Source: Macrostomum lignano
Taxonomy: Eukaryota
Direction of reading: 5' to 3'
Length of the DNA: 64,000 nucleotides
Assembly (NCBI GenBank): GCA_002269645.1
Contig: NIVC01000365.1
Coordinates: 372,001-436,000 of the forward strand
Of this stretch, positions 1-64,000 are shown in pieces. Each line of letters opens with the position of its first letter. The first letter of the stretch is position 1. The position numbers and the translations under genes are program-made. The notes beneath the pieces were generated by a model. The model ran no database searches. It had not been told where the DNA came from and saw only the letters and a list, made by a program, of their open reading frames with translations.

Positions 1-588
1 GGGGTCCAGCCAGCGGGCCGGCCACCCGGCGGTGAACTCGCCGACCAGCAGGCCGGCGGCCGAGTAGTGGGCGCGCACCTCCCGGATGGTGGCGCCCGGC
101 TCGGCGGCGGCGAGGCAGGACGGCATCAGGTAGCGGTGAAGGAGCCGCAGACGGTCCGGCAAGGCGTCAAAGCAGCTGAGCCGCTTCAGCAGGCGGCCAG
201 CGCGGACAAATTTCGAGTCGGAGCAGGCGACGTCGGAGGAGGCGGCGGCGGAGGTCGGCGAGCCGACGAGATTTGGCATGGACGCGCGGAGCAGCCTGCA
301 GGCGTAGGCGGACTCGGTGAATTCGCGGACAAGATGGTGGAAGCTGCGGCAGGTGCAGGCCAGTTGGCCGAGATCGTCGGCGTCCAGACAGCCGCTGGCG
401 AGGATGCGGAACAGCAGCTCCGGCGGCAGGTTGGCGAGGCCTCGGCTTGGCGGCTGCTCGCTTGGGCGGCTCCGCTTGGCCGGTGGCGCAGACGGGCTGC
501 GGCGGCGCTTGTGGCAGTCGACTGCCGAAGCTTCGGCAGCGGCTGCGGTTGCAGACATCTGGCATAGAGTCATCCAGCGGTGCAGCAT
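1..588 (-). CDS. FBXO47: FBXO47-like F-box protein, left copy; 5' part of exon 1 only (gene continues off the window start)
   Basis: Matches 6654-7241 at offset 6653. Carries the F-box motif LANLPPELLFRILASG...DLGQLACTCRSFHHLV. Confidence 0.8.
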   Translation of the reverse strand, partial: MLHRWMTLCQMSATAAAAEASAVDCHKRRRSPSAPPAKRSRPSEQPPSRGLANLPPELLFRILASGCLDADDLGQLACTCRSFHHLVREFTESAYACRLLRASMPNLVGSPTSAAASSDVACSDSKFVRAGRLLKRLSCFDALPDRLRLLHRYLMPSCLAAAEPGATIREVRAHYSAAGLLVGEFTAGWPARWLDP

Positions 589-729
589 GACGATTGGGAC
601 TGGCGAGCAGCGATGAATATTGATGGATGATGGGGGACGGAGACTGGAGGTATTGCGTTTGGTTAAATAAAGAAATTTTGAGTAGGTTCTCCTAAGACTG
701 GTTCAGAATCGGTTAAATCGGGGTAAACC

Positions 730-1550
730 GGAGTAGATTACTCTACTATTAGAGATTACTGTTACACCGAGGGAGATTACTCTTACACCGAGGGAGATTA
801 CTCTTACAGCGAGAGAAATTACTCTTACACCGAGGGAGATTACTCTTACACCGAGGGAGATTACTCTTACAGCGAGAGAAATTACTCTTACACCGAGGGA
901 GATTACTCTTACAGCGAGAGAAATTACTCTTACACCGAGGGAGATTACTCTTACACCGAGGGAGATTACTCTTACACCGAGGGAGATTACTCTTACACCG
1001 AGGGAGATTACTCTTACAGCGAGAGAAATCACTCTTACAGCGAGAGAGATTACTCTAAAACCGGGGAGATTACTCTAAAACCGGGGAGATTACTCTAAAA
1101 CCGAGGAGATTACTCTAAAACCGGGGAGATTACTCTAAAACCGAGTAGATTACTCTAAAACCGGGGGATTACTCTTAAACCGAGGGAGATTACTCTAAAA
1201 CCGAGGGAGATTACTCTAAAACCGGGGAGATTACTCTAAAACCGAGGAGATTACTCTTACACCGAGGGAGATTACTCTTACACCGAGGGAGATTACTCTT
1301 ACAGCGAGAGAAATCACTCTTACAGCGAGAGAGATTACTCTAAAACCGGGGAGATTACTCTAAAACCGGGGAGATTACTCTAAAACCGAGGAGATTACTC
1401 TAAAACCGGGGAGATTACTCTAAAACCGGGGAGATTACTCTAAAACTGGGGAGATTACTCTAAAACCGGGGGAGATTACTCTAAAACCGGGGAGATTACT
1501 CTAAAACCGGGGGAGATTACTCTAAAACCGGGGAGAATACTCTAAAACCG
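730..1550. repeat. 20-22 bp minisatellite (gagattactcttacaccgagg / gagattactctaaaaccggg) with two alternating sub-type blocks
   Basis: Directly visible tandem units between the MRPL43 3' end and the FBXO47 start. Confidence 0.95.
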
Positions 1551-1805
1551 TTGGAGTTAACTCTAGCAAAAGCAGCACGCAAACATTAACAGACTATTAA
1601 AGCAACAAGTTAAACGGCACATTTAACTGTGTATTTATAAATTTGCAATCGCTACTAACATGCAGACAATTCTAGGCAACACTGAGCTTTCCAGGATAAT
1701 GTCAAGAGGGGTCACTAGACTGGCACCAGATACTCCAGCGCTAGACTGACCAATCTGTAACCAAGACAAACATTTCGGTCACTGTGTGCGCCGGTCGAGA
1801 AGAGC

Positions 1806-2682
<877 letters not shown>

Positions 2683-3531
2683 AGCGCTGCTGGTGACTGC
2701 AAATTGAAAGCAATTATCAATGTTTTCGATACATATCGGGCTAAGAAAACACTTGTAATAAGGAGTGAATTCAAGACAGCTTTTTATTGTTTTCGATACA
2801 TATCGCTGTAATCGCGACAGTGAATTTTTTCGGCCTATTTTTCTAAGAAATCTCTGATGGCAAAAATCAGCAAAATAAAGGAAGCCGAACGATGCTCACA
2901 AGTTCCAAAAAACAATATCATAATCATAATTTGTTGCAAGCCTCAATCTATACAAAATCTGCATAGGGGGAATTGGGTTATGTGATCATGTAAAAATGTG
3001 CAATCTCTGCTGGAAGAGCACAAGTTTGGCGTATCAACAGTTTTAATGGCAACTAAAAATATTATTAATAAACGAAGTAGTGGACTTTATAGCAAGGAAA
3101 CAATAATATTCTGGAATATCGATTTGGTACAAGCGGATTTAGGCGCATATCTGAATACAAAACAGGTCACGACAGTCTGATCTGATATTGTGCTGGTAAA
3201 AAAGCTTTATAAACATGTAAATATTGAGTGCTGGCACGGATGGATAATGCTGCTTGTGTTGATTAGCCAATCTTAGCGCAGGTAACTGCTCTAGAAAAAT
3301 AAATAATTATAATAATAAACAGTTCTATTTATATTGAGAAACAGAGAAATTCCAATTTAAGCCCTGATTGCATGGTGCTGCACACTCTGGACACAAATAA
3401 AGTTGGCTACTTCATATCGCTTATACACTACTGATATATTGGAATTCAGCGTCTATATAGAGTTTTTTGCATAAATCAGCGAAAATAACTGAGCTTGCGT
3501 TGAGCACTGCGGAGGCAGCTCAGCGGCGTGT

Positions 3532-6500
3532 TCAATCGGCTGACGGGCCAAACTTTTCCGCTGGAGCTGCGCCTGCGGCATCACGGCGTTCCGAGACTGC
3601 GGCTATCTGCATTCCGGACTCTGACTCTGGGGCTGATGCAGCTGCCAGCTGATGAGGCTGCTGTTGCTGAGGCTGCTGTTGCTGAGGTTCAGCCTGATGA
3701 AAGTGCAGGGAACCGCCGGTCATCGAAGCCGGGGTAGCCGCGATGGAGCCGAAGTCGTCCATCGCAGCGACGGACACGGCGGGCGTCATCACGGAAGCGA
3801 AGGACTGCTGGCCGTAGGAGGCTGCCGGCTGTGGGTGGGGAGCGGATCAGACAGTTGTTAGGGGGCGGAATCGCACAGACTAGTAGGACATTACAGAGTC
3901 GAATCAATAAGTTATAAAGAGCGGAAGTAGGCGGCAATTGGGAAGTACAGAGCGGAAATGGGGAATTCTGGAGAAGTATACTGCGGTAGAGAGCGGTATA
4001 CTGTGGTAGAGAGCGGTATACTGCGGTAGAGAGCGGTATACTGCGGTAGAGAGCGGAATTACTGTGGTAGAGAGCGGTATACTGCGGTAGAGAGCGGAAT
4101 TACTGTGGTAGAGAGAGGAAGTACTGTGGTAGAGAGCGGTAGACTGTGGTAGAGAGCAGTAGACTGTGGTAGAGAGCAGTAGACTGTGGTAGAGAGCGGT
4201 AGACTGTGGTAAAGAGCGGTAGACTGTGGTAGAGAGCGGAAGTAGACTGTGGTAAAGAGCGGTAGACTGTGGTAGAGAGCGGTAGACTGTGGTAGAGAGC
4301 GGAAGTAGACTGTGGTAGAGAGCAGTAGACTGTGGTAAAGAGCGGTAGACTGTGGTAAAGAGCAGTAGACTGTGGTAGAGAGCGGTAGACTGTGGTAAAG
4401 AGCGGTAGACTGTGGTAGAGAGCGGTAGACTGTGGTAGAGAGCAGTAGACTGTGGTAGAGAGCAGTAGACTGTGGTAGAGAGCAGTAGACTGTGGTAGAG
4501 AGCAGTAGACTGTGGTAGAGAGCGGTAGACTGTGGTAAGAGAGCGGAAGTAGACTGCGGTAGAGAGCGGAATCAAGCAGCGATGGAGAGGCCGTATTAAG
4601 ATGCAAACCTGATTCGGCTGCTGGTGCGTCGCCACGGGCAGGTAAGCGCTTCCAGGTTGTTGCGGAAGCTGCTGCACATGCTGGTGCACTGGCGCGGAGC
4701 TGTAGTACACAGGCTGGGGAGGGAGCTGCTGCTGCTGGTACACTCCGCCCAGCTCAGTCAGAGTTTGGCCAGCACCGAGCTGCTGGACTAACGATGTTGT
4801 AGGAAAATTTCCCTGTTGATGAGGCACAGGAAACTGATGCTGATAAGGAGGCATAACAGGCATCAGTTGATAAGGCTGGCGATGAGACTGGAACTGCTGC
4901 TGCTGATGCAGCGGAGGCTGAGTGACAGCCATGAGGGTGACAGTGCCAGGCGGCAGCAGCTGCTGCAGCTGTGACTGAGGCAGCAACTGGCTGAGGGATT
5001 CCAATTTCACAGGTGAGATCTGCTGCTGCTGGGGCTGACACTGGACCAGCTGGGGCAGCATCTGGAACTGCTGCTGCTGAGGAGGAAGAGAAGCAGGTGC
5101 AGCCGCATTCCCCTCCTCCTGCTTGACGCTCTTCGCCTGGGCGTCGGGAGCGCCGCCACTGGGCTTTGATTTTCTCTTGGAAGTGGACGGCCTGGGCGCG
5201 GCCAGCTTCTTCGCGGACTCTTGTTGGTCTGAGGCCATCTTCTCCTGGAAGAGCCGATGCGACTCCGTCTGCTTGTAGGCCGCCAGCCGGGCCTCGTACT
5301 CGGCCGAGGCCTTGGCGTAGGCCTGCCGGTAGGCATCCTTGTCAGCCGACGGCAGGTCGCGCCACTGTCTGGCAACCACTTTGATCTGGTCGCGGCCTTT
5401 GAGCCGGTGCTCCGGCGTGTCCCGGATGTGCAGCCCGAGCTCGCCCATCTTCTCCTTCACGAACATGGTGTAGGCGGAGCGCGGGTTCACCGGCTCCTGC
5501 GGATCGCGGCGAGCCTGGCGGGACCGACGGCCGGTGCCAACCGGCCTGCGCGGCTTAGCCTGCGGAGTCTGACCGGACGCTTCATCGGCCATGTACAGGT
5601 CGGCCATGACGGTCCTGAAGCTGTCGCCGAAGCTGTCGATCAGGTAGGCGCGCTTAGCGGCGCTCGGCGCAGCGGCGATGGTGCTGCGGATCAGCCCGGC
5701 CACCAGGCCGAACGGCTGCTTGGCCTTGACGGTCACCAGACAGAGCGACGTCAGCAGCATCACCAGCTCGTTGCTGGCCGACTCGCTTTTCGACATTCGA
5801 CGCGCCATGCCGTTTAGCACCAGGCGGCTCACCTGGCAGCCGGCCATGAGCAGCACGCAGGCGGAGTTCTCGGACAGCCAGGCGGTGGGCAGCCTGCGCA
5901 GGGATGACAAACGGAATTGAGTCGTTAAAAAAACACAAGAGTTGCCCCAGAGTCGCAAGAGTCAACAGAGAGCTGTTTGCAATGACTCTTTAGCGATTCT
6001 TGGCATGGTAACGTTTCCAACGGGCTGCCCACTCCGCCGACTCCCCTGAGCAGGCACACAAGCGCGCGGATACGTACACTGTACTGTGCCCTGGGGGGTT
6101 GGCTTCGAAGGGCGTTAATTGCAGGAGCAGAGCCAAGCCGAGATTCCAATTTAGCCCCAAGTTAATGTGACTGCAATTGAAATCGAGCCTGGGCCGCGCT
6201 CTAGCGCCACAGACTGGCGCTCGCGCCTCACCTGGTCAGCTCTTCGAACAGGCGCGGAATTCGCGGCCGCAGCTTCTTGTCAGTGTAGAGGGCGCGCAGG
6301 GCGTCGCCAAGGCTGCCGAAGCAGGCGTCGATTTGGGCGGCGCTGGCTGCCGTGCTGCGGGACATGTCGCGCCACATCACCCGCGACTCGAACGTCGGCC
6401 CGAGGGTGACGAACAGCAGCCAGGCGGCCGGCCGGGACCGCCAGGCGGCCAACAGGCGGCAAAAGCGGCGCCAGCGCTGCCGCTCGGAGCAGACGGCCAG

Positions 6501-7241
6501 GAACAGGTGGCGGATGAAGAGGCGGACGCGGAAATCGTCGACTGCGGAGACGGGAGCGCCGCCAGACGAGACGGCGAGCTCGGCGACGGTCAGCAGGGCG
6601 GGTCTCCGCCGGGAGCTGCGCGGGTCGAACAGGCGAAGCAGCGCCAGTCCGGCGGGGTCCAGCCAGCGGGCCGGCCACCCGGCGGTGAACTCGCCGACCA
6701 GCAGGCCGGCGGCCGAGTAGTGGGCGCGCACCTCCCGGATGGTGGCGCCCGGCTCGGCGGCGGCGAGGCAGGACGGCATCAGGTAGCGGTGAAGGAGCCG
6801 CAGACGGTCCGGCAAGGCGTCAAAGCAGCTGAGCCGCTTCAGCAGGCGGCCAGCGCGGACAAATTTCGAGTCGGAGCAGGCGACGTCGGAGGAGGCGGCG
6901 GCGGAGGTCGGCGAGCCGACGAGATTTGGCATGGACGCGCGGAGCAGCCTGCAGGCGTAGGCGGACTCGGTGAATTCGCGGACAAGATGGTGGAAGCTGC
7001 GGCAGGTGCAGGCCAGTTGGCCGAGATCGTCGGCGTCCAGACAGCCGCTGGCGAGGATGCGGAACAGCAGCTCCGGCGGCAGGTTGGCGAGGCCTCGGCT
7101 TGGCGGCTGCTCGCTTGGGCGGCTCCGCTTGGCCGGTGGCGCAGACGGGCTGCGGCGGCGCTTGTGGCAGTCGACTGCCGAAGCTTCGGCAGCGGCTGCG
7201 GTTGCAGACATCTGGCATAGAGTCATCCAGCGGTGCAGCAT
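3532..7241 (-). CDS. FBXO47: Putative chimeric gene: FBXO47-like N-terminal part fused in frame to HMG-box plus Q-rich C-terminal part. Exons 7241(or 7211)-6232, 5893-4609, 3828-3532; about 853-863 aa
   Basis: Exon 1 has an F-box plus FBXO47-like blocks (GRLLKRLSC..DRLRLLHRYL, GEFTAGW, RVRLFIRHLFL, AWLLFVTLGP, VMWRDM, LGDALRALY). A phase-2 intron AG|GTGAG...gcgcag|G gives EELTR-LPTAWLSENSACVLLMAG (human FBXO47 recalled as DELSVVPREWLLENNARLLMLSG). Exon 2 reads without a stop across the junction (LYMA-DEASGQ) into the HMG box, then a phase-0 intron leads to a last exon ending in a stop at 3532. FBXO47 identity is from recalled homology, not a search. Confidence 0.72.
3945..4570. repeat. About 20-bp minisatellite (gtagactgtggtagagagcg) in the last intron of the chimeric gene
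   Basis: Directly visible; about 143 bp shorter than its duplicate at 10595-11362. Confidence 0.95.
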
Positions 7242-7382
7242 GACGATTGGGACTGGCGAGCAGCGATGAATATTGATGGATGATGGGGGACGGAGACTGG
7301 AGGTATTGCGTTTGGTTAAATAAAGAAATTTTGAGTAGGTTCTCCTAAGACTGGTTCAGAATCGGTTAAATCGGGGTAAACC

Positions 7383-8205
7383 GGAGTAGATTACTCTACT
7401 ATTAGAGATTACTGTTACACCGAGGGAGATTACTCTTACACCGAGGGAGATTACTCTTACAGCGAGAGAAATTACTCTTACACCGAGGGAGATTACTCTT
7501 ACACCGAGGGAGATTACTCTTACAGCGAGAGAAATTACTCTTACACCGAGGGAGATTACTCTTACAGCGAGAGAAATTACTCTTACACCGAGGGAGATTA
7601 CTCTTACACCGAGGGAGATTACTCTTACACCGAGGGAGATTACTCTTACACCGAGGGAGATTACTCTTACAGCGAGAGAAATCACTCTTACAGCGAGAGA
7701 GATTACTCTAAAACCGGGGAGATTACTCTAAAACCGGGGAGATTACTCTAAAACCGAGGAGATTACTCTAAAACCGGGGAGATTACTCTAAAACCGAGTA
7801 GATTACTCTAAAACCGGGGGGATTACTCTTAAACCGAGGGAGATTACTCTAAAACCGAGGGAGATTACTCTAAAACCGGGGAGATTACTCTAAAACCGAG
7901 GAGATTACTCTTACACCGAGGGAGATTACTCTTACACCGAGGGAGATTACTCTTACAGCGAGAGAAATCACTCTTACAGCGAGAGAGATTACTCTAAAAC
8001 CGGGGAGATTACTCTAAAACCGGGGAGATTACTCTAAAACCGAGGAGATTACTCTAAAACCGGGGAGATTACTCTAAAACCGGGGAGATTACTCTAAAAC
8101 TGGGGAGATTACTCTAAAACCGGGGGAGATTACTCTAAAACCGGGGAGATTACTCTAAAACCGGGGGAGATTACTCTAAAACCGGGGAGAATACTCTAAA
8201 ACCGT
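7383..8205. repeat. Duplicate of the 20-22 bp minisatellite at 730-1550
   Basis: Directly visible. Confidence 0.95.
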
Positions 8206-8459
8206 TGGAGTTAACTCTAGCAAAAGCAGCACGCAAACATTAACAGACTATTAAAGCAACAAGTTAAACGGCACATTTAACTGTGTATTTATAAATTTGC
8301 AATCGCTACTAACATGCAGACAATTCTAGGCAACACTGAGCTTTCCAGGATAATGTCAAGAGGGGTCACTAGACTGGCACCAGATACTCCAGCGCTAGAC
8401 TGACCAATCTGTAACCAAGACAAACATTTCGGTCACTGTGTGCGCCGGTCGAGAAGAGC

Positions 8460-9332
<873 letters not shown>

Positions 9333-10181
9333 AGCGCTGCTGGTGACTGCAAATTGAAAGCAATTATCAATGTTTTCGATACATATCGGGCTAAGAAAAC
9401 ACTTGTAATAAGGAGTGAATTCAAGACAGCTTTTTATTGTTTTCGATACATATCGCTGTAATCGCGACAGTGAATTTTTTCGGCCTATTTTTCTAAGAAA
9501 TCTCTGATGGCAAAAATCAGCAAAATAAAGGAAGCCGAACGATGCTCACAAGTTCCAAAAAACAATATCATAATCATAATTTGTTGCAAGCCTCAATCTA
9601 TACAAAATCTGCATAGGGGGAATTGGGTTATGTGATCATGTAAAAATGTGCAATCTCTGCTGGAAGAGCACAAGTTTGGCGTATCAACAGTTTTAATGGC
9701 AACTAAAAATATTATTAATAAACGAAGTAGTGGACTTTATAGCAAGGAAACAATAATATTCTGGAATATCGATTTGGTACAAGCGGATTTAGGCGCATAT
9801 CTGAATACAAAACAGGTCACGACAGTCTGATCTGATATTGTGCTGGTAAAAAAGCTTTATAAACATGTAAATATTGAGTGCTGGCACGGATGGATAATGC
9901 TGCTTGTGTTGATTAGCCAATCTTAGCGCAGGTAACTGCTCTAGAAAAATAAATAATTATAATAATAAACAGTTCTATTTATATTGAGAAACAGAGAAAT
10001 TCCAATTTAAGCCCTGATTGCATGGTGCTGCACACTCTGGACACAAATAAAGTTGGCTACTTCATATCGCTTATACACTACTGATATATTGGAATTCAGC
10101 GTCTATATAGAGTTTTTTGCATAAATCAGCGAAAATAACTGAGCTTGCGTTGAGCACTGCGGAGGCAGCTCAGCGGCGTGT

Positions 10182-12513
10182 TCAATCGGCTGACGGGCCA
10201 AACTTTTCCGCTGGAGCTGCGCCTGCGGCATCACGGCGTTCCGAGACTGCGGCTATCTGCATTCCGGACTCTGACTCTGGGGCTGATGCAGCTGCCAGCT
10301 GATGAGGCTGCTGTTGCTGAGGCTGCTGTTGCTGAGGTTCAGCCTGATGAAAGTGCAGGGAACCGCCGGTCATCGAAGCCGGGGTAGCCGCGATGGAGCC
10401 GAAGTCGTCCATCGCAGCGACGGACACGGCGGGCGTCATCACGGAAGCGAAGGACTGCTGGCCGTAGGAGGCTGCCGGCTGTGGGTGGGGAGCGGATCAG
10501 ACAGTTGTTAGGGGGCGGAATCGCACAGACTAGTAGGACATTACAGAGTCGAATCAATAAGTTATAAAGAGCGGAAGTAGGCGGCAATTGGGAAGTACAG
10601 AGCGGAAATGGGGAATTCTGGAGAAGTATACTGCGGTAGAGAGCGGTATACTGTGGTAGAGAGCGGTATACTGCGGTAGAGAGCGGTATACTGCGGTAGA
10701 GAGCGGTATACCGTGGTAGAGAGCGGTATACTGTGGTAGAGAGCGGAATTACTGTGGTAGAGAGCGGTATACTGCGGTAGAGAGCGGAATTACTGTGGTA
10801 GAGAGAGGAAGTACTGTGGTAGAGAGCGGTAGACTGTGGTAGAGAGCAGTAGACTGTGGTAGAGAGCAGTAGACTGTGGTAGAGAGCAGTAGACTGTGGT
10901 AGAGAGCGGTAGACTGTGGTAAAGAGCGGTAGACTGTGGTAGAGAGCGGAAGTAGACTGTGGTAAAGAGCGGTAGACTGTGGTAGAGAGCGGTAGACTGT
11001 GGTAGAGAGCGGAAGTAGACTGTGGTAGAGAGCAGTAGACTGTGGTAAAGAGCGGTAGACTGTGGTAGAGAGCGGTAGACTGTGGTAAAGAGCGGTAGAC
11101 TGTGGCAGAGAGCGGAAGTAGACTGTGGTAGAGAGCGGTAGACTGTGGTAAAGAGCAGTAGACTGTGGTAGAGAGCGGTAGACTGTGGTAAAGAGCGGTA
11201 GACTGTGGTAGAGAGCGGTAGACTGTGGTAGAGAGCAGTAGACTGTGGTAGAGAGCAGTAGACTGTGGTAGAGAGCAGTAGACTGTGGTAGAGAGCAGTA
11301 GACTGTGGTAGAGAGCGGTAGACTGTGGTAAGAGAGCGGAAGTAGACTGCGGTAGAGAGCGGAATCAAGCAGCGATGGAGAGGCCGTATTAAGATGCAAA
11401 CCTGATTCGGCTGCTGGTGCGTCGCCACGGGCAGGTAAGCGCTTCCAGGTTGTTGCGGAAGCTGCTGCACATGCTGGTGCACTGGCGCGGAGCTGTAGTA
11501 CACAGGCTGGGGAGGGAGCTGCTGCTGCTGGTACACTCCGCCCAGCTCAGTCAGAGTTTGGCCAGCACCGAGCTGCTGGACTAACGATGTTGTAGGAAAA
11601 TTTCCCTGTTGATGAGGCACAGGAAACTGATGCTGATAAGGAGGCATAACAGGCATCAGTTGATAAGGCTGGCGATGAGACTGGAACTGCTGCTGCTGAT
11701 GCAGCGGAGGCTGAGTGACAGCCATGAGGGTGACAGTGCCAGGCGGCAGCAGCTGCTGCAGCTGTGACTGAGGCAGCAACTGGCTGAGGGATTCCAATTT
11801 CACAGGTGAGATCTGCTGCTGCTGGGGCTGACACTGGACCAGCTGGGGCAGCATCTGGAACTGCTGCTGCTGAGGAGGAAGAGAAGCAGGTGCAGCCGCA
11901 TTCCCCTCCTCCTGCTTGACGCTCTTCGCCTGGGCGTCGGGAGCGCCGCCACTGGGCTTTGATTTTCTCTTGGAAGTGGACGGCCTGGGCGCGGCCAGCT
12001 TCTTCGCGGACTCTTGTTGGTCTGAGGCCATCTTCTCCTGGAAGAGCCGATGCGACTCCGTCTGCTTGTAGGCCGCCAGCCGGGCCTCGTACTCGGCCGA
12101 GGCCTTGGCGTAGGCCTGCCGGTAGGCATCCTTGTCAGCCGACGGCAGGTCGCGCCACTGTCTGGCAACCACTTTGATCTGGTCGCGGCCTTTGAGCCGG
12201 TGCTCCGGCGTGTCCCGGATGTGCAGCCCGAGCTCGCCCATCTTCTCCTTCACGAACATGGTGTAGGCGGAGCGCGGGTTCACCGGCTCCTGCGGATCGC
12301 GGCGAGCCTGGCGGGACCGACGGCCGGTGCCAACCGGCCTGCGCGGCTTAGCCTGCGGAGTCTGACCGGACGCTTCATCTTTGAGTCCATCATCGGCGGC
12401 GGCAGCGGTGGCAGCTTCAGAGGACTCCGCAGGCTGCTTAGCGCCTCCGATGAGGTCCTCAATGATGCTCGAGAGCGACACGGTGATTGGTGGGAGGGAC
12501 GCGGCGGCCCGCA
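10182..12513 (-). CDS. Native HMG-box protein (HMG20/TOX-like single box, Q/P-rich tail). Exons 12513-11402 and 10478-10182; 5' exon and start unresolved
   Basis: RRDPQEPVNPRSAYTMFVKEK...IKVVARQWRDLPSADKDAYRQAYAKASAEYEARLAAYKQTESHRLF is a canonical HMG box. Donor CAG|GTTTGC and acceptor cacag|CCG are in phase. There is no in-frame ATG upstream of the box within this exon. Confidence 0.82.
10595..11362. repeat. About 20-bp intronic minisatellite, longer duplicate of 3945-4570
   Basis: Directly visible. Confidence 0.95.
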
Positions 12514-12647
12514 CTAGGCATGCATTTTTTAGAAAACAATGCAAGTATGAAGTTGAATTTGCAGTGAGCGCTACTGACAGTAGACCCAATGTATTTTAAC
12601 GTTTTTTTCTAGCGAAAATACTCAATAGAAATTTTCGTGATTTTGCT

Positions 12648-14022
12648 GGAGATTCTCTGGACTAGAGGGCGATTCTCTGCACTAGAGGGCGATTCTCTGC
12701 ACTAGAGGGCGATTCTCTGCACTAGAGGTGATTCTCTGCACTAGAGGGCGATTCTCTGCACTAGAGACGATTCTCTGGACTAAGGGCAATTCTCTGCACT
12801 AGAGGGCGATTCTCTGCACTAGAGGGCGATTCTCTGGACTAGAGGGCGATTCTCTGGACTAAGGGCGATTCTCTGCACTACAGGGCGATTCTCTGCACTA
12901 GAGGGAGATTCTCTGCACTAGAGGGCGATTCTCTGGACTAGAGGTGATTCTCTGCACTAGAGGGCGATTCTCTGCACTAGAGACGATTCTCTGCACCAGA
13001 GGGTGATTCTCTGGACTAAGGGTGATTCTCTGGACTAGAGGTGATTCTCTGCACTAGAGGTGATTCTCTGCACTAGAGGGCGATTCTCTGGACTAGAGGC
13101 GATTCTCTGCACTAGAGGCGATTCTCTGCACTAGAGGTGATTCTCTGCACTAGAGGTGATTCTCTGCACTAGAGGGCGATTCTCTGGACTAGAGGCGATT
13201 CTCTGCACTAGAGGCGATTCTCTGCACTAGAGGTGATTCTCTGCACTAGAGGTGATTCTCTGCACTAGAGGTGATTCTCTGCACTAGAGACGATTCTCTG
13301 CACTAGAGACGATTCTCTGGACTAGAGGTGATTCTCTGCACTAGAGGTGATTCTCTGCACTAGAGGGCGATTCTCTGTACTAGAGGGTGATTCTCTGCAC
13401 TAGAGGGCGATTCTCTGCACTAGAGGTGATTCTCTGCACTAGAGGGCGATTCTCTGCACTAGAGGTGATTCTCTGCACTAGAGGGCGATTCTCTGCACTA
13501 GAGGGCGATTCTCTGCACTAGAGGGCGATTCTCTGCACTAGAGGGCGATTCTCTGCACTAGAGGTGATTCTCTGCACTAGAGGGCGATTCTCTGGACTAA
13601 GGGCGATTCTCTGCACTAGAGGGCGATTCTCTGCACTAGAGGGCGATTCTCTGGACTAGAGGGCGATTCTCTGGACTAAGGGCGATTCTCTGCACTACAG
13701 GGCGATTCTCTGCACTAGAGGGCGATTCTCTGGACTAAGGGCGATTCTCTGCACTACAGGGCGATTCTCTGCACTAGAGGGCGATTCTCTGGACTAGAGG
13801 GCGATTCTCTGGACTAAGGGCGATTCTCTGCACTACAGGGCGATTCTCTGCACTAGAGGGCGATTCTCTGGACTAAGGGCGATTCTCTGCACTACAGGGC
13901 GATTCTCTGCACTAGAGGGCGATTCTCTGCACTAGAGACGATTCTCTGCACCAGAGGGTGATTCTCTGGACTAAGGGTGATTCTCTGGACTCAGGGTGAT
14001 TCTCTGGACTCAGGGTGATTCT
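12648..14022. repeat. 21-22 bp minisatellite (gattctctgcactagagggc), probably filling the first intron of the HMG gene
   Basis: Directly visible. On the minus strand it starts immediately after a GTGAGT donor-like site near 14029. Confidence 0.93.
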
Positions 14023-14329
14023 CACTCACACCCGCACCTGAGGCATGATCGAAAGAGTTAAGCAGCAGCCAGAAGTCAGGTATCTCGGTGCTAGCAAATG
14101 AAATAAGATCAACGGCACGCCAAGTTGTAATTCTATGCATACTTTGATCCCTTGAACATTTTTTATTCAATTTTTTATTATTTGCACAAAAACACTTGTA
14201 GAAAAAAACACTGAGAGGAAAGCGAAAGATCTCATCGCTGCTTTGGTATTTTACACATACAGAGGGATCCGAGATACAGGCTGAGATTGGGGTTCTGCAG
14301 TACAGACTTGAAGGGCGGAGAATACAGAT

Positions 14330-14957
14330 GCTAAGGATGGGATTACAGACATTAAAGACTGGGACTACAGACTAAGGGCTGGGATTACAGAAGTTGAGAA
14401 TTAGGACTGGACCACAAGAGATTAAGGACAGGGACTACAAGAGATTAAGGACAGGGACTACAAGAGATTAAGGACTGGGACTACAAGAGATTGAGGACTG
14501 GGACTACAGGAGATTAAGGACTGGGATCGCAGAGATTAAGGACTGGGATTGCAGAGATTGGACTGGGATTGCAGAGATTAAGGACTGGGATTGCAGAGAT
14601 TAAGGACTGGGATTGCAGAGATTGGACTGGGATTGCAGAGATTAAGGACTGGGATTGCAGAGATTGGACTGGGATTGCAGAGATTAAGGACTGGGATTGC
14701 AGAGATTGGACTGGGATTGCAGAGATTAAGGACTGGGATTGCAGAGATTAAGGACTGGGATTGCAGAGATTAAGGACTGGGATTGCAGAGATTAAGGACA
14801 GGGACTACAGGAGATAAAGGACTGGGACTACAGGAGATAAAGGACTGGGACTACAGGAGATAAAGGACTGGGACTACAGGAGATAAAGGACTGGGACTAC
14901 AGGAGATTAAGGACTGGGATTGCAGAGATTGGACTGGGATTGCAGAGATTAAGGACT
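14330..14957. repeat. 17/22-bp minisatellite (gggattgcagagattaaggact)
   Basis: Directly visible. Confidence 0.93.
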
Positions 14958-15697
14958 GGTATTAATTACAGACACAGAGCCGGAGAAGGGGAAGACAGTG
15001 GCAGAACGGAGTTGGGAGCAAAGCACGCAGAGCGGCAGGCATCAATGTGAGCACAGAACGGTCAGGTAGGCAAATGAAACGCGTTAATCAAATTTCGGCA
15101 GGCCTGATGGACAGTTAAAAAAGGGGGTAACAAAGAAAAGCAGAAATCAGTAATCAAGCGCGTAAAACCGGATTGATTTAAAGCGATAAAGCAGAAGAAT
15201 AAGTGCACACAGAAACCAAGGCTTTGAGTTGATTAGGTAAGCCTTAATTGCTATGCCTACAGTCACTGTTGATAAAGTTTAATAAATAAAGCGGTGCACA
15301 ATCAGTTACACGCACGGGGTCCAACGCAAGCTGCTGTGGTAAAAATAAAGAGCGAACAGATTAGTAAAAAGCACAAAAAGAGCATCGTGTCCTTTGACAG
15401 CATCAGAACAGACATTTTGTAAGTATAAACAAAACGATGAGCAAAAAACAGTAAAGGATATTAGCATTGTATACAGCGGGCCTGGGAACCGCAATATCGA
15501 ATTCAAAGTGAGGAAGGAAATTTACAAGAATTGTCATAGTTAAGAAAAGCAGACAGAACTACAATAACAGTTCTTTGATCAATGCTGCTTATGAAGTAAA
15601 AGTTATGAACATATAGAAAATGTTTTTTGGCTATTGACGAGAAGACAACAGCTAAACTCGAAGCGAATTTGCAGCGGATCGAACCGATTGGCGGGCC

Positions 15698-18600
15698 TCA
15701 GCTCCTGGACAGCCTGTAGATGTGCCTCTGCGCGCCGTGGACACTCGAGGACACCTCGAATACGTACGCGATGCACAACAGCGGCTCCCCGGTGTCAGTG
15801 TTCGTCACCACCTGCGGCGGGGTGCGGACTGGCTTCGATTTCCATGGCACTAATGGCGCTCAGCCAGATTGACATAATATTAGGACCTGGGAGGCTGACC
15901 GCCCAGCAACTGAGGATCTGGGAGGCTGGCGGTGGCACAGCAACTAAGAATCTGGGAGGGTGCTGGCCCAGCAACTGAGGATCTGAGAGGCTGGCCCAGC
16001 AACTGAGGATCTGGGAGGCTGGACCAGCAACTGAGGATATGGGAGGCTGGCCCAGCAACTGAGGATCTGAGAGGCTGGCCCAGCAACCGAGGATCTGGGA
16101 GGCTGGACCAGCAACTGAGGATATGGGAGGCTGGCCCAGCAACTGAGGATCTGAGAGGCTTGCCCAGCAACTGAGGATCTGAGTGGCTGACCCAGCAACT
16201 GAGGATCTGAGAGGCTGGCCCAGCAACTGAGCATCTGGGAGGCTGGCCCAGCAACTGAGGATATGGGAGGCTGGCCCAGCAACTGAGGATCTGAGAGGCT
16301 TGCCCAGCAACTGAGGATCTGGGACGCTTGTGTTGGCCCAGCAACTGAGGATCTGGGAGGCTGGCCCAGCAACTGAGGATCTGGGAGGCTGGCCCAGCAA
16401 CTGAGGATCTGGGACGCTTGTGTTGGCCCAGCAACTGAGGATCTGGGACGCTTGTGTTGGCCCAGCAACTGAGGATCTGGGACGCTTGTGTTGGCCCAGC
16501 AACTGAGGATCTGGGACGCTTGTGTTGGCCCAGCAACTGAGGATCTGGGACGCTTGTGTTGGCCCAGCAACTGAGGATCTGGGAGGCTGGCCCAGCAACT
16601 GAGGATCTGGGAGGCTGGCCCAGCAACTGAGGATCTGGGAGGCTGGCCCAGCAACTGAGGATCTGGGAGGCTGGCTTAGCAACTGAGGATCTGGGAGGCT
16701 GGCCCAGCAACTGAGGATCTGGGACGCTGGTGTTGGCCCAGCAACTGAGGATCTGGGACGCTTGTGTTGGCCCAGCAACTGAGGATCTGGGACGCTTGTG
16801 TTGGCCCAGCAACTGAGGATCTGGGACGCTTGTGTTGGCCCAGCAACTGAGGATCTGGGAGGCTGGACCAGCAACTGAGGATATGGGAGGCTGGCCCAGC
16901 AACTGAGGATCTGAGAGGCTGGCCCAGCAACTGAGGATCTGAGAGGCTGGCCCAGCAACTGAGCATCTGGGAGGCTGGCCCAGCAACTGAGGATCAGGGA
17001 GGCTGGCCCAGCAACTGAGGATCTGGGACGCTGGTGTTGGCCCAGCAACTGAGGATCTGGGACGCTTGTGTTGGCCCAGCAACTGAGGATCTGGGAGGCT
17101 GGCCCAGCAACTGAGGATCTGGGAGGCTGGCCCAGCAACTGAGGATCAGGGAGGCTGGCCCAGCAACTGAGGATCTGGGACGCTGGTGTTGGCCCAGCAA
17201 CTGAGGATCTGGGACGCTTGTGTTGGCCCAGCAACTGAGGATCTGGGACGCTTGTGTTGGCCCAGCAACTGAGGATCTGGGAGGCTGGCCCAGCAACTGA
17301 GGATCTGGGAGGCTGGCCCAGCAACTGAGGATCTGGGAGGCTGGCCCAGCAACTGAGGATCTGGGACGCTTGTGTTGGCCCAGCAACTGAGGATCTGGGA
17401 CGCTTGTGTTGGCCCAGCAACTGAGGATCTGGGAGGCTGGCCCAGCAACTGAGGATCTGGGAGGCTGGCCCAGCAACTGAGGATATGGGAGGCTGGCCCA
17501 GCAACTGAGGATCTGGGAGGCTGGCCGCCCAGCAACTGAGGATCTGGGAGGCTGGCCGCCCAGCAACTGAGGATCTAGAAGACTGGCCGCCCAGCAACTG
17601 AGGATCTGGGGGTAGCCAAGCAACTGAAGATTTGGGAGGGTGCTGACCCAGCAACTAAGGATGGCAGGATTGGCAGCGAAAATTCAAAATCTGTGGTATC
17701 TTGGCTTATTAAACAGCGCATTGAAACAACACATTTACTAAAGCTGCGACTCTCACCTGCATAATAGTGAAGTTCTCGAGCACGGAGTTCATCATAAACT
17801 TCTCTGGCAGCTGGCGCAGCTTGGAGATGAAGTTGATCATGTACTCGCACATCGGAATTCGCTCATTCTGATAAATGTATTTGCCGTTCTCTGAGTGCGG
17901 AGAAATGTGCTTCTCAACCTTCTCAACCACTTGCTTGCCGAATGAGCACACTTTGGTTGAGAAGGACAAGTTCATGCTCTCCTGGCTTTCGTACCTGCAG
18001 TTCATCAGTTTGGAATTGGGAAGTACGAGAACTGGTCAGGCACTGTGGTATCAATTCAATAAATTCCCGTGTGCCCCCGACATGAATTTCCCTGGAAATA
18101 ATTCCCCACCAGCCGCTTACACGGTGGTGTGGCCATAGAACACAAATTCCCCATGGCAATACTGTAATTCCCCACCAGCCGCTTACACGGTGGTGTGGCC
18201 ATAGAACACAAATTCCCCATGGCAATACTGTAATTCCCCACCAGCCGCTTACACGGTGGTGTGGCCATAGAACACAAATTCCCCATGGCAATACTGTAAT
18301 TCCCCACCAGCCGCTTACACGGTGGTGTGGCCATAGAACACAAATTCCCCATGGCAATACTGTAATTCCCTGCCAGCCGCTTACACGGTGGTGTGGCCAT
18401 AGAACATGTTTCCCGGATGGTCCTCAGGCAGGGTGGTGTTGATATCCGCCCAGATTTTGACCAGGAAGGCCGCCGACTCCGGCCCCTTGTCAAAGAAGTC
18501 GTTGAGGCCTCGCTTTGCTGGAAATTTGTCAGCAATCTGCGACTGGTCGACGCTTTCCATGCGCGCGATGGCGGACTCGGGCAGCTGGCCCATCGGGCAG

Positions 18601-19561
18601 TTGATGTGAGCAAAGATGTGCCGCTGCTGCTGGTAGGCGGAAGACTCGACTCCGGTCACCTCAACGAAGGCTGTCAGCTCGCGCAGCCGGAGCTTCGGCC
18701 CCACAATCGCCTGACAGCTGGCGCCGACGCCGGTGCCAGTTGGAGACGAGACGGCGGCGGCGGCAGCGGCAGCTACGGCGGCTGCAGCGGCGGCGGCGGC
18801 GTCGGCTGAGGCCAGGCCAGGCCACTGGGAGGCGCCACTGCCGGGGCTGCCAGGGCCGTGGCCCGCTCCCGCCGGCCAGAATGCGGAGCCGCCGGCGGCA
18901 GCGGAGGCTGACTGCCTGGGCCCGGTGCTCTCCTGGCCGCGGGCCATGCCGGCGCTGACGATCTGGGCTGAGCTGAGCTGGCTGAGGCTGTGCATGGCCT
19001 TTTCCTTGGTGGCCGGATCCTTGATGTTGGTCTGAACCTCTTTGGTTTTGCGCCTAGCCAGCACCTGGATGTGGCTGGACACCTGCTTTCTGGTCCTGGT
19101 CTTGCCAGTCCGCAGCTTGATGTAGCGCGCGATCAGCTCGTTGCGGCCTAGAGGGGGTGGCGGGTTGGAGGGCATGAGGCACCCTGCGGCTTCATGACTA
19201 TTGGGACTTGACTGTCTCGTCATTCTTACAGTATTCAGTCGTCCTTGTCCCGCTCGCGGTTTTAATCAAGGGCCCCAGCTTAACTGACTTCCACGGCCAA
19301 GGCAAAGCAGTCAGTAAGCAGGTAGGCGCGATGCCAGACAGACTCACCGTACATCTTGCCCTCGTCAGACAATATAATCTTCCGCCTGCCGCAGGGCGGG
19401 TAGAGAGCCAAGGCCTCCTGGAAGCTCTGCTCGATGTCCGGACTCCAGACGCCCTCGGCATCGTTCGGATCCTCCTCGGCCTCTTCGTCCTCTTCGTTCA
19501 TGTCGTCGTCATCCACGACGCTGCTGGGCACAACGGTGCTCCATGCTTTGTTTGGCTCCAT
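15698..19561 (-). CDS. TEAD: TEAD/scalloped transcription factor, 442 aa. Exons 19561-19348, 19147-18385, 17994-17757, 15811-15698
   Basis: TEA domain [39 protein letters not shown]|[36 protein letters not shown]-binding domain [16 protein letters not shown]...[31 protein letters not shown]|[30 protein letters not shown]. All splice phases are consistent (214+763+238+114=1329 nt). Confidence 0.97.
15893..17665. repeat. 28/35-bp minisatellite (ctggcccagcaactgaggatctgggagg and ...gacgcttgtgtt variant) filling TEAD intron 3
   Basis: Directly visible; source of the spurious long ORFs at 15795-17654. Confidence 0.96.
18092..18405. repeat. 66-bp tandem repeat (about 4.7 units) spanning the TEAD exon 2/intron 2 boundary
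   Basis: gcttacacggtggtgtggccatagaac recurs at 18115, 18181, 18247, 18313 and 18379. Confidence 0.95.
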
Positions 19562-20159
19562 CGGTACTCTCTGAAGGCAAAGCGGCAGGAGTCAGTCAAT
19601 CAGTCAGAGCTGCAAACTGCGGCTACCAGCAATGGAAACTGGATATTCGAAACTAGCAGCAGCAACCAACTTGCTAGAAGAAAGAGCCAGCAAGAAAGCT
19701 GGGCAGAGAGGGGAGCGGAGAAGGTCAGAATCGGGAGACAAAGATGCACAACATTTGGAACACACGGGGGGAGTTTGTATTTCACCGACTGTGTGGGGTG
19801 GACGCAGCGGATAGGCGGGCACACGGAGCGGGGAAGGGCGGAGAGCTTATCTGCGCTGCTGAAATTTGTTACACTCCTGCTGGCTGGGGCAGAGGGGACG
19901 CGGCGTGCGGACAAGGCAAAAACGGGCCAGGGGGGGGCGGGGAAGTCGCTTAGTAGCGGGGAAGGAGACATAGAGGGGGGGGAGTTTTACGACCCAAAAA
20001 TAAGCAAGGAACAGGTGACCAGCAGCGGCAATCAGTGAGCGGCATTTAGGCCGACTGTCATGGCGGGACAGGGAGGGAGAAGGGAGAGACTGTGCGGCAG
20101 CAAGTGCGCAATAAGTGTCAATACGAATTATTTTAATATTTGTATTGCTTTTGCGATTC

Positions 20160-20845
20160 GGATTTTGCAGTTTTGTAGATTTGGTTTTTTGCAGTTTTGG
20201 AATTGGAATTATAGAGTTTTGGACATTTCTGTTGTTGCAGTTTGGGAAATTGGGATTCTGCAGATTTGGAAATTGGGATTCTGCAGATTTGGGAATTGGG
20301 ATTCTGCAGTTTTTGGAATTGCGATTCTGCAGTTTTGGTGATTGGGATTCTGCAGTTTTTGGAATTGCGATTCTGCAGTTTTGGAGATTGGGATTCCGCC
20401 GTTTTGGGGATTGGGATTCTCCAGCTTTGAGGATTGGGATTCTGTAGTTTTGGGGATTGGAATTCTGCAGATTTGGGGAATTGGGATTCTGCAGTTTTGG
20501 AGATTGGGATTCTGCAGTTTTGGAGATTGGGATTCTGCAGTTTTGGAGATTGGGATTCTGCAGTTTGGGAATTGGGATTCTGCAGTTTTGGGAATTGGGA
20601 TTTCGCAGTTTTAGGGATTAGAATTCTGCAGATTTGGGGAATTGGGATTCTGCAGTTTTGAGGATTGGAATTCTCCAGTTTTGGGGATTGGGATTCTGCA
20701 GTTTGGGGATTGGGATTCCGCAGTTTTGAGAATTGGGATTCTACAGTTTTGGGAATTGGGATTCTGCAGTTTTGGGGATTTGGATTCTGCAGTTGGGGGA
20801 TTGGGATTCTGCAATTGGGGAATTGACATTCTGAAGTTTTGGAGA
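20160..20845. repeat. About 22-bp minisatellite (gggattctgcagttttggaatt) upstream of TEAD
   Basis: Directly visible, degenerate. Confidence 0.9.
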
Positions 20846-21756
20846 TTGGGATTATTCCTTCTTAGGTTGGTTTGTTTTTTCGGGACTGGGCAGAGGTATT
20901 TTTCGTATTTTTACTATTATACAATCTTGCCTTCTTTCATGTTCCAGATTGAATAATTTCGGCAGGTGGCTCAGCGTTTGGAATCAGAGCAATTTCGCGA
21001 CTTTCAACAAGCACAATCATTGCAATTGCCCCAGTCTTTAAATACCACAGGTACTTGCGTAGTTTCAAAGCCAAACAGGCGAATTGAGACAAAGACTAAG
21101 CCAATAAAGAAGCGCAGCGGGGCTTCCATATCTGAATCGATATTATACAGCTTTTGGCCTCGGGGAAGACCTGACTAAAATTAGTTGCTTTCCTGCTGTA
21201 GCAATTTCGAGTTTTCTTTGGAGTTTCGCTTGGAAAAATTTCTGAGAAAATTGCTTTGAAGACAGAAAGTATGATTAGGAGTAAAAGACAGATTACCAAT
21301 ATAGGTAGGCCTACACAATCATAATAATTACAGGGCTTTGGGCACCCTGGTGCAATGGTAGATTATATAGTATGTTACGGAGTTAAATAAAGGCCATAAC
21401 ACGAGTGCGCGAAGTATAAAATTGCATTGTATATATAGCATACCAGTAGCCAATTATAATCATTTTATCTGAGTTAAGCAATGAATAAATAATCAGCGGT
21501 CCCAGTGCGTGACAGTGATTGTCTGGCGAGCGCCGGTAGGCGCGAGCCATAGACAAATCGTTGTCGCGTGCTACGATCGCTGTCCGCTGATTCTTTGCAT
21601 TGTTTTTCTGTTTGACAATCCTAAAAACAATGCATTGTTTGTAGTAATGTATTGTTCTGCATTAAAAATGTGAATAATGATCGTCAAATTGCTAAACAAT
21701 GACAATTTTTGTCATTGCTTAACTCTGCCTACAAGATCGGTCATTACTTAATGCTA

Positions 21757-22666
21757 TTGGTTTTTGCATGCTAAGTGAGAAATTTTTCAAGCAATCTGAG
21801 ACTGAATAGCAAAAACACTATTGTCTATGGCCACCCCTCGCTGCAGCCCAGCTTTTTGGGATCGCCTTGCAAGCAAAGTGGGAAATTTTTTAAAGCTACC
21901 AGTAAGTGAGAACCATATTGAAAACAAAGGCTGGGCTATGGCAAATCAGACACGAGAGAGATTTCAGCAGTTTATTTTGGAACTGGCTAACATCATACAG
22001 GCCGATGCTCCTGGCAGACGAGTTATTCTCATTTTCGATGGTCCAAATTTTCACCAAGGGATTGAGATACCTGAGCAGTTTGAGGATCTCATTCGTCTGC
22101 AAATCTTAAATCTTAAATCAAATCTTAGCCGTTTTTGAATCCCGTGGAGATGGCGCACAGCGCTCTTAAGAATGAGATTAAGCGTCGCCTTGTAGAGCCC
22201 GCAATCGTGGCTGAGGAAAACAGTTGCCCACCAGGCATGACACGAGATGATTGGCGATACATGCTGATGGATCGGCTTGGAAGAGAATCGCTGCATGTCA
22301 TTACTCCGCACAAGATCGCAGGCTGGGAGCTCCACTGCACTCGAAAGTTTGCTCAGTGTATCAACATGCAACCCTTTATTTGAACGCTTATAACATTATC
22401 AACAATTTTTGTACCGCTTGTTTTGTTGTGTTCCTGCGTATCCTTTTCTAAATATATAGTTTCCGACAGTACATCATTTTGTCATTTCGTAAAACCACCC
22501 CTTTTTTCAATATGGTTCTCACTTAGCTTGAAAAAATGTCTCACTTTACTTGTAAGGCGCGCCCAAAAAGCTGGGCTGCAGCGAGGGGTGGCCATAGACA
22601 ATAGTGTTTTTGCTATTCAGTCTCAGATTGCTTGAAAAATGTCTCACTTAGCATGCAAAAAACCAA
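21757..22666 (+). mobile_element. Non-autonomous Tc1/mariner-IS630-like DNA transposon with about 145-bp TIRs and TA target duplication; retains a frameshifted C-terminal DDE catalytic fragment
   Basis: TA|ttggtttttgcatgctaagtgag ... ctcacttagcatgcaaaaaaccaa|TA. Internal VILIFDGPNFH ... (frameshift) LNPVEMAHSALKNEIKRRL resembles the DDE_3 motifs DNAxxH and LNPIExxWxxLK. Confidence 0.82.
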
Positions 22667-22849
22667 TACTAAAATTATGCACCCAGTCGACCATAGACAA
22701 ACTTAAAGGCCTTGGTGCAGTGGGCCATAGACAAAGATTTAGGCCTTGACGCGACTGAAAAGTGCCATTCCAGCATCTGTTACAAAAAGCGATAGACTGG
22801 AAAGAAAATTTACAGCAACAAAATATCAATTTCACTTAGTCAACAACTA

Positions 22850-23140
22850 AGCAGTTTCTACCGATCGAGGAAGCAGATCTGGAAAAATTCAAGGCGTACT
22901 TTGATGGAACCACAGCCGAAACGCTTACAGGACGAGGTGGTATTCACCATTCTCTATATTCTACGTAAGAGAGGACAAGAACACCTTAAACATTTGAAAC
23001 AGCAGGGAGCATTGGTTGCTGGTATCGACTCCGACGGACAAGAGTACTGTGAACTACCACCACTACCAACTAAGAACCAAGATTCAGAAGGCAGGCAGGA
23101 ACGATTCAGAAGGCAGGCTCCGTTTTTCTACGAATCAGGC
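22850..23140 (+). mobile_element. Crypton-type tyrosine recombinase (DUF3504-like) fragment, frameshifted
   Basis: PIEEADLEKFKAYFDGT / PKRLQDEVVFTILYILRKRGQEHLKHLK...DSDGQEYCEL..TKNQ resembles the recalled Crypton/KCTD1/ZMYM pattern P..LQ..V.F.I....RGRE.LR.L...D..G.EY...TKN. Confidence 0.65.
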
Positions 23141-23280
23141 ACGCGGAGTTTTTTGTTTATTGTTTGTTTATGTTTTCAAGTTTACTTTTTATGTAATAAA
23201 TAATATGAAAATAAATTGTCTATGGTCGAAATGTATTTTCAGCGTTAAGCAATAACAAAATGGTGCGTGTCATTATAATA

Positions 23281-24023
23281 TAGCTTTTGGCAGCCTATTG
23301 GGGCTTACGCGCATTTAATTTAATCCAAGATAGGTTTGCCAATGTTATAGAGCTTTTTGTCTATGGTAGCAAGGCTGCCACAGCGGCACTTAATTTGGTC
23401 CAACAAGCATCAATTTGGTCCAAATGCTTGTGAGCCAATGGCAAGCTCTTGCCTTCTTGCAACTGCCTAAGGGAATGTCAGCGTCTGTACCAGCAATTTT
23501 CAGTCGCTTTTCCAGAGCTCTGCTGATAGTCCAAATCTGATAACCAACTGGAACTTTTCCTTCAACTGCTGCTGCATTTTCTGCAACGTCAACAAAGGGT
23601 TCGTCTCAATTGCATTAAGTAGCAGTTGGACCTGAGTCTCTAGCAACTTGCCGTGGCGATTGCCACCTTACCACAGGCGACCTATGCCAGAAGTGGTTTT
23701 AACACGCAGATGGATGCTGTAAACCATTTTTCTTCTATATTCAGCAGCCTTGCAATGTCCTTTGGGTGTTCACCTCTGTTGAGTGCTTTGATGACAAGTC
23801 AGTGGCATACGTTCGACAACCTAGCATGGTTCACAATTCTGGGGCTGATCTAGCTCCTCTGCAACAGTTGCAAATGAAGCTATGGACCAAACTGATGCTT
23901 GTTGGACCAAATTAAGTGCCGCTGTGGCAGTCTTGCTACCATAGACAAAGGCTCCGGTACATTGGCAAACCTATCTTGGATTAAATTAAATGCGTGTCAG
24001 CCGAAATAGGCTGCCAAAAGCTA
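23281..24023 (-). mobile_element. Second non-autonomous Tc1/IS630-like element with about 140-bp TIRs and TA target duplication; retains a decayed N-terminal HTH transposase fragment
   Basis: TA|tagcttttggcagcctatt ... aataggctgccaaaagcta|TA. The minus strand reads VIKALNRGEHPKDIARLLNI...GGNRHGKLLETQVQLLLNAIETNPLLTLQKMQQQLKEKF...TISRAL with stops and frameshifts. Confidence 0.8.
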
Positions 24024-24283
24024 TACTCTTGCGTATATGTACAATGCTTTTGGCAAAATTGTCTCACAACGACTGGCGAGGCAATTGTACCCATTATTGC
24101 TGATTTCTGACCACATGTACACACAGCACATGCTCACATAGCACATGCTCACATAGCACATGCTCACACAGCACATGCTCACACAGAGTGTACAGCAGGC
24201 TTGATTATAATTTTCAAGTATATATATACACTGTATCTTAGGGCTGGCACAAGAGTCAAAATGCACTTGCAGCTAAGCTACGC

Positions 24284-27200
24284 TGCTCTCTGCCAGAAAC
24301 ACAAAACAGCTCTCATAGTTTTCAGAGCTATTCCTAAGAGACAAGCAATAGAATCTCTAAGAAATATAGAATCCCATTGAAATTGAGTCAGGTTGCTACA
24401 ATGCCTAGATCATGGATCAACTTGGGATTTTTATGAAGTTATCATGCTTTAAATTATGAAGCATTAGTTTTTTCTTAAAACATAGGTCTTATATTTGAGT
24501 TAAATATCCTAATGAAATTTGGTAATATACAATGTATATTTAATATTAATAATAATACTATTTGCTTTGAAAAAGTTATAAAACTTTTCTATCTAATGGT
24601 CTTACTTAATATTAGCTTTTAAAAAACTATAAAAGGATTATCATAGTAGTTTATATAACAAACAAGATACTAGCCTGCTAAATAGAACAAACTGAATATA
24701 GTCTAAACTGTACACATTTTTTCTGCATATTTGTTGAGTTGGTAAAATAAGCAACAATGCTTCTTATTGGTTATATGAGAATGCCATTTAATTCTCAAAC
24801 AAAATTTTGGGATTTAATAAACCCAAAATATTTTTGCTATATATCTTATAGAGAATTTTCTACTATTTGGTCATAACCTTTAGAGGATTAAATTGTACTT
24901 AGATACATATAGCATTCTTGCTTCTAATAAAAAAGTGTAAACTCTTACAAAGGATATTCAATATTCTAAATTATATTAGGGTTTAAGTAAATATTAGGCC
25001 AAACACAAAATATATTTTTAAAAAAAATTTTGCTTATAAATTTAAAATATAAGATAGATACCTACTAACAAAACATTTTTTGCATATGGATCTTAATAAA
25101 AAATATTTTTAAAGATTATAATTTGGCTATTTTTACTTTATAAATTAGTTGGTCTACTATACAAGGATTTTTATAGATTCTTAAAAATAAACCATAGCTA
25201 GGCATAAGATCTTATATACTAAATCTTAAAAAGCCTATGGGCTATAGATGCACAATACTATAAATTGAACATAAAATATTTAAGTTTTAACTAAAATTTT
25301 AAAGCATAAAAAATATTTTTTAATATAAACTATAAGCCTAATGGGGCTATAAAGATAAAGTTAATCAATAATCTAATTAATTATTACTGATTAAAAAAGA
25401 CTAAAAAGCCCTTTGTCTATATAACTTAAGCAATTTTAGGTAGCCTAGGCCTAAGCATTTTAAGTAGGCCTACTTGAATTTTATCAAGTAAAATAGCTTA
25501 GGTCTTTTGAAGATTGCAGAATAAGAACTAGTGATAGATCCAAACATTTGGATTTGGAATCTGAAAAAATGTCAAACTTTTTTAGAAATATGAATGTTTT
25601 AGATTAGGAAATTTTATTTATCAAATATTTCCCAATGTGCTTCCAAATAGGAAAAAAAGTCAAGAAACCTCAAGTTGCAAAAACATTTTTGGTAGTCATT
25701 GTTTAAGTGTAATCATTAGTTGGATTTTTACAAAATGCAAATACATGAATTTATGGTAAAAGTTTTCAAATAGCAAAGATGTAATAGTAGTTAGTATTAA
25801 TAATTAGAATTAGCTAGATTAGTTATATAAGAATAAAGTTTGAATCAAACTTATTTATTCTTTACTAAGTTTTAATTCTTGCAATTTTGCTTGAATTTCA
25901 CTTGAAGAGTAGATTAGTTGCTTACTTAGATTACTAATTAGATGATGAAGGATTTTGTTATTTAAAAGTGTTAAAGTTATTACTGCCATTTACCTTTTAC
26001 TTTTCAGTTACTTTTGGAAACACATTTGGATATTTGGATTTAATTAGGAAATTTTTGCACTTTTAGATTCAGTTTTAGAAACTTGCAAAAATCTATATCT
26101 AGTCTATCACTAATTTTGTTAAACTGGCATGCTTTTTAAATTAAAAAAATCAACTTGATTTCATTTAATTTACACGGCTACACTTTGCATTGTATATACT
26201 AAGACTTAATTAGATAAAGACAATATCTATCAACAATACTATATGATATAGAGTTTTAATCAAAATTATAAAATGTGAGAAATCTATTTTAATATTGCTT
26301 CTTAAGTCATGTGCTTATATTTGATTTTTCAAAAAATTAAGACAAAAAAATTAAATAAAATGAGACAAAATGAATAATATCTTGTTATTTTAAAGTAAAA
26401 AGATATTGCAAAGCAGTTATTAATAAATAAAGGCTTTTTTATGTCTAACTCTAATTTATAATTTAAGCACCAAAAAACAAACTGTGGCATTGAAATACTA
26501 AGTACTAAAAAGCATAGGCACTAAAAAGCATAGATACTATATGTCTATAGCAATAATATTTAAAAGTCTTGTTTTACTTAGACTTAGATAAGGTTGCAGT
26601 GACCTTGTACTAGGGACTAACCTTTTTTAACCTTCTAATATACTAAAAATAAAATTCTTGCTTGTATGTGTGCAATTGATTATTTCTCAAAAGGCTTAAC
26701 CAATTTTCTTCCTTTTTGCCAAAATTTTATGCTATATTCAATATAAACATTTCATTCTAGAAAATTTTGCCTAAATAGTATTTTTTCTGTATTTTAGGCA
26801 TCTTAAATTCTTACATATATGCTTTTTGAATTCTAGAATGTTCTACAAGAGACTAGGCCTATAAATATAGGCAGTTGTTATTTATTAGACAAATAGCAAT
26901 ATGGTTATTTGTCCAGTTACTGAATAATAGCCACGTTTCCTTTATCCAGTTAATATCAGACAAATAGGCATTTTAATAATCTATTTTACAGAAACTACAA
27001 AGGTGAATATTCTTGGATTTCAAAGATTTCTTACTCCTATCTTGATTATTATGTTGTTGTACTAGTGTATGTTTTAAGTTATAAAATTATGGCGAATTGC
27101 ATACACACCATAGTTTTATCATGCTGGGTACACACCTGAAAAAAATTGAATAATTACAAATGCACGCTAAAAAATGTAGTGTACACCCATTCTCAAAAAA

Positions 27201-28300
27201 ATAGGCCAGTGTTGTGACAATAAATGACTTTTTTATGTTGTGACCAAAAAGACATTTTTTCAATTGTGCAATAGACCCTTATTACCAGATAATTTGGTTG
27301 CTTTTTATGCTTTTTTGGTGATACTATTTATAGCAAAAAAGTTTATACACATGAAGATTTGTTTAAATGCTCTTTTATGAGCTTGAAAAAAAGTGGAAAG
27401 CTTAAAATTTGCATTAAAAATGAACTTTTTTCATCTTTTTTTATTTCTCAATAACTCTTATATGTGATTCTATAAAGTGCATACTAGGTATACACGCATA
27501 TTATTTTCTTAGGAATGATGCATGCCAACTGTGCATGCCTAATTTTGGCATACAAGGCCAATGCATACCCGAATTTTCAGGCATAGGCCATATACTACAT
27601 GATCTAGAGTGTGGCATACACATTTTGTATATCTGCTTTGCTTGCACTAGTATATAACAAAATATTAAGCAAGATATAAAAATGTCTTAAAAATCTAAAA
27701 TATTCTTCATTAAATAAATAGATACTTGTATTAGCAATTTGTATTAGCCTATTTGCTATTTGTCTAGTTATTGGACAAATAACAATTACCATAAATATAT
27801 GCTAAGCACTTAGCCAATAACAGGTGTCTTTTTGCTCATTTGCTTTCACTAAATTTGTTTAACCAAACATCTTTAAAGAACCATTGCCTTTATGCCTTGT
27901 TTATTTAATGCCATCCATTATAGAGTCTTTATTAATTTATATAAAACTTATACATCTAAATATACTAAATCTAAGGTTTGTATGCTTGCTTGCTTGAATG
28001 TCCATAACGCTCTAGAGCGAGCAATTAATATAATAGGTTCTAAAAATCTATGTCATGAACATTGATTAATTAGATATTTAGTAATTTCTTAGGCCTATAC
28101 TTTAAATTTAAATTAGGCTAGAGCAAGACCATTCTAAATAAATTAAATTAGTAATTAGTGTTATTAGCCTTAGCCTATATATGCTATTACATAATATTAT
28201 CTAACAATTGAGGTATAGAAATAGGCCTATACTATACATTACTGCAATTACATTACAATATAAAATTATAAGTCTGAATATATATATAAGACATTTTTAA
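24284..28300. other. AT-rich, almost CpG-free block (probable anciently methylated, decayed repeats)
   Basis: Manual scan finds no CpG in 24284-26174 and only about 8 in the whole 4 kb. No credible ORF. Confidence 0.75.
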
Positions 28301-29552
28301 CGCGATTGCGTGTAATTTGAGACCTGAAAGGTCTATGACTGCAAGATGCAGATACAAGCACAAGCTCATTTATTCAGTAAACGACAATAATAGACTACGA
28401 AGACTACGAAGACACTAATATAACAGACACGTTGAGATTAGCGTTTGATTTTTTTAGTTTTGAAACGTTCAAGTGTATTTCTTTCAAAAAAACAACTAGA
28501 CATGGTTTCTTAGAAATTGTGCTACTTTTTACTTTTCTCATTTGCATCCCATATTTTTATAATATTGAGTGTGATTTTTTAGGACACCAAAGTAAATTTC
28601 CAGCAAATCCTATTGCAGAGTTGACACCCCTATGAATTTGTTCACAATTGTGTTAACAATAGCCGTTCGCGTTCAACATTTCATTATCGAATCCAGAAGT
28701 AGAAGGAAGTTAGACTCGATTTACTGCAAAAATGAGCTGAAGACTAGTAAAGAACGTATTTTGGTATTGCGAGGGCATTTCGTATATGCGCTCCAAAAAT
28801 TAAATTTCTGAAGAACGGCCCATTCAGCGCTGTTCGAAAGATCAACAACCGGACAAGGGAGCTGCATGACTTTATATGCAATATGAAACGACACTGGCGT
28901 TACACGCGGGAGTTTTAATGAGAGTCCTAAACTCTCAGGGTGCCTTTTGGTGTCTTGTTTGGCGCCCCCGTCTCTTGGTTAGTGCAGCTAGGCACTCAGC
29001 TCCTTGGTGCGCGTTCCTATATACATGTATCTCTTTGGCAAAGTGTCAAAATTTGAGCTTCTATCATGCGTCCAGCTTGATTAAGTCTGTTATTTAATTT
29101 TTAAAAAGCACAATTGTGTGGGGCGATTGGGGATGGGAGGGCTGTTGAGCGTATAAGGCCGGTTGCCTACAGCTGTATGTGACAGATCATGATCGGCAGA
29201 CCAATCAGAGCGAGGCTTCGGCATCAATGATATAGGCCAATTACCTTTATCAATCAAAACAATTAAGAGCTAATGCAAATAAAATTACATGTAAGAGCTA
29301 ATTTCACATGCGAAGACTCGATCTTCTCAAATAGCTTTTTGGAGAACTCTAAAGCGCACAGCTCGCATGGAGGAACGCTCGTAAATTATAGTAAAAAATG
29401 TGGTGAGCTGAACCAAATATTAAAGAATACAATTAGTATGTCGCCTTTCAATTGCAGTGCCAGATTACACCAACAAAACCTAGCTATAGACTGCTGCACC
29501 GGTTGCTCCAACAAATTACGATAAACCTATCTAATAATATTTCTTTTCAAAG

Positions 29553-32500
29553 GACCTTCTCGCTTCGGCCGTGCCTGACACTTCCGCTGCTTATGGTGTT
29601 GATGACCGAATTCGCAGCCGGCTTTAAATTCTTGGCCGCCGTGGTTGTCGAGGAGGCAGACGATGCGGGCGCTCCGTCAGTGCAGCCGGACTTCGTGGCA
29701 TCGGTGTTCAGCCACACTGTGGTGCGCAACTGGAGGCTGTTGCCAGAGGACACATTGGCTTTATTTGAAGTCCGATTCCCAGCAGATCGACCGTTGCAGG
29801 CGCTCAAGCGAGGTAGGCTGATGAGAGCTCGGCTTCCCAGCAAGCTGGACGATGAGGTTGATCCGGTTTTTGTAGCATGCTGTGCCCGATTATATGTGCT
29901 TTGCCCGAGTTCTATCAAGGTGCACTAATGTCCCTAAATTACCCCATTCGACAAACAAAAAGCTCTCAAACAGATTTTTTAATGGTAATAAAGTACCACT
30001 TGAGCCATGCACACTCGCTCGATTACATACAAAGGAATTTTGTTTCCGTTTCCAATTTCTAACCTGCACTGAAAAGTACACGGCCACGGCGACGGAATTC
30101 CGAACGCGATTATCCTGGTCGCCGGCTGCAGCTCGCTGACCGAGTTCGACCGCTTTTCAACATCTCTACAGCTTCCTCTGCTGTCGGTACCCACCGAGCT
30201 GTGCGACATCTCAGAGATTGGAAGTGAGCGAATTTATTACGCACTTATTTTAAATGCCTCTGGCCTTACACTGCCGACGAATCTCCCCCCAGACTTCACA
30301 GTGCTGGTGTCGCACGCCCCGCGTCACTACATTCTCGCCTTCGCTGCCGTTCTGCGCTACTCTGGCGCCGAGAACGCCCTGGTTATCAACGACCGCTACC
30401 AAGGTAGAAATCCACAGTCATGGCAACCTAACGTACACACAACTCCCCATTACCTCAACAATCATGGCCACCTCCCCTTAACTGCCAGCACCCAGCCACA
30501 TCAATCAACTGCAAGACGAGCTTGCCAAGGCCAACAGCTCAGCCCTGACAGTTCAGCTGGACGCAACCGAGGTCGCTGTCTCGACTCTCTCTCTACTGAA
30601 AACCCAGAAACTGCGTCACGTGATCTTGCTGGCTCGGCCGGCCAGTGCGCTGGCTCTTCTCGCTGCAGCTAACAGTAGCGGACAGCTGGGCCAGAGCTTC
30701 TTCTGGACCGTCAGCGACCCCTCTGGACGATTGGCAGCTTTGATGACACCACTGCTACAAGATTTTTCCAACGTTGCATTTCTGAGCGAGGGCTGGCGGC
30801 GACCGGTGGCAACTATTGCGTATTGTCCGCTGGCACTGACGAAGCTGCTGGGGAAGGCCGCCTGCAAAGTGGCAACGGTAGCTGACTGACTGACTGACTG
30901 ACTGACTGACTGACTGACTGACTGACTGACTGACTGACTGACTGACTGACTGACTGACTGACTGACTGACTGACTGACTGACTGACTGACTGACTGACTG
31001 ACTGACTGACTGACTGACTGACTGACTGACTGACTGACTGACTGACTGACTGACTGACAAGAAATCTTTCTCATAAATTTCCAAGGCGCAGCAGCTGAGA
31101 TTCGTCGATGCCGTCGAGTCGCTGGCCTTGGCTCTCAACGAGTCTCGGAAGGCAGCAGCCGATTCTGAACGGGCGAGTCTTGGATACAAAGTGATGGAGC
31201 GGCTGCTGTCGGTGAGCACATCGAGGCCTCAGTCCCTGTTCAGTTGGAAAGACGCGGGCTATAGATATAGTTTTGATTGCTCCAACGCCCCCCTCCCCAG
31301 ATTTCGAGCTACGTCACCGAGCGCGGCTTCGTCGCCTACAGCGCACCCGACCGCAGTTTCAACGCGTCCGGCCTTGAGCTGCTGGCCAGCCGCACCCGGA
31401 GACTCGAAGGCCGGACCGACTTGAAGCTGACAGCGCGCTTTGACTCCACTGAAGGGCAGCTGGTGCCGCTGCAGGTTGACGAGGGCCGCGGACTGCTGTT
31501 CCCCAACACTTTCCGCGGACTGAAAAACCGAACGTTGGTAATCTGTTCACCTGAGGTTTGTTCTCTCCTTGTTGAGTGTTTTGGTTCACTTCAATTGAAG
31601 ACAATTGTTGAATTTAAGAGCTAGGAGACTTAACAAGTTCTTACGTCGGATGCTTGCATTGCAGTACCCACCATTTACCAAGTACCAGCACGAGCACCCC
31701 AACTCAACAGTGCATGTCAGCGGAATGATTGTGGAGGTACTGAGCTTTCTCAGCAGTCGGATGAAATTCAGGTGGGCAAGCTTCAGCTTTCATGTTAATT
31801 TCACCTCCCGAGTCGACTGTTTCACTCGCATAAATCACCTGCAAAGTCACTTAGCAGCCGAAATGAACATTGTTAATCTGACAAGGCAAGTACCGATGAG
31901 CCATTAAGCAGCGATCGGTAATGCACCTGAGTAGGCCTAGCGTAGGGAGAAGGAAATTGACCACTACTAAAGCTATATGTTTGAGCAACACTTGGCACCT
32001 ATCAGGTACTCAGTGAAGAATTCATTTGACGGTCAGTGGGGAGCCCCGGTGGCCGGAAGCCGCTTCCTGACGGGATGCGTTGGCGAGGTTCAACGGGGGG
32101 TAAGAGTAGCCGTAAACAGTAAAATGCAGATATTTTGCAGGCATGATTTACAACCGGGTTCGCCATCGCTGCCATTTCAGATTGCGGACATCGGCGTCAA
32201 CATTTTCACCCAGGTGTGTCAAGTCCCTCATCGATCTGGGGGCTTTAGATTTATGGCCGGAAATTTTGAGTTTCCCGACAAAAAGCTAGCATGCAGATGA
32301 GCTCCGAATGCTGTTCTCATAGTACTTCTATACGATGGTAATGCATTAAGCTAATTAATCCACTCTTGAAACATGATCTTGCCTTCTACAAACGAATAAC
32401 CATAACGTCCGAAAATCAATTGGCTTCAAAAATTCAGAAACCGGATATCGGAATCTCGGAATAAAACCAGCGGAGTCAGTCAGTCCCGCATGCCTGGGTT

Positions 32501-35500
32501 GAGGCCCGCATCGAATTAAACTGACTCGACATTGATTGATTGATCAAAATTTATAGAGGCAAAGAAGAGCATATGGATTCGTTTAAATTAGAAAGATTGA
32601 TTTTTTGCATCAAAAAGCTTGAACTAGCTAATCTAGCCTGGTCTTTCATAAGCTTCGACCGATTTACATTTCATGCTGGTTCTGCATTGAATTGAGGTCC
32701 TGAACTTGGGCCAAGGAGTAGGCTCGGTAGGACGACAAGCGTGTTTGATTTCGCTTTCAACTCATTGATAGGCTTCTTTTCCTTTTTAGCACTTGTAAAT
32801 TAGCACCTTTCGCAGCTTTTGAACTACCGTAAAACAAGCTGGACTAACTACGAATTCATAGTTTGTGTGTGTTTAACATTGGGGGATTTCTCGAACTTTA
32901 ACAACGTCGAAAGAACCTTTCTTCTCAAGGTCGAAATTTCCCAAAGTGTAAATAATGTCGCAACGACGAAAACTCTAGCAAGGGACGTCATATAGTGAAC
33001 ATTTGTGTTTGCTTATGATAAGTGTCGTTTACATACCGTATTTAAAGCATACATCTCCAATGCATTACCAAATTAAAGTACAACTCGAAGCTTTTGATAC
33101 ATGAAGCATGCACATGAAACTGGCTGTTAATTAAAGTTTTCGACCTTGGGAAAATTTGAGCTTATGAAAACTCGAGCTCGTGAAATAATTGCCTTTAGAC
33201 GTCAATTTTCGAGCTGATATAAGCACAACGAGCCGAATTAATAGCAATAACTCTGTATCAAAATCTCAGACAAAATTCTCAGACAAGCCTTGACTTCTTG
33301 CTTGATCGCCAAATCCATTTCGTCATTCAAACGATCTTTCTCAAAGTTCTCGAAGATGAGAAAAGTCTTAAATTTAGTGTTACTCGTAAAACCGGAAACA
33401 TTTTAAGCGAAGCTGCATGGGCCTTTATAATCCATACACTAAAAATGGTCTGTCTTCTTTCTTTCTACCAGTGGTCCTTGACGTGCACATGTGGCTCGTA
33501 CGTGTAGAAAAGAAGTTTCTAGCTGACGCTTCTGAGAAGAGCTTCAACAGAATTGCAACCGAAGAGCCATATTCACATTCCAATGGCCCCTGCCGAACCT
33601 TCCGCAGACTTCCGCTCGAATCCAGGCCGTCCAGTTCTCCGTGCCGCTCTTTGAGGACGTCAGCAGCGCCTTGCTGCCAATGCCACCGATTGAAGAAAAG
33701 CTTTGGAATTTCGTCGGCCCCTTCAGCGCCCAGGTGTGGATCCTGCTGCTCGTTGCTCTGCTTTTCGGTTCGTCCTTGACCTGGCTGATTGCCTACTTCA
33801 ACCCGTTCAGCCTGTGGAACCTGGGCCTCAATTACGCACTTATTGATGAGGTCTCCTACAAGGAGTACATCTGGTCCTTCATCGGCAGCCTGCTGCAGCA
33901 GGGCCAGGATTTCTACCCATTCGCGATCAGCCCCAGGACGCTCATCGCGTTCTGGTGGCTGTTCGGCGTCATCATTATGGGCAGCTACACGGGTGAGAGC
34001 TGGACTCGACAATCAGGAATCCTCTTTGAGATCAGCGATCTTGTATATAACTTGACTGCTGATTGTCCAACTTGATAATAATTTTCCACATTATTATCTT
34101 CAATTGAATCTCTCCACCTTCCCTTACTCCTCAAGCTGACCTCGCTTCGACCCTGGCAGTCTCCACTAGTGTGAAGCCGATTCGGTCGCTACAGGATCTG
34201 GTGAGCCAATCGGAAGTGAAGCCAGTGGTGACGGCTGGCACGAGCCAATGGACTCTGCTTACAAGTTCCGACGTTAACATCTTTCAACGGATTGCGGCTC
34301 AGATGGTGACGGTGAAAAGAGAAGATGAATGCAGACGAATGGTGAGGTTATCAGAGATTCTGAGTTGGGTCTGCATTCATTCTTAATATATCCTGAAGAA
34401 TGACCAAGTAACCGGTTGTTTTGTGGCTTATGCATGTTCAATCACTCTTTTAACTTATTGCCAATTTTTAAAAAATGATTTCGGCAATCCTCCTATATAC
34501 GCTCATACTAGTTACTAGCTAGATTATTTGGTATTTCCTATCCCAGAAGGTGATACGTTCAATTGCATCCAGCAGACTTGATCGAACTCATATTCAGTTC
34601 AATCCCACGCGTTCGTGATTAATGGTTTCAACAGCAGAGATCACTCGCTATGGATAACCCGCTACTCTACCAGCTCGTCCTCAGGAAGTAAAATCATCAG
34701 CATAAGAGGATTTGTCCTTTTCACAAACTCAGGTACTTACCGACAGTGCGGCTTGCATCATGGACTCCATGACGTTGCAGTACACAGCCAACAGGAACTG
34801 CACCCTGGCCTACATGCTCGGAGAGACATTCGCCCCTACTACAGCGTCGTTTTTCTACGCCAAAGGTGCCGAATTTGGGAGCCTGTTTGATTCCTGGTGA
34901 GTTCAGCTCGGGCAAGTTATTCGAATATAAAGGACAATTCACATAACATCGTTCTATTGTAGCTCAATTAAACTGCATTGTAAATTTACGTGGTACCAAG
35001 AGTCGACCGGTTGATATATATAGTTTGAATCTCTCGTGGTTATCTCGGGATGCCCAGGAGACGAGATTTTAATCAACAGTAATCCAGGGATTGCAAGGCA
35101 TAAATCACGGGATGTTTATTGTCAAGATTGAGATCATTGGGATAACACTTTGTAGGTTGTGGCAACCATTTTGTAAAAATGGCATTTTAATTTACGCAAT
35201 ACAGACTTTTGCATCTTTACTACTGACAGAGTTGGACACCTACAATATATATCCGTACGGTTCAGGATCGCTTGAAATAGATTTGAATTCTAATATGTTA
35301 GAAGGACGAGGGCAAGAGTAAAATTAAGACGCATCGTTTCTAAGAATGAGATGAAAGGCTCGGCTCTGCACTTGGCAATGAAAATATACCTTATTTCTTT
35401 CACACATACTTATAGTGGCTGAATTTGGTTGTATTTGGCCGTCATAGGGGACTTCTGTCGCCCTAGTTGATGTCCAGGTCTTTTAAACTGCCCTACGACT

Positions 35501-35879
35501 ACGAGTAAAGTAGATCGAGATCGGATTTCGGGGATTGCAACTTGTCGGGATTTTGTCGGGAATCCTTATACTGAAGTATATTGATATAGCTTATCGTCAC
35601 ACTACAATCTTTAATCCGCTAACAATTCCAATCAGCATGCAGGAACTGAAGCAATCCGGAGTGCTGCAGCGCTGGGTAGACAAGTACTATAAGGCGGAGA
35701 AATCGGCAGCCTGCCAGAGAGGAGTCACCACTGAGGGCGATCCAATTCCACTCGAGGGAGTTGGTGGCATCATAATAGTTACGCTGGGGTTTTACGCGGC
35801 TGGTTTGATTCTATTGTTACTGGAGCTCGGTTGGACTCTGGTTTGCGGCCGACAGCCTCTGGACTTGTCGTGCTTTTGA
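29553..35879 (+). CDS. Divergent ionotropic glutamate receptor / IR-family subunit, about 14 exons: approx. 29553-29812, 30077-30223, 30293-30403, 30489-30877, 31092-31211, 31301-31555, 31662-31770, 32006-32100, 32201-32213 region, 33609-33992, 34136-34342, 34732-34897, 35638-35879. First exon unresolved
   Basis: S1: YPPF...SGMIVEVLSFLSSRMKF, DGQWGA, GCVGEVQRG-IADIGVNIFTQTSARIQAVQFSVP. M1: PFSAQVWILLL. Pore: WSFIGSLLQQG. M3: RTLIAFWWLFGVIIMGSYTADLASTL. S2: IRSLQDL...GTS...MDS. M4: LEGVGGIIIV. Middle exon coordinates are approximate. Confidence 0.88.
30883..31058 (+). repeat. (GACT)n microsatellite, about 44 units, filling an intron of the receptor gene
   Basis: Directly visible; starts 5 nt after the GT donor at 30878. 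Confidence 0.97.
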
Positions 35880-36399
35880 GAAGTGCATGCACTGTACGCG
35901 CACTGGGAGTATAACAATTTAACCATGTCAATTGATTAGAAATGGGGATAAAAATTTTTCATCTTAACGGTATACCAATGAATTTCACACGTTTGCAGTG
36001 TCGTTTATCGACTGGGTTGAATAAAATGTACATGTACATGTATCTCTGTCTCGGATCAATATGATTTAGAAATCTGAATCCTGGCTTTTCATTTTTCCGA
36101 CAATTAATAAAACACCAAACGGCTGATGCACACCCGCAGATTTAGTTATAAATTTAGATACGCACGTATTTTTGTGACTGCGTTGCTGAATCCTAAAGCT
36201 TTCACTGTCGTGTTACTCCTGAGTTAGTTACTGTAGCTCGTAGTCCTTGATACGAGTTTTGATAAATAACTAGCTTGCATGTAACATCCAGCTGTTATTA
36301 AGAATATTTAAAACCAACGCTGATTCTGTGGCTCGCGGTAGAGGAGAGCACAGTCGCCGGCCCCGACAAGAGACCGCATGCCGTCTGGTCCGGTCATTA

Positions 36400-36795
36400 A
36401 TCAGCTGAAAGGACGCAAGAGAGGCAGCACTCTGAACCTAGTGGGTGACACATCCGAAGACAGGCGAAGCGAGCTGCGGACCTTCTTCTCTGGTATTGTC
36501 AACGCGCCTCCTCCGCCGGAACGGGACGACATGTGTGATTGCCCACGGAGGTTGCACTGCCAGAGAGGACAGCTCCTTTAGTACCAGCCCCATCACCATC
36601 GACGAGGTGCCCCAACTTGCAAAGAAGACTCCAGTCGAGGTGCTGCGCCTCCCGCAGGTCGCGTTGGAAGTCACGCGAGTGATGAACTGCGTGCTAGCTG
36701 GGGGCCCTACCCCTGAAGTTTTCCACCGTCTTTCAGCCGCTGTTACCCGGCACATGCACCGGCTTAATTGGCTTTTCTGCTACGGTAAACTACCT
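36400..36795 (+). mobile_element. Non-LTR retrotransposon (RTE-like) ORF fragment, region preceding RT
   Basis: RRSELRTFFSGIVNAPPP / PITIDEVPQLAKKTP.EVLRLPQVALEVTRVMNCVLAGGPTP resembles the linker upstream of LINE RT; frameshifted. Confidence 0.45.
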
Positions 36796-36797
36796 GG

Positions 36798-38600
36798 ATG
36801 ACTGAGCAGTCGCTGGGAAATCTGAGTCCGAGGCTTTCGCTACTTTCAATTGCCTGCTGGACACAATTGCAGCGCCTCGGCTTTAGCATCAACTGGGACA
36901 CGGTTGTCAGGCCTACGCAATGCATCGACTTCTTGGCGTGCGCATCAAAACCACTACCGGCACCAAGTCGCTGCCCGATAAGAAGGCTCTCGTCTGAGCT
37001 GCTTACTCAGACCTGCTCTGAGACGCGGGTGCACCTGCGCTCTGCTCAGAAGTTGATTGTTCCTCATGTCAGAGTCTTCCTGCGTCTGCTCTTCGACTGG
37101 CTGACAATTGCTGTTGATGGCAAGCTTTGGGTGACCATTGAGACCCGCGCCAACCTGTCCTGGTGGCTCAGAGCCCTGGCTTGCGCCCCCCCGGTTGCTT
37201 TGTGGCCACGCTTTGATGAAGAGTTTGCCATGGAGACTGACAGCAGCCGGTCGGGCGCAGCCGCAGTCATCTGGGGTGCCGAGAGTTTCTGGAGTACCAT
37301 CGACTGGGAGCTTGACTGCGGTGGGGTGTTCAAGGATGTTCATATCAACTTCAAGGAGGCTCTGGAACCTTTGCTGATCATCCTGCACCGTCGCTCTCAG
37401 CTCAACAACTGCAAGATTGTCATCTACACCGACAGCACCGCAGCAGCTGGCATGATCAATCGGCTGAGATGTCGTGACCCGCGGTTCCTGCAGGTGTACC
37501 AGACTGTGGCTCTGCTGTGCATCAGGAACAGCATCAGTCTGGAGGCTGTTTCACCTACCTTGTTGCATGCAGATTTTTACTGATGCCGCCTCCCGCATGT
37601 TTGCTTCGCAGTCTGAGCTCATTAACTTTTGCTGCCGCTACTACCGTACGCTCGTGAGCTGCCTGCTCGAGTTCATGTCCACGCACTCTCTGCCGCTTCT
37701 CAATCTCGCCTCCTTTTGCAGGTCACCCTCGCCCTCTGGAGACGCGGCCCGCCCACCCCCCCCCCACGCTGCGTCCGCCGGACATCTGTGCCGCCTCGGC
37801 CTGGCGTAGAACTCATCCCCAGCTGACGGTGACCTTCCCTGCCGATACCTCGCGCACTCCAGTCCTTCTCCAGCCTCCGAGCCTACGTCCACGCCGTCTC
37901 GTTTCTGCACCAAGCCACCGGTGCCCCGACCCAGCGAAAGACTTCACCGTGCAGCTGGCCCTTCGCGGTGCCAAACGTCATCTGGGCCTGCGATGCAAGC
38001 CGCTGACGATCGAGCATTCATCAGCAGCTCCCGCGCTCATGCAATCTCAAGTGCAGATCTCCGGGCCGCCTTCTGGGCGGCTCTCCTGGTCGGCTGGTGG
38101 GGCATGTTGCACCTTGGCGACTTCCTATTGGCTCGCGGCAGCCGCTCTGTCTTGCGGGCCTGCCTGTCGCTTTCATCTGTCTGCTAGCTGGAAGTTGGCC
38201 CTCCCAAAGTCCAAGACCAACCAGTTCGGGTCGATGCCGCATGTGGTCCTCCTGCCACCTGTCCAAGAATCACGACTCTGCCCCGTGCGCGCCCTGCACC
38301 TGTCACCAGCCAGCGACTCAAGGACGTCGCTCTTTGGCTACGGCCACGGAGGCGAACTCTCAGCCAGTCGATCAGTTCATCAGCTGCCTTCGTGCGGGCC
38401 TTCCAGCCGCGGGTTTCTCCGGCCACAGCATCCGGGGAGGGGTGCCAGCCTCTGCCATCAAATCGGCTTGTCAGAAACGGACATTGGGCCCTTGGAGGCC
38501 CTTGGAGATCGGACGCTGTTCCTCCCCTAATTTTCTGCCAGCTCTACCCAGCCGCCAGCGCTCCACTTCTTTCATGACTTCGCAGGTGCAAGCTGCATCC
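36798..38600 (+). mobile_element. Decayed DIRS/Ngaro-type tyrosine-recombinase retrotransposon (RT C-terminus, RNase H, YR)
   Basis: RT thumb LQRLGFSINWD..V.PTQCIDFL. DIRS-type RNase H METDSS..GAAAV..HINFKEA..IVIYTDSTAA.GMINR. YR remnants LALRGAKR, WAALLVGWWGMLHLGDFL, LPKSKTNQFG, LCPVRAL, FSGHSIRGG, GPWRSDA; multiple frameshifts. Confidence 0.8.
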
Positions 38601-41199
38601 ACCTAACTCGGCTTTCCCTGCTTTTATCCTTTTTCCCCTTTGTTGGGGTTGGGATCCGCTTTCTCGGCTTGCTACCAGCTTTTCGCAACCGCTTTGACTT
38701 CAAGTTTGGCTCCTGTTTGGCGTGTTTGACACGATTATATTAAACAAAAAGTAGATCATATTTTGAGAATATCCGTGAAACTAGCTTAAACTTAACGTTG
38801 AAAAAGAAATTTGTATTTTTCTGCAGCTAAAACTGCTTTAAACTGCTCGTGCTAAAGTTTCATGAATACATTGATAATGTAATAGACGTATGTTTTAATT
38901 TATCAAAGTAAGTTATAAAAAATTTACACAAAAAATTTGCGCACATCCGACAGTGTAAGTATCCAGCTCGTTTGTGTTATAACTAGTCTATTACAACTTC
39001 TTTTTAGTGTGTTAGAACTTAGAAGTGTGAATAAGAATTGTAGAATTGTAAATGACAAGTAGAAAAAAACTGGGCAATGTAAACTACACTGGCAGCACTT
39101 TTAACTACAGCCATGCCATTACCATGCCTAGACCATGCCGCCCATGGGAATAATCAAAGTTGAACTTGAAGTAATTCAATTTTTCATTTATTTATTTTTT
39201 AAGCATTTCATTCTAACACAATAGCAAAAATTTTACTGCAATAAAATTTACCTGCTTAGGCAAAGTTAAGCATTATATATATATATGATGAATTTTGACA
39301 CATTCTTTTGAATGTCTTACATGTATGAAGAAACTTTTAAAGGCCGCCTTTAAGTATTCATTTTTAATTTGATTAGAAAAGATAAAATGTATGTGTCTTG
39401 ATTTATATGATCTAAGTGTTGTAGGGTACTTTCTTTAACAATAATATCCCCACTACTTATCACAGCAGTTGTAGGGCTATTCTAACCTCTATTTTCTGGT
39501 TTCCTAAAGCTGCCACCAAAGTTTTTGCGGGGTTAAACTTCTCTCTATTAATTAAACTTTCGTATCAATGTACTTATACTTATTAGTAGCGTGACCACTT
39601 CTCTATCTACTTCTATATTGGTAGCGTCTAGCTACTTATCTTATTGGTAGCGTTTGTATATTCACTGTACTAATTGGCCTGAGCGGTATAATGGCACTGT
39701 CTATTCCTACTATCTCTCAGTCCTGGGCGTTCCTGGGATCAGAGGGTCACAGCCTTATGCAGTTTTCCCTGCCCTGAGGCGGCTATACACTCTATAGGGT
39801 TACTGCCCTGAGGCGATTCTCGCTCCTTAGCGGTTCTGTAATTCTCCCAATAAGTGGCTTAATACTCTAAAAAATGAATTAGTCAATTTGAACAACTGCC
39901 TTTTAAAAATTTAGTAAGCACTTATTAAACTTTGCCCGCAATTGGAAGCTCGCGGCGAGTTGCTTCTCTTGGCCCGCTCGGGGCTTCTATTTATACAAAG
40001 ATTTCTCACCATTTAAAACAAATACTAATTCACGAAGTTTTCTTAGAAACATAGTGTGCAACACGAGTAATTTTACAACATTTATACAGTATTATTAATG
40101 GCCCTTCCTCATAAGTTCTAAGCAATATAGAAATCTATGGAAATATATTTCATGAAAATTTATTTCATATAAAAAAATAAAGAAAGAATGCTTATATCAA
40201 ACAAATTTTCTAGGCCTAGCAATACAGCTTTTAAATACCAAGCTATAATTGATTACAATATTAGTTTTGCAAAAAATTAAAAGGGAAATAGAGTTTAGAA
40301 ATATGTTTAATACAGCATATATTGTTAAAAATTTACATAATTTTGGGTTTATGTAGGTAAAATAATTTATCCCCATTCTCCCTTTTGACAACAATATTTT
40401 GGTGTTTGTAATAAATGCCTATATTAATGGGTTTTATTAATCACTGTGTCCATAATGATTCCTTACAATGGAGCACCACAAACAGGCACGTCCCCACCAG
40501 GGGGACAGGGAGGATACCCCCCAGTAAAAGCTCTAGGGGGGTCATGCCAATGCTTTGTCCCCCACCCCACCTTGTGAGTTGTTGTGGTTATCAATAATTT
40601 TTCTTCAGGGTGCCAAAATTACAGAGCTTACAGCGCTAAAAGATATGCCTGCCGCACCAAAATGAATGCCTGTGGCGCCAAAATGAGTGACAAAATTTAG
40701 TCATGTAAAGAAGCCTAACTTGTAGTGCAGAAAACTAATGTGCGATCAGCTGTATCCAATATTTGTATTTTTAATGCTAGACTAAAAACCATGAAATAAT
40801 AGTAAAGAAAAACTATAAGATTGGTCACTTTAGATAAACAAAAGCACCAATTCACAACTTATGGCATGCTCTTTAAACTTTATTTATATCAAAATAGCAG
40901 CATTTTTTACCTAAAAACTTAATTCTAAAGAATGTTTGTTGATACTCTACTGGTAGTAGGGATTAAAAAAATATTAAATTATAATACCAATTCAAATGTG
41001 ATTAATACTCTTCTAGTATCAAAATATCTTTCTGTCTTTTGAATATCTGTCCTGGCACAATGAACACAATTAATAAGAAGCAACTGATTTTGCGTCACAC
41101 ATCTGGACTGCATTTTTCCACTATAATTCTATCTTGCTATTATCGTTCAGCTTCGGTTTTCTTTTCTGCAAAGTCGCTTGAGTAGGAGCACGTCCTAAA

Positions 41200-42518
41200 A
41201 TGAGCACGGAAGCGAAGAGAGACCACCCAGATGTGACGCTGAAAGTGATTGGCGCTGCACCGTCACGCACTGGCACCACTTCGACAAAACGCGCCCTCGA
41301 GATGCTTCTTGGCGGGCGCTGCATGCACTTTAGCGATTTGGTATACCGACGGGATGAGCTCCCCATCTGGCTCGAGGCTACAAAGCGAGGCAGGCTGGAG
41401 AAGGTTTGCTAGATTAAGTAGACTTTTATTGTGTCATGACCTGAAACAAGTGTGACATGGTATTGATTGTAACACAAGATTCAGTGAATTGCATTCTCTA
41501 TCTCAACTGAGATATTTGTAGACTACAGTTAGCCGTGAATTGTCCCAAAATGTTACCAACTTGCCGCAGACAGAGGCTGACCGCCTGTTAAGAGGCTGCA
41601 CTGCCTGTCTCGACTTCCCAGCAGCGGCCTTCTATGAGGACCTGATGGAGCACTACCCGCACGCCAAGGTGCTGCTGACCATGCGGGACGAGTATTCTTG
41701 GGCTGCCAGCATCAGAGCCACCATCATGTACAGCATCAGGTGAATGAGACTTACTTTATGGTTTTTAGTCTAATTGATGCACAATTAATGAGTTAGCTAG
41801 TCATAAATTCAGGTAGCTTCAAGCTTCCAGGGTAGTCAAATCTGCTACTTACTTTAGCGTCTAAAAAACGAGATGATATTCGATATCGCGATATCTCGGG
41901 ACCTATACACGATTGCTTTGATCTTAGCCACGAACAACTCGTTCGAATTTCTATTTAAAAATGCATGCTTGCAACGCTTTGCACATTCAATCAAAACTGT
42001 TTCAATGTACTAAAGTAACTCATCCGTAGCGATCTTTGATCCTCCTCCATTGACAAACTGCTGGCACTCCCGCTTTCGCTTAAACTCGGAATGCACGCCT
42101 GATCGGATTCCGCAGAACCTTCGAAACTGCAATACCGCATTTTCTCCTGCGTCCATTGAACATGGAAAACGCCGGCCTGCTGATGCGGATCAACTTTGAG
42201 CTGGGCATGGGCGTGTCTCCGGACCCGAGCACCACCGACCAGGAGCTGGCAGACGCCTTGCTCAGGTATGCTCAGCAAGTTCGCGAGCGGGTGCCGCCCG
42301 ACCGGCTGCTGGAGTTCCGAGCGAGCCAAGGCTGGCAGCCGCTCTGCCAGTTTCTGGGCGGCCTCGACCAGCCTAGCGAGGAATTCCCCAGGCTAAACGA
42401 CACGAGGTACTTTAGATGCTGCATTCACGCCATCCGAGTGGTCAGCACCGTCCTTGTGGCTGCACCGCTCGCGGTTGCGGTGTCGGCCGTTTCTGTGGGA
42501 CTCTGGCTTCTTCTGTGA
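41200..42518 (+). CDS. Sulfotransferase (Sulfotransfer_4 / schistosome SULT-OR-like) with a C-terminal transmembrane anchor, 258 aa. Exons 41200-41403, 41570-41739, 42116-42518
   Basis: LKVIGAAPSRTGTTSTKRALEMLLGGRCMH, ACLDFPAAAFYEDLMEHYPHAKVLLTMRD..SWAASI, VRERVPPDRLLEFRASQGWQPLCQFLG..P.EEFPRLND. Phases are consistent (204+170+403=777 nt). Confidence 0.9.
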
Positions 42519-43394
42519 AGGCTACTTATCAACTAAAGCATAACAACAGCTTAGCAACGGCGTAACGACAGTAGTGAAACATTATAACAATTTACAAATT
42601 ATGAAAAGTTAACTACTCGTTAAGTATTTAACGCGTGGTTTTAGGAGTTTTTTAGCTATTCATGGGGGATTTCACATCAGCAGTTTGACAATATATTCTT
42701 CATTGTAGCGATTTAAAACCAGCTAGCAAGTAACCGGATACCATGCATAGTGATAACTGTAGTAAATTTAATAATTAATCTTATTGCTACTACTCATGCA
42801 ATTACCATCGATGTCAACAGTCTCATATTGGTACCCTCGTACCATTGCGTGCATGGTACTTCGCGCTTGTTATATTAATAGTACTACGAGCTATATATAG
42901 TACCTTATAGTAGTACGTTATTGGTAGTACTATAGAAAGAGGTTAACTGCATGTACACACAAGAATACGATGAACTTCATACTCTATTGTCATACATAGG
43001 TTGGAGATTCTAACGCAGGTCTATCCACGAAAACATTTTCTGCGCACTTGGATTAAAAATACTTCATATGTTTTGCCCTACAGTCTACAATAACACAATA
43101 TACTGTTGACGGCTGTCTCCTGACCTCGCAATGAGGAGAAGCTTCTAATGAGGCAATTTCTTGTTGCCGAGCCAACTCGATCTTCTTGTAGAAGTGATCG
43201 ATCACTGCACAAAAGCTAAAAGTTGGTGGAAGGAGAAATTCAGCTTCCAATCTTTTGACAATGTCTCAATTGTAAAGCTGACAGTTGCGTGGAATACACT
43301 GGGGTGCAATTCACAGCCGTCGGAGCTGCTGTACATATTTTTAGCTTAGTATACGAAATTATGATTAAGTGAAATCTGTTTCAGTGTACATATA

Positions 43395-43825
43395 CCAAAC
43401 TCATCATAAAGTGTACAGTGTTCACGAAATATTGTTCCAGACTCATCATTAACTGTACAGTATTCATGGCATATTGTACCAGACTCATCATTAACTGTAC
43501 AGTATTCATGGCATATTGTACCAGACTCATCATTAACTGTACAGTGTTCATGGCATATTGTACCAGACTCATCATTAACTGTACAGTATTCATGGCATAT
43601 TGTACCAGACTCATCATTAACTGTACAGTATTCATGGCATATTGTACCAGACTCATCATTAACTGTACAGTATATTCATGGCACATTGTACCAGACTCAT
43701 CATTAACTGTACAGTGTTCATGGCATATTGTACCAGACTCATCATTAACTGTACAGTGTTCATGGCATATTGTACCAGACTCATCATTAACTGTACAGTG
43801 TTCATGGCTACTCGTACTGTACCAG
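43395..43825. repeat. 42-bp minisatellite, about 10 units (tgtaccagactcatcattaactgtacagtattcatggcatat)
   Basis: Directly visible; intergenic. Confidence 0.95.
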
Positions 43826-44405
43826 ATTCGGGACAAACTGTACAAAAATCTAGCTACCGTATTCCGTACGCCTTACACAAGGTAAGCCCAAGGACCACTG
43901 ACAATTGGTTTTTTTATTTCAGTAATCGAGAAAAACACAATGCTTAAACCAATAGAATTGAACAGATTTTGCTCAAGTGACCGAATAATATTGACCCGTG
44001 ATTAAAAATCTACGAAATTCGTTTATTTTGACCGAAGAGTAAGGATCAATGTGTTTATAGTTACTATTAGAAGATCGAATGTATCCGAAAAGCAGATGTA
44101 TTCCGTCTTGCTTCTGCTTTTTGCAACAGTAGCTGGCAGGGCAAGTAGTGCCAATTCTTTAAGCGCCTGAAAGGAGCCCAAAGTGAACAAAACCTTTGGG
44201 AGGGAGTTTAGCGTCATTCAACAACAACAACAACAACAAAAATACGCTGTCAGTCCTTAAAGAAAACAGCATCACGGGGACGTGGACATTGTCATTCAAC
44301 TGTGCTTTTGAGTTGTTTCTGTAAAACATTGCGTCATACATTAAAAGAATCGTACAGGATTGCAAAATGTACATGATATCCGACGATTCCACACGCCACA
44401 AGCAA

Positions 44406-47400
44406 TCACACCATCGTCTTGGACTTCTCGATCCTGATGCGCCTGGTCAGGGCCAGCCAGCAGCCGGCTGTGGCCAGGTAGGCGCCTGCGGCCACCCAGG
44501 CTGTGATCACCGACCAGCCCAGGGAGGCGCTGCGGTGAGTTGAGTTGCAGAACTGCAGTGGATGATAGGATAGTTGCGGCGTTCGTATCAGTTAATTTGC
44601 AATATCCTGCTGCTGACTACCAATTCCCAGCAACGGCTGTTTTGGGCTGCTGACTCCCGATTCCCAGCAGTGTCTGTTTTGGGCTGCTGACTCCCGATTC
44701 CCAGCAGTGTCTGTTTTGGGCTGCTGACTCCCGATTCCCAGCAGTGTCTGTTTTGGGCTGCTGACTCCCGATTCCCAGCAGTGTCTGTTTTGGGCTGCTG
44801 ACTCCCGATTCCCAGCAACGTCTGTTTTGGGCTGCTGACTCCCGATTCCCAGCAACGTCTGTTTTGGGCTGCTGACTCCCGATTCCCAGCAGTGTCTGTT
44901 TTGGGCTGCTGACTCCCGATTCCCAGCAGTGTCTGTTTTGGACTGCTGACTCCCGATTCCCAACAGTGTCTGTTTTGGGCTGCTGACTCCCGATTCCCAG
45001 CAGTGTCTGTTTTGGGCTGCTGACTCCCGATTCCCAGCAGTGTCTGTTCTGGACTGCTGACTCCCGATTCCCAACAGTGTCTGTTCTGGACTGCTGACTC
45101 CCGATTCCCAACAGTGTCTGTTTTGGGCTGCTGACTCCCGATTCCCAGCAGTGTCTGTTTTGTGCTGCTGACTCCCGATTCCCAACAGTGTCTGTTTTGG
45201 GCTGCTGACTCCCGATTCCTAGCAGTGTCTGTTTTGGACTGCTGACTCCCGATTCCCAGCAGTGTCTGTTTTGGACTGCTGACTCCCGATTCCCAACAGT
45301 GTCTGTTTTGGGCTGCTGACTCCAGATTCCCAGCAGTGTCTGTTTTGGACTGCTGACTCCCGATTCCCAGCAGTGTCTGTTTTGTGCTGCTGACTCCCGA
45401 TTCCCAACAGTGTCTGTTTTGGGCTGCTGACTCCCGATTCCTAGCAGTGTCTGTTTTGGGCTGCTGACTCCCGATTCCTAGCAGTGTCTGTTCCGTCTGT
45501 CTGTCCACTTCCGTTCTTGAACAATGGAAGCATCTTGCTATTGTTCAACTGCTTCAAGAGCCGCTTCCTGCCTCATCTATTGCAACACCTTTTGTGCCGT
45601 TCCTGCCTCATGCACAGGAAAAAAACCTAAGTCAGTCTCTCTCTTCCCCCTTCATCAGCTCAGTCTGCATCTGTGGCAGCATCTGATGCTGCTGCAGCTG
45701 GTATCCTGTCTTCTCCGGTCGGAAATCGGATTGAATTTCTTCATCTAGAAGGAATTCTGATTTGGCTGATGGAATGCATTCTGCTGTTGTCGCTCCTCAC
45801 CCTGCTCCTGGATACCAATACCTTTAAGTCAACTCACCATACAGGCTGTCTCCTACCTGTAATTCTCTGCACTGCGCAGCATAAGCTATATCCTCTCCAC
45901 ACATCCCTGCCACACATGTCCATGGATGCCCTCCAATTTTTTGTCAAACTCTTTTGGCATCCTTTTTCCGCGCTCTCAGCACTCGAGCTTTCCGATCTCC
46001 GCTCTCCAGCTCTACTCACCATTTCCGGAGTCTTGATTAGAGAGTAGCAAACACACTGAGGACAGGCGTCGATCTGCGGCTTTTTAATCATCCTTGCCAC
46101 CTTCTCGTGCTGTATGGAGTTGCTGAAGACGATGAATATGCCTGGAAAACAGCCCACGCAGTTTTGACTCATTGCACAGGCACAGGTGCTATCAAAATTG
46201 AGGTGCAGAGCGGACTACGGACTTACCTGCTGTCAGGTTTAGCACGCTGGTGACCATGATCGATGGTACAACCCTGGCCAGCAGGCCGATCGCTCCCGTT
46301 ACCATGGACGCCGCTACGCATAGCAGCACTACGATGCAACACGCCATTGCATTGTTCTGCATCTCTGAAATTTGAATGCGTGCGGCACCTCTGTGCCAAA
46401 GTCACCTTTATCAGCAAATATCCTAGCTGTACTACTTGATAGTGCTTCATTTTTGTGAAACCGAAACTAGTTCTGCCTGAGTCAGACTTCACACCCTGCC
46501 CCATTACACTCCATTTCATTTGACGCGCTCACACCCTGCCCTATTCCACTCCTTCCTTTGACACCCACCTCACACCCTGCCCCATTCCACTCCATTCCTT
46601 TGACACCCACCTCACACCCTGCCCCATTCCACTCCTTCCTTTGACACCCACCTCACACCCTGCCCCATTCCACTCCTTCCTTTGACACCCACCTCACACC
46701 CTGCCCCATTCCACTCCTTCCTTTGACACCCACCTCACACCCTGCCCCATTCCACTCCTTCCTTTGACACCCACCTCACACCCTGCCCTATTCCACTCCT
46801 TCCTTTGACACCCACCTCACACCCTGCCCTATTCCACTCCTTCCTTTGACACCCACCTCACACCCTGCCCCATTCCACTCCATTCCTTTGACACCCACCT
46901 CACACCCTGCCCCATTCCACTCCATTTCTTTGACACCCACCTCACACCCTGCCCCATTCCACTCCATTCCTTTGACACCCACCTCACACCCTACCTAATT
47001 CCCCTCCTTTTCTTTGACACCCACCTAATACCCTACCCCATTCCCCTCCTTTCCCCTTCATTCTCCTTCTCGTTCTGTACATACTGCTGATGCAACGCTT
47101 TACTTACTCATAATTTGCGATTCAGATGAGTTCTCCGTCTTGTCCAGCAGATCCCGGATGCTGCTGTAACCCGATATGTAGCTGAAGCACGTATTGTTTC
47201 GAATTAGCATGCTGTATGTCGAGCAGTAGTCTGAGTAGTCCGAGTTTGTAGCGGCTGAAAGTACAGATTAGAGACCTCAATTTTCTCTTCTTCCCTCGCT
47301 TTAAAAGTGCATTTTCTTGTGTGCCCATTGTGTGACTCAGACTTGAAAGCTAATTGCCTAAAGAAAATCGGCTAGTACTGAAGTTTTTTTAAATCAATCA

Positions 47401-48127
47401 TTTCCGCTTCAAGCGACGATGCACCCACACCAGAATATTGAAAACCTGCTTGCCCCTTGCTTCCATAATGAAGTTGCTGAAACTAAGCGCCTCAGGAGAA
47501 TGGTGGATCAACTGAGGTTGAGCACCTCGGGAGAATGATGGATCAACTGAGGTTGAGCACCTCGGGAGAATGATGGATCAACTAAGGTTGAGCACCTTAG
47601 GAGAATGATGGATCAACTGAGGTTGAGCACTTCAGCAGAATGAAGAAATAACTGATGAACCTCAAGAACATGAGTGAGCTTTGAGGAGAGCACCAGAAGC
47701 TCCTGTCTTCGACGCGTCCCACAAACCCACAGGCGGAGTTCACTCGGTCGCAGAGGCTCCACATGCTGGCGTAGACATTCAGCAGGCAGAAGCCGGTCGC
47801 GGTCCCATTGGCGGTGGAGTTGCCGGCGGGCAGCAGCACCAGCCCCGTCTGCTGTCCGGACTCAGAGAACAGCGGCCGGGGCTGCTGCCACTGGGTCGAG
47901 CCCGCCGCGGCCAGAGTCCGGTTCACCTGTCCGAAGTCGAAAGTCACGGACTCCCAGTAGGCGCTGCAGACGCTCAGCGCCAGCAGCAGGCAGCTGACGC
48001 CGCTGCAGCCAGCCGCGGCCACCGCCAGGCCGCAGACCTCGGCGCCGCCGCAGGCTCCAAAACTGGGCGTGGATTTTTTCCCCTTCCCGTCTTCTCCGGT
48101 CCGTAGCCCAATCGCTGACGAAGTCAT
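44406..48127 (-). CDS. PMP-22/EMP/claudin-superfamily tetraspan membrane protein, 316 aa. Exons 48127-47731, 47254-47108, 46364-46227, 46141-46020, 44552-44406
   Basis: TM1 followed by SAYWES; claudin-like ASMWSLC..C in the first loop; TM2-3 MQNNAMACCIVVLLC...GAIGLLARVVPSIMVTSVLNLTAGIFIVF; TM4 LGWSVITAWVAAGAYL. Phases are consistent (951 nt). The exon 1 donor is the least certain. Confidence 0.8.
44608..45495. repeat. 37-bp minisatellite in intron 4 of the tetraspan gene
   Basis: Tandem units of gactcccgattcccagcagtgtctgttttgggctgct. Confidence 0.95.
46485..47045. repeat. 41-42 bp minisatellite in intron 2 of the tetraspan gene
   Basis: Tandem units of cacaccctgccccattccactccttcctttgacacccacct. 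Confidence 0.95.
47495..47635. repeat. 35-bp repeat, 4 units, in intron 1 of the tetraspan gene
   Basis: Tandem units of ggagaatgatggatcaactgaggttgagcacctcg. Confidence 0.9.
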
Positions 48128-49625
48128 GCCGCTTGCAGAGGCTGCTCAGCTGTGTCTGATCTCTCGAACTGAAAGATGTCGGATGCTGGGAGCAGTTTGA
48201 ACCGGCTCGGCCGCTATACTGTCTATAGTGGCAGCAGTGGCAAGGCCTGCACGGAGCTCTGTAGCCGTCTGTTTTTAATGAGATTCCCTCTGCCCCTCAT
48301 CTCAGTCCCCCCAAATCCTCCAGCTCCCGCACCGTCCCGACCCTCCAATCCGGCGCCTGTGGGCTGCTCAACTCCCACCGGGATAGGCCACCGGCTGGAA
48401 GGGCAGGGAAGGCAGCCCCCGGTCAGCAGCCCTCTGCCCCGGTGCGCTGTTTATGCTCACTCGCTCCCTCTCGCCTCGCCCAACGCTGCCCCCCCCCCAG
48501 CAGACGGTCTCTCCAGCCTCCATCTGCGTCCCCAATTGCTGTTTTTGTCATCAGCTCCACACTCTGCATTTCCTCTCGGCCTTTCCCTAACCACTCCATT
48601 TTACCATTTCATCTCCGGCAGGCAGAGCAGCTCCCAGACCTCCATCAGTTGTGTTACCAGCGAGTTGCCTTGGCAACGGGGCTAAAATTACCCACGCAAC
48701 TCTTGCGTGTGTGCATACCATCGCTTTATTTGTGGTATAATATTGAATATTTTGGTTTGAGATGCGATGAGATTGATGAGATGTGACGAAATGAGACGCG
48801 AGACCGCGAGACCGCGGCCCGGTCTGAAACTGCTGCAGACAGTTTGGCCTTGAAATTGGCCCACATCAGTCCGGCTCCGCTCAATGCATGGCTTTGGGAA
48901 GGCAAACATGCGTGCCCTCAGGGGGGCGTTAGCTGCAGCCTGCGAGAGCTGAGCACGTGAAGCAGAAATAATCGATCCAGTTTTGGCCGCTTCGTGATTC
49001 AACTTTCTCTGAGCATGCAGAGTGAGGGGGAGAGAGTAGAGCTGGGGGAGAGGAGTGGAAAAGTCTGCCTAGAGACTAATTGCATGGTTACCGCTCCCAG
49101 AGGAGTGCAGTACTGGAATTTCCCCCAGCCTGGTAACGCACTAATATGCGGCTAAAGCTTTACGAATGCCCATAACTTCCCATTAGCTGCTATATGGTGA
49201 GAACTGTAATTAGTGCTTTTCATTTAATTAGGAGGCAAGCTGAGCGAAATTTAACAAACCTGATGCATTCTTCCTCCACCAATTATCATTTCAAAATCGC
49301 TCAAAATGCACGGGTTTAATTAAAATATGAATCGCGTATTAAATGCAGATGGAATGACGACTAATTGTGCGACTAATGAAGTCGGGTCTGCTCAGACTGG
49401 GACTGTGTATTTAAAAAAAATTAATAACAGAAATAGGCATTGAAAACACAGGGGGGGGCATTGCGTTCTACTTGAGAGTAGCATGAAAAGAACATTGTGA
49501 ACCGGTGTACTGTGTGCATTGGTTGGGCGCTGCATGCTTTCGATTTCGACCGAATTCACAACGGGCAAAATGTTAATAGAGAATTTCAATTTCACCAACA
49601 AGTGGAGGCAGCAAATATGAATTAT

Positions 49626-49626
<1 letters not shown>

Positions 49627-49661
<35 letters not shown>

Positions 49662-49692
49662 GTAATAACAATAATAATAATAGTAATAATAC
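49627..49692. repeat. (AAT)n microsatellite
   Basis: Directly visible. Confidence 0.9.
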
Positions 49693-50122
49693 TGAATTGA
49701 CTTCACAAAGTGCGCCAGGCTACTCTGGCATATATTCGTATGGGAAATATCCTATTTTAAGTACAACAAGCACTTCAAGCTTCATGCAGTGTTCCGGATA
49801 AAGAGTTGGGGTGCAATTTGTGACGAGAAAATCACATCACACACTACTGGCCAATGCTTAGTACAAATAGTATGAGACGGTCATGAAAAATCAACAACTT
49901 CTACTCAAAGGCTGACAAGGCGAGTGAAACGAATGAATTTCAACAAACTGTATTCGAGATTCAGATAAAATCGCTGGCCGATATGTTTCGAAAGTATTGA
50001 TAGTGACGCTTTACAAAAAGCCGACTCATACTACTGGACCAGATGAACAGTAGTAGAACGTAAATGATTGTCTATAAAATGTGCGCGAATTGTTGCGCAA
50101 TAACCAATTGTTGGCGCCTCAT

Positions 50123-52677
50123 TCACTTGCGATTGGTGCGAAATTTCAGTGGCGGCGGCGGCGCGTTCAGGTTGATCTGCGGCAGGCGCATCAGCACCGC
50201 GGTCTGCTGGTCCTCGTATTTGCTGCAGCCGCCCACCATCTTGTCCCACCAGGTCCTCTTCACGCAGACGGGCCTGGGCAGCAGGCCGAAACAGGGCATG
50301 CGCAGGCTGTAGAAGAAATAATACAGCACGCTCCTGGCCTGCGCGTCCTTGGAGGCTTGAAGACACTTCAGGAAGCTGAAGGACGTCACGAGGGAGGCGA
50401 CGGCAAGGATGTCTTACAAATAGAAGAACGGTAAACTGGCGTTTCTTAGAAAATATTTGAAGGCTGACTGGGTAGTGTATTTCACGCTTAACCCAGTCAC
50501 TCACAAGTGACAAATCTTGTCAGCACAGAGATACGAGCTAGATTAAAGTTGTAAACAGCTCTGCACTTGCTTCCGGCGCTATTTATAGTTTGCAGTTCAA
50601 CAGACTGCATGCGATTACTGAGCAATTTTGTGTCATTGTTAACCTGCTGGCGCCCTTGGTGCTGGCGCCTCTTGGTGCTGGCGCCCCTTGGTGCTGGCGC
50701 CCCTTGGTGCTGGCGCCCCTTGGTGCTGGCGCCCCTTGGTGCTGGCGCCCCTTGGTGCTGGCGCCCCTTGGTGCTGGCGCCCCTTGGTGCTGGCGCCCCT
50801 TGGTGCTGGCGCCCCTTGGTGCTGGCGCCCCTTGGTGCTGGCGCCCCTTGGTGCTGGCGCCCCTTGGTGCTGGCGCCCCTTGGTGCTGGCGCCCCTTGGT
50901 GCTGGCGCCCCTTGGTGCTGGCGCCCCTTGGTGCTGGCGCCCCTTGGTGCTGGCGCCCCTTGGTGCTGGCGCCCCTTGGTGCTGGCGCCCCTTGGTGCTT
51001 GCTCTAATCCTCAATCAAAACCCCTGGCTACGCCCCTCCCTGACTGCAGGCCCATAAAGCTAAGTTGTGCGATAGGTAGACCATAGTTGACTAGTAACCC
51101 CCAGATTTGCAAGAGCTCACTCGGGTTAGCTCAAAGCTGAATAAGTTTTCAGCAAGTGTAATCATTAGTCATGAAGCAAAGCAGCTCTTCAAATTACAAT
51201 TGTTGTATTTACAGTCCTAGCCAAAGGAACTCAGAAGCACTCACCTGTTATCACACTCGCAGTGCGACAGCGTAAACAGGAAGGTATTTTTGAAATTGTA
51301 TTTCACCTCGCTAGGCCGAACGTACACGCCGCAGTAGTCGTGCTGGCGGCAGCATTTGTCAGTCTCGAATGCGCTGCCGAGGTCGCTGAAATTCCTCGCG
51401 ATGTTGCCTGCGGGCAGCGGCAGCGGAAACTTCTATGCATGTACATTGTACAAATCATTAAATAGCATTCCCAACCCCAGTTTTTCGAGCTATCTCTACA
51501 TGGCACGAAGTGTCAGTCTTGCTTGCTCTGTTTGCTGGCAAGCCTCAAAGCGCGGAGCATAAAACTTTTTCTTTCCTTGCCTCGTCCATTTAAACTCCCG
51601 CGTGTCTCGTCCCACTTGGCTGCTGGACTAACAGCGAAGTCAATCGATTTCGGCTGTCTATGGCTAAGAATCTACGCCTTCGAGGGGGGGGGCAGATTTT
51701 AACAGCGGGTTTTATGCCCGAGAATTTTGATCTACCGTGCCAAGCTTGGCCATAGATAAAAGAATTGAAAGTGGGCAAAGCAGGTATTTAGTACCTGTTA
51801 AGGTAAAGGAGACCAATCTTCATTCTACAAAAAGAGCGAAGTTTGTGTGAATGAGCAGGCAGACTTGGCCTTCACTTTTAAAATGTTTATAGCCTGGCAT
51901 TAGTCAAGTTCAAGTTATAGACTTGAAAACAGCCAACAAGCCGGTCTGAGGGATCCCACCGTAAACATAAAATGAGTTAATCCGACCCTGCCATGCAGTA
52001 AATTGGAATACAAATAAGAACACGTAGCAAAGCGTGGGGGCGTGACAATAAAACTGACGGGCAGGCAGGCATGGGGTGGGTGCGTTTTCCCTTGAGCGTA
52101 CTCGCCCCCAGTCGCCTCAGCCCAGATTTTAAGTGCGCCTGCACTTTATAAACCGAGAGTGTACGCCCGCTGACGCACCGGCTCACGTGATCACACTTAG
52201 TCTGAACCTTGCGAGTTAAATTTAGAAACAGGATACTCCATTGTACGGTGTACGCTGCCACTGACTTTGAGCTATAAAAACAGTGTCAGTCAGTTAAGTG
52301 CTAAAACTTCCCATGACGTAGGTGGGTCGATCCAGAAAGCCAGACGATTGTAAAAAACATTCTTAAAACTGGAATCTCGCGTGTTGAAAATCTGAGAGGG
52401 AGGGAGTTAAGTGAGGAATTGGGGACAGGCAGCACTCACCCGCTCCGCACCACTTGGTGCCGCTGTGAATAGGAAATCTCAGCCCGGAGTCGCCGCCAAA
52501 CTTCACCTCCTTGCCCTCGTAGTCGTGGAATTTCCCATCTTCCGGTAGGGGATTATCCGACAACCCGTTCTGCTGCTCACTGAAGCTTTCTGTAGGCAAT
52601 AGCAAACATAGCAGCAGTAGAAACAATAGTTGACAATTGCTAGAGCCAGACTGAGCCGACCGATGCGATGCCGGCAT
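50123..52677 (-). CDS. Group III (bee-venom type) secreted phospholipase A2, intact, 217 aa. Exons 52677-52440, 51407-51245, 50375-50123
   Basis: Signal peptide (LLFLLLLCLLLPTESFS); Ca-loop HSGTKWCGAG|NIA; catalytic TDKCCRQHDYC; TLSHCECDN.FLKCL; MPCF. Phases are consistent (654 nt). Confidence 0.92.
50646..50998. repeat. 16-bp minisatellite (ggcgccccttggtgct), about 22 units, in PLA2 intron 2
   Basis: Directly visible, nearly perfect. Confidence 0.97.
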
Positions 52678-53643
52678 TGTTGCAAGTTCAGATAAGAAGC
52701 TCTTGATTAAATAGATAGTGTAGTATTCAGTTTAGTGTCACTTTGAAAAGGTTACGCAGTGGGCCCTCCTATCGTTTTTATAGGCTAAGGGAGGAGGGGT
52801 GGTGGGGCGGAGGAGGGGTGGGGGGCCACAGGGGCCAACCGGGTGCTTCTCCCCTGCCCCCAGCCAGATTTCAGTATTCTGAATCATATTGCCGGCCCCC
52901 ATTAATTTGTAGAGGCTGTCTGCAAAGTTTCACCGATTTAGTTCTTATCTGTAGATGTTGGTGCGCTTGAACTGCTGGCGTGGCCGCTAACTAAGGGAAT
53001 GATGCGGAGCTGTCAGTCAGTTAAACACTCAGGCATTTCGTGAGCTGTCCATCAAACTTAGTGAAGTAAAAGATTTAGTGTATTGTTAAGTGTGTGTGGG
53101 CGCTAAAAATATTATCCTTTTGGAATCCGTCAGAAATCAGAATTAACGAGAAAATTCCCCATTTACACCTGGAACAATCAAACTAATTGCTCTTACAATC
53201 AGCTTAATCAATGATCCCAATTACGGGCATTCCAATGGGCCTCATGTGGTCCAGATTTAAAGATTGGCTCTATTTGATAAAGGCATTCCATGTGCTGTCT
53301 TACGTTGGGTTTTATACTATGAAATGCCAATTCACGATCTGCTTGAAATACCAAGCATTCCAAATGCGGATTGATGAAGAAAAGTGCAAACTGCAATCTG
53401 CTTTTGCAACTAATTGCTTCTTTTCTAGTTTAAATATTGAATAGATGTTTTGTAAATTATCATTATATTTGCAGCTGAACCTCTGCCTACACTTATTTTA
53501 CTAATATTTGCCATATTCATATCATGAACTCATTGTCAGCAGCTCAGTTTATTTGTATATGAGTCCCCACTCGTTGTCAGGCAGATCTTCCAGCTGGTCC
53601 ATTAATGTGAGTCGGCAGAGCTGGATCCGGGAGGCCAAGGAAA

Positions 53644-55020
<1,377 letters not shown>

Positions 55021-55324
55021 CGAAGGAATCGGCAATCGATGTAAAGCTACTGAGGTCCGATTGATCGGTAGCGCAAGCATTAGCGTGAGCTATACTTGTA
55101 TTGACGAGTGCCAGCTATATCAGGTTAACAGAAAAACTGTAGCAGTTATTGGTTTTCTCGATAATTTGCTAAATAATTTTCCGCTGAAAATCGATGGCCT
55201 TAGGAAGGAAATTGGAAATGAAATTAGGAACAGGAAATTGCCTTACTTTGTTTTTAACAAAATGGACGACTATTATAATTAATTTTGGACTTCATTTTAT
55301 TTTATTCCCACGGTCCTCACGGTC

Positions 55325-56512
55325 TCCCTCCTCCCCTGCCTCCTCCGCTGCCTCTACTGCCTCCTCCGCTGCCTCTACTGCCTCCTCCTCTGCCTCTACT
55401 GCCTCCTCCTCTGCCTCTACTGCCTCCTCCTCTGCCTCTACTGCCTCCTCTGCCTCTACTGCCTCCTCCTCTGCCTCTACTGCCTCCTCCGCTGCCTCTA
55501 CTGCCTCCTCTGCCTCCACTGCCTCCTCCTCTGCCTCTACTGCCTCCTCCGCTGCCTCTACTGCCTCCTCTGCCTCTACTGCCTCCTCCTCTGCCTCTAC
55601 TGCCTCCTCCGCTGCCTCTACTGCCTCCTCTGCCTCTACTGCCTCCTCCTCTGCCTCTACTGCCTCCTCCGCTGCCTCTACTGCCTCCTCTGCCTCTACT
55701 GCCTCCTCCCCTGCCTCTACTGCCTCCTCCGCTGCCTCTACTGCCTCCTCCGCTGCCTCCTCCCCTGCCTCCTCCGCTGCCTCTACTGCCTCCTCCCCTG
55801 CCTCCTCCGCTGCCTCCTCCGCTGCCTCCTCCGCTGCCTCTACTGCCTCCTCATCTGCCTCTACTGCCTCCTCCGCTGCCTCTACTGCCTCCTCCTCTGC
55901 CTCTACTGCCTCCTCCGCTGCCTCCTCCGCTGCCTCCTCCCCTGCCTCCTCCGCTGCCTCTACTGCCTCCTCCGCTGCCTCCTCCCCTGCCTCCTCCGCT
56001 GCCTCTACTGCCTCCTCCCCTGCCTCCTCCGCTGCCTCCTCCGCTGCCTCTACTGCCTCCTCCGCTGCCTCTACTGCCTCCTCCGCTGCCTCTACTGCCT
56101 CCTCCACTGCCTCTACTGCCTCATCCGCTGCCTCCTCCGCTGCCTCTACTGCCTCCTCCCCTGCCTCCTCCGCTGCCTCCTCCGCTGCCTCTACTGCCTC
56201 CTCCGCTGCCTCCTCCGCTGCCTCTACTGCCTCCTCCCCTGCCTCCTCCGCTGCCTCCTCCGCTGCCTCCTCCGCTGCCTCTACTGCCTCCTCCCCTGCC
56301 TCCTCCGCTGCCTCCTCCGCTGCCTCTACTGCCTCCTCCGCTGCCTCCTCCGCTGCCTCTACTGCCTCCTCCGCTGCCTCTACTGCCTCCTCCGCTGCCT
56401 CTACTGCCTCATCCGCTGCCTCCTCCGCTGCCTCCTCCGCTGCCTCTACTGCCTCCTCCACTGCCTCCTCCGCTGCCTCTACTGCCTCCTCCGCTGCCTC
56501 CTCCGCTGCCAC
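55325..56512. repeat. Triplet-phased low-complexity array of 9/12-bp blocks (gcctcctcc, gcctctact, gct)
   Basis: Directly visible; open in several frames. Confidence 0.92.
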
Positions 56513-56871
56513 TGCCACAAAGTCACAAGAAACAGCAACAATGTGTTTTTCTTTTTATTTCCATCACTCATCAGATGGTACTCATAGTAATTAGCGCAGG
56601 CTGACAAAGTTGCGCTTGTTCTTCGGCTGGTTTTTGAGCAGCTGATCAATCGGTATCGTCTGCGGTAGCTGCATGAGCCGCTCGGTTGGCTGGTCCTCGA
56701 ACTTGGCGCAGCTGCCAGAGATGAACCGCCGCATGCAGACCTGCCGCTGCACCAGAGCAAAGCAGGGCACCCGCAGCGTCACCCACAAGTAGCGGTACAT
56801 ACTGTCTGCTTGGGAATCCTTTGACGCCTTCAGGTACCGCAGGAAACTGTCGGTGAGGGAGAGCGCGATAT

Positions 56872-57300
56872 CTTTTACTGGATCTAGGTGAGATTTCTTC
56901 AGTAGGATCAAATCCCAATGGGATGTCTCCAGTAGGATCAGATCCCAGTGGGATGTCTTGAGTAGGATCAGATCCCAGTGGGATGTCTCCAGTAGGATCA
57001 GATCCCATTGGGATGTCTTCAGTAGGATCAGATCCCATTGGGATTTCTTCAGTAGGATCAGATCCCATTGGAATGTCTTCAGTAGGATCAGATCCCATTG
57101 GGATGTCTTCAGTAGGATCAGATCCCAGTGGAATTTCTTCAGTAGGATCAGATCCCATTGGAATGTCTTCAGTAGGATCAGATCCCATTGGGATGTCTTC
57201 AGTAGGATCAGATCCCAATGGGATGTCTTCAGTTAGGATCAGATCCCATTGGGATGTCTTCAGTGGGATGTCCCCAGTCAGATCAGATCCCAGTGGGATG
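56872..57300. repeat. 30-bp minisatellite (agtaggatcagatcccattgggatgtcttc) in PLA2 paralog 3 intron 2
   Basis: Directly visible. Confidence 0.95.
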
Positions 57301-57644
57301 TTTCAGAGAGCAGGTTTTCAAATGCAATCTAAGGCACTAAGGAACTCTAATTTAATGCACTACATGTATCCAGAACATCTCACACATTGTCGCACCCGCA
57401 GCGTGACAGGGTGAACCAAAAGTGATTGTAAAATTTGTACTTAGTCTCGTGGCTGTGGATCTGCACCGAGTAGTAGTCGTGCTCAGGTTGTCAAAAAACT
57501 CCTATATTACTTGAAATATAGCAACATATTTCATACTACAATATACTTCAGCAATATTTCCTGAAATATGAAGACTTGTCACGTGGGGTTGAACTTCAGG
57601 GCACCTCTTGTTCCTTATTGAGGCTCTCTTACTGAATACCCCTA

Positions 57645-57768
57645 CTCGCTATGAGGCTCTAGTGTGCACCCCTGCCCGCTATGAGGCTCTAGTGTGCACC
57701 CCTGCCCGCTATGAGGCTCTAGTGTGCACCCCTGCCGGCTATGAGGCTCTAGTGTGCACCCCTGCCAT
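57645..57768. repeat. 30-bp repeat, 4 units, in PLA2 paralog 3 intron 1
   Basis: Tandem units of gctatgaggctctagtgtgcacccctgccc. Confidence 0.9.
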
Positions 57769-58528
57769 CACGGTACTTCAAAGTGCCGAGTTTCTCACCC
57801 GCCCCGCACCACTTGGTGCCGCTGTGGATGAACAGGCTGGCATCCTTCGCCCCGGAGGCCATGCAGCGGCATGGATTAGTTATAGTAAATGATTCAATTG
57901 GTGGTGCCACTGCTATCAAGCAGAGCCTCAGTTCCACCAGCCGATCCTGCAACTAAAATGCCATTATTAATTCAAGAACCATCAGCTTTGTTAAAAAATC
58001 TACAAAGTCAAAATTTTACCCGGATGACAAAATGGCTTTTCGGAGTGGTTCAAATGATGATTATTATGTTCCAATTTTACGTTAATCTTCTATAATGGAG
58101 TATCAATAATTTTGTGGATACTTTGTCTTGAAAAGCGGTTAGTTTTCACCTCAATTTGTTAGTCAGCTTAAAGCGATTACGAATTTAATTTATTTTGTTA
58201 TTGCAATTTTTAACACAATTTTGAGACATTCATTCATCGATGATGCGAAAACTGTGTGGCTTGTTTGCTCAGTTCACTCACAAGAGCCAAGACTACTGTG
58301 AGTAGTCTAGTGCCTGAATTCTTCACTTATTAGTATACATTGCGGAAAGCTTGCTGTGGGTAAATGCGAGCGAAATCCTCCGTCTGCATCTGTTGCCAAG
58401 GAGCTCAGCTCGGGTCTCTCGGGAGCCTGTATAGGGGAATGAAAACTGCTTCTCGAATCCAGGTGCTAATGCCAGTGAACAAGCCTATGCTGATTATCAG
58501 GTGACAAAACCAGACTGGAGCTGGCAGT

Positions 58529-60033
58529 TCAGCTAATGGCGCAGGTCGAACCCCCGCTGCCGCCGCCGCTGCCGCCTCCGGAGCCGTGGCCGAGCACCTG
58601 CAGCTGGTACACCAGGCCGTTCTTGGCCAGGTACACAGTGCCGCTCCGCTCCCTGTCCGAGCACAGAGCGGTGACGCCCTCGTTGTCCTTGTGGCAGACC
58701 CGCTGGCACTCGGGCACCCAGCCCTGGCTGGAGGCCCCGGGCACCCGCCGGGTCCAGTACAGCACGTACAGCGAGCCCTCCTGGCTGGCCGCGTTCACCG
58801 TCAGCAGGCGGCCCTCGCTCAGGCCGAGCAGCTGGCTGGGCATCAGGCGTTCGAACCGCCAGGCGGACGGCTTCAGCCAGGAGTTCACCTCGCCAATTCC
58901 TTTGGGATCGTGGGAGCGCATGGAGAGCAGGAAGCCGCCGTTGCCGCCCCACTGGCCGGAGACCCACGTCTCGTTTGAGTCCCAGCAGCACGAAATCTGC
59001 GGTTGGTTGAACGGGTTAGTACAGGGATAAGTTGCCTCGTCCTGCATCAGGGACATTCTCAGAATACTACAGAGCTGCTTCTCGGACTCGGATAGAGTGA
59101 GGGAGCATCGGATCTCAAACGTTTATCAAAGGTTGCATTTTAAAGCAACTGCGATCAAGCCCTTAGAAATATGAATGACTGACCCTTGAAGTCCTCAAAC
59201 CCGCTCACCTGTTTAGGAATCTTGTCCCAATCGATGTCCAGGTGAAACAGATGCTTCAGATCGCTGCTGAGCTTCACAATCCGACTGATGGCCTTGCGCT
59301 GGCCGCAGTAGCACAGGAAGATGCCGCCAGACTGGTCGAAGTCGAAGCCGCTCACGTGACCGTCATTGTAGACCTTGTAGCTGAGCAGCTGGCCCATGGA
59401 GTTGGTCATGACCAGGCAGCCAGCGGTGAGCTCAGAGGCCTCGAGCACCAGGTTGCCGGAGGCGTACATCAGGTCGCGGGTCTGCAGGCGCACGCAGCTG
59501 ATCCGGAAGTCGCTGTAGCCGCTCGGCAGCACCCGGAAGCTGCGTCGGCAGCGCAGCCGGCCGGCGCCACCGCCGCCGCCAGACGAAGAGAAGGAGGCTG
59601 AGGATGACGCAGAGGCGGCGGTTGAGGCGGAGTTGAGCAGTTCGAACAGGTACACGAAGTAGCCGTCCGTCACAGCGAGGCAGTCGTCCTTGGCGGCCAT
59701 GCTCACCACCGGGGAGCGCACAATTGGTGCCAGGTCGCTGAGCACGGTGAGCTGCACGGGCAGGCAGAGGCTCTCGTCGAAAACGAATCGCGGCTCGTCT
59801 TTGACGTCGCAGAAGCTGAAGCCGTCGCTGCAGAGCTGCATCATCAGCTGGCTGCGCTCGTCCTGCTGGTCCTGCAGCTCCTGCAGCCGCTGCTCACTGA
59901 TGTCGTCTTCATCTTCGACACACGGCGGCGCTGCAGCTCCATCGTCATAGTCGAATCCGCTGCAGCCGCCTACGTCGCGAGAGAGTCCCAGCAGGTCGGC
60001 GCCCGCGTACGGGCAGCGGCGCGACTCTGGAAG
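58529..60033 (-). CDS. Uncharacterised protein, probably a beta-propeller fold, at least 430 aa. Exons 60033-59209 and 58996-58529; 5' end unresolved
   Basis: Two long GC3-rich exons joined in phase 0 (CAG|GTGAGC ... ccgcag|ATT). Repeated short beta-strand-like motifs (LAVTDG, VSGFDFDQSGGIFLC, LYVLYW, VTALCSD..GTVYLA). No family recognised. Confidence 0.62.
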
Positions 60034-63000
60034 CTGCGAGGTGGCAGGGAAGGGGAGAACTGACGTGCTGATTCTGGTAGCACTGATAGTTGGGTGAATT
60101 GGGGCTTGCCATGCGATTCCCCAAGGCACAGAGAAAGTCAGGGCCGCTGTACACCCTGTGTGAGCGCGTGTGAGTGCGTGCCTGTGTACTGTATTGGTGC
60201 GCTTGTCTGTGCTCAGAAGTCTCACGAGAGGAATGGGCGGAATCGCCTCAGCGCTGGTAGGGGAAGGTAGCTCGTATTTTCTATTTATACGTGCAGGTCG
60301 GTAGAAAAGGTAGTGCGTGAGCACACTTGGTGAGGCCCAGCTTAGCGGTTGAGTCCGCCTGTCGAATATTGCAATATTAATAAATCAAACTCGAGCTCCG
60401 AGTCTTCAAGTCACGAAACTGGAAATCCGTCTTCGTAGTGAATCGATCTGCTTGACTGAAGAAATTTCACACTCGTGAACATACTACTGACTTATGAGTA
60501 GCATCCGTCATCCGGCTTTTTCGGCGTGTTTCAAAACTGGCTGGCAAGTCTGATTACGCAGGGCTCCACCGCTCCGACATCAATTCGCCCTAATGAGCGG
60601 CAGTGCAGCAACGGGGGAGTTGGAAACAGGGCCTCTGCATCTCGTTGAGCCCCCCATTGTGGTACTGCAGAGAGCAGAAAACATGCAAATTTCTGCTTAT
60701 TGACAGACTCGAGAGCAACGCTTCCCGCCCCATCATCGCGGATTACGCAAGTGTCTCCTTCGATTAGCGCCGCGCGTCGGCCCGCAGCCAGTTGGCAAGT
60801 TTTAATGGACAACTCAGCGCTATCAGCTCAAAAAAGCACTTTAGCCTGTCGACATCAATTTGACTGGGGCGGAGGGCATCGGAGAGAGCTCTGTGACAGC
60901 CCGCGCACTGCTCGAACTGCGGGGGAGAGCCTCTGAAACAGTGGAGCGAACTGAGCTCGGAGTGAGTCAGCGGGAGCAGCCCAGTTCTGCCACCTCGCCT
61001 GGGCCTCGGGAGGCTCAAAATGAAATTTATGGCGAGGCACCATGGACGGATGGAGATGGAGCGGGGGCGCTGCGATCCCCCAGGGAGACGGATCTGCATG
61101 CGGCTGCCGGTGCGCTTTGTTGCGGCCGGCCGCCATATTTTCAGCATTTTTACATTTTCTGCGTCTTTCTCAGTCCGTTTTTTTGAAACCCCCAGGCGCC
61201 GCCACGCAGTGAGCAAGGAGGCGGGGGCTGATGCTGGAGGCTGGGATGCAGAATGATTCATGGCAGCGATTAGGCCGCGAGTTTCATTTTCATTTTCGCC
61301 CACTCCAGGCCGTCCGTCAGGACTCCGCGGGGGCCCTGCATCTCTAAATCTATCTTCTTTCCAGTCGGGTCACCCCCCCCCCCTCTATCTCTGGTTATTA
61401 TTTCTGGACTGAGCCTGGCTGGCCAATTTCAATTCTCCATTTTTTCGCCATCGAGCCGGCCGCCGCCGCAGCCATTTTTTGTCCCGGGAGAGACGCGGAG
61501 GGAGGCTGCGGCGGCGCGATATGATCCGGCGTGCAGTGAGCAGAGACTCAGCTGAGTTCCAGAGTAGAGCTCGGCTTAAGTACGCCTGTCTCTGGCAGCT
61601 GAGATGCCCCACAAGTAGCCGTCCCAGATCCCAGCGACTGGGACATGCCGACATTCGGGGGGAGGCAGAGCATAAATTATGACAAGGCAGCTCGAAGCGA
61701 CTTTAGTTAATCCTCAACTGAGCGTTGGGTGACTGGCCGCCTCTGCGGCTGGACTCGAGCTGCTCATAGAATGTTCAATATGACTCCGTCAGCTCGGGGA
61801 GACTTCTTGAGACTTCTTGTTTTAAAAAAAAATCTGAGCACATGAACAGCAGGGATAGAAGGACTCAGCATGTGCACTCGGTTTTCTAAGAAATGCACCG
61901 GATGCCGGTACGGAAGGCATATTTGTCATATCGCCAGTGCATTTTCCTGCTCTCAGAAATCGGATTTGTCTATGGCAGAACCCCATTTCTCAGCGCTATG
62001 TGGCCTCTAGCTCGTTTCTAAGAAAACCCACTGTAAGCGTCCTGCTACGTCAGTCTTCCATGTCTTGCCAATTATTTAAAGACATGAAAAGTACAATACC
62101 AACTCGAAGACTTGGAGAGACTGTTTCCTATATAAGCTTCATCGCGATTTCTAGCACAGGTGGCCCGAAGTTATGACCCACCTTCACTCTCCGTTCAAAG
62201 CATGGAGGGTACAAGAACGGGAGCGGTCTGGCCAACAGGCCCGCCTCGTTGTCCATGGCTGCCGGCAGCACCGCGGATTAGCCGGTCGTCATAAAGAAAG
62301 CCCGATTAATCTTGATCCGGGCCTGGGGACGCTAATGGAAAGGTCTGATATTCGTGTTCCCCCCTGAACTCCCAAGTCTAGCGGACGGCCTGCCTGCCCC
62401 AAACCTCGGATCGGGCCTTTGCTCCTGTCCCCGGGCATTCCGCCCCCCCCCGTCACTCCTATCGATTTCTCTTCGAGCCATCAAGGATATAGAAAGGAAA
62501 AATCGATCACTTACCATGGACCAACACTTGACCCCCTTAGCGCAGTTTGCAAGCAGAGAAGTCGCTCCGTTTGTCGGCAATAAGCAGCGGTTTTCACAGG
62601 CGCAGGCCAGGCGGAGCGGCTTTCGGAAGTCACGAACTGCCGGCTCAAATATTCAAATATTCCCAGTCGGGCAGTAGGAGACGGCAGCGAGAGAGCACTG
62701 CGGGCTGGGCGTCCGGGCTGCGGCCGGGCTATATGGGGGAGCGGGGGGGGGCCAAAATCGATGGGCCTCGGCTGGGCTGGCCGGATTCTGGGCAGGGGGG
62801 GGGGAGATGAGGAACGGACGCCAATCAGATGGCGCCGGTTTAATCAGGGAGAAAGAGAGACAGAGTATGTGGTGCGAGAGAAGCTCGGTCTCGCTCCGCG
62901 GCAGCAACTCGGTCAAATCTGGGCCAGCGGCAGCTCCCCAGATCCCTATTAATCTGCGGGATTGGAACTGAAAGCCCCCCCCACCCTGCCGCCCTGTTGC

Positions 63001-64000
63001 AGTGCGGAAGACGGCATGCCGGATCTTCGGTCCAATTTCTCAGATTACGCCAACGGGTGCCGAAGGGGGGGGGCGGGGCGATGCTTGGATGAGGATTTAC
63101 TTCCTAATCTTTGGGATGAAAGAGATTGCTGGTGAAGAAATGAAAGCCTTCTACAGCCAGCTTGAGCTCCTCCGGAACTGCAGGATGATTCAAATGGAAG
63201 CTGTAAACGATTCTCACCAGCCCGCGAATCAATAAAGTTCAAATGCTGTCGGGTTACATGTGTACAGGAACATGTAAAATGCTCAAAGTCTGCAGTTGAA
63301 ATACCTGAACTTTCTGGATGCCTTCGACTGGAGTCAAGTATGCTCAGACTCACAGCTAGCTCAGAGCTGCTGCCCTACCACAGCAGTTACGCTAGTGCTA
63401 ACCGCAGCCAACATTTGCTTAACTCTGCCAGTGCTGGCGGTGAATTCTCTTAACCAGTAGGCTAGCGACCCCTCACAAGCGAACCTGCAGAGAGTTGAAT
63501 TTTAACGATATCTACTTGTGCAGAAGCCCGTCGGTTGCATTGGGCCAAGGCTGATTAAATGTCTACAATATACTTCATTGCGCTGCTGCCGAATCGATCT
63601 GGGAATTCGCTGCCGCCGCTGCCGCCGCTGCCGCCACTACCCAGTCGACCCGAAACTCGGGCAAAACACTGAGAGAGGGGGAGAGAGAGCTGAGAGCGGT
63701 CCTGGGCTGGGGGGGGGGTTGAGATGGTCTGAGCAAGAAAGCGAGGGCTGACAGGCGCGGCTAAAATAAGATTTACGATCAACCGCCAAGACGCCTCCGA
63801 CTCGCCGACGGCTCCTTAGGAGAACTGCTCGATTACTTTGGGCTGAGTAAAGTGATGTTGCATAATAAACTCCATAAACTCTGCCATTCCCTACTGGCTG
63901 CATTCAACCTTTAGCATTGACTTATAGCATTGAGTGAGTGTAAACATTATTATTCGCGTTCACAACACTTTTAGAAACCAGTAAAATACATGCGTACGAG

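Follow-up and report, generated by a model that had tools for sequence, protein, structure and literature searches.

An in-frame FBXO47::HMG-box chimeric ORF at a probable young tandem duplication in Macrostomum lignano

On the minus strand of a Macrostomum lignano contig, a reading frame begins as an FBXO47-like F-box gene and ends as an HMG-box gene. Is this fusion a newborn gene, the by-product of a duplication, or an error of assembly? FBXO47 and C. elegans PROM-1 are meiotic-prophase F-box proteins; SKP1 binding, as well as expression and function in meiotic prophase, have been described for the mouse and worm proteins (PMC8931362, PMC7145685, PMC8849337). We analyzed the frame in its context, a window of 64,000 nt from the Mlig_3_7 assembly (contig NIVC01000365.1, bases 372001-436000), together with the left flank of the window and the homeologous contigs.

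A chimeric frame within a head-to-tail duplication

The initial annotation had proposed an in-frame fusion of about 850 aa in three exons with canonical, in-phase splice sites. The sequence bears this out: from its ATG, the three-exon ORF (Table 1) encodes 863 aa without stop or frameshift, both introns are GT/AG with correct phases, and a continuous minus-strand ORF (3904..5958) traverses the junction. Its splice junctions match GenBank parental models, FEELTR/LPTAW in the FBXO47 model P0005 and QQPNQ/PAASYG in the HMG model P0008 (slashes mark the exon boundary).

The frame lies within a head-to-tail duplication of ~6.65 kb, whose copies are collinear and in the same orientation. Self-alignment placed a repeat of window positions 1-5586 at 6654-12379, and the left flank (L002), also from NIVC01000365.1, agrees with window 1-10600 at every position (100% identity) and continues past the window's left edge. 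Along the minus strand, copy 2 contains the 3' 95% of the native HMG gene, a second mL43 gene and the 5' 91% of FBXO47. The resulting order on this strand is HMG (intact) – mL43 – FBXO47(1-437)-MA-HMG(box + Q-rich tail) – mL43 – FBXO47 (intact). The duplication includes all of mL43 (mitochondrial ribosomal protein L43-like, named from UniRef and Pfam L51_S25_CI-B8), and the intact HMG and FBXO47 parents flank the chimera. This supports a newborn in-frame chimeric ORF that arose from a tandem duplication with breakpoints in two co-oriented genes.

Table 1. Features of the duplicated locus. Positions are those of the window; negative positions lie to the left of its first nucleotide.
Feature	Position	Strand	Basis and remarks
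Tandem unit, copy 1	-1060..5586 (6647 nt)		Left-flank identity and unit alignment; reaches 1061 nt beyond the window's left edge, ends at L002 11661
Tandem unit, copy 2	5593..12379 (6787 nt)		Self-alignment and unit-to-unit MAFFT
Native FBXO47-like gene, 5' part	1..588	-	Gene models; ATG at 588, stop at L002 11799 (window -1198)
mL43 copy 1, 172 aa	1806..2682	-	GenBank-annotated (L002 7922-8795); ORF list
Chimera exon 3: last HMG exon including stop codon	3532..3828	-	Splice matches GenBank HMG proteins; coding sequence identical to native
20-nt minisatellite filling the HMG intron	3976..4569		Tandem Repeats Finder
Chimera exon 2: FBXO47 exon 2 to Tyr437 (5593-5893), filler, HMG exon from Asp (4609-5586)	4609..5893	-	ORF, alignment
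HMG box in chimera exon 2, followed by Q-rich region	5272-5499	-	Pfam
6-nt filler ATGGCC, codons Met438-Ala439	5587..5592	-	In neither parent; three-way alignment
Chimera exon 1, FBXO47-derived	6232..7241	-	ORF model, ATG at 7241; same exon in GenBank FBXO47 models
F-box-like domain in chimera exon 1	6978-7091 (aa 51-88)	-	Pfam, 33 bits
mL43 copy 2, intact	8460..9332	-	Coding sequence identical to copy 1; unannotated in GenBank
Native HMG-box gene as annotated	10182..12508	-	Exons 11402-12508 and 10182-10478; 5'-partial

The two copies have barely diverged. MAFFT alignment of the units revealed three substitutions (99.95% substitution identity) and five indels, four of which fall within mini- or microsatellites, and the HMG coding sequence of the chimera is identical to that of the native copy. 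The counterpart in copy 2 of the minisatellite that fills the HMG intron spans 10626-11362 and is 143 nt longer (indels of 83, 20 and 40 nt); further length differences measure 4 nt and 1 nt. All three substitutions fall within 190 nt of the junction, a clustering that is unexplained.

We further asked how the duplication relates to the subgenomes of this species. The DV1 line has a three-subgenome structure (PMC10733133), and contigs 365, 2366 and 592 fully account for its three subgenomes at the TEAD–HMG–mL43–FBXO47 cluster. Both homeologous contigs (L001 and L003) retain the unduplicated order TEAD–HMG–mL43–FBXO47, and a junction 27-mer is absent from both; the junction is present only in the Mlig_3_7 assembly. 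Divergence from the duplicated unit amounts to 1.5% for L001 and to ~9 differing sites in 1.7 kb for L003, for which two aligned DNA blocks were compared. Since the copies differ by three substitutions and both homeologs are unduplicated, the event is younger than the divergence of the subgenomes. A subgenome switch as the source of the extra copy was rejected because all three homeologs are found on separate contigs; the two copies are also mutual closest relatives.

A probable templated insertion at the junction

One breakpoint falls in exon 2 of the FBXO47-like gene, after codon 437 of 482, and the other in the first annotated coding exon of the HMG gene, at native position 12379/12380. The native HMG gene indeed reads ...ADDGLK/DEASGQ at this point, as had been noted. 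A three-way alignment of native FBXO47, the junction and native HMG refined the join. The initial annotation had placed it at 5586/5587, where an in-frame join is found, but the join is not blunt: FBXO47 homology stops at 5593 (…CTGTAC), and because the filler at 5587-5592 is absent from both parents, 5586/5587 marks only the HMG-side boundary. Across its breakpoint native FBXO47 reads …CTGTACGAGAGC…, and the junction 31-mer contains GGCCGACCTGTACATGGCCGATGAAGCGTCC, where the native 31-mers contain CTGTACGAGAGCGAAGG and GGACTCAAAGATGAAGCG.

The filler ATGGCC matches sequence 15 nt upstream in FBXO47 (by chance, a 6-mer match this close, at most 30 nt from one or the other breakpoint, would occur with a probability of ~9%). 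Microhomology at the breakpoint, which the initial annotation had anticipated, amounts to 1 and 2 nt beside the filler; together with the flanking C and GA, the filler forms a 9-nt repeat, CATGGCCGA. The junction has the traits of a polymerase-theta scar, namely no long homology, microhomology of 1-4 nt and an insertion templated from the flank; templated insertions and tandem duplications are reported hallmarks of polymerase-theta end joining (PMC7368036). Like those duplications, this one is on the kilobase scale, with 1-2 nt of microhomology, no extended homology and a short insertion copied from adjacent sequence, and it differs from them in that the scar is what points to polymerase theta.

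Microhomology-mediated end joining of the polymerase-theta type is most likely, judging by the scar. Ends without extended homology would have been joined in this way: the 3' end ...CTGTAC would have re-primed at a site 15 nt upstream, copying ATGGCCGA, and the copied end would then have paired via GA with the HMG end. The 6-nt templated insertion would have kept the reading frame by chance. Homologous recombination between repeats was rejected, as unique coding sequence surrounds both breakpoints and the homology they share is at most 1-2 nt.

Domains kept and lost by the chimera

The proposed kinship of the N-terminal half with FBXO47 held up. The Pfam F-box-like profile matches it above the cut-off (33 bits against 24.3), and the ARM_FBXO47 profile (PF24467) scores 25.5-26.5 bits directly, just below its cut-off of 27. 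An exhaustive HMMER search returned 42 relatives of this half, the best outside Macrostomum at E = 5e-31; the nearest are Pfam ARM_FBXO47 proteins of 430-470 aa, and all 10 of the nearest relatives tested passed PF24467 (49-138 bits). These profile matches support the assignment of the N-terminal half to the FBXO47 family. As in FBXO47 and PROM-1, its 437 aa comprise an F-box followed by probable FBXO47-type helical (ARM) repeats. The chimera departs from the family in lacking the conserved C-terminal helix and in carrying 424 residues foreign to FBXO47, and the M. lignano protein, known here from its sequence, lies just under the Pfam cut-off.

The native FBXO47 gene is intact (L002 10013-11799), its 3' end lying to the left of the window, where it had been expected. 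Comparison with this gene and its family corrects the claim that the chimera loses only a C-terminal tail; that it keeps almost all of the helical domain is overstated. The break, at DLY/E, removes the final 45 aa of FBXO47, the best-conserved C-terminal helix of the family: these residues include the invariant A459 and Q460 and the near-invariant E442, D452 and F463, and the predicted helix 446-481 is lost with them (pLDDT ~86-91 over residues 450-470). The native gene has the motif …DLYE.DEL.E.R.EDFS.ILRAQAEF…, which the chimera has lost through the deletion. Because the break deletes the most conserved C-terminal helix, the FBXO47 moiety of the chimera may be crippled.

On the other side, the predicted gain of a complete HMG box and a Q-rich tail under the FBXO47 upstream region was borne out. 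The box matches Pfam HMG_box_2 with 28.2 bits (cut-off 22.4), its HMG_box match spans profile positions 4-69 of 69, and among solved structures its best matches are TFAM (E = 1e-7), TOX and HMGB1. It is a complete box of the non-sequence-specific HMGB/TFAM/TOX-like type, and the chimera carries it unchanged from the native gene. The first annotated exon of the native HMG gene holds no in-frame ATG; an ATG at 12521 was considered as its start and rejected, being out of frame. Because the chimera retains the whole native upstream context of FBXO47 together with the HMG 3' end, it would probably be transcribed like FBXO47.

Origin and standing of the chimera

We then looked for the junction in annotations and protein sequences. 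GenBank holds no chimera model at the locus, and its HMG gene model is an artefact stitched across both copies, with the chimera spanned as an "intron". A word-indexed search of the protein collection with the whole 863-aa chimera returned only M. lignano matches of parental type and no junction-spanning protein. The outcome was the same for a query of 266 aa that was centred on the junction and omitted the Q-rich tail; as this search missed even the native FBXO47 cluster, sensitivity was imperfect and the absence of such a protein weighs little. Four ML2/UniProt models (P0002, P0003, P0004 and P0007) were rejected as junction evidence, being frameshifted read-throughs in the native order HMG–mL43–FBXO47. 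In the supplements of the assembly paper and the literature searched, Mlig019616, Mlig018915 and FBXO47 were not found.

Could the duplication be an artefact? NIVC01000365.1 is a 649-kb record of a Canu assembly of 130x PacBio data, and Canu may have assembled the 6.65-kb segment twice, because a long read was chimeric or misplaced or because a haplovariant was over-expanded, in which case the fusion ORF would be fictitious. A false duplication would also yield copies 99.95% identical in substitutions. In Mlig_3_7, read coverage is 3-fold for most paralogous blocks that are present in four copies, which suggests that these blocks are errors, and 93% of read pairs map to more than one place (PMC10733133); the duplicated unit is itself a 4-copy block, the junction occurs in no independent sequence among the protein collection and the homeologous contigs, and the annotation pipeline yielded no chimera model. 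We nevertheless consider such an error unlikely. The junction lies in a gap-free stretch (the window contains no N) of unique coding sequence, outside the many minisatellites of the locus, and its locally templated 6-nt insertion with microhomology is a biological repair scar, unlike the blunt join of a chimeric read. A random chimeric read would seldom link two co-oriented points at a distance of 6.7 kb, and separate contigs already represent all three subgenomes. Furthermore, the copies differ by three substitutions and by minisatellite length (143, 4 and 1 nt), which marks them as separate sequences rather than a single one assembled twice. A very recent tandem segmental duplication of ~6.65 kb, on one of three homeologs and with the chimera as its by-product, is in our judgment the probable explanation.

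At the DNA level, the product of such a duplication reads like a textbook case of chimeric gene birth; it does not count as an established new gene. Most likely the chimera is neutral or slightly deleterious and too young for selection to have tested, with intact homeologs, three of FBXO47 and three of HMG, as a buffer. A bolder reading holds that it is a germline-expressed gene under selection: transcribed in the gonad, it would yield a stable protein that brings SKP1 and CUL1 to HMG-bound chromatin as a DNA-tethered SCF adaptor, or a dominant-negative that engages SKP1 but no substrates of FBXO47 and poisons SCF-FBXO47. The open ORF with intact F-box, HMG box and splice sites and the native FBXO47 upstream context agree with this, as do the action of FBXO47 and PROM-1 in meiotic prophase (PMC8931362, PMC7145685, PMC8849337) and the new expression patterns that chimeras born of tandem duplications are known to acquire (PMC5460883). 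An open frame is, however, uninformative at such youth, when the copies differ by three substitutions and the HMG part by none, and the prior probability of a kept frame is 1 in 3. The most conserved FBXO47 helix is gone, neither the protein collection nor GenBank offers a junction-spanning match or model, and the duplication sits on one of three homeologs only. Altogether, we regard a functional role as very improbable, more so than an assembly error. If it were true, a segregating, consequential F-box::HMG gene would have been observed no more than a few thousand generations after it arose, with three intact homeologs in a neopolyploid sheltering it from purifying selection. Taken alone, a single chimeric ORF of this type is to be expected where a genome is rich in repeats and recently polyploid, and would not surprise a specialist.

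The closest parallels are Drosophila chimeric genes from tandem duplications, for instance those of a D. yakuba population survey (PMC5460883). There, too, breakpoints in two neighbouring co-oriented genes fuse the 5' part of one gene to the 3' part of the other, intact parents remain on the flanks, and the events are young and often polymorphic. The present case differs in its setting, a neopolyploid flatworm with three homeologous loci and one supporting assembly, and the chimera is known as DNA. KIAA1549::BRAF and FGFR3::TACC3 are tandem-duplication fusion oncogenes, somatic, recurrent and selected for kinase activation. They share the topology seen here, in which 5' exons with their promoter are joined in frame to the 3' exons of the upstream neighbour and the parents stay intact, whereas the M. 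lignano chimera is apparently germline, was seen once, has no known selective effect and has exonic rather than intronic breakpoints. As for protein architecture, KDM2A and KDM2B (FBXL11 and FBXL10) are ancient, conserved F-box proteins with a CXXC zinc finger as DNA-binding module and LRR repeats. They combine a SKP1-binding F-box and a DNA- or chromatin-binding domain in one polypeptide and so provide a precedent for a chromatin-tethered SCF adaptor; the chimera has an HMG box instead of CXXC and ARM instead of LRR repeats, and is newborn rather than ancient.

If reads confirm the junction, the locus shows with unusual clarity how exon shuffling gives birth to a gene: the scar is legible, both parents stand intact alongside, and the ancestral state is kept twice on homeologs in the same genome. 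Transgenesis and RNAi are feasible in M. lignano, making the expression of the chimera and its effect on meiosis directly testable. The duplication also corrupts the public annotation, in which the HMG model is stitched and the second mL43 and the chimera are unannotated, and young tandem duplicates of this type may add to the '4-copy' blocks reported for Mlig_3_7.

Duplication and fusion at the FBXO47 locus

Exact look-ups traced the native FBXO47-like proteins to three Mlig_3_7 contigs (assembly GCA_002269645.1). This matches the published structure of the DV1 genome, which consists of three paralogous subgenomes, with 3-copy blocks making up ~70% of Mlig_3_7 and a SNP divergence of 1.9-2.4% (PMC10733133). 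Two of the loci, L001 (NIVC01000592.1) and L003 (NIVC01002366.1), carry a single TEAD – HMG – mL43 – FBXO47 cluster. The third, L002 (NIVC01000365.1, 360802-382600, reversed), matches window positions 1-10600 at 100% identity, which places the window at NIVC01000365.1:372001-436000; it also adds 11.2 kb to the left of the window. On this contig, window positions 1-5586 recur at 6654-12379, and the minus-strand order becomes TEAD-like – HMG – mL43 – chimera – mL43 – FBXO47. In a global alignment, just 3 substitutions and 5 indels separate the two copies. Three of the indels (83, 20 and 40 nt) fall inside an intronic minisatellite with a 20-nt unit, one of 4 nt in a CTGT microsatellite and one of 1 nt in an intergenic minisatellite. 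The junction 27-mer is absent from both homeologous contigs.

Positions of the duplicated units, genes and repeats, in window coordinates
Feature	Position	Strand	Remark
Copy 1	-1060..5586		6647 nt, left flank included
Copy 2	5593..12379		6787 nt
Native HMG	12508-10182	-	
mL43 copy 2	9332-8460	-	
Chimera	7241-3532	-	
mL43 copy 1	2682-1806	-	
Native FBXO47	ATG 588, stop 1198 nt left of window	-	
TEAD-like	18381-19223 and ~15795-17654	-	TEA/ATTS domain, YAP-binding domain
Minisatellites	752-1565, 3976-4569, 7405-8219, 10626-11362, 12651-14023, 14417-14963, 15882-17662		
AT-rich block	24001-28000		27% G+C; rest of window 45-59% G+C

The initial annotation had described an in-frame FBXO47::HMG-box fusion at this place, and in substance this is correct. 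The minus-strand model (ATG 7241..6232, 5893..4609 and 3828..3532) has 863 open codons, and both introns are GT..AG with compatible phases. Both its splice junctions recur in the protein models that GenBank gives for the parental genes, and one stop-free ORF (3904..5958) spans the junction. When searched against Pfam, the first 439 aa matched F-box-like at 33 bits (cut-off 24.3) and scored 26.5 bits for ARM_FBXO47, just below its cut-off of 27, and the rest matched HMG_box_2 at 28.2 bits (cut-off 22.4). Among proteins, the model's best matches were without exception from Macrostomum lignano.

Junction scar and reality of the duplication

Aligning the junction with native FBXO47 and native HMG showed that 5586/5587 is not the direct join initially proposed, as six bases intervene. 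Native FBXO47 reads …GTCATGGCCGACCTGTAC/GAGAGC… at the break and native HMG …GGACTCAAA/GATGAAGCG…, while the chimera reads …CTGTAC-ATGGCC-GATGAAGCG…. The ATGGCC filler (window 5592-5587, coding for 'MA') comes from neither parent. It is identical to FBXO47 sequence 15 nt upstream and, together with the C before it and the GA after it, forms a 9-nt direct repeat, CATGGCCGA; a composition-matched 6-mer would turn up no more than 30 nt from one or other breakpoint, counting both strands, with a probability of ~0.09. No repeat or extended homology was found at the breakpoints, which show 1 and 2 nt of microhomology and a 6-nt insertion templated locally. The reading frame would have been kept by chance, through this insertion and the position of both breaks, with a prior of ~1 in 3.

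The three inter-copy substitutions (window 5778, 5683 and 5656) are all found no further than 190 nt from the junction, a clustering with a probability of ~2e-5 under uniformity, as calculated from the copy alignment. One is non-synonymous, with Thr in the native copy and Ala in the chimera. Polarity relative to the homeologs is mixed: one substitution is derived in the chimera and one in the native copy, and for the third the native copy has the L003 state and the chimera the L001 state. Error-prone or template-switching repair synthesis, later gene conversion, or a mosaic left by polishing, if short reads mapped uniquely only where anchored at the junction, are all possible causes.

Mlig_3_7 was built with Canu 1.4 from ~130x PacBio data, and polished by Pilon with Illumina DNA and RNA-seq reads; scaffolding used SSPACE (PMC5730564). 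There is no N in the window. We consider it unlikely that the tandem duplication and the fusion are artefacts of this assembly. The near-identity of the copies would fit such an error, as would the 4-copy blocks of Mlig_3_7, which are mostly at 3-fold coverage (PMC10733133), but the copies are two distinct sequences, set apart by three substitutions and by unequal minisatellite lengths, and the three subgenomes are each already represented elsewhere. Protein searches and the homeologous contigs provide no independent sequence of the junction, and GenBank holds no chimera model. Nevertheless, the junction sits in unique coding sequence despite abundant minisatellites nearby, and it carries a biological repair scar, while a random chimeric read making a same-orientation join of points 6.7 kb apart would be rare.

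Age and predicted product of the chimera

Taking the duplication as genuine, its young age is apparent from comparison of the copies. The HMG-derived coding sequence of the chimera shows 0 differences from native HMG in 1275 nt, and 1.7 kb of intergenic and mL43 sequence is identical between copies save for the 4-nt microsatellite indel. Over those 1.7 kb, L003 has ~9 substitutions and a different microsatellite, and L001 diverges by 1.5% in the FBXO47 part. With fewer differences between them than to L003 or L001, the copies are mutually closest relatives; on these sequence comparisons the duplication is younger than homeolog separation, and the term 'newborn' initially applied to the chimera is therefore justified. 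At such an age, an open frame says nothing about selection.

The product would read FBXO47(1-437)-Met-Ala-HMG(Asp…end). It would keep an intact F-box and a helical-repeat domain minus its last helix, followed by an intact HMG box of the non-sequence-specific type, with TFAM, TOX and HMGB1 as best solved relatives, and a Q-rich tail. A C-terminal segment of FBXO47 is indeed lost, as first described, but alignment and AlphaFold2 identify it as a conserved helix rather than a dispensable tail. Native FBXO47, used as query in an exhaustive HMMER search, returned 42 relatives, most alignments reaching ~residue 470 of 486, and all ten relatives tested passed Pfam ARM_FBXO47 (49-138 bits). In the family alignment the break falls at DLY/E, and the 45 deleted aa include invariant A459 and Q460 and near-invariant E442, D452 and F463. 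The AlphaFold2 model of native FBXO47 (mean pLDDT 71.7, pTM 0.66) places the deleted residues in a confident terminal helix, 446-481, with pLDDT of ~86-91 at 450-470.

Since copy 2 retains all sequence upstream of FBXO47, to the native HMG gene and past it, the chimera lies in the exact native FBXO47 upstream context, and it would probably be expressed. By analogy with these families, the F-box could reasonably be expected to bind SKP1, and the HMG box to bind DNA. KDM2A/B combine an F-box with a DNA-binding domain of their own. Both FBXO47 and PROM-1 belong to the F-box proteins of meiotic prophase (PMC8931362, PMC7145685, PMC8849337). In older ML2/UniProt gene models, HMG, mL43 and FBXO47 are read through as one protein, a hint that they form a polycistronic transcription unit. 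In M. lignano, polycistronic precursors that trans-splicing later resolves account for ~7% of transcriptional units (PMC5730564). On both grounds, the cluster may plausibly be co-transcribed.

Neither an FBXO47–HMG fusion nor any work on these M. lignano genes turned up in the literature searched. KIAA1549::BRAF-type tandem-duplication fusion oncogenes have the same topology as the chimera. This is also the topology of the well-documented chimeric genes formed by tandem duplication in Drosophila (PMC5460883). The chimera is unsurprising in a repeat-rich neopolyploid; it is neat and experimentally tractable, its support being one draft assembly.

Annotation and other features of the window

The GenBank gene BOX15_Mlig019616g1 (PAA84632.1, 477 aa, 5'-partial; 3532-12508, minus strand) stretches over both copies. 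The encoded protein contains four QQQQP repeats, against two per genomic copy, and is matched exactly only by 12508-11402 plus 10478..~10303-10310 (copy 2 exon 3) plus ~3682-3689..3532 (copy 1 exon 3), a join bridging a 6.6-kb 'intron' without GT/AG. This model is an annotation artefact of the duplication that masks mL43 copy 2 and the chimera. Both copies of mL43, a mitochondrial ribosomal protein gene, are intact and identical in coding sequence; the annotation includes the downstream copy and leaves out the other.

The native HMG frame (12380-12589, minus strand) lacks an ATG within the first annotated exon, the ATG at 12521 being out of frame, and each of the three HMG models in GenBank is 5'-partial. 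Either an upstream exon or trans-splicing must supply the start codon. A sequence closely resembling the HMG exon start (ATGCCTCAGGTGCGGG) occurs at ~14035-14050, beyond a 1.4-kb minisatellite. Directly upstream of native HMG lies the TEAD-like gene, the same neighbor as on both homeologous contigs.

At 55194-56594, long ORFs of up to 466 aa run on both strands through a 9/12/21-nt periodic repeat (CTGCCTCCTCCGCTGCCTCTA) and have zero Pfam matches; they may represent a coding exon of repetitive sequence, or else a minisatellite that simply stays open. Long minisatellites with 20-28-nt units and up to 70 copies occupy the introns and intergenic spacers of the cluster. It is mainly in the length of these arrays that the duplicate copies, and likewise the homeologs, differ from one another.
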